Assembly: GCA_038087875.1 (NCBI GenBank)
Contig: CM075977.1
Coordinates: 131,564,001 to 131,628,000, forward strand
Reading direction: 5' to 3'
Origin: Malacoraja senta
Taxonomy: Eukaryota
DNA: 64,000 nt
Part shown: positions 1-64,000 of the stretch, one piece after another
Layout of the letters: each line of letters begins with the position of its first letter
Numbering within the stretch: the stretch's first letter is position 1
Program-made: the position numbers and the translations under genes
Notes under the pieces: generated by a model
The model's database searches: none
Seen by the model: the letters and a program-made list of their open reading frames with translations, nothing else
Told to the model about the DNA's origin: nothing

Positions 1-212
1 TTGAAACAGCTTGCAGGAAATGATAAATAATATAAGATAGTTCAACCAAGGATCTGAGCCTACCTTTTCTGTACTTCATGCATTAAACATTTCAACAACA
101 TACATGATCAATTTGCCCAAACTTTCCTGGGGAACATTTTCATATTTTTCTATTTTGGTATTAAATATTGATCTAGACAGAATGCCGAAACAAAAATGAG
201 ATGGAGTGAGCA

Positions 213-1295
213 ATGCTACTGCAATTACATTTCCCCAATGCCCTCACACTTACATGGGCCATGACTGATATCTCCCCCCCATTTCTCGATCTCTCTGTCT
301 CCATCACGGGGGACAGACTAAAGTCTGACACCTATTACAATTCCACTGACTCCTACAGCTCCCATTACGACACCTCCACCCACACTGCCACTTGCAAGGA
401 TGCCATCCATTACCCTCAATGTCTCCATCTCCACTGCACCTGTTTCCAAGATGAGGCTTTCCATTCTAACACATCCAAGATGTTATTTTTCTTTTGTCAA
501 CATGGCTTCCTCTGACTACTGCGCATGGAGAGCCCTCCGCCAGGTATCCTCTGCACCCCACCGTTCCGCTCTCACTCATGCTTCCCCCCCATCCTCCACC
601 CCACAGACGCAACATGGATATTCTTCAGCTTTCACCTCACCAGTCTATGCATACAACACATCATTCTCTGACAGTTCTGTCACCTTCATGTTCTCCCACC
701 ACCAGTCACATCTACCTGTCCCCACCCCATTTGCTTTCCACAGCAACCACTCTCTCTACAACTCTTTGATACGCTCATGCCCTCCCTCTCAACCCACCCC
801 CTCCCAAGGCATTTTCCCCTGCAACTACATGGGATGTTATGCATGTCCCTACACCTCCTCTCTCATTTCCTTCCAGTGATCCTTGCAGCCCTTCCAGGTG
901 AGACAGAGGTTCACAAATACCTCATCTATTGCATTTTGTGCTCCTGACATGGCTGCCCTTTACATTGATGAGACCCTCTTTCAACTCCCTCATGCTATCT
1001 TCCACCCACATTCCTCCTTCTGACAACTCACATCCTTTTCCTCTCTTATCTAAAACTCTCTACTTCCTTTTCACCTCCAGCCTTTATCACTTACTACATG
1101 CATCTGGTAGGTTCCACCCCCCCCCCCCCCCCCCGCTCACTCCACTCACCCATATTCACCGATCACTTGTCAGGCTCTACCCAATTACCACCTCTCTTTT
1201 CTAGCTTTCTCCTCCCCATTCCATCATTCTGAAGAAGAGTCCAGAGCCAAAACATTGTCCGTCCATCCCTCCACCAATGCTGCCTGACTGCCAAG
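213..1295 (+). mobile_element. Decayed Penelope-like retroelement 3' fragment (RT C-terminus, GIY-YIG remnant, terminal repeat)
   Basis: ORF 213-515 (LTWAMTDISPPFLDLSVSITGDRLKSDTYY...CKDAIHYPQCLHL) is colinear with the PLE ORF at 31303-31803 (YTWTISDTSLQYLDLTISIAGDRLLTDIHYK...CKDSIPYSQFLRL); degenerate CTGAAGA...AAAAC terminal motif near 1229-1255. Confidence 0.85.
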
Positions 1296-1462
1296 TTCCG
1301 GTGTCTGGGGAGAGGGCGGATTGAGTATCAATGGATGAGCATACCATGAGTTGCCGAAAGCAATCATGGTGGAGATGAGCAGGTGCAACTGGTGGTGGGG
1401 CCACTTGAAGTGGCGGAAGTGTCAGAGAATGCATTGTATGCCTTTTGCTTTAATCCCAATGG

Positions 1463-1705
1463 TGTGGAGGGACTCGCAGAAGTCCAGCCAGGAACGAAAT
1501 GGGACACAAAGTTTGTGTAATCAGACGGTGTTTAATGGTTCGTACAATTCTGCTCCTCACACCTGAAAAAGGCACGGGCGTTGCCAGACCTTAAATATCC
1601 CCAGGGGAGCCCCGTGACCTGCACCCCCCACACCGAGACACTTGACTCCTCCCTCCAAAACCGAGGGTTCGCTCTGCTCGTGGCTCACCACCAGGTGCCA
1701 CCTCA
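1463..1705 (-). mobile_element. Solo LTR (Gypsy-like)
   Basis: TG...CA termini flanked by ATGG on both sides (1459-1462, 1706-1709); minus-strand start TGAGGTGGCACCTGGTGG resembles the start of the Gypsy LTR at 28961 (TGTAGCGGCACCTAGTGG). Confidence 0.7.
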
Positions 1706-1786
1706 ATGGCCTAGTTCATCAATTCACACTATACTTCCATATTTTAAAATCTTACTTGCACTCCCTTAGGCTTCAGTAGGCTTGTG

Positions 1787-2400
1787 AGAATAGAATAGAA
1801 TAGAATACGTTTTATTGTCATTGCACAGCAACTGTACAACGAAATTTCAGTGCATCTCCTTCAGTGGTATACAAAAAAAAGGCACAGGATAAAAAGATTT
1901 AAAAGAACAAAAACACAATCAACCATTAACTCTCACATTTACCGACAAGATCAATGAATAAAATAAGTAAATAGATAGTAGAAATATTGCACATTATATT
2001 GCACACTCCAGCACACAACTTTTTATATTGCACCACGAATTGTGTTGTGTTGCCCGCAGTGTTATCTATTTGAGTTTAGTTCTTTAATGGCACATGGGTA
2101 GAAACTGTTAATTAGTCTACAAGTGCGGGCCTTCAGAGACCTTTATCGCCTCCCAGAAGGCAGCAGAGTGAAAAGGTGGTTGGCAGGGCGGAATGAGTCC
2201 TGTGTGATGTTTGTGGCCCGACGTAAACATCGGGCCCTGTAAATGTCTTCCAGGGAGGGTAGTTGAGTGTTTGTGATGCTCTGTGCTGTTTTAATAACTC
2301 TCTGTAGTGCCTTCCTTCCAGCCACAGTGCAGCTAGCAAACCACACCAGGATGCCATAGGAGAGGATGCTTTCCACGAAACGGACATTGTCAAAGAATTT
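1787..2400 (-). mobile_element. Rex1/Babar-like LINE 3' fragment with (TATTC)n tail
   Basis: ORF 2143-2424 ESILSYGILVWFASCT...RKALQRVIKTAQSIT...LPSLEDIY...LLPSGRR, typical RT C-terminal region of this clade; (GAATA)n at 1787-1807 on +. Confidence 0.8.
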
Positions 2401-2739
2401 AAGCCAAAGGATTAGAGACAGCACACAGTCCTGAAGCTGTCAAGCCAAGGTGTCAGCCAGCTTTGCAATTCAACAGTAAGGAAATACTTATTCATGAACG
2501 GTAATAGTACAAACAAATTAAATCTTTGCAAGTAGATTGAAAAGAAAGTAGAAAAGAAAAGATACAATATTTCTCCGATTTTTGTAGCGTGGATGGACAT
2601 TAATCTTTCAAGTGGAATTTCTTGTTCATCAGTAGAGTTCTAGTTCAAGGGAACTTCTGGCAGAATACAGGTATGATCTGATCAAGCTGACTAGGAAGCC
2701 ATTACAGAGTGTCTGCCACTTTCAAGGAACTGCACACTG

Positions 2740-3320
2740 TACATAGATACATAGATACATAGAAAATAGGTGCAGGAGTAGGCCATTCGGCCCTTCGAGC
2801 CTGCACCGCCATTCAATATGATCATGGCTGATCATCCAACTCAGTATCCCGTACCTGCCTTCTCTCCATACCCCCTGATCCCCTTAGCCACAGGATACGC
2901 CAAGATCCCTCTGCTCAACAGCTCTCCCCAGGGTCCAACCATGCACTGTGAAGGTTTTGTCTTGGTTTGACTCCCAAAATACAACTCCTCACCCTTATCT
3001 GCATTAAACTCCATAAGCCAATCTTCAGCCCACTTGTCCCATTGATCAAGAGCCTGCTGTAATTTTTTGTGTATTCACTGTCTATGATAGCACCCACTTT
3101 AGTGTAGTTTGCAAACTTACTAATCATACCTTGTATTTTATCATCCAAATCGTTGATGTGAACCACAAACAGCAATGAGCCCAGCACTGATCCCTGAGGC
3201 TCAGGCCTTCAGTCTGAAAAACATCCTTCCACCACTACCCTCTGCTTCCTTCCATGAAGCCAGTTTGCTAGCTCTCCCATGCGATCTAACTTTCCAGAGC
3301 AGCCTTCCATGTAGAACCTC
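2740..3320 (-). mobile_element. CR1 (HER1-like) LINE fragments: young 3' tail plus older RT piece
   Basis: (TACATAGA)n then GGTGCAGGAGTAGGCCATTCGGCCC tail; ORF 2915-3187 LGSLLFVVHINDLD...ISKFANYTK (decayed FADDTK). Confidence 0.8.
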
Positions 3321-3769
3321 AAAGATTCACAGCACAATTCAAAGAATTGTAAGAAAACACAGAGTGTTGGAGTAGCTCAACGGGTCAGGGAACATCTCTG
3401 GAGAAGATGAATAGGTGACATTTAGGGTTGGACCCATCTTCAGACTTCAAAGATCTTCAAATTGTTCTGTAAACCTATGATTTACAATATCAATCTTTAA
3501 GAGACTTTCATAAGCAATATTAATCCCTTGTTTCGGATATGTTCCAGTTGGTCCAACTGGATGGTCCAACTTCTAACTATAAGCCTGGGTAATATTGCAA
3601 ACAAAAGGAAATGGTTGATTTTGTGAATAATTGCTTCATTTATGCACCAAAGGAAGATAATAATACACCTGATGATCCAGAAAACCTAATCATGAATAAA
3701 TTACCTGAGCTCAGTCAAGTTAAATCAAGCAAGAAAAATAATGGCACAAAAGACTAATCTGTCTTAAGG

Positions 3770-4170
3770 AACTGTATCAGGATGTATCACAGCATGGTTT
3801 GGGAACAGCTCCATCCAAGACCGCAAGAAATTGCAGCAAATTGTGGACACAGCCCAGACCATCACACAAACCAACCTCCCATGTATTGACTCCATTTATA
3901 CCTCACGCTGCCTCGGCAAGGCCAGCAACATAATCATGGATGAGTCGCACCCTGGCCACTCCCTCTTCTCCTCTCTCCCATCAGGCAAAAGGTACAGAAG
4001 TGTGAAGACACACACCTCCAGATTCCAGGACAGTTTCCTCCCAGCAGTTATCAGGAAACTGTATCTTCCTACCACAACCAGAGAGCAGTGCTGAACACCC
4101 ATCTACCTCTTTGGTGACCCTCGGACTTTCCTTGATCAGACTTTGCTGGCTTTACCTCGCACTAAACGTT
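3770..4170 (+). mobile_element. Rex1/Babar-like LINE 3' fragment
   Basis: ORF 3831-4094 QQIVDTAQTITQTNLPCIDSIY...HPGHSLFSSLPSGKRYRS...RFQDSF. Confidence 0.8.
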
Positions 4171-4287
4171 ATTCCCTCATCATGGTTTTCACCCAAAAGT
4201 TTTAAAGGGTTCTTTAAATTGAAAATCAAACGAATACAACTCTATTATGGAAGAAAGATGCAAGAGAAGACAATAAGTGATATTCCA

Positions 4288-4486
4288 TGCAGGAAGGAAC
4301 TGCAGATGCTGGTTTACACCAAAGATAGACACAAAATGCTGGAGTAACTCAGAAGTTCAGGCAACACCTCTGGCGAAAAGGAATAGGTAACATTTCAGGT
4401 TTCAACCCGAAACAACACCTATTCCTTTTCTCCAAATATGCTGCCTGACCCATTGAGTTACTTCAGCATTTTGTGTCTATCTTCAG
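4288..4486. repeat. Palindromic short element built from two inverted PLE terminal repeats
   Basis: AAGATAGACACAAAATGCTGGAGTAACTCAG... and its near reverse complement ...TGAGTTACTTCAGCATTTTGTGTCTATCTT. Confidence 0.75.
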
Positions 4487-4614
4487 AAATGGTATTCCAT
4501 TTGGTTTAAGGATATTTAATTAGCTGAACACTCAAAAAAAATGTGATTACCAAGATGCATTGTGGATTCCTTATCTGTTGATCTTAACTGATTTTGAAAT
4601 TGTCACCAAAATGT

Positions 4615-5462
4615 AGAGATTATAGAACATAGAACAGTATAGCAAAGGACCAGGCCCTTTGGCCCAGAACGTCTGTGCATGTTGTGATGCCAAGACCATT
4701 TCTTATCTACCCGCACATAATCCACACGCCTATCCAAAAGTCTCTTCAATACCACTATCATATCTACCTTAACCACCACTCCCGGCAGCGTGTTCCAGGT
4801 ATTTACCATCCTCCATGTAAAGAAATTGCCCCGCACATTTTCTTTAAACTTTGCTCCTCTCACCTTAAAGCAATGCCCTCTAGTATTTGATTTTTCCACC
4901 CTAGGAAAAAGGTTCTGAACGTTTATATTATCAATATCTCTTATAATTGTATATATTTCTATCAGGACTTCTCACAAGCTCTGGAATTCCAGAGAAACAT
5001 GTTTGTTCAACCTCTCCCTGTGGCTAATACTTCATCCAGCCATCATTCTGGTAAAACTCTTCTGCACCCTTTCCAAAGCCTCCACATCCTTCCTGTAATA
5101 GGGCGACGAGAACATCACGGAATACTCTAAATGCAGCCTAACCAAAGTCTTTAAAGTTGCTTCATGATATCTTGAATCTTATGCTCAATGCCCCAACCGA
5201 TGAAAGCAAGCATACCCACTGCCTTCTTTACCAATATACCTACTTGTATTGCCACAGGGAGTTATTGGCTTGGTCATCAAGATCCCTCTGTACATCAATA
5301 CTGCTAAGGGCCATACCGTTAATTGTATGTTTTCCCCTTAAAATTGACCTCCCAAAGTGCAGTACCTCACACTTGCTCGGATTAGACTTCTCTGCCATTT
5401 TACTGCCCCATTCTGTAGCTGATCTATATCCTATTGTATCCCTTGACAGACTTCTTCACAGT
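4615..5462 (-). mobile_element. CR1 LINE 3' fragment, interrupted by the Gypsy element; resumes about 8208-8260
   Basis: ORF 4603-4899 TRGHCFKVRGAKFKENVRGNFFTWRMVNTWNTLP (CR1 ORF2 C-terminus); ISDLDVNVDRFVS after 8208; (ATAGAAC)n tail. Confidence 0.8.
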
Positions 5463-6044
5463 TGTTAGGCGCTTCCCCCCCTGGTGGTGATGCTATGTAC
5501 TTACCTTTATCTGTTTCTTTCCCGAGTGCAGGCCTTGTGGATGTGAGTCTGGAATCAAAGGGTTAAAAGGCTCCTGTACCCGATTGGCCAAGCTGCGTCA
5601 GGTGACGGGTGACTCATCTGAAGCTTATATACCAGAATGTCCCAGAATTCTCTCTCTTCGACGCCGACCCTGACTGAGAGCAGACTGCTGGGGTGAGCTG
5701 CAGAAGGCCTGGCCACATGGCATAGAACTTTGTGTACTTTCGCAATTACTTAATTACAACTATTGAATTTGGACGGATAGGGGCTGACCAAAGTGTTTTC
5801 GTGTTTTTGTTTCAGGATTATATATCTATAGGCAGGTTTTAGAGTCTCTAGTTCGACGGTCCATCACGTGGCTGGCCGGAGCACGGTTAAATTGTTTGTT
5901 AGTCCATCCTTATCCCTGACTGGGTTGTTTGAATCAGGTTTGGGTTTTGTGTTCCATTGTCTAATTAAACTATTTTTGAACTTAAACCTGGTTTTTGAAC
6001 TATGTTACGCGGCTCTGAAGAACCTGCTTTCGGGAGTCGTAACA
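5463..6044 (+). repeat. 5' LTR of Gmr1-like Gypsy element
   Basis: TGTTA...TAACA inverted termini, immediately followed by a PBS. Confidence 0.8.
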
Positions 6045-6047
6045 AAA

Positions 6048-6060
6048 TGGGGGCTCGTCC
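6048..6060 (+). promoter_or_regulatory. Primer binding site, tRNA-Pro
   Basis: TGGGGGCTCGTCC matches the first 13 nt of the canonical tRNA-Pro PBS, 3 nt after the LTR end. Confidence 0.85.
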
Positions 6061-6204
6061 TAAACGTTTTTGGGGGGAGGGGGGGTTTGGTAGGCTTCCG
6101 GTGACTAAGGTAGTCTGTGTTGTGTTGTGAGGGAAATTTTTCTTCTCTGTTTGTGATAGCATTGGTGCCCAGGGTTTAGCTCGTGGTTTGGAGCTACATT
6201 TGAA

Positions 6205-8207
6205 ATGGAATTTAAGGTGGAAGAGTTTGTTGAGACTCCTAGCCTACAGATGTTTCATCAATGTACTAAGGAAAATTCTACACAGCCAGTTCAGAACATG
6301 GAGGCCGTCATTAAACTGAAGATGGAGCTTGAGTCACAGAGAATGGCCTTAAAAAAGGATGAACTCATGCATGTTCTTGAAATGAAACGGCTTGAGGAGG
6401 AAACCAAAAGGGCTGAATTTCAGCTGCGGGAGAAGGAATTGGATGCCTCCCGGGTTCCTTCTAGGGAACGGGAGTTTGATATGAGCAAGAACATCTGCCT
6501 GGTTCCCCCCTTTAGTGAGAAGGATGTGGACAAGTTTTTCACAGTGTTTGAACGGGTGGCTTTGTCCTTGAAGTGGCCTAGGGACGTGTGGACCTTGCTA
6601 TTGCAGAGTGTCCTTGTGGGAAAAGCACGGGAGGTGTACTCGTCTTTGTCTGGTGACAGCAGTCTGGATTATGAGTGTGTGAAGTCTACAGTATTAAGGG
6701 CTTATGAATTAGTTCCAGAGGCGTACCGGCAGAAATTCCGGCGCTTTAAGAAGTTTGATAGTCAGACTTATGTGGAGTTTGCTAGGGAGAAGGAGGCACT
6801 TTTTGACAGGTGGTGCGCTTCTCAAGGAGTGAAGGACATTGGGCAACTGCGGGCCTTGATAATTATGGAAGACTTTAAGAACTGTCTCCCTCAGAGGGTT
6901 ACTACTTACCTTAATGAGCAGTAGGTGAATGAGGTGTCTAAGGCCGCGGTGTTGGCAGATGAGTATGTATTGACTCATAAAACTGATTTTGTTGGGCGCT
7001 CCTATAGTTTTGGTGCACGGCCGGTTGATTTTGGTGGTGTCGCCGGTGGCAGTGTCAAAGGTGTTTCTGTGCCTGCAAGTGGCAGCACGTTGATACAGGG
7101 GGAGGTCCGAGCTGATAAGGTTGACGGAAATTTGAGGACCAACGAAGGTCCTGTGTGCTACTATTGTAAAGGGAGAGGGCACATGTTAAAGGCATGTCCC
7201 GTTCTGAAGCAGAAAAATGCAAAGCCTGTGGCTTTGGTGGGTACACAGAAGGCACCTGTGGTACCTGGGGTCCCTGAGTCTGATGAGTGTAGGGATTATT
7301 CTGCATTCATCATGAATGGTTTTGTTTCTCTGGAGGATGGGGGCGATAGAGTTCCAGTATCCATCTTGCGTGATACTGGTGCTACTCAGTCCTTTATATT
7401 GGAGAGTGTACAGCCATTTTCTGCGGAATCATCGGTTGGGTCAAGTGTCCCTGTGGTAGGATTCGGGATGGATGACATGGTAGTGCCTTTGCATACCGTG
7501 AGTCTCGAGTCCGAGTTGGTTTCAGGCCGGGTAACTGTTGGGTTACGGCCGTGTTTTCCCGTTGGGGGAGTTTCTGTAATTTTGGGGAATGACTTGGCAG
7601 GAGGTAGAGTTTTAGTTACTCCTGAGGTGATGGCTGTTCCGATGGTGCAGAGTCCTGATAGATTGGCTATTCAGCATCCGAAGGTCTTCGCAGCTTGTGC
7701 TGTCACGAGGGCTATGGCTAAGAGCCAGGCAAAGTTTGAGGATGTAGTGGACCTGAGTGAGAGCATTTTGGGGGATCAGGATGAGGGATCCTGTGTTGTG
7801 AAGGGTGTTTCTACATCTCAAGATGGGATAGTGTCTGAAAATGGGCCGGTGTCGCTGTCACGGGACCGGCTGGTTGAGGAGCAGAAGAGTGATCCAGGTT
7901 TATCTGATCTGTTCGACTGCGCGGTGCCTGAGGGGGATATAGATTCCACAGCAAAGGGGTATTTTCTAAGGGAGGGCTTACTGATGCGAAAGTGGTCTCC
8001 CTTGGATGTATCTGGGCATGATGATTGGAGCATGGTTGATCAGATTGTGATACCTCGTCGGTATAGGGACGAGATACTCTGTTTGGCTCATGATGGTCCT
8101 CTGGGTGGACATTTGGGGGTCAATAAAACGTATCTTACGGAATTTTGTTTGGCCAGCGTTGAAAAAGGACGTGTAACAGCAGTGCAGGTGTTGTCACATT
8201 TGCCAGG
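6205..8207 (+). pseudogene. Gmr1-like Gypsy gag (SCAN-like region, CCHC)-protease-integrase N-terminus, 3'-truncated
   Basis: LVPPFSEKDVDKFF...YELVPEAYRQKFR...EDFKNCLP; CYYCKGRGHMLKAC; protease LRDTGA; then AHDGPLGGHLGVNKT with no intervening RT; in-frame TAG at 6922-6924. Confidence 0.85.
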
Positions 8208-8257
8208 TAACAGTCCACGACCTCACTAACAAACCTGTCTACGTTTACATCCAAGTC

Positions 8258-8259
<2 letters not shown>

Positions 8260-8302
<43 letters not shown>
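8260..8302. repeat. (TA)n microsatellite
   Basis: About 21 perfect TA units. Confidence 0.95.
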
Positions 8303-8306
<4 letters not shown>

Positions 8307-8469
8307 ATCTCACACACAGCAGTGGTCCCTGCACAGATCCAAGCAGAACTCCATTTGCCACAGACCTCCAGCCTGAATATTCTCCTTCTATTTAACCTAT
8401 ATTCTATCAGTAAGTGCAAAGCCAAAAACAAAGCCCCACGTCCCTAATGCCATCAAGGCAGTTTGGAGT

Positions 8470-8850
8470 TCAGTTTACTTGGTGTTTGTAGTGTTCAATA
8501 GCCTGATGGATGGTGGAAACATGCTGCTCCTGAACCTGGATGTTACAGTTTTCAGAGTCCTATACTTTCTTCCCGATGGCTGGAGTGAAATGAGAGTGTG
8601 ACTAGGGTGGTGTGGGTCTTTGATGATGCAAGTTACCTTTTTGAGGCAGTGTCTCCTCCAGATCCATTCGATGATGAGAAACTCAATACCCATGATGGAC
8701 TGGGCAGTGCTCACCATATTTTGCTATCTCCTTCATTCCAGGGTGTTCGAGCTACTGAACCAAGCCATGATGCAACCAGTTAAAATGCTCCCTACTGTAC
8801 ACCTGTAGAAGTTCCAGAGTGTATTCATCCACATACAGAATCTCCCCAAT
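8470..8850 (-). mobile_element. Rex1/Babar-like LINE fragment
   Basis: ORF 8475-8717 IIKDPHHPSHTLISLQPSGRKYR...RFRSSMFP. Confidence 0.75.
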
Positions 8851-9181
8851 TGAGGTTGGACATGCAAACATCCTCCTGATTCCTATCTACTAACCTCCTT
8901 CAATGGGTGAAGCAGTGCTCTCAACATTGAACAGCTCTTGGGAGAAGCAAGAAAGGACAGAGAAACTACTACTTGAGAAATGTCATGCCAAACTCAAAGA
9001 GGGGCATTCCAGCAATACCACTGGCTACACTGAGTAAATCCTGCAGAAGGTAACTGCCACTGGGTATGAGGCAGGTAGTGAGGAGACAAATAAAGCATAA
9101 AAAATGAAGAGTCGTTCACCTGACACAATTAATTTATTTCTCACTCACAGATGCAATTGACTTACTTAAATATTTACAGCA

Positions 9182-12100
9182 TTTTCTTTCTTTTTTTAAA
9201 TTTATATTAATTGTTTTTATTTTTATTTGAAGCTGTGTACAAAAATATAAACCGCGGCATATGACATAATACATTTATTGTACAGCTTCAATTTTAATTT
9301 TTAGCTAAGATGAAAAAGAAAAAGAGAGAGAAAGTGAAAGAGAAAGTGAATGTGTAAGAATAGAACCCCTAGACTACCAAATTGGTGTAGTCAAAGACTG
9401 AGTAAGTAAAATAAATGAGAAAAACATAAAGAAATAAAAAGACAAAAACAGAAAGAAAAACTAAAAGTGATGATATACCTGCTTCGTATCTCTCCCCACC
9501 CATCACCCAACCCGTAAGTCGGTTTAATTCCAAAGTTGTGTTGCACCATACTATCCTTGTAATGAATCAATGAATGGAATCCATGTCTTCGAAAATTGCT
9601 CTGTTTTTTCTGCTAAGACAAGTCTCATATTTTCAAGATGTAGCGTCTCAGACATGTTTGTAATCCACATTTTAAGAGTGGGGGCAGATGTATTTTTCCA
9701 AAATTTAAGTATTAGTTTTTTCGCCGTTATCAGGCCATAATTAAGGAAACGTCTTTGAAATATTGATTGCTCAGGGCAGGCTTCTGATGTTCCGAAAATA
9801 ATCAGTTCCGTGTGGGGGTCCATTTTTATTTTTAATATTTTTGAGAAAATTTCAAAAATTCCTTTCCAAAAGTTATGTAGTTTTATGCAAGAGGCAAAGG
9901 AATGTGTTATAGTTGCTTCTTGAAGGAGACTTTTGTCACAAATAGGAGATAAATTTGAAAAGATCTTATTCAGTTTAGTCTTTGAGTAGTAGAGTCTGTG
10001 CAGTGTTTTAAATTGGATTAAAATGTGTCTAACATTAATCGAACAATTGTGTATATATAAAAGCTTTTCTTCCCATCTGTCTTTGGGAATTTTTAGGCCT
10101 AGTTCCTCTTCCCAGTCTCTTCTAATTGCGTCTGACGATGGAATTTCTATATTTATACAAATATGATGTTAGATTGTTTGACTCTGAGTTTCTATTCATA
10201 CATTCGTCTAATATATCTGGCAGCAGAGTTTGATAGTCATGTTTTCAAATAGTCTCGAATTTGAAGATATCTAAAATATTGATTACCTTTCAGGTGGTAT
10301 TTCGACTGTAATTTCTGAAATGACAGAAGATTTCCCATCTCGTAGAGATCTCCAAGTTTTTTAATTCCTAGTCTTTCCCAATAAGTAAATGTTTTATCTA
10401 TAATAGATGGCTTAAATGAAGGGTTATTAGCTATTAGTGAGAGAAGAGATAAATTTCTTAGTTTAAAAGTTGATTTTACTTGTCTCCAGATTCGTAAAGT
10501 GCTGTGAATAATCAGATTTTTATCATATAGTGTGTTCTTCAACTTTGTTGGGGAGAGAAGAATCGCGCCTATATTAAAAGTCGAGCAATCCTCTCTCTCC
10601 ATTATTAACCAGTCTACCTGTTGGCATGCGTTATCCAGCCAGTAAATTACATTTTTAATATTCGTTGCCCAATAATAGTATAAGAAATTGGGGAGAGCCA
10701 ATCCGCCCGTTTCTTTGGGTTTGCATAGATGTCCTTTATGAATTCTATGTTTTTATAATTCCAGATAAACTTTGTAATCCGAGAATCAAGATTTAAAAAA
10801 AAAAATTTAGGTATGTATATCGGTATTGATTGAAATAAATAGAAAATTTGTGGGAGGAAGATCATTTTTATAGCATTTATTCTGCCTATTAGAGACATCG
10901 GAAGTGTTTTCCAAAATTGAATAAGAGCGTTTAATTTAGTAACTAAAGGCGGGAAGTTTGCATTGAATAAAGAAGTATATTTTCTGGTTACCTGAACACC
11001 CAGATATTTGAATTTTTCCTTAGCAATTCTGAAAGGGAATTTTAAAAGGTGTGTTGGCTCTTGAGGTTTTATTGCCATAATTTCACTTTTGTTCCAGTTT
11101 ATTCTATATCCTGAAAAGGAACCGAATTCCTCTATAAGATTTAATATATTTGGAATGCTAACTATGGAATTGGTGGTTTATAATAATACATCATCAGCAT
11201 ATAATGATATTTTATTATTGGAGTGTTTAGTATTATAATCATGAAAGTTCGGATGTACTCTTATACTTTCCGCTAAGGGTTCAATCACAAGGGCAAATAA
11301 CAGGGGTGATAATGCACATCCCTGTCTATTGCCCCTGGATAGCTGAAATTTAGGAGAGAGTATGTGGTTAGTCAGTATTCCGGCAGTCGGCCTATCATAT
11401 AATAATTTTATCCATGAAATAAAATTCTCTCCCATCTGAAAATTTTGCAGTACTGTGAAAATATACTTCCATTCTACTTGGTCAAATGCTTTTTCTGCAT
11501 CTAATGAAATAATTGATAAGTCTTCTTCTTTAGTTCTGTATGTGTACATTATGTTAAAAAGGCGTCTCAAATTATCAAACCCCGTTTGATCCGAATGTAT
11601 TAATTTATTAACGTATTTACTTAATCTTCTTGCCAACGTTTTTGCTAGTATTTTCTGTCCTGTATTTAGCAGGGTGATTGCTCTGTATGATCCCAGGTCT
11701 TCTTTTTTGGGTGTAAGTGTGATAGTTGATTCAGCTGGTGTTTGTGGTAATGTATGTCCTTTAAATGCGTATGTATAAAGATTGTGTAAACGTGGGGAAA
11801 TTACCTCGTAAAATCTTTTATAAAATTCGTTACTGAAACCGTCTGGTCCTGGTGTTTTACCGTTCTTCAATGAATTGATTGTCTCTTCTATTTCTTTAAT
11901 TGAATTGTGTGATCCTAATTCCTCTTGTTCCAGCGGATTAAGTGTTGGAAGTTTACAGTTGTCCAGAAAGTTTGTAATTTTTCTGCTTTCTGTTGCTGTT
12001 TTGGATGTGTATAAGTTTTGATAAAATTGGGCAAATCTTTCATTAATGTCTTTTGGAAGCGTTAACAGTTCACCTTTATCTGATATAATTTTTCGGATAG

Positions 12101-13540
12101 TCTGGTCCTTTTCAACTTTTCTCAGCTGGCATGCAAAAAGTTTGTGTGGTTTGTTTTGCTTTTCCTGTTTTGTAATTTGAAATAATCTAATAACTCTTGC
12201 AGAATTTGGTTTAGTTTAAATTTCAATATTGCTATTTTGTTGTGTTTATCTATAGTCGGATCTATCGCGTTTTCTAAATCAAGTTGTCTGATCTGTTCTT
12301 CTAGTTGCAATTGTTCCGTCCTATTCTTTTTATTTTGATAAGCTTGATATGAAATGATAGAACCTCTAATAAAAGCCTTAAAAGATTCCCATAATAGGGA
12401 GGGCGAGATATCTGGGGTATCATTGGTCTCAAAAAAGAGTTCCATCTGTTGTTTTAAGTATTTACAACAGTCCGGATTATTTAGTATTTGAGGATTAAAC
12501 CTCCAAAACGATTTTTTATTAAACATTCCTTCTAGTTTTAAGGAGAAGGTTAGCGGAGAATGATCGGAAATAGTACTATTATGGTATTTAGGGTTAGTTG
12601 TGAAGGGTATTAATTTAGTGTCCACTAGGAAGTAGTCAATACGTGTATAGGTTTTATGTACTGATGAGTAGAAGGAGTATTCTCTTCCGGCAGGGTTTGC
12701 AATCCTCCATACGTCTGTTATATTTGTATTTTTTATATACGTATTTAAAAGTTCACTGGATTTTGATTTTGTATTGTCTCTTGTTGAGCAGATTTATCGA
12801 GGTTTTGATCCAAAACGCAATTGAAATCTCCCCCGATTATCACATTTTGCTGAGTGGACTCAGAAATTATATTCAAGATTTTATTAAAAAATTGTGGGTT
12901 GTCAAAGTTAGGAGCATAAATATTTACCATGGTAAGTGGGGTAGAATGTATCTCCCCAGAGACTATGACATACCTCCTCTCTTTGTCTGCAATGGTGTTT
13001 TTATGTTTAAATGGTATGCCCTTACGGATTATAATTGCAGTGCCTCTGGATTTGGAGAGATAGGAGGAATGATTTGTTTGACCGATCCAATTGGCCTTCA
13101 GCCTGGTCTGAGCTTGAACTTTAAGATGTGTTTCCTGTAAAAATATTATGTTGGCATTGAGTGATTTTAATTGGGCAAGAATCTTACCCCTTTTAATTGG
13201 CTCGTTAGTGCCCCTAATATTCCAGCTACAAAACGTAATTCCTCCAGTTTTCTTTAGAGGGTCGTCTTGCATTGTAACTTACATTGGTTCCTTTATTTCA
13301 GATGGTGCAACACATTTATAGCATTTTCTGTTGCTCACCATTTGATTTGGGAATATATTAACGTTCTTTCATCATCACTAGGGTTAATCCAGTAGTGCCC
13401 CCCAACAGGATTGTAAAAGTACATAATTAAGAAGGCCTGCAACAGATCAAAAAGGAGATTCACCTCCCGCTTTTCAAGGGAAAATCAAAGACAAGCAATA
13501 AATATAATACTGGCCTTGTGCAGATCCAAGCAAAAGAAAA
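9182..13540 (-). mobile_element. L1-clade LINE, 5'-truncated, frameshifted ORF2 (APE endonuclease + RT)
   Basis: SWNIRG...FLQETHL...NIYAPN...GGDFN (12745-13272), SDHSP, KTPGPDGF, SLDAEKAFDQVEW, RQGCALSPLLF, YADD (11178-11870), KYLGV; A-rich tail near 9182-9197. Confidence 0.92.
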
Positions 13541-13556
13541 GAGAAAATTTGACTTA

Positions 13557-13793
13557 AGGGCCTGTCCCACTTTCACGACCTAATTCACAACCTTTTTTAC
13601 GTGTGGACATTTTTCATCAGGCTAGAAAAATGCCCCGACCTACTTGATGCCACGAGTTCCTACGACTAGCATCACGACCTGCTACGACCTACCTACGACC
13701 TCCTACGACCTTGTGATGACCACACTGCAAGTATGAGTCAAGGGCAAACTCGGCAGAGGTCGTGAATTAGGTCGTGCAAGGGGGACAGGCCCT
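13557..13793. mobile_element. PIF/Harbinger-like MITE (237 bp)
   Basis: TIR AGGGCCTGTCCCACTTTCACGACCTAATTCAC and near reverse complement; TTA on both flanks (13554-56, 13794-96); internal CTACGACC repeats. Confidence 0.85.
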
Positions 13794-14029
13794 TTACACT
13801 TCTTACATTTTTTAAATAAAAAAAAAAAATGTCATTAAAAACAGAGCCAACTATTTAGGATGGGAGTCAAAAACCAAAAATAAACTTGGCAGAAGTGCAG
13901 GACTCTAAATTAATGGTAGCAATGGATCAAATAATTATTTAAAAACTCTGTGTATTAGCAAGGGTATTAAGGGACTTGGAACCAAGATCGATAAGTTAAG
14001 TTCAGTTTGCAATCTGCCATGATCTCATT

Positions 14030-14728
14030 GTGGACGTCCACGACCAACACCACAGCACTGGTCAAGAGAGCCCAGCAGCGACTACACCCTCTCCGAAGAC
14101 TACGTAAAGCAGGTCTCCCCACTACACACCTACGAACTTTTTATAGGGGGACAATCAAGAGCACATTAACCTACGGCATCACTTCCTGGTTCGGGAGCTG
14201 CAAGGCGTACGAACGGCACCAACTAGACAGGATTGTGAAGACCGCCAGCAGGATTATTGGTGCTCCACTCCCTTTCCTGCTGGACATATACAGGAAGAGA
14301 TGTATCAGCAGAGCCATCTCCATCATCAAAGACCCCTACCACCCATCCCATCACATATTCTCCATCCTGCCATCTGGGAAGAGGTACCGGAGCATTAGGT
14401 GCAAAACCAGCAGGATGCTCCTCAGCTTCTTCCCGCAGGTTATAAGACTGATAAACGGACTTTGTCTCCTGCCAAAGTATCGTGCACCAACCACCAACCT
14501 GGACACACTGCAGCAGAGCCACTGTCGTGCCGCTGCCGATCGGAACGCCTGTTGATGTTTAGTAGAGTAGAGTGTTAATTTGTTCATGATATATGTATTT
14601 TTACTTCTATTTATTTTTTACTGCACACACTGTAATGGACACTGGTTGAGGAATGTTTTTTTGTTTCCTCTGGGTATGCGAATACTCAGGAAATGACAAT
14701 AAAGATATACAATACAATACAATACAAT
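14030..14728 (+). mobile_element. Rex1/Babar-like LINE 3' fragment with (AATAC)n tail
   Basis: ORF 14007-14555 KRAQQRLHPLRRLRK...FYRGTIKSTLTYGITSWFG...LPSGKRYRSI; AATAAA then (AATAC)n. Confidence 0.85.
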
Positions 14729-15479
14729 TAAATTGAGGACTAGTTAAAGACACAGAATGCCCTATTTGATTCAATATATTCCTATGTAACCATCAATCAC
14801 CTATAATATACAATGATAAATTGCTGCTTAATGCAAATGATGGCCCACTGGGCCCCTGAAAAATCATTCAAGGAGGTTGTCACCTTGAATGTTACTCATA
14901 GCACCATATCGGCCAGGATATGAAGCAGGCCAGTTTATTTGAGCATTTTGTCAGGTCATAAAATTTGTGACTGTGAATCTTGTCAGGTGTTTTTACACTG
15001 ATAGATCAAGATTTAAATGAATGCTTCACTTCTCTCAGGATTTTAATGCTGTGGGATGCATCTCTCGTCTCTTCCACAGGGAAAACAAAATCTGTGGCTT
15101 GAATTTTAAAGTTTTGAATTATGATTTATCTCCTCATTCTTCCCCGACTATCAATCTGACAGTAATATACAATAAATTTCATGTAATGTTCCAAATTTGG
15201 TCCCACCAGTGAGTTCTAGGTATATTATCTCTGGCGCTGTAAGGCAGTAACTCTGCCGCCCACTTTAGATTAATCACCTGAAAAAAAGCAGTTATATGAA
15301 AGTTACAGGGTTTACATTTCTGTAAATAGGTCAGGAGGGCCTTCAATAAAGTTGTACCCCAAAACAAACATCAGTTTTCCCAATCTTTCCTGCGCAGGTC
15401 TTCTCAAATTAGTGATAGATGTCATAATTAATAATGCCTTTCAATAGTGCAAATGTAAGTGTTTGAGCTCATTTTTAAT

Positions 15480-15806
15480 ACTTTAAACTTTATAGATACT
15501 GTGCGGAAACAGGCCCTTCGGCCCACTGAGTCCGCGCCGACCAACGATCGCCCTGTACACCAACACCATCCTATACACTAGTCAATTTTAAAAATGTTTT
15601 TACAAATGTTTACAACTTACTGAAACCAATTAAGACCTACAAATCTGTACGTCTTGAGTATGGGAGGAAACCAGAGCACTCGGGGAAACCCTCTCTGACA
15701 CAGTGAGAATGTACAAACTCCATACAGACAGCACCCATAGTCAGGATCAAACCTGGGTCTCCGGTGCCTTAAGTCAGCAACTCTACTGCTGCAACACTGT
15801 GCCGCC
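15480..15806 (-). mobile_element. tRNA-derived V-SINE (HE1-like)
   Basis: GGCGGCACAGTG head, GCTGTCTGTATGGAGTTTGTACATTCTC core, GGGCCGAAGGGCCTGTTTCC CR1-type tail. Confidence 0.8.
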
Positions 15807-16869
15807 TCAAAATACAGGTGTGCAAACAAGGGTGCTGGTTTACAAATAAAGACAGTGCTGGTGTAAATCAACAGGTCAGGGAGCATCTCTAGAGTACATG
15901 GATAGGTGACGCTTTGGGTCGGGGCACTTCTCAAGACTGATGGGGGAAGAAAGCAGGAAGAGAGGAGGCTCAAGGCTGACTAGTCATAGGTGGATATAGG
16001 CGAGGTGTCTTTTTGACGGGAAGATGGTTGGACAAAGGCCCATGATAAATAGACAGAAGGTGTGTGGTGAAAGGATTGAAGAGTTGCAAATAACACTGGT
16101 GTTCCCAGGATTAATTTCAGTTCAGTTTAGTTTATTTCACCTGTACCGAGGTACAGTGAAAAACATTTGTTGTGTGCTAACCAGCCAGAGGAAAGACAAT
16201 ACGTGATCACAATCGATCCATTTACAGTGTACAGAAAAATGATAAGGGAATAAAGTTTAGTGCAAGGTAAAGCCAGTAAAGCCAATCAAAGATAGTCGTA
16301 GGGTCCCTGATGAGGTAGATAGTAGTTCAGGACTGCTATTTGTTTACAGTAGGCTGGTTCAGTTGCCTGATAACAGCTGGGAAGAAACTGTCCCTGAATC
16401 TAAATTTGCCAGTAACAGGGTCAAATCAGGCAACACAATGTTAGTCCTCAACATCTGTTGTTCTGTACACTTCCTGTACACAGAAGAAGCACGTCACTGC
16501 CACTCTGAATATAAGGGTTGGTGGAAAGCTTGCTGAAAATATGCATGCACATTTCAAGTCTGAAGTTCCGGCCCAGTCAATGCCAATACAGCCAATATAT
16601 CACACAGCCTAATTTGATTGATTACTTAAACACTATAGCACAGGCATTGGAGAGATACAGTAACTTGATAAACAATAAACAGTGCTTAAAAGGTAGGGAA
16701 TGTTCAATGTTGTTTGATAACATCCAAATTAGGTAAATGTAATCAGTTGAACATTGAGTGTGTTGTGAAGCATTGTTTCTCCTCCCCTTGACTTGCTAAT
16801 TTCTTCAAAACCAGTGACACTTTGGGCAATTCAAATGCTCATCTGGTCACTTCTTAAATACTGCCTTGA

Positions 16870-17345
16870 TTCAGCTTCAACTTTTCACCAGGCCAAGCAT
16901 TCCAGGTACTTATCAGTTTCTGAGTGAAGGTCCCCCTCAAATCTCCTCCAAATTTCTACCTTTCTCAAAATCTATGTCTTCTAATCTTATTTACTTCAAT
17001 ATGGGGAAACAATTCCAGCAGCTTACGCTATCTATATCACTTCATTATTTTATATATCTTTATCATGTCCTTTATTAATCTTCACTGCTCCAAGGAAAAT
17101 AGACCAAGTTTCTCCATTCTTTCCTCGAACTAAACTCTCCAACCAAAGGAACATTATGGTGGAAATCCTCTGTACACTCTTCAGCTCTATCACATGGTGA
17201 CCAGAACGGCATGCAGTATTCCAGATGAGGTCTGACTAAGGTTTTATCAAGTTGGTACATAAGCCCCACTTCTGTATTCAATGCTCTGACTAATGAAGGC
17301 CACTACCCCTCATGCCTTCCTACCATGTGACCTGTGTTTCTCCCT
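16870..17345 (-). mobile_element. CR1 LINE fragment (interrupted by BEL; resumes about 18658-18800)
   Basis: ORF 17075-17281 LVRPHLEYCMPFWSP. Confidence 0.7.
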
Positions 17346-18657
17346 TCAATGATCTAAGGACTTGTATCATTAAGATCGGATAATGGTACAAATTTTGTTG
17401 GAGCAGAAAGAGAATTAAGAGAAGCACTTTTATCAGAATAAAATTCAGAGTGTTATGCATCAGGATGGGATAGAATGGAATTTTAATCCTCTGGCGGGTT
17501 CTCATCACGGCGGTGTTTGGGAACGATTGATCCACATGGTTAGAAATGGGCTACGCTCTGTTCTTAAATAACAAGTTCTGGACGATGAAGGATTGCAAAC
17601 TTTATTTTGTGAAGTTGAAGCAATTTTAAATGATCGACCCATTACTAAGAGTTCCGATGATCCGACCCAATGCTACCACCTGGGCTCTTTGTGAAAGAAG
17701 ATTTGTATATGAGATGCAGATGGAGACAAGTACAATATTTGGCAGATCTTTTTTGGAAAAGATGGACACAAGAATATTTGCCTCTGATCCAAGAACGACA
17801 ATGATGGTTGAAAGGAAGAAGACATTTTATTCCAGGTGATATCGTTTTGGTGGTTGATTCTACTGCACCACGAGGTTCTTGGTTGATGGGAATGATACTG
17901 GAGATCATGCCAGATGTTAAAAGGTTTGGTGCGTATAGTACGACTTCAGACTAAGAACAATGTCTTGGTAAGACCGATAACCAAGATATATCTGCTACTA
18001 GAAGGCGGAAATGAAGATGGAAGAATCGCTAAAGAAGTCTGAATGCTGATACATAATGCTTATTACTTTTGTTTTTTGATATATGTTAAGCTTTTATAGC
18101 TCCTTTTTTAATGTCTATTAGTAATTGCCTCGTTATATACTCAGAACAATTAGGGGCCGGTATGTTGGAGCCATTAAGCTTAACTAAGTTTATTATAGTC
18201 ATGTCTAGTTACCTTTACTTACTATCTGCCTGTGTTAATGTGAGTGGGATTTTATATGTAGTCTGGGGCGTGTTTTTGGCTAGAGGAGTCGGGCGCAGAC
18301 CCTTAGATGATTAGTTAATAGTTTGATGTCGGGGCCATGGGATGAAACCGTTTTCAACCATGACCACAAGCATCAATTGGAACATATATATGTTGTCAGA
18401 CAATGTACTTTTACAAGAAGATGTTTTTAGGATTTATCTGACATGAATGGAACGATGATTAAGAACGGAAAGTTATGAGTTATTTCATTGATTTGTATTA
18501 CTACAATAAAGAAGCTATTAATCAAGAGACTACTTCTGGTAGATTCATCTTTGCTGTTTTAAATGTGTCATGGAGTGCGTGAGACTACTTTTCTAATCCG
18601 ACAAATTAGTGGCTATCGAAGGTTGAACTTTGAGAAGTTGTAAACACCGCCACTACA
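17346..18657 (+). mobile_element. BEL/Pao LTR retrotransposon 3' end (integrase core/C-terminus, PPT, 3' LTR about 18163-18657)
   Basis: Reads IRSDNGTNFVGAERELREAL...WNFNPLAGSHHGGVWERLI...LQTLFCEVEAILNDRPIT...ADLFWKRW across frameshifts; AATTAGGGGCCGG PPT before TGTT...; ends ...CTACA. Confidence 0.85.
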
Positions 18658-20683
18658 CTGAGGTTCCTCTGGTCAATTTTGTTATTTGTATGTCTTAATC
18701 TTATTGGTACTCCTAAAATGCATCATTTCACACTTGATATATTAAAATCCATCTACCATTGATCAGCTCATTTCATCAACATATCAATGCCTCCCTGCAG
18801 CCTTTCGAAAGTTTCAAAGAAAATAAGGTGATGTAGTGAACAAAGAAGCAATGACCAATTGATGTCAATTTTATGTTTTAAAAGCTTCAAAGCTTAAAAT
18901 GGAAAACTGAAGTAGGTTAGAACTGTCTTTCTCTGATTTCCTTGAAATCCTCTCATTTTAACCATAATGTAGTCAAACACCTTAAATACAATCTGAAATC
19001 TAGTCATCTCTAATGATGCTTTGCTCTTAAGCATGTAATACAGCAATTTTATGTTTTTAGTACCAGATCGAGCACACTTCTGAGGTTGGCTAACAACCCA
19101 TTGGGACTGATGATATAATTATCAATACAAAATTGAATGTAACTAATTATAATAAAGTAATATCTGAAACTATACCCAGGGCTAGATTCAAGATCCATTA
19201 TTCTGCTCAAGCAGAACATTTTACCATTCAGCGTCTACTTTCACGTATTAGTAATGATTACTCATTCATAAAGAGCAATCAATTTTTCATATTTAGCAAA
19301 TGTGTACATCAAGAATCTGACTGAAAGACTATTTAATAGCTTTATAATAAACATTTTTACAAAGAACAAATTGGTGAATTAAATTTATTTTAAGGCACAA
19401 TACCTTGAAGAGAGCTGAAACATTCAATCTTCAAATATTTTATGCTGCATATTACTCTAAAGATTTTAGTTTAATTGTGTGACCACAAGGCTTAAAGCTA
19501 ATTTCAATTGACTGTTTATTAACCATATAAAATACAATGATTTGAACTCAGCTTGTTGGATTACTTGTTTTCCCAGGCAACAAATTTAGTACATCGAGTT
19601 CAGGGTAACACAGTGGTGCAGTTGTAGAGTTGCTACCTTCCAGTGGCAGAGACCCCGGTTCCAGATAAAATCACATTGATCAGGTCATAAGAATCAGACA
19701 TTCTCTACACTTTTCATGTGAGCAGGTCAGATATTTCCAGTGTCACATGAACACCTGACAATGTTGGCAATGACACAGCATTTATTTTGAGTAAGGGATT
19801 TAAAGCCCTGTCTCACGGTGCGAGTTGACCCACGAGTGACCCCGAGTGAAAGACTCGTGGTTGCGTTCGAGACTCCAAGTTTATGATCAACCGAGTTTAA
19901 CCGAGTTCCCACGTGTATGTCTAAGTTTGCCGTTTACTTCTCATTTCTGCGATGTTCCAAGTTCCTCTCCCGAGTTACCAAGTTCCTCTCGCGAGTTACT
20001 CTTGAGCCAACCGTGAATGAAGGCCTGTTTTAAGTATCAAATAGAGGAGCTGGACAGCATCTCATACAGTAAGTATATTCTGATTCAGTATTGAAAGTTA
20101 TTCAATTTCAGAACTTTAAAAAACTAGGCAAGATTTCGGCCCCGCACTCGTTGCCATTGTGCAACAAGGAGGCGGTGGCGGCAAAGCAAGTGTTAAAGAA
20201 GAGAGCTCCATCCTGCGGCTTTTTAAAGGTAGAATTCAGCGCGGCAGCATCTATTGATATGACCTACAAAGGGAAAATGCGCACCGTCCAGTGCCAGAGC
20301 TAGGCTGGGATCATTCTCTGCTCTCATCTCTCTCTTTCTGTGTGTGCATTTGCAGGGGGAAGAGCGGTCTACCTCGCTGGGGCACAAGACCTCTGCCGTC
20401 TGCCACTTGCAGCCATCAACTTGTTTGTTCCTTTGGTGCGCCTCATCTGCCCTGCTCCCATCCCAGCGCTGCCCCAGCTCTCTGCCCCATTCTCTTGGAA
20501 ATGTCGCTTCCGCCACTGTAACGAGGAGGGGTCCGGCTGGCTGGCTTGGTGGGTGGGTGGGTGGGTGAGCAGGGAGGGGGAGTGGGTACAAACCACCGAA
20601 TCCATTCTCAAAAGTCGGGCAGAGCCGTGTAGAACTCACGTTTCTCTCTGCTTCATATACGTGGGAATTCCCTCAGTATGGTC

Positions 20684-22232
20684 ACTCAGCGGGCAGGCAG
20701 CATCTCTGGAGAGAAGGAATGGGTGACGGGATGACGTTTAAAATTTATATCATGGGCAAACCATCTTGCCCCAGGCTGCTTTACATTATTTATTGTGTTG
20801 AGTTGTTTGTGAGGCTGGGACATCTCTGAGGGTCGCCACCTTGTAGTGGAGACATATGCGTCTGCCTTGATCCTGTAAGCAGGCCACATGGCAGGAAAGT
20901 CGAGGGGGAGGTCCCTGACAAAGGGCGGCCCAAGAAGATGACCTCAGTGGAACAGGCCGAGGATGGTGTTTGACCGGCGGCTGAGGCGGAAGAAGGCTGC
21001 AGCAGGGAGAGACTCCCAACCGTGGTGGAGCCCATATCATTGGACCCGGGACTGTCAGTGAATGTTGTCAGGTTAAAGAGGGTGGACTTGTCTGTTCTGA
21101 GCAGTCCCTGGGCTTCAGTCAAGGGTCAGTGTGTGGGGCAGTGCCCTGGAGTTTACATCCTGCTGATCCCTGTAGACATCCACCATGGTTCCCCGCTCCC
21201 CATCCCTCTCTCAATGTGTGACGGAGAATGGCCGAGACTCTAGTGTACTGAGTTTGAAGCCATTATCCTGTCAGTGAGGGTGATGAGAAACAGGAAGGAC
21301 AGTGAGTTGTCCCTTACCCCGACGTAAACAGCCCTTTATTCTGGAATCGACACCACTACCTCTGCTGATCTGGTTTAGAGAGGAAAGATCATAAAGCAAG
21401 GTCATATTCAACAAGTGCAGTTTGAGGACATTGGATTTTCCTCTCCACATTTTATTGTTTTTTGTAGCCAGAAAAGTCAAAACATGCAATCATTATTATC
21501 TTTAATTCTTACGTATCTTCGTGATGTAAACATTGTTAATCTCCAGTCAATTATATTCCCTCCTTTACTGAAACAACCCTGACTGATCATCTCTATGTCA
21601 TTGGGTTGGAGAACATGATCCCACAGGTGAACAACAGTTATCTCTCCGACAAACGACTGACTGGCGTCAAAACCTCCACCAACTGAGTCTTGTTCCTGAC
21701 CTAGAATAAACTGACCAGACCCTTTCACAACCTGACCCTTATCACCAACCTTCCGTACACTGCGTCTCCCATTGACCCAGACTGTTATCTCACCCCCTTG
21801 AGACTCCCAGGTCACACAGATGTGTCTCAGTAAAGAATTCATGTCTGGGATGTAAAACTCTGTTATAACATTTCCTAAATACAGCCAGAGTTGTGTTTTA
21901 GATTCTTCCCAAATCAGCAGTTCGTTGTCGGAAAAGCTCGTTGCGTAGGAGAGCACACTGTAAGAGTGAGTCGCTTCAGAGGCTGCCCTGAAACAGACAA
22001 CAAAGGCGGTCAAACTGGTGAAGTCAGGCGCATGCAACCTGACGAAGCTGTTGGATGTTTTGCTTGAAAATACCACTGATTTCGCATCCAATCCTGTAAA
22101 ATGTGAAGAGTTAAGATTGTCATATGTCAGTTTAAAGTTGCTGCAGATGGAGCACAAAGACGCAGCAGAAATTTGGAAAAGTCATCCCGTCACCCATTCC
22201 TTCTCTCCAGAGATGCTGCCTGCCCGCTTAGT
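20684..22232. repeat. 52-bp inverted repeat pair (20684-20735 / 22181-22232) derived from PLE terminal repeat
   Basis: ACTCAGCGGGCAGGCAGCATCTCTGGAGAGAAGGAATGGGTGACGGGATGAC and reverse complement with one mismatch. Confidence 0.9.
21477..22093 (-). CDS. Short pentraxin (C-reactive protein / serum amyloid P-like), terminal coding exon; signal-peptide exon not found
   Basis: Pentraxin signature HICVTWES, first Cys in AFVVCFR, DNELLI, ILGQEQDSVGGGFDASQSFVGEI, LWDHVL, GNIIDW; no stops over about 205 codons; acceptor CTTAACTCTTCACATTTTACAG|GA, phase 1, as in CRP/SAP exon 2; minus-strand AATAAA at 21451-56 and 20789-94. Confidence 0.9.
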
Positions 22233-23329
22233 TAAAGAGTGCCCACGGTAGACTCACGAGACACTAAGGTAAACTCACGGGCCACTACGTTCTTACAACG
22301 AGTTTAAATTTCAAATTTTAACCTCAAGAGTACATTTTACTCGTGGAAAAGTTTAAACATGTTTGAATTTTTCCAAGAGTTAACAAGTGTCACGGGTACC
22401 TGCCGTTAGCGTTAAGAGTCGCTAAGTTGCGTCCACGAGTTCCGACGTTCCCGCTACGTTAATCGTACGTGATTACCACGAGTTAAATTTATTTTAAGCT
22501 CGGGGTACCTCGTGGGTCAGCTCGCACCGTGAGACAGGGGTTTTAGCATCCAACCTATAACTGTCATTGAAAATTTACAGCGGAATCAGGGTGCATTGCA
22601 CGACTTTGTTTTAGTCTCTTGTTCACGAAAATTGTAACTGGTTACCTGTGACTGTGACCAACTGGTTAACTGGCCACAATCATTACTTCTGTGAAATTAA
22701 GAAACTAAGAGATAAGGACAGTAGGCAGAACTGGCTCCATAAGAGGCAGGAAGAAAGAGCATGCTACCTAAAGTTGGAGAATTTATTACACTGGGCAGAG
22801 TATTCTTGGATTGGCAGAGTTCGTTTTTCTTGGACAGGAGCAGGCTGTGGGGTGATCTGATAGAGGCATACAAATTAGGTGGATTTATCCACAAAGGGGT
22901 GGATAATGAGAAACATTTCCCCACAGTGCAAACCGGAGGATCGTTGTCCTCTTGAATCGAGCACCCTTGGAAGTGGTGGAGGCAGACAGTTGAAAGTATT
23001 TGGACAAGCATTTGTATCACAAAGGCATAAAAGGCTTCAGACGAAGTGCTGGTAAATGAGATCAGTATAGCTACCACTGGGAGTGTAGATCATGCATTTA
23101 CTGCCCAGATATATCGAACTGGCCAGTAACCAAAAGCCGTTCAGAACACTTTACTACCAAAATGTATCACAGATAGGCATTTGCTGCTTTCCCACCCAGC
23201 AGAGCAATTGCCTGTTTCGCACACATGTACCTGACAGATCACTAATACATTATCTTCATGGTCTATGTTTTTATTTCCTTAACAACTGACTATACACAAA
23301 GGTCTCCCAAAGATTCATCCAACAGTTAG

Positions 23330-23620
23330 GAGTGGCATAGTCATGCAGCTGGCAGAGCTTCTGCCTCGCAGTGCAAGAGACCTGCATTCATTCCTGACTT
23401 TGGTGCTGTCTGTGTGGAGTTTGCACATTCTCCCTGTGACCACCTGGGTTTCTTCCCATATCCAAAAGACGTGCGGGTTTGTAGGTTAATTGGCCTCTGT
23501 AAATTGCCCCAGTGTGTAAGGAGTGGATGCGAACAGAGAATAACATAGAATTAGTGATCAATGGTCGGCGTGGACCTGATGGGCCAAATGCCCTGTTTCC
23601 ATGCTGTATCTCTCAATCAA
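23330..23620 (+). mobile_element. V-SINE (HE1-like)
   Basis: GTGCTGTCTGTGTGGAGTTTGCACATTCTCCCTGTGACC core and CCTGTTTCCATGCTGTATCTC tail. Confidence 0.8.
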
Positions 23621-24683
23621 TTAATCAACGTTTTAAGTGAATATGGAAGCAGGAAAGTTGAAGAGAAGGGCAAGAACAAAAAGGATAAGTCCATGATAGG
23701 GTAAAAAGTCGAGTTATTAAATGACAGAGAGCTGATTAGGCAAGCAGGAGGTGCAGCTGTGTTTCCAGCATTTTCTGTTTTTATTTTAATAAAATATTCT
23801 CCTTTTGTCTAACTAGGCAAGTGTCAGAAAATTTCAACATATGTTCCCTTACATTGGACCATTTTTTGAAATTGATGACAAAGACAGAAATGCTGGAAGA
23901 TCTCACCCAGTCAAGCAGCATCTGTGGAAAGAAGAACCTGCTAACATTTCAGGAGGAAGGACCATCATCTGAACTTCTTACGTTTTTTGAGACTGATGAG
24001 ATAGTTATCATATGTACTAGAAATAGCATGCAATATCAAAATTTAGACAGAAAAAGGCACCAAGAAATTACTTTCACCTCTTTGTCAAGAGCAAAAGCAC
24101 CAGTAGAAGCGGGGACAGTTCAAATGACCACCTAAGTTTGCTCCAGCATTCAATAAGATCACTGCTGATCTGATCTTAGCCTCAACTTCACTTTCTTGCC
24201 TGGCCTTCGTAACTCCTGCTTTCTGATGGCAGAATATGATAGAGATATTAAATGACAGAGGACTGATTAGACAAGCAGGAGGTGCGGTGATGGGAGAAGT
24301 AAAGATAACAAAAATGGATTTGGAGAATTTAAATTAAATAAAATTGATTAATTGAATAATTGCTAATCAGAATCAAACAAATACTGGCATTTTGTTTGTC
24401 TCTGATTGGCCCAGTCCACTTCAAAGGACAGTTTAGAGTCAACCACCATAATGGGTCTGGAGTCACATGACCAGTCAGGACATATAAGTACAACAAGTGC
24501 CCTTTGGCCCAACGCTTCAATGGTGATCAAGATGCACCAGCTAAGCTAGTCCCATTTGCCCATGTTTTGTCCTTCTACCCGTGACCTGCGTGGGTTTTCT
24601 CGAGGTGCTCCAGAATTTCTCCCACAGTACAAAGACAGAGGTTTGTAGGTTAATTGGCTTGGTAAAATTGTAAATTGCCCTTA

Positions 24684-25488
24684 TGGGTTTGTCCCACTTA
24701 GGCGATGTTTCAGCGGACTGCCGGCGACTGTCAAGTTGTCGGCAGTCGGCAACCGGGAACTGGAACGTCGACTTGCAGAGTGGAACATACACACACAAAC
24801 ACAAACACATCGCAAAGGCGGGGGCCATGGCAAGCGGAGGAGCGCTGTCTGAAATTCATACGGTATAAAGCCAAGGTGATACAGACACACAACGAGATGA
24901 ACAGGAATGTTGGCGCTGTAATTAAGACGGCTAGCACAGTGTATGGTCAGTCCTTTAAACGAGGGGAGAAGGGGGGAGAAGGGGGGAGGGGGGGGAGAAG
25001 GGGGGAGCAGGAATGGATACAACTTTTAAGAAGACAGATAACTTTTAATAAGCCAGAGATACACAACTGTGAAGTTCGGCAGACATTTAACATAACCGGT
25101 CGGTTATCCTTGGTTCTGAAAACTCCTGCTTACAATTTTTCCCCCAAATGACCAGTCAGCAAAGGCGATGAACTTAAATTACCTACGACTACCGCGACGA
25201 CCCATTACTACATGGCGACCCCACTACAACAGCACCTATGACTACAGGATTATTGATTTTCTCCATGGTGACCAATTTTTGGTCGCAGAAAAATTTTCAA
25301 CATGTTGAAAAATTTGCGGCAACCATAATGAGGCCGCGAACAATTCCCAGAATGCAGGAACTCCTCGCGACCATGAAGGATACTCACCAGAGACCATTAG
25401 CGCACATTTGCCGACCATGTGGCGACCATGTGGTGAGCGCAGAGTCTCCTGCACTCGCCTCTATAGTCGCCTAAGTGGGACAGGCCCA
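24684..25488. mobile_element. PIF/Harbinger-like MITE (805 bp) inserted in a V-SINE (about 24570-25582)
   Basis: TGGGTTTGTCCCACTTAGGCGA...TCGCCTAAGTGGGACAGGCCCA; TTA on both flanks; SINE sequence continues on both sides. Confidence 0.85.
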
Positions 25489-25909
25489 TTAGTATTAGTG
25501 TGCAGGGATTGCTGGTCGATCGGCTCAGTGGGCTGAAGGGTTTGTTTCCGCGCTGTATCTCTGAACTCTAAACTAAACTAAAATAATAACCCGACAAATC
25601 TCCCCTGCACTCTCTTCAATGCAATCATGTCCCAACCTACCGTGTGGGGAACAGAACTGCAAAGAGCACTCCAGCTGTGGCCTAACCAATGTTTTATAAA
25701 ATATAAAATTCTTACTCATATTTTATGCCCCATAACATCCTTGCTCTTATATTTTATGACCCAGCTAATGATGATATATATTCCATATACATTATTCACA
25801 ATGTAACTGTTTGTATCTGTAACACTATATTCTTCACTCTGTTTATTTTCTCTTTTGCACAACCTCATGCATGGTATAATTTATGTGGATAGCACATAAA
25901 ATTGTTTCT

Positions 25910-26450
25910 TGGCGGCACAGTAGCGCAGGTGGTAGCTTTTCAGCACCAGCGACACAGGTTTGATTCTGACCTCAGGTGCTGTTTGTGTGGACCTCCCATG
26001 TTCTCCCTGTGACCGTGTGGCTTTCCTTCTGATGGTTTTGTTTCTTCCCATATCCCCAAGACTTGCGGGTTGATAGGTTATTAGGCCTCTGTAAATCATA
26101 GCTAGTGTTAAGGGAGCGGATGTGAAAGCGGGATAACATAGAACGAATATGAACAAGTGACCAATGTTCAACGTGGACTTAGTGTTAAAGAAGGAACTGC
26201 AGATGCTGGAAAATCGAAGGTACACAAAAATGCTGGAGAAACTCAGCGGGTGCAGCAGCATCTATGGAGCGAAGGAAATAGGTAACGTTTCGGGCCGAGT
26301 CTGAAGAAGGGTTTCGGCCCGAAACGTTACCTATTTCCTTCGCTCCATAGATGCTGCTGCACCCGCTGAGTTTCTCCAGCATTTTTGTGTACCTTCAACG
26401 TGGACTTGTTGGGCCGAAGTCCCAGCTTCTCTCAATTCTACTCAGCTCAA
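25910..26450 (+). mobile_element. V-SINE containing a palindromic PLE-derived insertion (26188-26396)
   Basis: SINE head GGCGGCACAGTAGCGCAG; perfect 83-bp inverted arms 26216-26298 / 26314-26396; AACGTGGACTT repeated on both sides. Confidence 0.85.
26301..26329 (+). ncRNA. Minimal type I hammerhead-ribozyme-like core of PLE terminal repeat
   Basis: CUGAAGA-A-GGGU(UUCG)GCCC-GAAACGUU: conserved CUGAnGA and GAAA boxes, stem II tetraloop hairpin, palindromic ACGU stem III. Confidence 0.65.
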
Positions 26451-27995
26451 TAAATACTTGAGTTCCTCAACATTCCTCAGTGGTCTACTATTCATAAGGT
26501 GCATGACCTCACCCTTATGAGGAGTAAATTCAATTTTGCATCGCTCTGTCCATCACCATCTACTGATCAATATTGTGCTCAAGGGATAGTTCTACCTGCA
26601 GGATATTAAAGTAATTGAATTACATGGGCCTTTCTGTGAAAAGATGTTTAACGTCCCATATGGCTCCTTCATTCTTGCAATCTTCTCGTCGATCAAGAGG
26701 ACGCATGTAACAAGTGCCAAAGCATAATTAGTGAAAAAAAATCAAATTTCAGATGTTAGAATGTAAATAAAATGAAATATTTTCTCTTATGAAGCTATGA
26801 GAAATTTTAGTGAATTAGGTGTCAATAGGAGCTGGCAAACACAGTGAAAAAGAGAATTTGGTTGGTTTCAATTTTTGTTGATGTCGGAACCTTTAATACA
26901 ACATCATGTCAGCTGCTATTTCTCCAGTGAAACATCTGATTACTCAAACAGATGAAAACCCTTCTGTTTCAACCTTCAATGAATTTAAAGTAGCTCAGAA
27001 CAGAAGGTTGATCATTTTAGCGCTCCTATTTACCAGCAGACAAAAGGGAATAGGAAGAGCATGGAAATAAGGTTATAAAGAAGGCTGTTAGAATAGCAAA
27101 GACAAAATATCAAATGAACTTCAAGGAATATTAAAAAATCACCAATATAACAGTGACTCAAGACCATTTATGAATGAAAACAAAATAGCAGCTGTTACTA
27201 AGATGGTCACGTTAGATATTTTGACAGTTTTGTCCAAAGAGGGAGACTCAATTGCAGATAGTTTTAAGAGTGCATTTGAGATTTTAAAAAGATATTTTAA
27301 AAGTAAACCAGCTGAATTTAAGGTGTAGTTTGGTTCGTTCCCAGAAGGGCATGATAGAAGAAGTGCTAATATCCAAACATAAAAGTAATAAGATGGGATC
27401 CATATCTTAAAAACTAGAGGCGGAGCTAATACAGGGCATTCTGGAGTGCTCAGCTGCCTGGGATAGAAAAGCCAGGAAAATATTTCTAAATGGTTGGAAA
27501 AGACTGCAAGAAAACCTATTTAACATGCATTGTTAAAAAGCTGGGGATTTTTTTAAGTAGCTGAAAGAATATGCAGGGAAAATGCATTGAACTTTGACTC
27601 ACAGAAGTCTAGAAATGAATGAAAAACATGTGCTGGTGCAACAGGCAGCATCTCTGGGCGACATGGATAGGTGACGTTTCAAGTCGGAACTCTTCTTCAA
27701 ACTGATTGAGGTGGGGTGGGGACGGGAGGGGGAAGCTGAAAAAGAGGTGGGTGTGGGATATACCCTTGCAAGAGGTGGGTAGATACAGGTCAGGGTGGTT
27801 TAATTAGAAGATGGGTGGATGAAGGATATCGATAAAAAGGAGATAATAGGAATGAAATGAAGCAGAGTAATGCTGCCTGCCAAACTGAGAAATGCCAGCA
27901 CTTTTTTTTTTTTTTGTAAACCTGAATCTGCAGTTCCTTGTGCCTAGAAATGAACGCCACATGAGGAATGCATGACAAAGGTCTATGTATCAAAG

Positions 27996-28277
27996 GGCAG
28001 CATGGTGGCACAGTGGTAGAGTTGCCTCCTTACAACACCAGAAACCTGGGTTTGATGCTGACTCTGGGTGCTTGTCTGTATGGAGTTTGTACATTCTCTA
28101 CGTGACCTGCATGTTTTTCCCCCCGGGAACGCCAGTTTCCTCCGATACTCCAAAAATGCATAGGGTTGTAGGTCAATTGGCTGCTTAAAATTGTAAATTA
28201 TATGTAAGATCGCTGGTCAGCGCAGACTCAGAGGGCCGAAGGGCCTGTTTCCATGCTGTATCTCTAAACTAAACTGG
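27996..28277 (+). mobile_element. V-SINE (HE1-like)
   Basis: GGGCAGCATGGTGGCACAGTGGTAGAG head, core, (TAAAC)n tail. Confidence 0.8.
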
Positions 28278-28337
28278 AATGAGGACCTGCACAGCAAATG
28301 GATTACATGGTGCTATCAAATACGGGATAGGAACTAA

Positions 28338-28653
28338 AAGCCCTGTTCCACTGTATGAGTTAATTCAAGAGTTCTCCCGAGTTTGCCCTGATTTGAACTC
28401 GGAGATTTATGGTAATGGCCACTCGTAGGTACTCAGGGCTCTCGTGGACATTTTTCAACATGTTGAAAAATCTTCACGAGTCTTCCCGAGCTTACCGTGT
28501 TTCCCGAGTACCTGCCGTTAGCATTACGAGCCGCTAAGAGACGTCCCCGAGCTCTGACGTACCCGCTACGTACATTCTACGTGCTTCCACGAGTTAGATT
28601 TTTTTTAAACTCGGGAGAGCTCTTGAATGAACTCGTACAGTGGGACAGGGCTT
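28338..28653. mobile_element. PIF/Harbinger-like MITE (316 bp)
   Basis: AAGCCCTGTTCCACTGTATGAGTTAATTCAAGAG...CTCTTGAATGAACTCGTACAGTGGGACAGGGCTT; TAA at 28335-37 and 28654-56. Confidence 0.85.
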
Positions 28654-30127
28654 TAACTGAAGTTTTTCAGGCGAAAGGTAAATTGGTAATTTGTCCCAGG
28701 CATCTATACTGTGAACCCTCTTGTTTATAATGCACTGAAGCAAGACTAGGCCGGTAGAGTGAAATAGTTTTTATTTACAGAAAACAAAACTAAAACTCGT
28801 GAAAACCACGTGCCTAGCTGAGCTTACAAACACAGCTCCTGTCGCTGGGAGGAGTGCTGATAACTAGCTAAAAGCTCGCGAACTAACCTCTGTGGTCACG
28901 TGAAGGGCCAAACAATGATGAGGGTTCTGACTTCCCAGCCCCACCACTAGGTGCCGCTACAGGACCCCCTCCCCCCCCCCCCCCCCCAGAACCAGAGGAA
29001 AGGAAACGAGCGGGAGTCCGAATCAGGCGGCCAGACCGAGTGAAGACAGGGGGAACCGGCATAACATGTACAACCGGCACAACAGGCGGAACAGGCACAA
29101 CAGGTGCAACCAGCGAAAGCGGGATAGCCAGCGGACGACCTCTACGCCGGGGTTGGGCCACCAAAATACAGATGGGTGGGCTTGAGGCGGGCCGCCGAAA
29201 CAATCTCCTCACGGCCCCCGACATCCAAAATAAAAGTCGCGATGCCAGGCCGCAACACCTGGAAAGGACCCTCATTAGGCCGCTGCAGCGGAGTCCGGTG
29301 CGAGTCCCTGCGGAACTAAAAGGCAGTCCTTGAGCGCAGGCGGAACATAAGAAGGAGCAACACCGTGGCGAGAGGTCAGAACAGGAGCCAGTCCACCCAC
29401 TTTCTCCCGAAGGTGCGCCAGCACAGACGAAGTGGGCTCCTGCGGCCCCCGAACCGCAGGAAGGAAATCACCGGGCACCTTCAGCGTGGAGCCATAAACC
29501 AGGTCCACAGAAGACATGTCCAAATCCGCCTTAGCGGCCGTGCGGATTCCCAGCAACACCCATGGCAACTCGTCCACCCAATCCGGGCCTGTGAGGCGCG
29601 CTTTCAACGCGGACTTCAGATGCCGGTGAAACCGCTCAACCAACCCGTCGGCCTGTGGATGGTACGCACTTGTGTGATGCAGCTGCGCACCGTACAGCTG
29701 AGCCATGGCTGACCACAGGGCAGAGGTGAACTGAGCACCGCGGTCTGAGGAGATGTCAGCAGGAACACCAAAACGTTCAGGCAGCGGAATGGCCTCGGGC
29801 CACCTCGTGAAACGGTTCACAATCATCAGCAAGTGGGTAGCACCCTGGGACATCGGCAGAGGATCCACCAGGTTGACATGAATGTGCTCGAACCGGTGTT
29901 GAGGGTCGGCGAAATCTTGGAGCGGTGCACGTACATGCCGCTGGAACTTGGACGTCTGGCAGGGAATGCAGGCCCTGGCCCAGGCCCTGGCCCCAACCTG
30001 CTTGCGGAGGCCATGCCAGACAAACTTGGCCGCCACCAATGCAGAAGTCGCCCGGATGGGAGGGTGGGCCAGCCCGTGAATGGAGTCAAACACACGCTGT
30101 TGCCAACCCGCTGGGACGATGGGCAAG

Positions 30128-33100
30128 TAGACAATAGACAATAGGTGCAGGAGTAGGCCATTCGGCCCTTCGAGCCAGCACCGCAATTCAATGTGATCAT
30201 GGCTGATCATCCCCAATCAGTACCCTATTCCTGCCCTCTCCCCATATCCCCTGACTCCGCTATTATTAAGAGCCCTATCTAGCTCACTCTTGAAAGCATC
30301 CAGAGAACCTGCCTCCACCGCCCTCTGAGGCAGAGAATTCCACAGACTCACCACTCTCTGTGAGAAAAAGTGTTTCCTCGTCTCCATTCTAAATGGCTTA
30401 CTGCTTATTCTTAAACTGTGGCTAAATGTTTAAGAAGGAACTGCAGATGCTAGAAAATCAAAGGTAGACAAAAGTGCTGGAGAAATTCAGCGGGTGCAGC
30501 AGCAGCTATGGAACGAAGGAAATAGGCAACGTTTCGGGCCAAAACCCTTCTTCAGACTGATGTAGGGTGGGGGGGGGGCGGGGAGAAGAAAGGAGAAAGG
30601 AAGAGGACAAGCCCAAGGGCTGAGGGAGAGCTGAGAAGGGGAGGAGACAGCAAGGGCTACCGGAAATTGGAGGTCAATGTTTATGCCGCTAGGGTGCAAA
30701 CTGCCCAAGCGGAATATGAGGTGCTGCTCCTCCAATTTCCGGTGGTGCTCACTCTGGCCATGGAGGAGGCCCAGGACAGAAAGGTCGGATTTGGAATGGG
30801 AGGGGGAATTGAAGTGCAGAGCCACAGGGAGATCAGGTTTTATTAATGCGGACCGAGCGGAGGTGTTCGGCGAAACGATCGCCAAGCCTACGCTTGGTCT
30901 CACCGATGTAGATCAGCTGACATCTAGAGCAGCGGATGCAATAGATGAGTTTGGAGGAGATGCAGGTCACACCTGGAACGACTGCTTGGGTCCTTGAATG
31001 GAGTCGAGGGGGGAGGTAAAGCGACAAGTGTAGCATCTCTTGCGGTTGCAAGGGAAAGTGCCCGGGGAGGGGGTGGTGCGGGAGGGAAGGGAAGAATTGA
31101 CCAGGGAGATACGGAGGGAGCGGTCTTTGCAGAAAGCAGACAGGGGGGTAATGGGAAGATGTGGCAAGTGGTCGGGTCACGTTGGAGGTGGCGAAAATGA
31201 CGGAGGACTATTTGTTGTATGTGACGGCTAGTGGGGTGAAAGGTGAGGACTAGGGGGACTCTGCCCTTGTTATGAGTGGGGGGATGGGGAGAGAGAGCAG
31301 TGTTAGGGTATTGAAGAGACCCTGGTGAGAGCCTCATCTATAGTAGGGGAGGGGAACCCCCGTTCCCTGAAGAATAAGGACATTTCCGATGCCCTGGTGT
31401 GGAACACCTCATCCTGGGAGCAGATGCGGCATAGACGTAGGAATTGGGAGTAGGGGATGGAGTCCTTACAGGAAGCAGGGTGGGAAGAAGTGTAGTCCAG
31501 ATAGCCATGGGAGTCAGTGGATTTATAGTGGATGTCGGTCAGAAGTCTATCACCTGCGATGGAGATAGTGAGGTCAAGATATTGTAGGGAAGTGTCGGAA
31601 ATGGTCCAGGTGTATTTGAGTGCCGAATGGAAGTTAGTGGTGAAGCGGATGTAGTCAGTCAGTTGTGTGTGGGTGCAGGAGGTAGCACCAAAGCAATTGT
31701 CGATGTAGCGGAGGTAGAGGTCAGGGAGGGGGCCCTGGTATGCCTCGAACAAGGATTGTTCGACGTACCCTACAAAGAGCAGGCATAGCTGGGGCCCATG
31801 CACGTGCCAATAGCTATGCCTTGTATTTGGAGGAAATGGGAGGAGTCAAATGAGAAGTTATTAAAGGTAAGGACCAGCTCCGCTAGGCAGAGGAGAGTAT
31901 CTGTAGATGGGGATTGGTTGGTTCTCCGGTCGAGGAAGAACCGGAGGGCTTTGAAACCCTCCTGGTGGGGGATGGTGGTGTAGAGTGACTGGACGTCCAT
32001 GATGAAGATGAGGGGATGGAGGCCTAGCGAATGGAATGCCCGGAGATGACGGAGAGTGTCTGAGATCTCTTGAACATAGGTAGGGAGGGATTTAACCAGG
32101 GGGGGATAGGATGGAGTAAAGGTATGTGGAAATAAGTTCGGTATGGCACGAACAGGCAGAGACAATGGGTCTACCAGGACAGTCAGGTTTGTGGATTTTG
32201 GGGGAAGGTAAAATCGGGCAGTGCGGAGCTGTGGAATGATAAGGCTGGAGGCTTGGGAGGGCAGGGAGCCGGAGTGGATGAAGTCAGTGATGGTGCTAGA
32301 GATAGTAGCCTGGTGCTCGTCTGTGGGGTCATGGTCCAGGGGTAGGTAGGAGGAGGTGTCCAAGAGTTGGCGCGTGGCCTCAGCTTTGTAGAGATCGACG
32401 CGCAAGACTACCATGGCACCTCCCTTGTCGGCGGGTTTGATAACCCGGTCTGGGTTGTTGCGGAGTGAGTCGATGGCTGTACGTTTAGGGGGAAGAGTTT
32501 GGAGTGAGACAGGGGAGTGGAGAAGTTTAGGAGCTTGATGTCCCGCCGGCAATTTTGAATAAAAAGGTCTAAAGCCGGAAGGCCATGAGGGGGGATCCAC
32601 GAGGAGGGGGTTCGTTGGAGACGGGAAAGGGGCCCCTGGTTCTGGACTCCCCCAATATCAGGAACATGTTTCCTGCCTCTAGCGTGTCCAAAACCTTAAC
32701 AATCTTATATGATTCAATGAGATCCCCTATCATCCTTCTAAACTCCAGAGAGTACAAGCCCAGCTGCTCCATTCTCTCAGTATGTGACAGTCCCACCATC
32801 CCAGGAATTAATCTTGTAAACCTACGCTGCACTCCCTCAATAGCAAGAATGTCCTTCCTCAAATTAGAGTACCAAAACTGCACACAATACTCCAGGTGTG
32901 GTCTCACTAGGGCTCTGTACAACTGCAGAAGGACATCTTTGCTCCTATATTCGATTCCTCTTGTTATAAAGGACAACATGCCATTCACTTTCTTCACTGC
33001 CTGCTGTACCTGCATGCTTACTCTCATAGACTGATGTACAAGGACCCCCTGATCTCGTTGTACTTCCCCTTTTCCCAACTTGACGCCATTTAGATAGTAA

Positions 33101-33460
33101 TCTGCCTGCCTGTTTTTGATACCAAAGTGGATAACCTCACATTTATCCGCATTAAACTTCATCTGCCATGCATCTGCCCACTCCCCCAACCTGTCCAAGT
33201 CACCCTGCATTCTCAAATCCTCCTCCTCACAGTTCATACTGCCACCCAGCTTTGTGTCATCTGCAAATTTGCTAATGTTACTTTGAATCCCTTCATCCAA
33301 ATCATTGATGTATATTGTAAATGGCTGCGTTCCCAGCACTGAGCCTTGCGGTACCCACTATTCACTGCCTGCCATTCTGAAAGGGACCCGTTAATCCCTA
33401 CTCTTTGTTTCCTGTCTGCCAACCACTTCTCTATCCATGTCAGCACTCTACCCCCAATAC
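30128..33460 (-). mobile_element. CR1 (HER1-like) LINE inserted in the Gypsy, itself split by a PLE
   Basis: ORF 32569-33339 INDLD...SKFADDTK...LVRPHLEYCVQFW...TRG; 3' tail 30128-30422 with (GACAATA)n; TTAAACTGTGGC|CCCTGGTTC joins across the PLE. Confidence 0.9.
30424..32630 (-). mobile_element. Penelope-like element: RT + GIY-YIG endonuclease + terminal repeat, frameshifted
   Basis: IKPADKGGAMVV, MDVQSLYTTIP, GIAIGTCMGPSYA, RYIDN (YIDD variant), LIYCIRCSRCQLIYIGETKRRLGDRFAEH; hammerhead-like core near 30526-30553 on minus. Confidence 0.92.
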
Positions 33461-34344
33461 TGTCTCCACCGCGGCAGTCCACAAGACAGTCACATCTGAG
33501 GGCCCGAGCAGGACATCTTCCAACACCAGCCCCGAAACAGCATTATGATAGGCAATCGTCCCCATCTCATTGCGCAGCAGCCAGCCCAGAATAGTCAATG
33601 CCCGGGGCCATGGACAGCACGGCATGGATCGCAGGACGAGATAAGGCATCAGTGACCTGGTTCAGTTTGCCCGCCACGTGCTGGACTGGTGGTAAATTCG
33701 GAAACGAACGCCAGGTGCCGCTGTTGGCGAGCAGACCGGGGTCGGACACCTTCGTGAATGCAAAATTGAGGGGCTTGTGATCAGTAAATGCATTGAAGGG
33801 CCTGGCCTCCAGGAAATACCGGAAATGCCGTAATGCCAAATAAAGAGCTCATGGTCGAACGCACTGTAGTTCCGCTCAGGGGGGCATAGGTGCCGGCTGA
33901 AAAAGGCAAGCGGCTGCCAGCGAACGTCGATAAACTGATTGAGGACCTCCCCGATGGCAGTATCTGAAGCATCGACAGTGAGGCCGGTTGGGGCAGCAGC
34001 CCGTGGGTGCACAAGCTTGGTGGTGTTTGCCAGCGCCTCCTTGGAACTGTCAAAAGCAGCTATGGTCTCGGCATCCCACACCAGGTCCCGCGGCTTGCCA
34101 GCCAGGCACTGGAACAGAGGCCGCATGACCCGGGCTGCCGCTGGCACAAAACGATGGTAAAGGTTAATCATCCCCACGAACTCCTGGATCCCTTTAATGG
34201 TGAGCGGTCGAGGAAACTGCCAAATCGCCTAAACCTTGCCGGGGAGAGTCGTAGCGCCCTGTGTGGTAACGTGGCGTCCGAGGAAGGAAATGAAGCTGAG
34301 ACCAAATTGGCACTTGGCAGTGTTAATAATGGTACCCAGACGTG

Positions 34345-34620
34345 GCGTCGAAGGACGAGAAGCCGAAGCAAAGAAATGGAAGCCAAACAACCGAACGGAA
34401 ACAAAGCCGGAACGCCAAATAACCAAAAGCGTACGAAGCCGAAACGCCAACTAACCGAAAGGGTGGGATGCCTAAAAGCCAACTAACCGAAAGGGTGGGA
34501 CGCCTAAAAGCAAACACACCGAAAGGCCGCTCTGCCGAAACGCCAACTCACCGAGAGTCTGCGTCGCCTACAAGCCAACTCACCGAATCCCGCTCTGCCG
34601 AAAAGTCAAATAACGGACAT
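34345..34620. repeat. Degenerate tandem array of about 16-bp units (32-bp higher-order period) with RCCGAA cores
   Basis: GCCAACTAACCGAAAGGGTGGGATGCCTAAAA repeated at 34446 and 34478, with diverged copies on both sides. Confidence 0.8.
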
Positions 34621-35221
34621 GATGTCCCCGGGGGTGGGGGGGGGGCGGGACTTGTCAGCGATTGGTCCAGACCCCGCGTCCATCACATCACTGGCCAGTG
34701 GAGACGGGAGGGTGGGGGTCATTTTCCCACACAAGCCATAGGTGACTGTGCACTCTGAACCCGAGTTGTAAGCGACCGTAGGAGCGCATCCCTCGGGACA
34801 GCCCACACTCTCCCATGGCCACGGCCGCCCTCCGCCTCGTCTCTCCCATGCGGCCGCACTGTGACAGGCTGTGTGTCGGCAGCACCGGGTGGAGCAGAGG
34901 TGTGGGACAGGCTAGTCCCTCCGCCCTCCCAGAGTCACTGACCCCGATGTACCGCATTAAAACTCAAGTAAGAGTTACAGATTTAAAAACAAAAATGTTA
35001 CATGTATAAATAGTTCTTACATTCAGGAACCTGGTTAATTAAGTGGTGGGATTATTTCCCTGTCCTAACTATGCCTTTACTTTAGTTTCAGATTTTTATC
35101 AACCACAGGTTTTCTGCTATGATCAATCAATAAAGCTATTATTACTTTACCCTGGAATGACACAATAAATTAAATGATCATTGGTCTTTTTTTGTAACTA
35201 TTAATTCCAATTCTCTTCTGC

Positions 35222-35440
35222 TTAAAGTCTGGCAAATGTTGTGATAGTACCTGCCTCAACAACCCCCTCCGGCGGCTCGTTCCACATTCCTACCACCCTC
35301 CAAGTGAAAATGTTACCCTTCAGGTTGTGATTAAATCTTGCCCCTCTTACCTTAAACCTCATGTCCTCCCGTTCTTGATTCTCCTTCTCTGGTAACAGAC
35401 TTTGTGCATTCACCCTATCTAAATCCCTCATTGTATACAT
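35222..35440 (-). mobile_element. CR1 fragment
   Basis: FKVRGARFNHNLKGNIFTWRVVGMWNEPPEGVVEAGTI. Confidence 0.75.
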
Positions 35441-37436
35441 TTGTGTAAAATAGTTACTTGATAGAGTTTTGTGGAATCTGCACCCAGAAAACATCCAAAC
35501 AGTAGCCACTGCCTTCCAGAAAGAAAAGGGGAACAAATTCAAAAACAATAGCCTTGCAGTTAACAAAGTGAAATACTTAACAGCCATCCAGCTGATTACA
35601 GGAACCCAGAGATGCAGCACAGCACTTACTCTACATCTCTGCTGCAATTTGGGAGTTGTTTCACGGTGAGCTACTGCCGTTAAATGTGACAGTTGAGATA
35701 ATTTTTAACCTCCCACATGTCAGCTCAAGCAAATAGCAGACTGTTCAAAAAATGAGGTTGATATTCATGCTTACTGTACTTTTTCTATCTACGGAATAGG
35801 AAAGAGAAAAGTTGCATACTGAGATGTAAGAGGCCATTTGCACTTGCTTGCACTACCAACATACATCATTTCCCCTGTTCATTGGAACAATTAAATGAAA
35901 ACTCTATTGAAATAGGGAGAATATTATCTAAGCATGTATGTGAATACAGAATGGAATATTAGCACAAACAGTGAATGAGAAATGTTCAGCAAGCTTTTAT
36001 TTGAAACATAAAATACTTTGTGACCTTAGGATAGCCCAAGGCACTGAGCTGTGAATGAGGGAGTTCAGAGGCAGTCATTTCTGAAAGAAAGGAAAGGTGA
36101 CAGTCAATGTGCATATAACAAGCCTCCATACACTGTAATACCATAATAGCTAGATAATTGTTTTCTTACTGGCTTAGAGAGAGAGATAAATATCAGACAG
36201 ACCAGTGGGACTAACATTCCAGCTCTTGTTCGAAATGGTCCAAGGCAATATTTTGCATCCAAATGGCAGACCAAATTAGATCTCAGTTTAACCTTTCACA
36301 CAAAAGACAACATTTCTAAAGTATTCTGAATTAGTCCACAAATCTGCCTCAGCCTTTAGAATGTTGGAGGTCATTGATTTAAAGCCCAAAGATAAGAAAG
36401 TTATCACTTGAACCTTAAAACTACTTTTTTTTGTCTAAAACAAAGTAGATTTGTTCTCATGGGCTGACAAGGGCATATTCATAGGTTGTAAAGATGCATT
36501 GAGCTAGTAGTGATAAGTCCTTGTCCATTTGCTCCTGTGAATGCATAAGGTATGCTTGCACTGCCCTGAAAGTACATGTCAGGGAGGTCTTCTGGCCTTT
36601 TCATACTGCACACTTCCCTGTAACTTACAACCTTTTTTTGCAATGTCTCCAATTAATCTCAAACCCCACACATCCAAGTTCTGCCTAGCTCGTGGGTTTC
36701 CCAGGTCAGTCATTTATTGAATATCAAGTAACGTCCAATCTCCCTTTTGATCACCACAGGTTAGCTTGAACTGATGCTGGTGACTCAGCTAAGGTCAATT
36801 GTTAATGTGCCGAGCCAAAAAGCAGAATACTTAACACTGGGTCTGTAGTAAGGCTAGTATGTTATCAGTATAGCTATCAACAGCTTATTTAGTTGTTCAT
36901 GCTCTCACCCAAACATGAGAATGCAAGACCAGTTTTGGGCAATAAATGGGTGAACTTCCACATTCAAAAGCCAACAAGGAGAGTAGGAAGTGAGCAGCAA
37001 GATGGTATTAAGATTATTGTACATTGTATTAAGGTGGATGATTAGCCGCAATCATACAGCACAGCCCAATCCCTATGCCCAGATTTGGTAGCAATCAACT
37101 TTATCCCCAGTGATATACTAATGTTTAATAAATCGATGCTAGTGAACATCCTTTAATCAGATGTACAGAAATAAAGATTTCAGACACTTCAGGCTGAAAG
37201 AAGGGTCCCGACCCATAACATCACCCTCCCTTTTTCTCCAGAGATGCTACCTGACCTAGTAAATTACTCCAGCACTTTGTGCCTATCGTTCAAAGAATCA
37301 TTTGATCCATCTGCTTTGTCATAATTGAATATTATCAGGACATTAGTCTGAACCAGAAGCTTAAAGACTCAAAATTAAATACAAAAAGTACTGGAAACAT
37401 CTGAGGAAAGAGAAACAGTTACTGATTCAGATCCAA

Positions 37437-37437
<1 letters not shown>

Positions 37438-37488
<51 letters not shown>

Positions 37489-38340
37489 ATTATACTTATG
37501 GGCGCCTTTCAAAGACTCTCAAGGACGCCTTACAAATTGTAATAAGCAGATTACAAAACATATAAGCAGAATAAAACAAAAAACAAAAACAAATAGTAGG
37601 TACATCAACAACACACAATTCAAAGAGAGAACAGCAGCAGCTTAACGCGCCAGTGTTCACTCTCCCTTCCGGCAGCCATCTTGGAGACAAAACAATCAAA
37701 ACACCTTTTAACATTGAACATCCACCACAGTGACTCCTACACACGCCTCACCGTGATAGATGGCGAAATATAGTTCAAGTCCTTCCCCTTGCTCTTCCGC
37801 GGTCATGGGCCTCGAGCCCCCGTTGACGGGACGATCTTGACTCCCATAGTCGGTGTTCGGGCCCTCTGCATCAAGGCACTCCACTCCCGCATCGGGGGGT
37901 TGTCAGCTCCCCCGCGCCAGGCGAACGAACCTCAAGTCGGGGCAGGTCGAGCTTTCCGCGGCGTTGGAGCTCCCGACTAGCCTCACCCCAGGACTGCGAG
38001 CCCTTGGTGATAAAGTACGCGGTGGTCACAGTATGAGCGATCCCAGGCAAGGGATCCGCTCTGATGTAAGTCCACACCCCGCAGTGGGGCTCATGACATT
38101 CCGAGGAGGCTTCCAGCTCCAGCGATGGTAGGCCGCAGAGCCCGGAAATGTGATCCGAAAATTAATCACATCTCCGGGAAGGTAAGAACTTGAAAAAAGT
38201 TTCCCTCTCCCCCCCTTCCCCCTCCCCCTACATGAAACATACCAGAAGAACATTAAAACGAACTTCTAACAGACTGAAAAATAACAAAAGCAATGAAAAG
38301 ACAGCAGACTATCATTGGGCTGCCATCTTCCCCCGTGGCC
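37438..38340 (-). mobile_element. GC-rich non-autonomous retroposon with L2-like tail and (TAA)n
   Basis: Minus strand ends TGTAAGGCGTCCTTGAGAGTCTTTGAAAGGCGCCCATAA...(TAA)n; shares blocks with 55548-56598. Confidence 0.6.
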
Positions 38341-41300
38341 ACAACCCTTATCCTACATTGGAACTGAAAGTGCGAAGACTGAATGCGTACATAGGTTGTG
38401 TTGGTCTTTACAAATGAACAACAACTCTTTTAACATGAGATACCTTAATGCATTTGTGGAAACATCACAAAGGATATTTCGCAAACCAATGCAACTGGTT
38501 AAACTTCGGAGTCACATGAGTGACTACGTGAAGAACCCCGCCAGTGCGCCTGCGCGTCATTACGTCAGACGCCTTGATGCAAACGGACGTGAGGAGCAGA
38601 GCTCCTCCAGTGGTTTGTAGTTTTTCAACTACAAGGTAAGTAGAAACTTTTTTCATGTTTTCCAGGTCCGTTTACTGTGGGTCTATGGGGATTTTTTCCA
38701 CAGACGCCATGGAAAAAACGGACAGGGGGAAGAGGTGAGTGACACAGCCAACAGAAGTCGGGAAAGTCGGGAGTCTGCGGTTAGAGACCAACCGCCTCTA
38801 AACCCCGGTACAGTCGCCAGCGGTGAGCATAGCGACTGTGGACCTGGGGCTGGTGAAAACACAGTCAGCGCCTGTCGGGCAAAAGACGAAGTTTAAATCC
38901 CAACGGCCCACGGAGGGAGTCCCAGGCAATGGAAGTAGCTCCAGGGCTAGATACTGCTTTCGAGCGTATTGCCCAAATAGAAAGCCTTTTACATAGGCTG
39001 TTGGAGCAAAGTTCACTCAGGGAGGAGTGTACTGAAAGCCAAGCTGCTGGAAGCAGCTCAAACAGCTCCTGGTACAGGGCTAGATACTGCTTTCGAGCGT
39101 ATTGCCCAAATAGAAAGCCTTTTCCATAGGCTGTTGGAGCAAAGTTCACTCAGGAAGGAGTGTACTGTAATCCAAGCTGCAGGAAGCAGCTTAACAGCAC
39201 CTGGCTCAGGGCTGATGGAATGCACCCTCAGCAATGAGGAGCGTGCTATGGGTCATGAGATTTCAGACCCCAACTCTGACGGTGAGGCTGTACAAGGCGA
39301 TGAACGGCAGCTGTCAGATGTTCCACCCCTGGCAGTAGGATTCGCTGCCCCGTCAGGGTCAGGAGAGCCATTAGGAGAAGAACTGGCCTCCTTAATAAAT
39401 TACTTGGTTTACCATCAGCTGGAACAGCAGGAGATGGATGAGACTGCAAGAAAGCAGGAGACCCCAAGTAACTGTGGGTTGCTGAAAGCAGCAGCAGTGA
39501 ACCAAATTATCTGGAATCAGTTGCAGAGAATATTAAAGCTGCTGGGTTCTGGAATAACTGCTTTTACCAGAATAGCAGGTAACAGCCAAGAGATGACAAA
39601 GTTGCATCAGGAAGCACTGGTGTTGCTATGCAGCACCCACTTCGAGATCAATTATCTGAGGAAAGTGCTATACGGCCTACTATGAATCCGAAATTCGCAG
39701 CACTATGCAAACCAAGTAATATACAATTACCCAGCTTACTCTTTGGAGAGGATCTCGGGAGACATATTAAAGAGTTGGAAGATGAAGCGAAAACAGGATT
39801 GATAAAAACATCAATGGTTGCAAAGTCTGTAAAGAGGAAGTATCCTTTCAGACGTCATACGGATCCTAGACCAGGACCAAGTCGCTCATCAACGCAGGGA
39901 CGTAGCTGGCGGCCTGCAGCGGGAGTAAGGACCAGTGGTGGTGCTTCCGGGAGAATCCAGGGATCTCAGAATACTCAAATGACTCAAGAGGTAGGTGAAC
40001 CTGGTTCTCAGGGGAACATACTAACTGGATTAAGTCCAAAAGTTGGAGGCAGATTACGTCTCTTCTATAAACATTGGAAGAAGATTACTTCAGATGTGGT
40101 AATTCTGAATAATATACAAGGATTTCGAATTGAATTCAATCTAAATTATGATTTGCCTGTCCAGCATGTTCCTAGCAGAACTCTCCACTTTGCGAAGTAA
40201 TGGAGGTTCAAGTTGCGCTTCAAAACCCTATATATAAAAGTTGTTATTGAAGAATCAGTCTACCAAATTCACCAATTTGGGTCAAATATATTCCCTCGAT
40301 CAAAAAAGGATGGAGGATGTAGGATTATTATAGACTTGACAAGTCTGAATCCTTTTGTTCAGTGTCTGTTCACTTGCAAGATATGAAGTATCTTAAATTT
40401 ACATGGATGAACCAATTAGAGCAGTTCAAAGCTCTGCCTAATGGGTTAACGTTCCCTCCCAGAATATTCATAAAATTGTTAAAATCAATTCTGGGGTTGC
40501 TGAGAGCCAGGGGCATGTACTAATGGCATACCTGGATGATGTCCTGGTTATAGGAAGGACAAAACAGTCAACAGAAGCATCGGTTGCAGTAATAAAATCA
40601 AACTTTTGAAAGTTTGGGGGTTTCTAAATTCATCCAAAGAAATCAAGGTTAAAAACATGTACCTCAATTGATTATTTGGGGTTCCCAATTGATTTAGCCC
40701 AAATGCAAATTACTTTGCCCAGTGAAAAAAGGGTGGAGTTGATTAAAGATTGCAGTAATCTGTTAAACGAGCAAAAACCTCTAATCAGACAGGTGACTCG
40801 AGTACTGGGAAAATTAGTAGATTCCCAGCAGTCCAGTATGGACCATTACATTATCAACAGCTGCAGATAATCAAAGAACAGGCACTGAGAGTAAATGCTG
40901 GTCATTTTGATAGAACCATGCAAGTAACAACAAATGCTGTTTCTAAGCTGCAGTGGTGGATTCTACATGTCTCAAGCAGTTCAGGCAAAGTGCTGATTGA
41001 ACAACATTCCATGATATTACAAACTGATGCCAGTGCACTAGGATGGGGTGCAACTGACTTAACATGGAGCTGCGGAGGCAGATGGAATCAGGAAAAGTTA
41101 GTGTTACTGCAGACATGGGGAATTACCTATTTGGAGCTTTTAGGAGGTTTCTATGGATTCCAAGCTTATGGTTCTAACACAACTAAAAGGAAGGTTCAAA
41201 TTCAAATTAATAAACACAACAGTAGTTGCCTATATTAATGATATGGGTAGAATTAAGTCGGTGTCATGTGACAAAATGGTTAAATCAACTTTGGTCTTGG

Positions 41301-41799
41301 TGTATTGAAAAAGAACATTTGGATTTCAGCTATCTATCTACCAGGTAGAATGAACACGATAGCAGACACCAGGTCACGAAAAGTTCCATGATAATAAAGA
41401 ATGGATGTTGAATCAAGAGGTATTCAATGATATAGTAATCAGATTTAGAATGACCGACATCGACTTGAATCATCAGCTATCGAGATATGTCTCATGGAAA
41501 CCAGATCCAGGAGCAGTGGCGATTGATGCTTTCTCGCTACATTGGGGTGGTATGTTTTCATATATATTTCCACCTTTCTGCCTCATAAGCCAATGTTTGC
41601 TTAAAATCAGGCAAGATGCTGCTTCAAGGGTATTGGTAGTACCAGATTGGCCTACACAGCCATGGTATCTGTTGATATTAGAATTAACAACACAAATGTT
41701 GATGAAAGTCCCAAAAAAGAGTAATTTATTGCTGCACCCTGTACAGGGGAACAACACCCATTATATGATCGTTTGGATTTGTTGATTTGCAGGTTTTAA

Positions 41800-42765
41800 G
41801 AATGCCTTTTCTGGGACGAGGACTGTCTGAGCATACTGTGGACATGCTTACGGCAGCCTGGAGGAAGAGCACTCAAAAACAGTACCTTTCTTATATTAAG
41901 AAATGGGAAGAGTTCTGTGTACAAAAGAATGTGCAATAAAGTACTGCAGATATTTCAAATGTTTAGAATTTCTGTCAAAACTTTATTATGATGAAGGTCT
42001 GAGTTGTAGTGCAATTAATTCAGCCAGAAGTGCATTGTCCTCATATTTGGTTCTGGATTCAGAAAGAAACTCAATTGGGTCATACCCAATTGTTTCCAGA
42101 CTAATGAAAGGAATCTTTAATTCCAAACCACCGAAACCTAGGTACGTGACAATCTGGGATGTAAGTGTGGTACTGAAACTACTTCGTGAATGGTCATCAA
42201 GTGTGTCTTTACCTTTGGTCAAGCTCAGTATGAAAGTATTCATGTTTATGGCATGAGTGACAGCACAACGAGTGCAAACACTTGGAAAATTACAAATAGA
42301 CAGTATGGAAGTAACTGAAGACAAGGTTACATTCTATATCTATGACCTACTATAGTAAATTAGGCCAGGTGTGACAGGTTTTAAAATTATGCTAGCAGCA
42401 TATCCAAATGATCCATGTCTCTGTATTAAGACATATTTATTACAATACATTGAGGTCACAAAGAATTTGAGAATACGGAAACTGGGTTGTTGATCACACA
42501 CAAGAAACCACACAAGAGAGTTTCAATACAGACTATTTCCAGATGGATAAAAGAAGTCTTAACAGCTGCTGGTATTAACACTTATGTTTTTACGTCTCAC
42601 TCGACTAGGGCAGCAGAAACGTCGGCGGCCAGGGCAAAAGACGTCCCCGTCAACCATATCCTCGCAGCCGCCGGGTGGTCCAATGAGTTGATGTTTCAAC
42701 ATTTTTACCATCGGCCTATTGTTAATGCGGGGTTGTTTGCAGAAACTATTTTAAGTTCTGTGTAA
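41800..42765 (+). pseudogene. DIRS tyrosine recombinase (frameshifted)
   Basis: AINSARSALSS...PPKPRYVTIWDV; AQRVQTL; QTISRWIKEVLTAAGI...FTSHSTRAA...AAGWSNELMFQHFY. Confidence 0.88.
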
Positions 42766-42975
42766 ATTCCTCTGGTTTAAAGGGGATCTGATTCATTTCA
42801 TTATTGAAATGAATTACTGCATTTGTGGTACAAATGTTATTATGAATGCATGATTGATTATTCTCGTTCCGAGTCAATCTATGCAGTGAGAAGCCGGGAT
42901 TGATCCACGCCATGAAATCACAAAGCTTTAAAATCTTCACGTAGTCACTCACGTGACTCCGAAGTAAAATAGTAA

Positions 42976-43579
42976 AGGCTCTGTCTTACCTGTTTGCGGT
43001 CATCGGCGGTGAAGCGCGGTGTCGCCGGTAGCGAGGACCGCGCGGCAACGGCGAGAGCGTCGAGCTTATCCACCGGAGCGCCGCTCGGATGGTGCGCGGG
43101 GGCCGAGTTAATTCAAACACGGCGGGTCCCATGTGCTTGCGGTAATTAAAAAAAGGGCGGGCCGACTGCGATGACGTCGGCCCGCCGCACGTGACTCACC
43201 AGCGGCGGCTGTGGCGGCGGCCATCCTGATCGCGGCGCTGTAGCGGTGGCTGTGCCTGCGGCCGTGCAGCACACGTGCCTCACTGGCGGCGGCACGTGCG
43301 TCACTGGCGGAGCCTGTGGCAATGGAGGTTTGACGCACGGCGCTCGAGCCACACTGGCGGCGGCCCGTGCGAGCGGCCGTGCCGCACTTGTGCATCACTG
43401 GTGGAGGTTGTGCGGTGAGTATTTAGTTTTGGACATTGTCGATTTTATTTTAGCACCGCGCGGTGTTGGGAACACCGCCGCACGGCCCGGGAATTGTACT
43501 TTCTCACGAGTGCGCCGTCTATGGCGGCAGATTCCTCCCGTTTCGCCGCCATAGACCGCAGACTCGTGAGACAGGCCTT
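42976..43579. mobile_element. GC-rich PIF/Harbinger-like MITE inserted in the DIRS ICR
   Basis: AGGCTCTGTCTTAC...GTGAGACAGGCCTT with TAA at 42973-75 and 43580-82; removing it restores the ICR. Confidence 0.82.
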
Positions 43580-44467
43580 TAAGATTAAACGAGAACTTAC
43601 CTAAGTTTGAAGTTTGATCTTTATTTTATGAGGAGTTACGTAGGTGATTACGTGCCCACCACGACCCTACCCTCTATCATAAAGGTCAGATGGAAGTTCT
43701 TGTATTACTCGTTTTATTATGAGACTATATTACTTCGGTTGTTGTTTTTTGTGATTTCACACCGCTGCTTTGAAGATTGACGCGCAGGCGCACTGGCGGG
43801 GTTCTTCACGTAATCACCTACGTAACTCCTCATAAAATAAAGATCAAACTTCAAACTTAGGTAAGTTCTCGTTTAATCTTACTATTATGTTGTTTTGATG
43901 AATCAAAATAATTTTGAGATTGACTACATGCAATACAGAATTCTCATTAAATTTACAATTATTAAAGCCTCTGTAGGGTCATGGTTCCCAAAGGCTTTGC
44001 AAGGAAATCTACAAGCATAGGTAATCATCAAATCTAAATAATTGCACATTGTCAAGAACCAGCTGTTATGATCCACATAGCTGTCGTCAAATGATGTAGT
44101 GCTAAAACAGTTCTAGAGAGGAAACTTCAAAACATCTTCACATAATGCAATTAGATTTGCACTTTGCACACAGCAGCAGTATATTTTGTACAGGCAGTTA
44201 CATTCGATTGAATCAAGTAGCAGCAAAATACAGTAGATATTTAGCCTGCTTAAATTATTAGCCTGATTTTTTTTTTACCATTTACTCTAATCAAATGTCT
44301 CTTTAACACCAATCAAGACAGAAACAAAAAATCCAATAACTGTGACTAAATGCATTTCAAACCCTGCAAATAGTACAAAAATGGTTTGTAGTCTTTGCTT
44401 GTTTTTCATCAGTGCCTCCGAGTCTTGAGTTTGATAATTAACAAATGAGTCAGAACGTTCTTGACCT

Positions 44468-44550
44468 GTAACGTCACCCATTCCTTTTCTCCAGAGATGC
44501 TACCAGAGGGGCAGGTAGCATCTCTGGAGAAAAGGAATGGGTGACGTTAC
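44468..44550. repeat. Perfect 37-bp inverted repeat of PLE terminal sequence (9-nt spacer)
   Basis: GTAACGTCACCCATTCCTTTTCTCCAGAGATGCTACC / GGTAGCATCTCTGGAGAAAAGGAATGGGTGACGTTAC. Confidence 0.9.
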
Positions 44551-45689
44551 TCCAGCATTCTGTGACTCCAGCATTCTGTGTCTATCTTTGGTACTTACCA
44601 GCATCTGCAGTTCGTTCCTACACAGGTAATCTTGCAGGCCCAGCAGGTCAGACAGAAATCAGGGAAAGGGAAACCGAGTTGACATTTCAGGTCAAAGACC
44701 TTCGGTCAAAACTGAGTATCATTGTCTGAAAATAAGGAGGCAGCCATTCGCTGCCAGAGAGAATATATTTATGCTCAGAGAGTTATATTTTTTTGGCGAT
44801 CCTGCCCCAGAGATCCTCATATATTTAGTCACTATGCATACTCAATGGGTTTGATAGTTTTGAATTTTTAAGAATTCACAAGATACGAGAATAGATGGAG
44901 AGTAAATCTAATGCAAGTATTTAGCCATGGTCTTACAGAATGGCAGAATGGATGTGGTATAACCAGAGCTATACAAAGCGGAGGCTTAATTTCTATCCCA
45001 CGATATTATTGTCATCCAGATATATATGCGAGCATTCCATGTGCCCTTTTAATTATTTTCTTTGCCTGTTCATATCATTTTAATAATTTGTGTGGACAGC
45101 ACCCCTGGTTTCTTTGGACCTTTGTTGTTGCTAACATTTTGCATTTCAGAAAGTATTGATTTATTCTTTTAAGCTCCACAGGGGATGGCTCGCCTTTTGC
45201 ATACATGATAACTATTTGGTCAATCTATTAATATATTTTATTTTAATTTAATGCTTCCATCTGTACAGTTTGCAGTGCTGCCTAACCTTGTGTCACCTTC
45301 AATTCAATGAGTTTCAATTCTAGTTAATACTATTTTATGAGGGACTTTATCATCTGCCCTTTGGAAATCCAAATAAATTACATTCATAGACATTTCCCTG
45401 TCCACTTATTCAGCCATTTCTTCAAAAGATTTAATCGGGTCCACTGGGCTCCAGCTGCCCTTTAAAAATATATGTTAACACTCCATGATCAACTGAACAT
45501 TTCCAGTTTTTAGATTAACTGTTTTCAATCACAGCTTATCTTCCTTAAAAAGTGGTGTATCATGCATTATTTGATGATCTAAATTAATAACTCCCAGTTT
45601 AAGAAGTTATAGATAAGGCACCTGCAAGTTCTCTTCCCAATTCTTTTAGGACTAAATTCATCTAGTGCCAAGACTTATGTAGACTGAAC

Positions 45690-45995
45690 TTTAGAATTTA
45701 GAGATTCAATGCAGAAACAGGCCCTTCAACTCACCAAGCCTCCACCGATCAGCGATCACCCTGTATACTAGCATTATCCAACACACTAGGAACAATTGAC
45801 GATTTTACCAAAGCCAACTAACCAACAAGCCTGCATGTCTTTGGAGTGTAGGAGGAAACCAGAGCACCCAGAGAAAGCCCACGCTGTCACAGGGAGATCA
45901 CACAAACAAAGTACAGACAGCATTAATAGTCAGAATGGAACCCGGGTCTCTGGTGTTGTAAGGCAGCAACTCTGCCGCTGCGCCACTGTGCCATC
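45690..45995 (-). mobile_element. V-SINE (HE1-like); further copies at about 47215-47420(-), 48885-49155(-) and 61865-62170(+)
   Basis: Same head, core and tail motifs as the other copies. Confidence 0.78.
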
Positions 45996-46309
45996 ATGTA
46001 ATTTTCTGAATGTTCTTTTCCGGTGTTAATTTTGATTATTTCCCGCTTTTTACTAATAGAAGCTTCTTTGGATTTTGCAAGTAAGAGTTGGGTAGGGATT
46101 GTATAGCAAGAGCGCTCCTGGACAAGCTCTTTCTCCTAATATAATCTGAATTATTTTGTGTGCCAACTTCAACTGCCATTGTTGAGGACCTGGCTGTATT
46201 TTCACCATCCTTTGTTTTGATTGATTGACTGAAAGATACAGCATTGAAACAGGCCCTTCTTCGCACCAAGTCCCTTCTAACCATTAATTACCTATTTATC
46301 CTCCTCGCC

Positions 46310-47172
46310 ACTAGGAGCGCCGCATTGAAGGCGCCTCTGCCTACAGTCTGTCTGTTTTTTTCCATCTTTTTTTGATTTTAGTTTGTCTAAACAGTTTGTT
46401 TTGGGGATTCTTTCGTTTTTCTATGTGGGGGGAGGGTAAGGGGGAAAACGTTTCCCAGTCGCTTCCTGGCGAGGATGCGACTATTTCTCCGTGTCTCGTC
46501 CTTGCCCCCCTCCTCGTGGCCTACCATCTGGATCAGAGCGGCCTTTCCTACCGGAGACCGGGGAACGGACCAGAGCTTCGGCAGCGGCGGCGCGGCACTC
46601 GATTCACCGCGGTGCGGGCGATGCCTAGCTGGATCGCCGTTTGAAGCTCTGGAGCGTTGGGCCTGCAGCATCGACATCGCGGGGCTGTGGTACGCGGAGC
46701 TCCCAGCACGGGCGGCGATGTCCAACATCGCGGAGTCCTGGGGCCCTTTGCTGAGGACCGCCAGTGTGAATCTCCGCTCGGCGTGGCCTGGGGACTTCGG
46801 GAGCCGCGGACTCCGGTGGGAAGAGGCCGATTTGGAGGTCCAAGCCGCTGAGGTTGGCCTCCCGTTCCGGCATCGGAGTTCCATTATCCCGGCGAGCGGG
46901 CCTGAGCGGTGGGCCGCCTGTAGCGGCGACTGCGAAGGGCTCCGGAGGTCCCGACCATGGGTGAACATCAGGAACATCAGAGTAAGATGACTGACTTTGG
47001 TGCCTTCCCTCACAGTGGGAAACTTTTGATTCTGCTGTGTGGGGATGTTTTATGTTGGACTCTATGTTGTGTTGTGTTCTTTATTTTTATTGTATGGCTG
47101 TATGGTGAACACACATTTCACTGTGCCAACTGGCACATGTGACAAATAAATGTATCTTGTCTTGCCTTGTCT
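46310..47172 (+). mobile_element. GC-rich non-autonomous retroposon with AATAAA-(TCTTG)n tail, inserted in a V-SINE
   Basis: CpG-rich body; TGCCTTCCCTCACAGTGGGAA block shared with 55860-55882 (minus); SINE pieces at 46235-46300 and 47175-47420. Confidence 0.6.
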
Positions 47173-49828
47173 ATACTAGTTCCATGTTATTCTACTTTAG
47201 TATCTACTCCAGACAGATTAAGGGCAATTTACAGAGGCCAAATAACTACAAATCTGCATGTCTTTGGGGTGTGGGAGAAAACCGGAGCACCCGGAGGAAA
47301 CTTATGTGGTCACAAGGAAAACATGTAAACGCCACACAGACAACACCCAAGGTCAGGATTGAACCTGGGTTTATGGCGCTGTGAGGCATCAGCTCTACCA
47401 GCTGTCCACTGTGCAGCCCTTATGATTTGTATCTTTGTTATTTGTATATCTCGTCACATCAATCTGGGCCATGTTTTGTCTCTTTCTATCCTCTTCAATT
47501 TAGCATTATTTTTTAATTATATCACTACCTCCTTTAGTCATCCATGACCTGTTTATGGTAAGTAAAAGTTTTGCCCCTTGAAATTTATGCTGGATCTTTC
47601 TTATCTCTTTCTGTGCACCTGTCTATCAGCACGTGGCAAAGTTCATTTAGGGCAAATTTTATGAAGCTCTCCAAAAATAGTCAAGAACTTCTACTGAACC
47701 TTTTAATTACTCTTTTGACTTCAGTAACAATTCTGCTATTTTTTGGAATCACCTGTATCTTAGATTCTGTGTGCTTGCCTAGGGCTGTCTTTGGCCTGGT
47801 CCACAGAGAATATTCCTCATCCACAAATGTAAATAGGTCAAATTTAGAGTTAGTAGTAGCCTCGAGGTGAATACATTGTGGCACCCTTAGAGGAGGAGTC
47901 TGCAGACGGTTTCCAATTTGAAATGTCTTCTAGCCATTTCCTTCAAAAGATTCTGCCTGGACAGCCGAGTTCCTCCAATACTTTGTATTTTGCACCCTTG
48001 GATGTTCATTATAATAAACTGCATGAAAGCGCTCCCATGTCCAAACTTTATCTGGACTGAAAGGACACAAAGTGCTGGAGTAACTCAGCAGATCAGGCAG
48101 CATCTCTGAAGAGAAGGAATGGGTGACGTTTCGGGTCGAGACCCTTCTTCGGACACTTCTGGAGAACATCTACTGGAGTTGCAGAATTTGATGTATCTTT
48201 CTGGTTCATAATTCAGGACACTTACAAATGACACATGCCACCAACAAAGTGTGTTCAAATTCCTGGAGTTTTCTACTGATGATAACGTAAGTAGGAAAGA
48301 TGGAAACACTCCTCACTCAGGCCGAACAAGTTAAATGCAGTTAAATGGGTTTAACAATGAAGCAATTGACAAGCTAAATGAGTACAGCTGATAAGTCTGA
48401 AATGAAGGTTATGGTGATTTCCAGAGCAGCAAATCATGGCATAATAGGGCAGCATAAGCAAATTAAGCAGATGGCCAATATCTAAATTTATAAAAATGAG
48501 AAATCATTGGAAAATGTCATCACACCAGACAATATCTGCAAAAAGAATCAAGTTTCAAACCAATCACATTTTATCAAAGCATTGACTGACCTTGAGGTTT
48601 CCAACAATTGAATGTTAAGTTCTACAGCACAGTCATAAAGAAAATATGACTGTGCTGTAGATATTCAAAAATATCAAAGGGGAAATAAAGAAAAATCTAA
48701 GATCCTAGGATACTAAAATGGTGTGCTTATCTTCATTTGGTTTGAGGTTTACATTTATTGGTTTCAAACTGTAGTGTGGTGTTGGGAGTGGACTTTTAAA
48801 CTGTTGGGGATGAGTAGCAAAGATGGTTTGACTTCAAGGTTAATTCAAAAAGTAACAAATGCTACATATTTGCTTTCTCTTTTGAAACAGAATCTTTGGC
48901 CCACACTGACCAGTGATCACCCAGTACATTAACCTACACACAGTAGGGACACTCTTACAGTTTACCAAAGCAAATTAACCTACAAACCTGTACGTCTTTG
49001 GAGTGTGGGAGGAAACCAGAGCACCCTGGAGAAACCCCATGTGGTCACAGGGAGAACGTGCAAACTCTGTACAGACAGCACCTATTGTCAGGATTGAACC
49101 TGGGCTCTAGCGTTACAAGGCAGCATCTCTACCACTGAGCCACTGTGCCACCTGGGCAGTCTGCAAGCTGACCCTGTCGTCAGCATGATATACGAGCAAA
49201 AACAAGTGTTGGATGAACTCGCAGCATCTGTGGATATGAATCAGTCCGAAGGGGTCTGATCCAAAACATTGTTTGTCCATTCCCTGCACAGATGCTGCCT
49301 GACCTGCTGAATTCCTCCAGCACATTGCTTTTTGCTCAGGATTCCAGCATCTGCAGTTTCTTGTGTCTCAAAGTGATGCACATCCATCTTCCTGATGGCA
49401 GGTATGCAAACACCTGCTGGAGCCGATGGACATAGGGCTGGAAGACCCGAGATTGAAAGTGCTTGCAAAGTATATTGTGGGTTAGTACCTATAATTTGGA
49501 TTTGACAGAGTGGGAGGCAGAGGAGGGTGATGTGGAATTGGTAGTGGACTTTCTAAGCTGCAATGACATTGCATTTGCTTCATAATCTTCAAGACGCTGA
49601 TAACTTTATCAAATCACTGTACATGCTCAGCTAAATATGGAGCGTCTTTAGGTATGATTGCCTGCTCAGGGAGATAAACAGTTTGAGGGGAGAGGTCATG
49701 TGATTAAATATTAACTAAAACCCAACAAGTATTGGCAACACTGACGTTAGATACATTGTGTGATATTTGACCTTTATCTGCAAGCCCTTTGTTGGAGGCT
49801 CACCATTACCAAGCAGTCAGATCCTCAC

Positions 49829-49906
49829 CTGCTGCCTTCTATGGAGCCCAGCTACAATCTGCAATACTTGCTGAGCTTGCTGCTGTAACAGCTGCTGTTC
49901 CTTCAT
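49829..49906 (-). CDS. Candidate 78-nt internal coding exon, unidentified gene (MKEQQLLQQQAQQVLQIVAGLHRRQQ)
   Basis: CTAATTGCATTATTCCAG acceptor, CAG|GTGAGG donor, phase 0/0, open helical Q-rich peptide, in non-repeat sequence. Confidence 0.45.
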
Positions 49907-50446
49907 CTGGAATAATGCAATTAGAATAACAATGGCCTTCAGCAACTAAATCTAATGATAAAACAAAAAAGTGAGAGAAAAACAATCTGAAAGCTAGAAA
50001 GGTTATTACAAATCTAGAGCACAAAATGTCCAATCATCCAGGATATATAAATACATATGTAACTTCAGCTATACTTAAGCACCAATCACAGCAGGGTTCT
50101 ACTAATATTCTTTATTACATCAATAAATTTCATTTTTAATTAGTTAACAGATTAAATAATTCCATTTGTTAGTTTAGATTAATTTTGTTCAGAGGTACAG
50201 AGGTACAGAATGAAAACAGGTCCTTCGGCCCAACTAGTACAAGCCGAAGGTAGACACAAAATACTGGAGTAACAGCAGGTCAGGCAGCATCGCTGAAAAA
50301 ATGGAATAGGTGACATTTCAGGTCATTCTCCTTTGAAGAACTTCCCCCTACTCTCAATTCCCAATATACCTCATTTCATTTAAACATCCCTCAGACAAAA
50401 TAATCATACCTATCATCTCCACAGTCCTCTGACAAGTGACAGAAGA

Positions 50447-51261
50447 AATGTGTAGGAAGGAACTACAGATGCTTTTGCTTCTTAAACTGTTTCAACACCA
50501 GACTGTGGCATCGGTCATGACACCAGATCAGCAATCAACACACAGCAAGGTGAACTCACCCAATAGGCTTTATTTTGAACAACGACACCACAAAATAAAA
50601 ACACCAAAAAATAAATATATAAATAAATTAAAAAATTTAAATTAAATCTTAAAGGGGACGTGTTGTCACAAGAATTTATAATCTTGCAGCATCAATCTAC
50701 TGTATCCGTTGTTCAGGTTGTGGGCTTTTATACATCGGTGAGACCAAACATAGTCTGGCCGATGGTATCGCTGATCACCTTCATTCAGTCCGCCTGAACC
50801 TACCTGATCTCCTGGTTGCTAAACACTTTAATTTTCCTTCCCATTCCCACACAGACCTTTCTGTCCTAGGTCTCCTCCATTGTCAGAGTGAGGCTAAACG
50901 CAAATTGGAGGAAAAGCAACTCATACAGTATTTTGCTTAGGCAGCTTGGTATGAATATTGATTTCTCTAACTTCAAGTAACCCCGACATTCCTTCTCTCT
51001 CTATCCCTCCCCCACCCAAGTCGCACCAGCTTTGTGTTTTCATCCAACAAACAGCTAACAATGGCCTGTTTCCTTCATCGTTATTTTTTGCATATCTTTC
51101 ATTCATTGTTCTTTATCTCTCCACATCATCATCTATATCTCTCATTTCCCTTATCCTTAACTTGTCTGAAGAAGGCTCTTGACCCAAAACGTCACCCATG
51201 CCTTCTCTCCAGAGATGCTGCATGTCCCGCTGAGTTACTCCAGATTTTTGTGTCTATCTTC
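50447..51261 (+). mobile_element. PLE 3' fragment (GIY-YIG and terminal repeat) with an embedded solo-LTR-like segment 50504-50670
   Basis: IYCIRCSGCGLLYIGETK at 50693-50746; CTGAAGAAGGCTCTTGACCCAAAACGTC near 51166; TGTGGCA...TGTCACA flanked by AGAC/AGAA. Confidence 0.8.
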
Positions 51262-51989
51262 TGTTCTTTGACTACTTCTGCCACAGTGAACTTTACCTGA
51301 AATATGAAGCAGTCAATTTCAATTGAGCTGAGAGCACTGGCAGCAGTTAAAAGTCACACAATGCTTCCAATTTTAACAGCATTTTAATATCAACAATGTA
51401 GGAGGAAGAAGAAAGCGAAGACAGTATAGTGCTTCTCTGCGGCATGAATAATTACAGTGCAAGTGATGTTAATTGGAGTATTGCTTCCCTTTGAGCAGGT
51501 CACAAGCTAGGATTTTACATCTGAATCTTTATGAAATGTAATTCATGGTGGAAGAGAAATGGAACAAATGAAGGTTTCACACCTGACCTACAACAACCTC
51601 ATTCAACAGCGGAAATTACAATGATGAGTTTCATGCTGAAGCGATGCTTGTGAGCCCAGTGCCAAATGACTATTGCTTGGATCAGCTTCTTCCATGAGCA
51701 TACTTGCACCTGTCTAAGATGGATGCATTAACCAGTCCGTGACTGGGTTTCTGTAATTGGTTTCTTGAAGCTACTTTCTCTCATGAAAGTACATTCAATA
51801 GTCGTTTTGGTCAAAGCTTAATATATACAGTACAAATGTTACACAAATGGAGCTGGCAGGAAAAGGGCTCAGGCTATTTCAACTCAAGGAGCTCATTTAA
51901 ATTCATTAGACCTGACTGCAGCACACACTTAGAGTTGATGAAATCAGACCAGCAGCGGGATTTGAATCTTCGCAGAAAGAGATCGGGAT

Positions 51990-53320
51990 TTGATCCCGAG
52001 GCTGAGTGGGTTAACACATGATGAGCATTTGACGGCACTGGGCCTGTACTCGCTGGAGTTTAGAAGGATGACGTGGGACCTAATTGAAACCTACCGAATA
52101 GTGAAAGGCCTGCATCGAGTGATGTGGAGAGGGTGTTTCCACTAGTTGGAGCATCTCGGACCAGAGGGCACAGCCCCAGAATAAAAGGACGCACCTTTAG
52201 AAAGGAGACGAGGAAGAATTTCTTGAATCAGAGAGTGATGAATCTGTGACATTCATTATCACAGACTGCTGATTTTGATTAATAAGTTTATTTGAGTATA
52301 ATAGTCAAGAAGTCAAGTTGCAATGTTATAAAATGTTGGGAAGACTGCATCTGGGGTATTGTGTGCAGTTTTGGTTGTCTCATCCCAGGAACGATGTGAA
52401 GACTTTGGAGATGGTGCAGGAGAGGTTTATCAGAATGCTGTCTGGATCAGAGTATATTGAAGAGAAGGGAATGTTGGAACATTTTGATTTTCTTTCTCTG
52501 GAGCATTAGAGGTTGAGGGGAGATCTGATAGAAGAATATAACATTATGAGAGGCATAGGTATGTTAGACAATCATAATATTTTTCCCAGGGTGGAAAGTT
52601 TAAAGAATAGTAGGCATTGATTTAAGGTCAGAGGGTTGAAGATTTTACACAGGAAATGGTGGATGCCTGGAACCGCTGTCATGAGTGATGGTGGAAGCAG
52701 ATACAATATTGCTGTTTAAGAGACTTTCAGATAGACACAAATCACACATCCTACCATTGACTCCATCTATACCGCATGCTGCCTCAGAAAAGCAGACAAC
52801 ATAAACATAAACATAAACAAAACAAACAAAGAGTTGTCTCACCCCAGTCATCCCTTCTGCTCCCCGCTCCGTCCAGCAGAAGGTTCAAAAGCTTGAAGGT
52901 GCATACCACCAGACTCAGAGACAGCTTGTTCCCGTCTGTTATCAGGCTTCTGAACAGTCCTTCCATAATCCTAGAGACTGTCTGATTCACCTCTACCCCA
53001 CTGTGGACACAGGACCTTGTCTATGGAACTGATGCTGCACTACATTACTGTAAATTATATATTGCACACCGCATCTTCCCCTTTACTCTATTGTACTTGA
53101 GTTTGACGATTGTATTTATGTATGTTTGGATAGCATGCAAAACAAAGCTTTTCACTGTACTTTGGTAGATATGACAATAATAATCCTAACCCTAAACCTA
53201 AAGATGAATATGCAGGGAATGGGGAGGGATGTGGATCACATGCAGGCAGAAGTTGGGCATGACACTTGACACAGACGTTGTGGGCCGAAGGGCCTGCGTT
53301 GTACTCTTCTCTGACATCAC
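51990..53320 (+). mobile_element. Stacked CR1 fragments with a Rex1-like insertion (about 52740-53200)
   Basis: LGRLHLGYCVQFW...VQERFIRML; RRFKSLKVHTTRLRDSLFPSVIRLLN. Confidence 0.7.
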
Positions 53321-54635
53321 TTAGCACTCAAAATTAGTGAGTTTCAGATAGATCAACATGTATTTTTCATCAAGCTGATAATTTCCCAGCAGCATTTGAA
53401 TTTTGTCTCAGTCCATAGGAAAGAGTCTTGTGTAAGTCAAATATTTGTGTACAAACGATTAAAGGAGTCCTTCTTTTAGCCAGCCAACCAACATTCTGAA
53501 GAAAGGTCCAGATCCAAATTGTGTCTGTCCATTTCCCTCCACAGATGCTGCCTGACCCATTGAGTTCCTCCAGCACTATGTTTCTTTTTACTCTAGATTC
53601 CAACATCTGCTGGCTCTTGGGCCCTCATCCAAAGTTGGTGTTTACTTGAAAGTTCTGTTGATGAGGTATTCTGCCAAGTGAGTTTTTAACATTCTCTCCG
53701 CTGAACAGTCCAACAGTATCTAACATGTCCTTTTATTTACCCACAATCTTTATATAAAGGGGTCGTCTTTGCAAGTAACCTATTCGCTGCCTAATGAATG
53801 TTCTTGCAACCTCCCTTCATTCACAATGGTAATTATACATTTACAGTCCTTTATCATCAAATCCCAAATCAGAAGAAATATGTTTTTCGTTTTCTCTTTA
53901 CTCAGCAGAACCACTCATAATTTCTGGCAGATGGTTTCTGTGTAAATTAAAATTCCTTCTGGAAATAAACTCCTGCCTCTCTCTGTATTGTTCCATACTA
54001 TAATGTGCAATGGGCCATCACACATTAGTAAATCTTAACCACTGCAACTAAATCCTTTGTTGGCACATTACATAGTTAAACATGCAACATTAAGGATCTT
54101 TGAACTCTTTCATCAGCTTTTCTGCATCACTTTTGAATGTCATTTCTGAACAGTGGGATTCGTATGTTCATTTTACCACAGCTAATTGAATGAAAATTTA
54201 CAATATGAAGTTTAATCAATTCCTATCCAGGCTGCAGTAGTGATGGAATTCACTAATAATAAATCTGAGATTATAAAATAGAAGAGAAAGGACGAAACAA
54301 AGAAAGAACAAAGATCAATAACCTATTTCTAATCAGTTTATGATGGTGCACTTAGCACAAACCGAATCATAACGCATACAGTTCGACTGTACAGTTTGCC
54401 ACAGGGAGTTGTTGAGTCAGTGCAGTTTCAGACTTTAATGCTCTGCATGTCAGAACAAAGAAGCCACTTGCTCGATTTTATCTAATGGATCCCTATTATG
54501 TCACTTAAGAAATCGTCCAATTTTCTTACCATTAATTTTATCTTCCATTAACTTTTGCTATCAGTGTGCAGTCCTCCTGCAGGGTTTTCCTTTTTCTACT
54601 CAGCCAGGCAATGTTCAGCATTCTCAAAGTGATAG

Positions 54636-55040
54636 TAGAATTAGGCCATTTGGCCCATTAATCTACTCTGACATTCAATCATGACTGATATCTATCTCTC
54701 CCTCCCAACCCCATCCTCATGCCTTCTCCTCATAACCTCTGGCACCCATACTAATCAATAATCTGTGTATCTCTGTCTTAAGATGTTTTCAAGACAGTTA
54801 GATGTAGCTCTTAGGGCTAACGGAATCAAGGGATATGGGGAGAAAGCGGGAACGGGGTACTGATTTTGGATGATCAGCCATGATCATATTGAATGGTGGT
54901 GCTGGCTCCAAGGGCCGAATGCCCTACTCCTGCACCTATATTCTATGTTTCTCTGTTTCTATGTAAATATATCCACTGACTCCACAGCTTTCTGTGGCAA
55001 AGAATTCCACAGATTCACCACCCTCTGACTAAAGAACTCA
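54636..55040. mobile_element. Minus-strand CR1 3' tail with a plus-strand CR1 3' tail (about 54780-54965) inserted in it
   Basis: TAGGCCATTTGGCCC... on one side and ...GGGCCGAATGCCCTACTCCTGCACC on the other. Confidence 0.7.
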
Positions 55041-55364
55041 CAGTAACACTTTGCAATTAATACCTGCAGAATCTGCCAGTTTTTTTTTAAAGCATTTAAC
55101 GACAAGCCAAATAGACGATTAGGAATAATGTTTATTCAGAATAATAAATAATATCTCTAAAGTAGGCAGACGTGAGGGAAATGTATTCCTTTGGATTGTT
55201 GTTAGTGGGTGGGTGGAAGGGAGGAGGGTAGTGGAGGATGGGTCATTGGGGAGCAGATTTTGCCTTTCACATAAAATAATTCTAACAATTCCAGCAAAAA
55301 AGAATGTTAGGAGGCCGAAAACACTAGTCTGATTATACTTGCACATTCTCATCCTCCCCCGCAC

Positions 55365-55426
55365 GTCCAGGAGGCTTTTTTCTCCTTGTTAGTCATTTTG
55401 TCCAGATTCACTTCCTGTTTTTTCAT
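55365..55426 (-). CDS. Candidate 62-nt coding exon, unidentified gene (MKKQEVNLDKMTNKEKKASW)
   Basis: AATTTAG acceptor, AC|GTGCGG donor, only one frame open; weak splice signals. Confidence 0.3.
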
Positions 55427-55547
55427 CTAAATTCTCAGAAATATAAACAGTACTTCCACTTCACTTGAACCAATCTAGTGCATGGCATCCAGTGCTCACA
55501 ATATGGTATCCACATTAATAAACCAAACTCAGATTGCTTGACTGCTT

Positions 55548-56598
55548 TATAATAATAATAATAATAATGAATTTTATTTATGGGCGCCTTAAGGTCTCAA
55601 GGACACCTTACAGAGATTTATGGTTAACATATAATCAGAATAATCAGAATAAAAAAATAAGTTATAAAGGCCAATACACAAATCAGGGAAAGAATTCCTT
55701 CCAAAAACACAAAAAAGAAAATCAGAAACACAATTTGAGGAGAGAGCAGCGGCAGCGAAACCGCGCCAGCGTCCACTCTCCCCTCCGACTGCCATCTTGA
55801 ACACAGACTAACAAATACAATTACAAACAATTACAAACAAAAATCATCCCCCCACAATGATTTCCACTGTGGGGGAAGGCACAATGTCCAGTCCCCAGCC
55901 CCAGTTCAGCCAAGAAATCAGGCCAAATGAGGCCCCCGCTATTGCCTCTACGGAGGCCCGATGATCCTGGCCGTTCTCGCCGGGTGATGTAGCCCCGGCG
56001 TCGGGAGAGTCCTCCAGCAGCTGGGCCACCTGGAACGGCCGCATTCCTCACCGGAGGCCGCAACTACGGCTGGAACGGCAGATTTCCCGCAGGCGTCCGC
56101 AGCACCTGAAGCCGACAAGGCCACGCCGATTTGGAGCCACAAGGCTCCCGATGTTGGAGTCGGCGCCGCCGCCCGCGGATGGTCGCTCCACAGTCCCGCA
56201 GCCCGGAGGTGTTGAGCTCGGCGGTCCAGCTCACCGGAGCTCCAGCGCGTCGGTCCAGCGCGGCGACCCAGGCAAGGCATCGCCCGCTCCGCTGCACAAT
56301 AGCTATCCAGCGCCATGCCGCCACCGAGGCTGAGGGTGCTGGGTGGCCCCCGTCGGGAAACGCCGCTCCACGCCGCTCCACGCCCGCTGGTAGGCCGCAA
56401 GGACGGGTCGACTGGGCAGCCGGAGAGAAGGCTGCCTCACCGACTAGGTAGGAACCAGGAAGTGGTTTCCCCTTGATTCCCCCCACATCGAAATGCAAAA
56501 TAAAGAAAAACAGAGACTTAAATAAAAACTAAAAACTAGAAAAATAAGTACAATTAACGCACGGCTGCTGTTTGGCAGCCGTTCCTCAAGATGGAGCA
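55548..56598 (-). mobile_element. GC-rich non-autonomous retroposon with L2-like tail and (ATT)n
   Basis: Minus strand ends TGTAAGGTGTCCTTGAGACCTTAAGGCGCCCATAATAAA...(ATT)n; CAAGATGGCAGTCGGAGGGGAGAGTG block has a counterpart at 37655-37683. Confidence 0.6.
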
Positions 56599-56774
56599 CC
56601 TACATTCAGTCATCAGGAGCCACCATGAGTTTACAACTTCCTGGCACTTTAGATTTTCATCCCACTGGCCTATCTATCCATGACTTTGTCCAAGTCTGAT
56701 ATGAGTTTTAGGAAGAATACCTCAACTTCTGTCTGGACAAATTGCAGGCTTATGGACTCAGTCAAATTCTATAA

Positions 56775-57940
56775 CTTAGAGTCATAGAGTGATACAGTGT
56801 GGAAACAGGCCCTTCAGCCCAACTTGCTCACACCGGTCAACATGCCCCAGCTGCACTAGTCCCACTTGCCTGCGCATGGTCCATACCCTCCAAACCTGTC
56901 CTATCCATGTACCTGGCTAACTGTTTCTTAAACGTTGGGACAGTCCTAGCCTCAACTACCTCATATGGCAGCTTGTTCTATACACCCACCACCCTTTGTG
57001 TGAAAAAGTTACCCCTCAGATTCCTGTTAAATCTTTTCCCCTTCACCTTGAACCTATGTCCTCTGGTCCTCAATTCCCCTACTCTGGGCAAGAGATTCTG
57101 TGCATCTAACCAATCTATTCCTCTCATGATTTTGTACACCTCTATAAGATTAAGTAACTTCAAGTAACTCATTATCTGTCAGTTTAGAACTAGCTATTTA
57201 AAATCTTAGTCATAAGGCGCAGGAACAGTCCAACAAGTCCATGCCGCCCAAGTGCCCATCTAAGCTAGTTCCATATGCCTGCTTTTGTCCCTTACCCATG
57301 TAAACCTTTCCTATCCAAGGTTCTATCCAGATGTATTTTCAATTTATTAATGTACCTGCCTCAACCATTCCCTCTGGCAGCATGGTCCATATACTAACCA
57401 CCCTAAAAGGGAAAGGTTGCCCCTCAGCTTCCTATTTCGATTTACCCCACTCACCTTAAACCTATGCCCTCTAGTTCTTGATTCTCTAAACCTGGGGGGG
57501 GGGGGAAACTGTGTGCATTCACCAGTCTATGCCCCTCGAGATCTTATACACCTCTATAAGATCACCCCTTAGTCTGTTATGCTCCAAGATATCAAGTCCT
57601 ACCTGTCCCAACGTCTCCCTGTAGCTCAGTCACTGGAATCCTTGCAACATCTTTGTATATCTTTCTGCACTCTTTCTAGCTTAATGAAATCTTTCTTATA
57701 GCAGAGTGACTCAAACTAAACATAATACTCCAAGTGCAGCCTCATCAATGTATTGTACAACTACACTATTACCTCTCAACTGTACTCCATGTCAGCATGC
57801 CAAAATCTGTAACATCACTTTCAGGGAATTATGTATTTGTACTCCTAGGACCCTCTGTTCTACAACTACTTCTCAGGGTCCAACCATTCACTGTGAAAGT
57901 GCTATTCTAGTTTGATTTCACAAAATACCTCACATTTACT
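56775..57940 (-). mobile_element. Two tandem CR1 3' fragments
   Basis: LIEVYKIMRGID...TRGHRFKVKGKRFNRNLRGNFFTQRVVGV. Confidence 0.8.
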
Positions 57941-58179
57941 TGAATTATCTGAATATTATGTCTGCTATAAGTCATCACATTTGGTTTTTTCTCTCCATTT
58001 CCACAGCCTGATCTACTATGCATGTCTTACAGCCCTGAACATTGGACTTTTTTAGCTTCTCTATTCATTTTCCCATTCTATATTTGTCCCAATAAAACCA
58101 TCAATTGGATGACCTCGACAACTTATCCCCATGGCAATCCTGACCTCACCTTTTTTTACAAATGTTCCCTTTATCCTAG

Positions 58180-59470
58180 GGATATGGGGAGAAGGCAAGA
58201 ATGGGGTACTGATTGTGGATGATCAGCCATGATCACATTGAATGGCGATGCTGGCTCAAGGGACTGAATGTCCTACTCCTGCACCTGTTGTCTATTATCT
58301 ATTCATCCCTTCCTCACAGTGCTATTCTGGAGCATGTTAATATTTTTTTAAAAAGACGATGCATTAGATGTCCTAACAGGCATGAAGAAGAATAAATCCC
58401 CAGGGCCTCATGAAATGTATCCTTGCCTGCTATGGGAGGCAGTGGCCCTGACAGAGATTTTAAAATCACTAACCATAGGAGAGAAGCTAGATGACTGGAA
58501 GGCAACTAATGTGGTACATTTATTCAAGAAGCACGGCAGAAAAACAGCCAGCTAATTACAGCCCTGTACTGGGGACATTATTGAAAAAAATTCTGAGGGA
58601 CAGGATTAATGATCGCATGGAAAGCCCAGGATAGATCAGGCATTATCAGTACAACTTTGTTGGAGGACAAGCATCTAATTTGCTTGAATGTTTTGGATAA
58701 GAAACAAAACATACTTCTGTGCGTTGATGAAGTCTATGTGGACTTCATTAATGCCTTTGACAAGATCCCACATTGTAGCACATGAAATCCTGAGCAAGTT
58801 GCAAATTGGATCCAAAATTGGGAATTGGGATAGAGGATGATGTTTGAGAGTTGCTTTTGTAATTAGAAGCCGATGACTAATGATATAACAAAGGGCTCAA
58901 TACTGGGATCTTTATTGTTTGTTATATGCATTAACAACTTGGGAAGTATGATCATTAAATTTCAAGAGATTCAAGAGAATTAATTGTTAACAGAATAATG
59001 AAATTCTTACTTGCAGCAACTTAACAGGTCCATAAATGTTATACACATAAATAAATATAGATCAACCAAAAAAAGCAATAAATTAAAATGCATAGTGCAA
59101 AATAAACCAAAGCAGTAGTGCAACCAAAGGTACAGTCCATAGAATTTCAAGCTCAATGAAAACAGGAGGACATAGATTTAGTGTAAGTGGTAAGAGGTTT
59201 AAAATGGATTGTAAAAGCCTTTTCATCCAGAGGCAGGTTGGATCCTGAAACACATGGCCTGAATGAGTGGTAGAAGCAAGTTCTCTCCTCATATTTAGGA
59301 TGTAAAAAATAGGATATGAATATTATCCAGGGGAGCAATTAGATCACCAACACGTCAACATTTACAAACCAAGTGTTGGTAAATGGGATGAGTATAGATT
59401 TAACCATGGATATGGGCACGGTGGGCCAAGGCACCTGTTTCTGTGCTGTATGGCTCGATGACTCCTATAA
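58180..59470 (+). mobile_element. Old CR1 fragments
   Basis: Decayed DWKATNVVHLFKK, VYVDFINAFDKIPH and QGLNTG/LLF motifs; tail-like ends. Confidence 0.6.
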
Positions 59471-60094
59471 TATTTCTATATTCCTCTACAGGCTTTCCGC
59501 CTCCTCCTCACAACTTGTGAACCTACCTATTTTATTCAGCAAAGCCACAATACCTTGGTCTCCTCAAATAAATCATCATTTTAGATTGCCCCAAAATTAA
59601 TCCTATCTCAGTATGAACACTATGGGCCACCACTTGCACTACCATGGATTTTAAATACTGTTGCACCGAAGGGTCATTGATTGCCAATCTGAAAATATGA
59701 ATTCATCCTGAATCCCTGATTATATAGTAATTAGCCATTTCTCATTCATACTAGTATAATGCCAACAATCCTTTGCATTCATTTCACATGCAATTACCGT
59801 ACTGACTCCCATCTGAACATTTGTACAAACATCTATTTTTCTTCTTTGTGTAGGGAGGAACAGCAGATGCTGGTTTAAACTGAAGACAGAGAAAAACAAA
59901 TGCTGGAGTAACTCAGGGGGTCGGGCAGCATCTCGAGAAAAGGAATAGGTGACTTTTTTTAAACCGAAGAGACACAAAAAACTGGAGTTATTCCTTTTCC
60001 TTTTCAGCAGCAATACTGCATCACCCACTGAGTTAATCCAGCTTTTTGTGTCTATCTATACTTCTGCTTTACCTAGCCTGCTGAGTCTGCCTTT

Positions 60095-60510
60095 AGAATC
60101 ATAGTTATAGTCATAGAGTGATTCAGTAAGGAAACAGGCTCTTCGGCCCAACTTGCCCACACCAGCCAACATATCCCAGCTACACTAGTCCTACCTGCTG
60201 AAGTTTGGTCCACATTCCTCCAAACTGTCCTATCCATGTACCTGACTAGCTGTTTATTAAATGTTGGGATAGTCCCTGCCTCAACTACCCCCTCTGGCAG
60301 CTTGTTCCATACACCCACCACCATTAGCGTGAAAAAGTTACGCCTCAGATTCCTATTAAATCCTTTTCCTTTCACCTTAAGCCTATTTCCTCTGATTCCT
60401 GATTCACCTACTCTGGGCAAGAGACTCTGTGCTTCTACCCAATCTATTCCTCTCATGATTTTATACACCTTTATAAGATCACTCCTCTTCCTCCTGCGCT
60501 TCAAGGAATA
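60095..60510 (-). mobile_element. CR1 3' fragment
   Basis: ORF 60073-60504 RSDLIKVYKIMRGID...VVGVWNKLPEGVVEAG; near copy of 56775-57150. Confidence 0.85.
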
Positions 60511-60743
60511 AACTATATTTTGTGACTTAGTATTTAAGCTGTGCTCTTCCTGGGTCTACCGGAAATTTGTCTTAATGTCTTCATAGTAATATTAGAGCCA
60601 CTGCCTCCGCAATTAGCTGGTGAAGTTAACAGAAATGGTCTGGTATGTTGCTTAAAAGACAATTGTGATGATTAGATGAGTTTTTGAAATCAGTAAAGGA
60701 TTCAAAGAAATTGATACCAATTACTATTTTTACAGTTATATAG

Positions 60744-61784
60744 TAGGTATGTTACAATACTTACCTTCAGTCGCGCTGTAATTCTGTCACTGGCCGTGTG
60801 CGCGATTTTGGCGCCTTTAAGGGGGGGCGGGCTTAAAACGCGGGTTTCTCCTACCTTGTCCTGTATTATATTTCGTTGGAGTACAAGCGTTTGCTGAAAA
60901 ATCGTTCCTAGGGGCGTTTTGTGAATTTTTTATTTTTATTAAATCGTCAATGTCAGCGCTGGAGTCATTTTAAAATCAGCTCCTAAAGCCGTCAACGCCG
61001 ATAACGGGGACGGATTTCACGTACGGGACAGGTAAACGAAAGTGGTTTATTTTAATGTATAAAAGTGCTTCTTAATAAGCCTTTAATTCACATTTTTTCT
61101 TGCGAAACGGTGATTTTATTCCCCGAACTAATGGCAGCATTTTTCATGCCAATACGGGGTTAAATTCACCGCAAATGAACATTCCAATTGATCGCGTTCC
61201 AGAAATCCTCACTCACAAGATGATTTAAATGCCCATTAATTTACAGGTATTAAACATTCAATTCCTTCCATTTGGCCTGTAAATTCATGACAATGAGATT
61301 TAAAAATTATGTTATATTGTGAATTCTTGTGTGAATGTTATTTGGACACTTAGGCTATTAAAAAAATGTTAATCTATTCTTAAGAAATTGATAGATGTTT
61401 AGATCTTGTAATTGAATTTTGTAATTAGCTACAATTAGGTAACTAACTAATTATATGCTTTAATTTCATGTCTTCTAAGTAAGATTGTTTCATATTTGTT
61501 TCAGAATGCTTCAATCTATAATAACTGAAAATTTATTTCAGTTCTCTTAATTTTTAAGACAGTTATGGGCTTTTAACTGTCCTCGATCACAGCTTTTGTG
61601 TTAAGTCAATGGAAAGCAATAGGGAACAAGATGCTAATTTCCGAGTATGAAAATGGCCATAACTTTTTTAATACTGAAGATATGAAAGTGAATTAGGTGT
61701 CAAATTAAACTTTTTTTTTGCTTTATCTGATGGGATAAATTGCAGACTTTATTTTTAAAATCTCAAAATTTTGTAACATTGCTA
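60744..61784. mobile_element. Putative non-autonomous DNA transposon with TAG...CTA termini (Academ-like?)
   Basis: TAGGTATGTTACAA vs right-end reverse complement TAGCAATGTTACAA (12/14); CpG-retaining interior; flanks TAG/TAT. Confidence 0.5.
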
Positions 61785-64000
61785 TATATAGCAGCATCAG
61801 TGTATCATTCTAGGTCACTTTGTAGTTAGCATTGGTGAAAATTGAATTTGAGAGCTATTATCAAGAATGGCACAATGGTGCAGTGGTACAGTTGCTGCTC
61901 TACAGCGCCAGAGACCAGGGTTTGATTCTGACTACGGGTGCTGTCTATATGGAGTTTGTACATTCTCCCTGTGACCGCATGGGCTTTCTATGGGTGCTCC
62001 GGCTTCCTCACACATTCTAAAGGTGTGCAGGTTTGTAGGTTAATTGGCTTCTATAGATTGTTGCTAATGTGTAGGATAGAATCAGTGTAAGAGTGATTGT
62101 TAGTCGGCGTGGATTCGGTGGGCCAAAGGGCCTGTTTCCACACTGTATCCCAAAAGACAAAAACTAAACATTAAAACAAATTATAGTAGTTAGGAAAGAA
62201 TGAGTAATTGTAGATATAGATCTCTTGGAGATAGATTCAGAAGGAATTACAGTGGGAAAATAAGAAAAGATAATAGTATTAGCCAAGTTTTTTTTATGGT
62301 AACAAGAATTATTTGCATTTATAGGGCTTCTTTAAAAGAGTTAGAAACCTCAAGCACATGAAAGAAAGTCATCAAACAAAAAATTGATAGATACACAAGG
62401 ACACACTAGTGTGAGGTTGCAGTTTGTAAGTTGCATCTTAAAGAAGAAGAGGTAGTTTACTGGAATTATTTAGGTAGTGAATTCAAGAGGCAAAGTCTTA
62501 AGAAGTTGAAAGCGCAGTTGTCAAAATTAAAAATTGAGATCACAAGAGGCCATAACTGAATGAGCACAGATATCTTTAAGGGATGTCAGGTTGGAAGACT
62601 TTTAGAAGAATTGGATTTTAAAAAGATGCAATTTTTAAGATGGGGCATTGCTCAACTAAGAGCTAATTGTAGATGAGTGAACACTGGTTGATTGGCAAAC
62701 ATGTTAGCAGGGTAGCAGAAGACCTTATGGAGAGAGTTAGACCGGGTGAAACTGATGCTGATAAATGCCTGCAGTTGTATTTGGAACTGCTGGTGTTTCT
62801 CAACAAGTTCTGGAATGGAGCTTGCAAAGGAAGCAAAAATCAACTCGTTACTTGAAGGAATTTTTTATGACCCAGTAATGAATATTGGATAAAGTCTTAA
62901 ATAGTTTAGAGACTGGAAGTTCCTGGAGACTGATGGATGTCACTGCTGTTTCATTGCCACATATATGGAGTCCAACACTGTGATTTCAAACAAAGTTGTC
63001 AATGTACAGCATCTAAATGAGCATTAGCTGGGGACCAAGGAAAAATCCTCGAGGAGCTGAGAGGTAACAGTGTAGAATGAGAAGAAGCTACCGCCGGCCA
63101 TTCACTGCATCTTTTTACATAAATCCTCCAAATACAGAATCCATGGATTTTGGCACAGGTGCACATTCATTTTGCTTCTAAAAATATATTGATATAATTT
63201 GAATTTCCAATTACATTTTGGAATATTGTATTTTAAATTATACCATAATATAGTAAGTATGGTATAGTTGCTTTATTGCAGTGATAAGCAAGTAATCACA
63301 GTCTCCTGGGGTTTAAGCAAGAACTGGTTTGTTGAAATCAGATGGGACAAAGGAACTGATATCAATGAATATAAATATATGGACCCAACTTAACAGCATG
63401 TTTCTAGTACAATTTGCTGTGGGTGTGGTATTCATGCAACATGGACTTTAATGAGGAAGGGACATTAGTGTACTAATGTGATAGTGTCAGGATTAAATAA
63501 GTTGAATATATAAAATAAATATTCCAAGGTAACCATGTTGTGGTGACATATTGCAGCTGTAGCAAGTATGTTAAGGGAATAAAAAGTGTGTTTACCCTTT
63601 GAGTAATACTGCTAATGGCATGTATTATTACTTACTTAGACATACAAGAACACTTAAGTAAAAACTTACAACTCATTTTCCAATGAACTTTAATTGTTGT
63701 AAAATGTCTGGCAGTGCACATGATAAATGGGAGATATCTATTCCTCCCCCTCTCACTGCAATTAAATCCACATACAATATGTCAAATTTCCCTCTCAGCC
63801 ATGAGCCAAAGCCATCAAATAATTTAATTCTTAACATATATTCACCATAAGAAACTTTGTGATTCATGCTATCAGGTATTTATGACTGTGTGGGGATAAA
63901 CATTTTGATTCAATGAATTGATCGAAATATTTTCTTCGAATCTTCGTGAAATAAATTTTCAAGTCTCGGTGACATGAGTCACAAATGCTAGGCAAAATGG

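What the first reader, a model, noticed from the sequence alone, without database searches (positions are those of the whole stretch)
19803..22542. Intact CRP/SAP-like pentraxin exon carried inside a Harbinger-like DNA transposon (Pack-type gene capture)
Seen: a 2,740-bp segment bounded by TIRs (32/34 identical, extending to about 45 bp) with TTA on both sides. Its right arm (22397-22505) is homologous to the empty 316-bp MITE at 28338-28653. Inside lies an uninterrupted pentraxin exon with splice acceptor, about 85 nt of upstream intron, stop codon and downstream AATAAA signals, but no signal-peptide exon and no transposase. Established: TTA/TAA target duplications characterise PIF/Harbinger elements; short pentraxins have a leader exon plus one large phase-1 exon; gene-fragment capture is well known in plant Pack-MULEs but much less documented in vertebrates. 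Inference: this innate-immune lectin exon was captured with its intron piece (from DNA or unspliced RNA) and could be dispersed as a portable terminal exon that adds a pentraxin domain to any gene it lands in. This would offer a route to pentraxin expansion or fusion in cartilaginous fish.
Basis: partly seen in the sequence, partly recalled or inferred. Interest (0 to 1): 0.88.

Follow-up and report, generated by a model that had tools for sequence, protein, structure and literature searches.

The report
Skate transposon carrying a pentraxin exon
A 2.7-kb cut-and-paste (Harbinger-type) jumping gene in a skate genome carries the main coding exon of an innate-immune pentraxin gene and has spread it to tens of copies, a kind of gene capture well known in plants and rare in vertebrates, but the copied exon looks like an unexpressed, drifting passenger.

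Summary
Window 19803-22542 is bounded by 45-nt terminal inverted repeats (40/45) and TTA on both sides. It contains an intact pentraxin exon 2 (minus strand, 21480-22093; Pfam 7.7e-54) with its splice acceptor, 61 nt of intron, the stop codon and two AATAAA signals. There is no leader exon and no transposase.

The Pack-type capture reading is supported.
- Two other skate species have one contig joining the two flanks without the element.
- Leucoraja erinacea has the same composite element on another chromosome, with a different flank.
- The resident two-exon parental gene lies next to TRIT1 in three skates.
- Contig depths suggest about 50-100 cargo copies in the window's species and fewer in three others.

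The internal part is a patchwork of parental-locus pieces and repeats. At least three joints show short microhomology, which suggests template-switch repair.

The "portable pentraxin exon" idea is not supported.
- Cargo copies diverge as fast in coding as in non-coding DNA (dN/dS 0.6, not different from 1).
- The Leucoraja copy carries two frameshifts.
- PolyA RNA reads of a related skate all carry parental-type letters and splice to the normal leader.
- No high-identity fusion proteins were found.

This scan had already flagged Pack-Harbingers in this genome, including a second pentraxin copy 5.8 Mb away.

The parts
19800..19802 (.). Left target-site duplication, TTA
   Evidence: the same TTA follows the right end
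19803..20070 (+). Left arm of the Harbinger-type element, with the left TIR at 19803-19847
   Evidence: TIR pair. 88% identical to L001 11564-11805, with the same inner boundary. Contig depth 420,000-557,000 against about 17 for single-copy DNA. CNCGAGT motif at 18.7 per kb
20071..20683 (.). Region b: internal repeat of unknown origin, absent from the Leucoraja copy and from all parental loci
   Evidence: depth 7,800-57,000
20684..20746 (+). Inner inverted-repeat arm, left: half of an abundant palindromic repeat plus 18 nt
   Evidence: 63 nt, 92% to 22170-22232; joined to the next segment across a shared AAATTT
20741..21066 (-). Segment d: DNA from 2.6-5 kb downstream of the parental pentraxin gene, in the same order and orientation as the exon
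   Evidence: 90% to L003 17174-17493; 94% and 89% to L004 15901-15786 and 14910-14699
21067..21299 (-). Parental 3' flank (21067-21119) plus a 180-bp stretch (21120-21299) shared with the Leucoraja copy but absent from all parental loci
   Evidence: parental-type RNA reads skip 21111-21300
21300..21476 (-). Captured 3' UTR with AATAAA at 21451-21456 and 21335-21340
21477..22093 (-). Intact pentraxin exon 2 (204 codons plus TGA; phase-1 start)
   Evidence: Pfam PF00354 E 7.7e-54; 82% identical to the A. radiata SAP-like protein P0001; 91-93% nucleotide identity to parental loci
22094..22154 (-). Captured 3' end of parental intron 1 with polypyrimidine tract and AG acceptor (11-nt deletion relative to the other copies)
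22153..22232 (-). High-copy repeat fragment that forms the right inner inverted-repeat arm (22170-22232)
   Evidence: depth rises from 900 to 12,800 and then 48,000 across 22124-22187
22233..22542 (+). Right arm of the Harbinger-type element, with the right TIR at 22498-22542
   Evidence: 78% to the MITE at 28492-28654; CNCGAGT motif at 9.7 per kb
22543..22545 (.). Right target-site duplication, TTA
28338..28653 (+). Empty 316-bp MITE of the same family, flanked by TAA/TAA

Best explanation
Window 19803-22542 is a non-autonomous PIF/Harbinger-type DNA transposon of the Pack type. Its internal part is host DNA copied from the short-pentraxin gene that lies next to TRIT1 in skates.

Shown:
- The unit has TIRs and a TTA duplication.
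- It is absent from the orthologous site in two related species.
- It occurs with a different flank on another chromosome of Leucoraja erinacea.
- Its cargo is multi-copy.
- The cargo derives from the last 61-72 nt of intron 1, exon 2, the 3' UTR and downstream DNA of the parental gene.
- The cargo copies form one clade that branches outside the Leucoraja + Amblyraja parental pair.

Inferred:
- One old capture of several kb happened before the Leucoraja/Amblyraja split. The likely route is template switching during double-strand-break or gap repair after excision, because the internal segments meet at short microhomologies (ACTG.., AAATTT, GT).
- Different internal deletions then gave the window form and the Leucoraja form.
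- An autonomous Harbinger elsewhere supplies the transposase and Myb-like protein, which recognise the TIRs and the repeated CNCGAGT subterminal motifs. This kept mobilising the element until recently.

The pentraxin exon itself is a passenger. It is intact here because the copy is young, not because it is used.
For: TIR and TSD. All five Harbinger-like termini in the window sit next to TTA or TAA.

Empty sites: contig 9 of run X3 (1949 nt) and contig 24 of run X7 (1836 nt) each run 19303-19790 and then 22538-23100 with 19 letters between. In the window's own species the flank contigs match perfectly and stop at 19802 and 22521.

Second locus: L001 9547-10962 matches window 22497-21067 at 92.5%, and 11564-11805 matches 20070-19805 at 88%. 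Its end reads ...ACAGGGCCA|TAA followed by an unrelated flank.

Parental loci L002, L003 and L004 lie next to TRIT1, have a leader exon, and match the cargo at 91-93%. Segment d is collinear with DNA downstream of the parental gene in L003 and L004.

Copy number: in run X1, cargo contigs of 61-287 nt with 0-5 differences have depth 900-1790, against 17 for the single-copy flank.

ML tree: (window, L001) 97%; (L. erinacea parent, A. radiata parent) 92%.

Microhomology at junctions. CNCGAGT motif: 10-19 per kb in the arms against 0.16 per kb elsewhere.

Passenger status: window against L001 gives dN/dS 0.6 (16.5 N, 7.5 S; binomial p 0.2-0.3), with coding divergence 3.95% against non-coding 4.5%. 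L001 has two 2-nt deletions in the ORF. RNA reads are 100% parental-type at 21836, 21843, 22025, 22028 and 21319, and 54 of 54 splice to the leader ...GIYLPGSDCA.
Against: - No autonomous partner or transposase was identified, so the superfamily call rests on the TSD and TIR pattern only.
- I could not read the 19 letters at the empty sites. This is about 15 more than a clean single-TTA site predicts, so the exact target duplication is unverified.
- Copy number comes from k-mer depth of short contigs, not from counted loci with both TIRs.
- The Leucoraja copy lacks its right TIR (a SINE and an inverted partial arm lie there), so only one of its ends shows a different flank.
- RNA evidence comes from one polyA run of another species, of which 6% was sampled.
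- The tree node placing Rhinoraja outside has only 58% support.
Confidence: 0.85

Rival explanations
1. Composite (macro-)transposon: two separate MITEs inserted on either side of the parental pentraxin segment, and the outer TIRs were then used together. On this reading the capture was not a repair or template-switch event.
For: The right arm (310 bp) is as long as the complete 316-bp MITE and aligns with it across the central palindrome. TTA sits at its inner boundary (22231-22233). An old MITE fragment lies in parental intron 1, about 220 nt upstream of the cargo boundary, in both A. radiata and L. erinacea.
Against: The inner ends of both arms are no more TIR-like than shuffled sequence. 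The intron MITE is only 76-81% identical and is oriented the other way. No MITE lies at either cargo boundary in the four parental loci. The interior is a patchwork of non-adjacent pieces joined at microhomologies.
Confidence: 0.1
2. Working exon-shuffling module: the captured exon, with its acceptor and polyA signals, is used as an alternative terminal exon of host genes and is kept intact by selection.
For: The ORF of 204 codons is intact. Ligand-binding motifs are retained (SDNE, GQEQDS, HICVTWES). The acceptor and AATAAA signals are good. A scan note reports another copy inside an MCC intron (unchecked).
Against: dN/dS is 0.6 and not distinguishable from 1, and coding divergence about equals non-coding. 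The L. erinacea copy is frameshifted twice. No element-type RNA reads appear among 819 laid, and every read that runs past the splice site (54) continues into the normal leader exon. No fusion protein exceeds 57% identity among the representatives.
Confidence: 0.05
3. A resident pentraxin gene that merely happens to lie between two unrelated MITE halves.
For: The two arms share only the 45-nt TIR, and the window is full of MITEs.
Against: There is no leader exon in 64 kb. The whole 2.74 kb is missing at the same site in two species. The same arm-cargo junctions occur at another locus in L. erinacea. The syntenic resident gene sits next to TRIT1 elsewhere.
Confidence: 0.02

Closest known systems
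Pack-TYPE transposons of plants (Pack-MULE, Pack-CACTA, and Pack elements of hAT and PIF/Harbinger; PMC8903248, PMC5861414)
   Same: A non-autonomous TIR element with no transposase. Its interior is host gene fragment(s) with intron and flanking DNA and an identifiable parental gene. It has a TSD, multiple copies, and a patchwork interior.
   Different: The host is a vertebrate (a skate). The cargo is a complete terminal coding exon with its splice acceptor, amplified to tens of copies. No expression or small-RNA role is shown. The cited survey covers plants only; it does not mention animals at all.
Gene-fragment capture by Helitrons in bats and Xenopus (PMC4224331, PMC12001565) and transduplication in C. 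elegans Turmoil-1 (PMC2572040)
   Same: Animal transposons that carry and amplify host gene fragments.
   Different: Those are rolling-circle elements, or elements with the captured sequence inside their ITRs. Here a cut-and-paste Harbinger-type element with a TWA duplication carries the cargo between short arms.
Tourist-like / Harbinger MITEs
   Same: A 3-bp TTA/TAA duplication, GC-rich TIRs of the ..GCCCTGTC.CAC.. type, repeated subterminal motifs, and very high copy number of the arms.
   Different: About 2.2 kb of unrelated DNA lies between the arms, instead of a 300-bp body.
Short pentraxins (CRP, SAP, mucosal pentraxin)
   Same: The exon encodes a full pentraxin domain that is 82% identical to the skate SAP-like protein P0001, and it has the same phase-1 exon structure.
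   Different: There is no signal-peptide exon or promoter, it lies outside the pentraxin cluster, and it is not expressed in the data available.

Membership tests
PIF/Harbinger superfamily (non-autonomous member) | 3-bp target-site duplication TWA | tested here: met
   TTA on both sides. Four other family termini in the window sit next to TTA or TAA. The L001 end is followed by TAA.
PIF/Harbinger superfamily (non-autonomous member) | Terminal inverted repeats shared with a multi-copy family | tested here: met
   45-nt TIR, 40-41/45. Arm depth is more than 20,000 times single copy. A related 316-bp MITE lies in the window.
PIF/Harbinger superfamily (non-autonomous member) | Autonomous partner encoding a DDE transposase and a Myb-like protein with matching TIRs | not testable with these tools
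   No skate genome could be searched by DNA, and the window holds no such ORF (one search found only retroelement domains).
PIF/Harbinger superfamily (non-autonomous member) | Insertion polymorphism (occupied against empty orthologous site) | tested here: met
   Single contigs in species B and D bridge 19790 to 22538. The letters at the joint were not seen.
Pack-TYPE transposon | Interior derived from a host gene whose parental copy lies elsewhere | tested here: met
   91-93% identity to the TRIT1-adjacent pentraxin gene in three skates, including intron, UTR and downstream DNA.
Pack-TYPE transposon | No transposase inside | tested here: met
   ORF list. The only Pfam-positive ORF is the pentraxin.
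Pack-TYPE transposon | At least two copies carrying the same cargo at different genomic sites | tested here: met
   Window and L001 have different flanks. Depth implies tens of copies. A scan note reports a further copy 5.78 Mb away (unchecked).
Short pentraxin gene (functional member) | Pentraxin domain with the HxCxS/TWxS signature | tested here: met
   PF00354 E 7.7e-54; HICVTWES.
Short pentraxin gene (functional member) | Leader (signal-peptide) exon and transcription | tested here: not met
   No leader in the window. RNA reads are parental-type only.
Penelope-like element hammerhead repeat (proposed for the inner inverted repeat) | Match to a hammerhead ribozyme model | tested here: not met
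   An Rfam scan of 15000-32000 at E up to 1 gave no hammerhead family. The family consensus does contain a CTGAAGA...GAAA-like core (loose ends), so the attribution remains a lead.

The most novel reading that the evidence does not exclude
Skate Harbinger elements form an active, vertebrate Pack system that repeatedly captures host exons. This scan has flagged pentraxin, ZIC5-like, IGSF10 and a signal-peptide exon. Some pentraxin-carrying copies that landed in introns would then be spliced as alternative terminal exons and produce lineage-specific pentraxin-tailed proteins.
Probability: 0.08. Interest if true: 0.85.

Novelty: new variant of a known kind. Interest (0 to 1): 0.6.

Why it matters
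Capture and amplification of host gene fragments by cut-and-paste DNA transposons is a major route of gene shuffling in plants. My literature searches found it documented in animals only for Helitrons and one nematode element. This case has several rare strengths:
- an identifiable parental gene;
- an occupied and an empty site across species;
- two structural variants that trace back to one capture;
- a copy number of tens.

It therefore gives a tractable vertebrate system for asking how Pack elements acquire DNA. It is also a caution for annotation: NCBI calls the Leucoraja copy a 'mucosal pentraxin-like' gene. It does not currently show a new immune function.

Tried and rejected
- Leader exon: tblastn with the relatives' leader peptide and blastn-short with parental exon 1 gave only chance matches in the window and in L001.
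- Composite of two complete MITEs: the inner ends of the arms score no better than shuffles against the TIRs.
- Hammerhead or Penelope identity of the inner repeat: no Rfam hit.
- Host gene around the insertion: the ten longest ORFs are retroelement pieces or carry no Pfam domain (RT, integrase, endonuclease, SCAN), so the context stays undetermined.
- Fusion proteins: an exhaustive phmmer search found no hit above 57% identity.
- Runs X18 and X24, listed as RNA, were flagged as probably DNA and gave nothing on expression.
- The search of earlier findings by sequence with region b gave nothing.
- The exact letters of the empty sites could not be seen, because the joint table was flooded by the abundant palindromic repeat.
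- The origin of region b (20071-20683) and of the 180-bp stretch (21120-21299) remains unknown.
Full report
**What is there**

The window comes from a skate. The closest proteins are from Amblyraja radiata, Leucoraja erinacea and Rhinoraja longicauda.

- The segment 19803-22542 is bounded by terminal inverted repeats. The repeat finder reports 45 nt at 91%. Inside the element I count 40/45, and 32/34 over the first 34 nt.
- TTA lies on both sides.
- The minus strand carries an uninterrupted pentraxin exon, 21480-22093 plus TGA. PF00354 scores E 7.7e-54.
- The exon is preceded by ttttacag|GA, a phase-1 acceptor, and followed by AATAAA at 21451-21456 and 21335-21340.
- The right arm matches the 316-bp MITE at 28338-28653 at 78%.
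- All five Harbinger-like termini in the window abut TTA or TAA.
- The arms are rich in a CNCGAGT motif: 10-19 per kb against 0.16 per kb elsewhere.
- No leader exon exists in the 64 kb, and the pentraxin is single-copy in the window.

**It is an insertion, and it moves as a unit**

Public contigs were laid on 19300-23100.

- The best holder (run X1, organism A) has flank contigs with no differences. They stop at 19802 and start at 22521, which is expected where a unique flank runs into a high-copy TIR.
- In two other species, one contig each covers 19303-19790 and then continues at 22538-23100 with 19 letters between. These are run X3 record 9 (1949 nt) and run X7 record 24 (1836 nt).
- These are empty orthologous sites, with flanks 3-5% diverged from the window. 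I could not see the joint letters, so a single TTA is not verified.

The L. erinacea protein P0020 ('mucosal pentraxin-like', 154 aa, 93% identical) lies on a 45.8-Mb chromosome, not on the 33-Mb chromosome that carries the pentraxin cluster.

- Its locus L001 holds the same composite. L001 9547-10962 matches window 22497-21067 at 92.5%, and 11564-11805 matches 20070-19805 at 88%.
- The left end reads ...ACAGGGCCA|TAA and is followed by a flank unrelated to the window's.
- The right TIR is missing in L001. A SINE and an inverted partial copy of the arm lie there instead.

**Parental gene**

- P0001 (A. radiata), P0005 (R. longicauda) and P0262 (L. erinacea) are two-exon genes with the leader MKPFVTIVLVIGIYLPGS.., and each is the last pentraxin before TRIT1.
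- Window 22144-21300 matches them at 91-93%, and 21119-21067 continues into their 3' flank.
- Homology to intron 1 ends at 22154. That is 61 nt in the window and 72 nt in L001, because the window has an 11-nt deletion.
- L001 continues for another 0.65 kb of contiguous parental downstream DNA, and then joins the left arm across an imperfect ACTG.T.T.AG.TG microhomology.
- The window lacks that stretch. Instead it carries segment d (20741-21066), which matches DNA 2.6-5 kb downstream of the parental gene in L. erinacea and A. radiata, in the same order and orientation. Segment d is joined across GT and AAATTT microhomologies.
- The two forms share the right junction, the 180-bp extra stretch 21120-21299, and the left-arm boundary.
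- The simplest history is one capture of several kb followed by different internal deletions.
- Region b (20071-20683) and the inner inverted repeat (20684-20746 / 22170-22232) are not parental. The inverted repeat consists of halves of a very abundant palindromic repeat (depth about 2.6-4.4 million).

**Copy number**

- In run X1 the single-copy flank contig has depth 17.1.
- Contigs lying wholly inside the cargo, with 0-5 differences from the window, have depths 900.6 (287 nt, 21875-22161), 1789.6 (21773-21865), 1280.6, 1731.6 and 1398.9. That is roughly 50-100 copies.
- In three other species, individual cargo contigs reach 4-11 times the single-copy depth, and binned sums reach up to about 60 times.
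- These are depth ratios of short contigs, not counted loci.
- A note of this scan reports a second pentraxin-carrying Harbinger 5.78 Mb away on the same chromosome (unchecked). Other notes report Pack-Harbingers with ZIC5-like and IGSF10 cargo in this genome (unchecked).

**Age**

- In an ML tree of the 0.9-kb shared block, the two element copies group together (97%).
- The L. erinacea and A. radiata parental genes group together (92%) to the exclusion of the elements. R. longicauda falls outside (58%).
- The capture therefore predates the Leucoraja/Amblyraja split, or came from another lineage.
- The empty sites and the near-identical high-depth contigs show much later transposition.

**Is the exon used?**

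- Window against L001 gives dN/dS 0.6 (16.5 non-synonymous and 7.5 synonymous changes). This is not different from neutrality (binomial p 0.2-0.3).
- Coding divergence (3.95%) equals non-coding divergence (4.5%).
- L001 has two 2-nt deletions in the ORF.
- PolyA RNA reads of a related skate (run X21) cover the exon. All of them show the parental letters at the diagnostic sites 21836, 21843, 22025, 22028 and 21319.
- Those reads also skip 21111-21300, which the parental loci lack. All 54 loose ends at the acceptor read the normal leader ...GIYLPGSDCA with agreement 1.
- That species has cargo copies in its DNA at about 6-25 times single-copy depth.
- An exhaustive phmmer search of 1.84 billion representatives found no protein above 57% identity, so no annotated fusion carries this exon.
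- The exon is therefore best read as a young, still intact passenger.

**Mechanism**

Shown:
- a TIR- and TSD-bounded mobile unit;
- the host origin of the cargo;
- a patchwork interior with microhomology joints.

Inferred:
- acquisition by template switching during repair of the gap left by excision, as proposed for Pack-MULEs and for filler DNA (my own knowledge);
- mobilisation in trans by an autonomous Harbinger, which was not found here.

A composite of two whole MITEs was considered. The inner arm ends are not TIR-like beyond chance, and no MITE flanks the segment in four parental loci. An old, oppositely oriented MITE fragment does lie 220 nt upstream in intron 1.

**Comparison and novelty**

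- The element fits the definition of Pack-TYPE elements, which are described for plants and include PIF/Harbinger (PMC8903248; the paper does not mention animals).
- Animal precedents I found are Helitron captures (PMC4224331, PMC12001565) and Turmoil-1 in C. elegans (PMC2572040).
- My searches found nothing on Harbinger capture in cartilaginous fish.
- It is a new variant of a known kind. It interests transposon biologists and is a caveat for annotation. It is not evidence of a new immune gene.

Noticed in passing
window 26216-26396: A perfect 83-nt inverted repeat with a 15-nt loop (100% complementary). It belongs to the hugely abundant palindromic repeat whose halves bracket the cargo. Rfam gives only sub-threshold miRNA-hairpin matches and no hammerhead.
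   Followed up: partly
L005 11813-16493 (Rhinoraja longicauda): A 4.68-kb insertion beginning TG and ending CA, with a CCTAC duplication (LTR-retrotransposon-like), sits inside exon 2 of a second, 99.9% identical copy of the TRIT1-adjacent pentraxin gene. The annotated 226-aa protein treats it as an intron, which is probably an annotation artefact.
   Followed up: partly
L002 and L005 (R. longicauda, about 50 kb apart): The pentraxin-TRIT1 block is present twice at 99.9% identity. This is either a very recent segmental duplication or an assembly duplication.
   Followed up: no
L001 9077-9650 (L. erinacea): The right end of the Leucoraja element lacks its TIR. Two copies of the subterminal 110 bp face each other across a SINE, and both are cut at the same point. 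How this arose is unexplained.
   Followed up: partly
L001 4931-5075: A 145-bp palindromic mini-element. Inner arms AAAAGTTCCCACGGTAGACTCAC are bounded by TTA/TAA and set within inverted halves of the abundant repeat. It reproduces the repeat/right-arm junction seen at window 22214-22264.
   Followed up: partly
window 24684-25488: An 805-bp element of another Harbinger-like family (TIR TGGGCCTGTCCCACTTAGGCGA) flanked by TTA/TTA. Solo termini of similar type lie at 13557 and 43563, next to TAA.
   Followed up: partly
L002/L003 exon 1-intron 1 boundary (locus positions about 10064): The parental pentraxin genes appear to use a GC-AG intron (exon 1 ends ...AGTGCAG, and the intron begins GCYAGT). 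This is consistent with the spliced RNA reads.
   Followed up: no
P0005 (R. longicauda, 'LOW QUALITY PROTEIN'): The protein model ends ...NDRDDQSGLFQ as if 2 nt were deleted, although the locus DNA is in frame. The same frameshifted tail occurs in the Leucoraja element copy P0020, so the model may have been shaped by element-type evidence.
   Followed up: no

What the first reader, a model, noticed from the sequence alone, without database searches (positions are those of the whole stretch)
20684..22232. Second, inner inverted repeat: the pentraxin cassette sits at the centre of a Penelope terminal palindrome, with both junctions at the hammerhead cleavage motif
Seen: the 1.45-kb cargo is bracketed by a 52-bp inverted repeat (51/52) of PLE terminal sequence, in the same outward orientation as the empty palindromes at 4288-4486 and 26216-26396. 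On both arms, similarity to the PLE terminus starts at CGTC-ACCCATTCC (the GUC of GAAACGUC) and is preceded by the same non-consensus GTCATCC, so one arm was apparently copied from the other. Established: PLEs carry hammerhead motifs, form inverted terminal repeats and can retain introns. Inference: a two-step relay in which PLE machinery captured intron-containing host sequence and a DNA transposon then packaged it.
Basis: partly seen in the sequence, partly recalled or inferred. Interest (0 to 1): 0.75.

Follow-up and report, generated by a model that had tools for sequence, protein, structure and literature searches.

The report
Pentraxin exon between inverted retroelement stubs
In a skate genome, a piece of an immune pentraxin gene sits between two inverted stubs of a tiny Penelope-type retroelement inside a cut-and-paste Harbinger transposon that has spread it to tens of sites; this shows how gene fragments get moved, but the passenger looks functionless.

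Summary
The inverted repeat is real: 51/52 in the core and 58/63 overall. Both arms are the same internal piece of an abundant mini-Penelope repeat. They share one outer end and the odd GTCATCC, which no other copy in hand carries.

All DNA between the arms is host DNA from the native pentraxin locus, in two colinear pieces:
- Y (20741-21063), which lies about 5 kb downstream of the gene in Amblyraja radiata.
- 3' flank, intact exon 2 and 63 nt of intron 1 (21064-22156).

Host homology begins 0-1 nt from the left arm and 24 nt from the right arm. The right arm's inner flank repeats the left junction, including six bases of Y (p about 0.003). The arms therefore come from one copying event on a template that was already a host-Penelope fusion.

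The hammerhead link fails. The ribozyme core is missing from both arms, and the junctions are not at the cleavage site.

The cassette lies in a 2,740-bp Harbinger-type element with TTA duplications, present in tens of copies. A Leucoraja erinacea copy is a deletion derivative without the left arm.

Best reading (about 0.45): Penelope-style copying made the cassette, and the Harbinger element spread it. The scan has noted another copy 5.78 Mb away (s1-206906, s1-206964).

The parts
19800..19802 (.). Left target-site duplication TTA of the outer element
   Evidence: Read directly. The same TTA is at 22543-22545.
19803..20070 (+). Left terminal inverted repeat and left backbone (HarbL) of the Harbinger-type non-autonomous element
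   Evidence: TIR pair found by the repeat finder, 45 nt at 91%; 40/47 on my recount. 88% identical to L001 11805-11564 at a different locus. Word depth about 10^4 times single copy in four skate runs.
20071..20683 (.). Segment X: origin unknown, absent from the Leucoraja copy, itself repeated
   Evidence: No match in L001-L006 or elsewhere in the window. Depth 50-1600 times single copy. Its right end holds an inverted copy of the subterminal motif at 19903-19919 (pair I7).
20684..20739 (-). Left arm: internal piece of the mini-Penelope repeat, its sense strand on the window's minus strand. GGATGAC at 20729-20735; GTTT at 20736-20739 resumes the repeat's sequence.
   Evidence: The repeat finder extends the arm to 20746 because the next 7 nt also pair imperfectly with the right side.
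20741..21063 (-). Segment Y: native DNA from about 5 kb downstream of the donor pentraxin gene, in the same order and orientation as the gene piece
   Evidence: 90.4% identical to A. radiata L003 13493-13174. Its right end (CAGTGAATGTTGT) overlaps the block that is syntenic between A. radiata and Rhinoraja. In the native locus, Y is not next to any Penelope copy.
21064..21476 (-). Pentraxin 3' UTR and downstream flank
   Evidence: Colinear with L002 and L003 native genes and with L001. AATAAA lies 21 and 137 nt after the stop codon, so the fragment runs past the likely mRNA end.
21477..22093 (-). Complete pentraxin exon 2 with stop codon, open reading frame intact, HxCxTWxS signature present
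   Evidence: Pfam Pentaxin E = 7.7e-54. 81% identical to A. radiata SAP-like, 86% to Rhinoraja and 93% to the L. erinacea copy. Translation has no stop codon.
22094..22156 (-). Last 63 nt of pentraxin intron 1, with the splice acceptor (ttttacag)
   Evidence: Aligned with the native introns of L002 and L003. Homology ends at ...GATGGAGCACA.
22157..22180 (.). 24-nt filler between host DNA and right arm. Its last 12 nt (AAATTTGGAAAA) are an imperfect inverted copy of the left junction (AAATTTTAAAC).
   Evidence: Not in the native introns. 9/11 matches when anchored at the arm; 0.3% of random window 12-mers do as well. Also present in L001.
22181..22232 (+). Right arm: the same internal piece of the mini-Penelope repeat, sense strand on plus. 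GTCATCC at 22181-22187.
   Evidence: The same arm with the same two boundaries is in L001 9854-9791.
22233..22542 (+). Right backbone (HarbR) and right terminal inverted repeat of the Harbinger-type element
   Evidence: 78% identical over 157 nt to the 320-bp MITE at 28337-28654. Depth about 10^4 times single copy.
22543..22545 (.). Right target-site duplication TTA

Best explanation
One replicative event, most likely by Penelope-type reverse transcription, copied a template in which a 5'-truncated mini-Penelope copy was already fused to sequence downstream of a skate pentraxin gene.

Proposed steps:
1. Synthesis started in the Penelope piece and ran through at least 3.4 kb of the locus: downstream DNA, polyadenylation signals, exon 2 and into intron 1.
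2. A second, short, inverted copy of the first 75 nt or so (the Penelope piece plus six bases of host sequence) was made at the other end. This could happen by priming from both cut target strands or by self-priming. It gave the head-to-head arms.
3. The product ended up inside a non-autonomous Harbinger/PIF element.
4. Harbinger transposase then moved the composite to tens of sites, each with a TTA duplication.
5. Microhomology-mediated deletions produced the window type (which lost about 5 kb of A. radiata-coordinate native DNA) and the Leucoraja type (which lost X, the left arm and Y).

Shown: the anatomy, the native origin and colinearity of the cargo, the shared derived features of the arms, the copied junction, the Harbinger ends and the copy number.

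Inferred: that the copying enzyme was a Penelope reverse transcriptase, that the template was RNA, and that the cassette landed in the Harbinger element rather than being captured by it.

The arms cannot form a hammerhead, and the cargo shows no sign of function.
For: - Arms are identical in extent and share GTCATCC, which is found only in this cassette's arms.
- The head-to-head orientation matches the TSD-flanked empty palindromes.
- Host homology abuts the arms: 0-1 nt on the left, a 24-nt filler on the right.
- Y and the gene piece are colinear pieces of one native locus, and Y overlaps a block conserved in two species.
- The right inner flank copies the left junction, including host letters AAATTT, p about 0.003. 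The host-Penelope junction therefore existed before the second arm was made.
- The native loci of two species have no Penelope copy at either boundary.
- Published behaviour of Penelope-like elements fits. [quoted passage not shown] Intron-containing host genes have been found framed by the elements' repeats, and self-priming has been proposed (PMC3846280). The purified protein cuts and extends both strands and starts copying internally (PMC11167929).
- Harbinger part: TIRs and TTA/TTA; a copy at another locus in L. erinacea.
- The run X1 holds this insertion's flank with 0 mismatches. The contig bridging the Y|gene junction has about 33 times the single-copy depth.
Against: - Both arms stop 25-60 nt short of the repeat's usual 3' ends, and the cassette has no target-site duplication. 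An ordinary target-primed insertion does not look like this.
- The cargo runs far beyond two AATAAA signals and begins inside an intron. That is what genomic DNA looks like; an RNA template would have to be a long unspliced read-through or antisense transcript.
- No native locus with a Penelope copy next to Y was found, though only A. radiata could be checked.
- No cargo-free Harbinger copy showing the empty site, and no cassette outside Harbinger ends, could be searched for.
- No link between the mini-repeat and an RT/GIY-YIG-coding element was tested.
Confidence: 0.45

Rival explanations
1. DNA-level capture by the Harbinger element (Pack-type transduplication). During gap repair after excision, or during replication, synthesis switched templates several times. 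It picked up X, a mini-Penelope fragment and the pentraxin locus. A switch back onto its own first 75 nt, in inverted orientation, produced the second arm. No reverse transcriptase was involved.
For: - The cargo is genomic in character: an intron tail, exon 2, sequence past the polyadenylation signals and DNA about 5 kb downstream.
- There is filler at the right junction and short microhomologies at the deletion junctions.
- The cassette has no target-site duplication, and its arms are truncated on the outside.
- Both copies whose sequence could be examined lie inside Harbinger backbone, and the scan's note on a third copy describes the same arrangement.
Against: - Inverted Penelope stubs placed exactly at both ends of the host DNA, in the orientation typical of Penelope insertions, would be a coincidence.
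- This model still needs a donor in which the Penelope fragment was already joined to Y, because both arms share that junction.
- The Pack-type captures I know of (plant Pack-MULEs; own knowledge, not checked here) do not bracket the cargo with retroelement inverted repeats.
Confidence: 0.27
2. The Harbinger element first received an ordinary empty mini-Penelope palindrome. Later the palindrome broke at its centre, as long palindromes tend to do, and the break was repaired by copying in DNA from the pentraxin locus.
For: - Empty head-to-head palindromes of this family are common. There are two in this window, and many joints appear in the read data.
- The host DNA sits exactly at the centre, and both arms are cut back to nearly the same inner point.
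- The shared AAATTT is its own reverse complement, so it could be a remnant of the old centre used as microhomology.
Against: - The letters inside the arms (AAATTT, GG/T, AAAA/C) are not the repeat's sequence at that position, so they are not an old Penelope centre.
- AAATTT is native to Y in A. radiata.
- The outer truncation and the missing target-site duplication are still unexplained.
Confidence: 0.15
3. Two unrelated insertions of a common subfamily variant happen to flank a pentraxin pseudogene.
For: The repeat is extremely abundant, at about 10^5 times single-copy depth.
Against: - Both arms have the same outer end, the same inner oddity and the same junction letters.
- Neither arm has its own target-site duplication.
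- 0 of about 14 other copies carry GGGATGAC.
- The host DNA ends exactly at the arms.
Confidence: 0.03

Closest known systems
Penelope-mediated mobilisation of intron-containing host genes in the rotifer Adineta vaga (Arkhipova, Yushenova and Rodriguez 2013, PMC3846280)
   Same: Host genomic-looking sequence with intron material is framed by Penelope terminal-repeat sequence, including an inverted copy. The authors propose self-priming and template jumps.
   Different: In the rotifer the repeats are full pLTRs (two direct and one inverted) and the insert has an 8-bp target-site duplication. Here the arms are only 52-63-nt internal stubs, inverted, with no duplication. The cargo is a gene fragment plus distant downstream DNA, and the unit lies inside a DNA transposon.
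Inverted 5'-truncated copy at the 5' end of Penelope-like insertions (Craig et al. 2021, PMC8557442), and two-strand cleavage and extension by a purified Penelope-like element protein (Frangieh et al. 2024, PMC11167929)
   Same: A head-to-head arrangement with a short inverted copy beside a long one. Both arms start at one point of the template.
   Different: Here the long copy would be a host-Penelope chimera. The start point is not the family's usual 3' end.
Pack-type gene-fragment capture by DNA transposons
   Same: A non-autonomous TIR element carries a host gene fragment with intron sequence and amplifies it. The passenger drifts.
   Different: The outer element is Harbinger/PIF-like, in a cartilaginous fish. 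The cargo is bracketed by retroelement stubs, which points to a retroelement-made intermediate.
Minimal hammerhead ribozymes of Penelope-like element repeats (Cervera and de la Pena 2014, PMC4209133)
   Same: The repeat family behind the arms has CUGAAGA, a helix II, GAAAC and GUC at its 5' end, with an unpaired base before helix II. This matches their minimal descriptor.
   Different: Both cassette arms have lost CUGAAGA and helix II, so no ribozyme can form. No Rfam hammerhead model matched anywhere in the window.

Membership tests
Penelope-mediated host-sequence mobilisation (as in PMC3846280) | Host sequence framed by Penelope terminal-repeat sequence | tested here: met
   Arms at 20684-20739 and 22181-22232. 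Host homology abuts them.
Penelope-mediated host-sequence mobilisation (as in PMC3846280) | Arms reach the element's normal 3' end or tail | tested here: not met
   Both arms stop at ...GAGTTA / ...GAGTGA, 25-60 nt short of the ends seen in other copies.
Penelope-mediated host-sequence mobilisation (as in PMC3846280) | Target-site duplication around the whole insert | tested here: not met
   The flanks ...CAGTATGGTC and TAAAGAGTGC... share nothing. The empty palindrome at 26216-26396 has a 12-14-nt duplication.
Penelope-mediated host-sequence mobilisation (as in PMC3846280) | Intron sequence retained in the cargo | tested here: met
   63 nt of intron 1 with the splice acceptor, aligned to the native introns.
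Penelope-like element (the repeat family of the arms) | Link to an element encoding RT plus GIY-YIG endonuclease | not tested
   The RT-bearing reading frames in the window (11181-11870, 32572-33339) were not linked to this repeat.
Penelope-like element (the repeat family of the arms) | Minimal hammerhead motif in the repeat | tested here: inconclusive
   CTGAAGA-N-GAAAYGTY is intact in 2 copies in the window against 0.01 expected. Rfam hammerhead models give no hit at gathering score or at E <= 10. The motif is absent from both cassette arms.
Penelope-like element (the repeat family of the arms) | Head-to-head inverted 5'-truncated copy with target-site duplication | tested here: met
   26216-26396 is flanked by CAACGTGGACTT on both sides, and 4288-4486 has a similar structure.
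PIF/Harbinger non-autonomous element | Terminal inverted repeats | tested here: met
   19803-19849 against 22496-22542, 40/47.
PIF/Harbinger non-autonomous element | 3-bp TWA target-site duplication | tested here: met
   TTA at 19800-19802 and at 22543-22545. The related 320-bp MITE at 28337-28654 has TAA on both sides.
PIF/Harbinger non-autonomous element | DDE transposase and Myb-like protein in an autonomous relative with matching ends | not tested
   The element has no such reading frame. No autonomous relative was looked for.
PIF/Harbinger non-autonomous element | Copies at unrelated loci | tested here: met
   L001 (L. erinacea CM054022.1) has different flanks. Terminal depth is about 10^4 times and cargo depth 15-70 times single copy.
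Pack-type transduplication | Host fragment joined directly to transposon backbone without a retroelement signature | tested here: not met
   Penelope stubs lie between the host DNA and the backbone on both sides in the window, and on the right side in L001.

The most novel reading that the evidence does not exclude
A long read-through transcript of a pentraxin gene ran into a truncated mini-Penelope copy downstream. Penelope machinery reverse-transcribed it, intron included, with an inverted short copy at the far end, straight into a Harbinger MITE. The MITE's transposase then spread the immune-gene exon to tens of loci. This would be a vertebrate case of a retroelement and a DNA transposon acting in relay. 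In some copies, such as this one, the exon and its splice acceptor are still intact and available for exonisation.
Probability: 0.35. Interest if true: 0.65.

Novelty: new variant of a known kind. Interest (0 to 1): 0.45.

Why it matters
Gene-fragment shuffling by transposons is a source of new exons and of false gene copies in annotations.

Penelope-like elements are the only retroelements reported to move intron-containing host genes, and that rests on very few cases in rotifers. A vertebrate case would extend it. Here the retroelement-made product was then amplified by a DNA transposon, which would show that the two transposon classes can act in sequence. It would also warn that intron-bearing copies of immune genes in skate assemblies can be transposon cargo: one copy is annotated as 'mucosal pentraxin-like' in L. 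erinacea.

The cargo itself appears to be a drifting passenger, so the interest is in the mechanism, not in physiology.

Tried and rejected
- **Rfam scans.** The whole window at gathering score and the empty palindrome at E <= 10 gave no hammerhead hit, only hairpin look-alikes of microRNA precursors. The hammerhead statement therefore rests on the motif read by eye plus a pattern count.
- **An earlier reading of mine.** I first took the Leucoraja copy as ancestral and the left arm as a later addition. I dropped this when Y proved to be native DNA from the same locus. Two independent deletions from a longer ancestor explain both copies without any coincidence of breakpoints.
- **Splicing as the cause of the missing 5 kb.** The ends of the missing stretch are not GT..AG on either strand, and there is only 2 nt of microhomology. 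I rejected splicing.
- **The filler as diverged intron.** The 24-nt filler is only about 67% like the native intron, next to flanks that are 91% identical. I judged it not homologous.
- **More copies through protein searches.** Searches found only P0022 and the native genes.
- **L. erinacea native genes.** Three loci (L004-L006) are 80-83% paralogues. They lack Y and are not the donor.
- **X and Y against everything in hand at word size 7**. X matches nothing. Its origin stays unknown.
- **Read-data joints across the arms**. They mostly reflect generic palindromes of the family and the point where this reference departs from the family's usual sequence. I drew no conclusion from them about cleavage-site ends.
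- **Folding the whole cassette.** It was over the tool's length limit, and I did not pursue it.

Full report
**Observation**

The inverted repeat exists as described. The repeat finder gives arms 20684-20746 and 22170-22232, 63 nt, 92% complementary, 1423 nt apart. My recount gives 51/52 for the core and 58/63 overall. The 31-nt core of the arms occurs six times in the window at up to 3 mismatches, against none in shuffles, so the arms belong to a real repeat family.

Aligning the arms with nine other copies shows the family's unit. In the sense orientation it starts with GTCTGAAGAAGGGTCTCGACCCGAAACGTC, continues ACCCATTCC...GCTGAGTTA, and ends 25-60 nt further on. The first 30 nt match the published minimal hammerhead of Penelope-like elements: CUGAAGA, an unpaired base, a helix II, GAAAC and GUC (PMC4209133). 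Rfam's hammerhead models do not match anywhere. An intact motif is found in only two copies in the window.

The 'empty' palindromes at 4288-4486 and 26216-26396 are head-to-head pairs: an inverted 5'-truncated copy next to a fuller copy. The second is flanked by a 12-14-nt duplication. This is the arrangement described for Penelope-like elements (PMC8557442).

**The arms**

Both arms are the same internal piece of the unit, in the same head-to-head orientation as the empty palindromes.
- They share one outer end (...GAGTTA / ...GAGTGA), which is short of the unit's normal 3' ends. They have no target-site duplication.
- On the inside both carry GTCATCC before CGTCACCC. This is most simply a 7-8-nt tandem duplication, because the unit's sequence resumes beyond it (AAAC on the left, GAAAA on the right).
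- Among the roughly 16 copies in the window and fetched loci, only the cassette's arms have this feature.
- The catalytic part of the hammerhead (CUGAAGA and helix II) is missing from both arms.
- The junctions lie in the GAAAC box, not at the cut after GUC. An RNA end produced by self-cleavage would begin at ACCC.

The hammerhead link in the finding's title is therefore not supported. Because the ribozyme motif occupies the first 30 nt of the unit, any head-to-head junction must fall in or near it.

**What lies between the arms**

The genome is a skate's. The 226-aa reading frame at 21477-22157 (minus strand) is a pentraxin domain (Pfam E = 7.7e-54). Its closest proteins come from Amblyraja radiata, Rhinoraja longicauda and Leucoraja erinacea.

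I fetched the native genes of Rhinoraja (L002) and A. radiata (L003).
- Window 21064-22156 is colinear with them. It comprises 3' flank, the whole of exon 2 (21477-22093) and the last 63 nt of intron 1 with the splice acceptor.
- AATAAA signals lie 21 and 137 nt after the stop codon, so the fragment runs well past the likely mRNA end.
- The 320 bp next to the left arm (Y, 20741-21063) is 90% identical to A. radiata DNA about 5 kb further downstream of the same gene, in the same order and orientation.
- Y's right end overlaps a block that is syntenic between A. radiata and Rhinoraja. Y is therefore native DNA, not a stray repeat.

So everything between the arms except 24 nt of filler comes from one native locus, with an internal deletion. 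The deletion junction has 2 nt of microhomology and no splice-site ends. Host homology begins 0-1 nt from the left arm and 24 nt from the right arm. In both native loci there is no Penelope copy at either boundary.

**The copied junction**

The last 12 nt of the filler (AAATTTGGAAAA) are an imperfect inverted copy of the left junction (AAATTTTAAAC). The AAATTT in that left junction is native to Y in A. radiata. Anchored at the arm, 9 of 11 letters match, and only 0.3% of random 12-mers from the window do as well.

The right arm was therefore copied from a template in which the Penelope piece was already joined to Y. Together with the common outer end, this indicates one copying event. The left arm is the one continuous with the host sequence, and the right arm is a short inverted copy of about 75 nt.

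**The outer element and its copies**

The element spans 19803-22542 (2,740 bp). It has terminal inverted repeats (40/47) and TTA on both sides, the hallmark of PIF/Harbinger elements. A related 320-bp MITE with TAA duplications lies at 28337-28654.

In four skate sequencing runs the termini have about 10^4 times single-copy depth, the arms about 10^5 times, and the cargo 15-70 times. Run X1 holds this insertion's right flank with no mismatch, so it is the same species. Its contig across the Y|gene junction has about 33 times single-copy depth. The window-type structure was therefore amplified after its internal deletion. The scan's own notes report another copy with the same 52-bp repeats 5.78 Mb away; I did not check that copy.

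A copy in L. erinacea (L001, annotated 'mucosal pentraxin-like') lies at an unrelated locus.
- It has the left backbone, the right arm with GTCATCC and the same filler, and a pentraxin fragment that continues 600 bp further into the native 3' flank.
- It lacks X, the left arm and Y.
- Its left junction shows CAG microhomology.

Both copies are explained as independent deletion derivatives of a longer ancestor: backbone, X, left arm, native DNA from Y to intron 1, filler, right arm, backbone.

**Age and selection**

- The two cargo copies differ by 3.8%.
- Synonymous distance is 0.09 to the A. radiata gene and 0.18 to the Rhinoraja gene. This places the capture on the Rajidae side after the split from the Rhinoraja lineage.
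- dN/dS between the copies is 0.6, on 24 changes. The L. erinacea exon has two 2-bp deletions. The window's exon is intact.

Nothing indicates selection on the passenger.

**Mechanism**

The anatomy is what Penelope-like elements are reported to produce:
- an inverted 5'-truncated copy beside a long copy (PMC8557442);
- host sequences with introns framed by their repeats, with self-priming and template jumps proposed (PMC3846280);
- a protein that cuts and extends both target strands and starts copying internally (PMC11167929).

My best reading (0.45) is that such machinery copied a chimeric template, made the short inverted copy, and the product came to lie in a Harbinger element, which then spread it.

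Three things weaken this reading:
- The outer ends of the arms are unusual.
- There is no target-site duplication.
- The cargo looks like genomic DNA.

These points keep two DNA-level rivals alive. One is template-switching capture by the Harbinger element (0.27). The other is repair of a broken pre-existing palindrome (0.15). Chance flanking by two unrelated insertions is effectively excluded (0.03).

**Verdict**

The hammerhead-cleavage link and the 'pentraxin cassette' description need correcting. The order 'captured, then packaged' is not shown. This is a new variant of known kinds of transposon-mediated gene-fragment capture, of moderate interest.

Noticed in passing
window 28337-28654; L003 6679-6980: A 320-bp Harbinger-type MITE with TAA duplications. 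A copy 86% identical to it sits in intron 1 of the native A. radiata pentraxin gene, only about 220 bp from the point where the captured fragment begins. It is in the opposite orientation to the composite's right end. Rhinoraja has a different repeat at that spot.
   Followed up: partly
window 20071-20683: Segment X is absent from the L. erinacea copy and from every locus fetched. It contains a (GGGT)n tract and a GC-rich stretch, and shows 50-1600 times single-copy depth in skate runs. Its origin is unknown; it could be another captured fragment or a longer Harbinger backbone.
   Followed up: partly
window 44472-44546: A tail-to-tail palindrome of the same mini-Penelope repeat, in which 3'-truncated ends meet at the centre. 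This is the opposite of the usual head-to-head form.
   Followed up: no
L001 9079-9647: In the L. erinacea copy the right end is rearranged. A tRNA-derived SINE is inserted, a 102-nt inverted duplication of the subterminal region follows, and no right terminal repeat is left. This copy can probably no longer move.
   Followed up: partly
L003 9374-11956; window 30427-31705: A 2.6-kb insertion downstream of the A. radiata pentraxin gene. Its two halves (L003 9374-10685 and 10677-11956) match window 30427-31705 at about 85% identity in opposite orientations, so it is a large inverted repeat. In the window that stretch lies between retrotransposon reading frames with integrase and RT domains (29278-30216, 32572-33339).
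   Followed up: no
window 6205-8229: Adjacent reading frames with SCAN, zinc-knuckle and integrase zinc-binding domain hits. They look like a gag/pol remnant of an LTR retrotransposon.
   Followed up: no
L002 12454-12457 against window 21120-21299: The Rhinoraja native gene (annotated 'LOW QUALITY PROTEIN') lacks 180 bp of 3' flank that both cargo copies and a paralogue retain.
   Followed up: no
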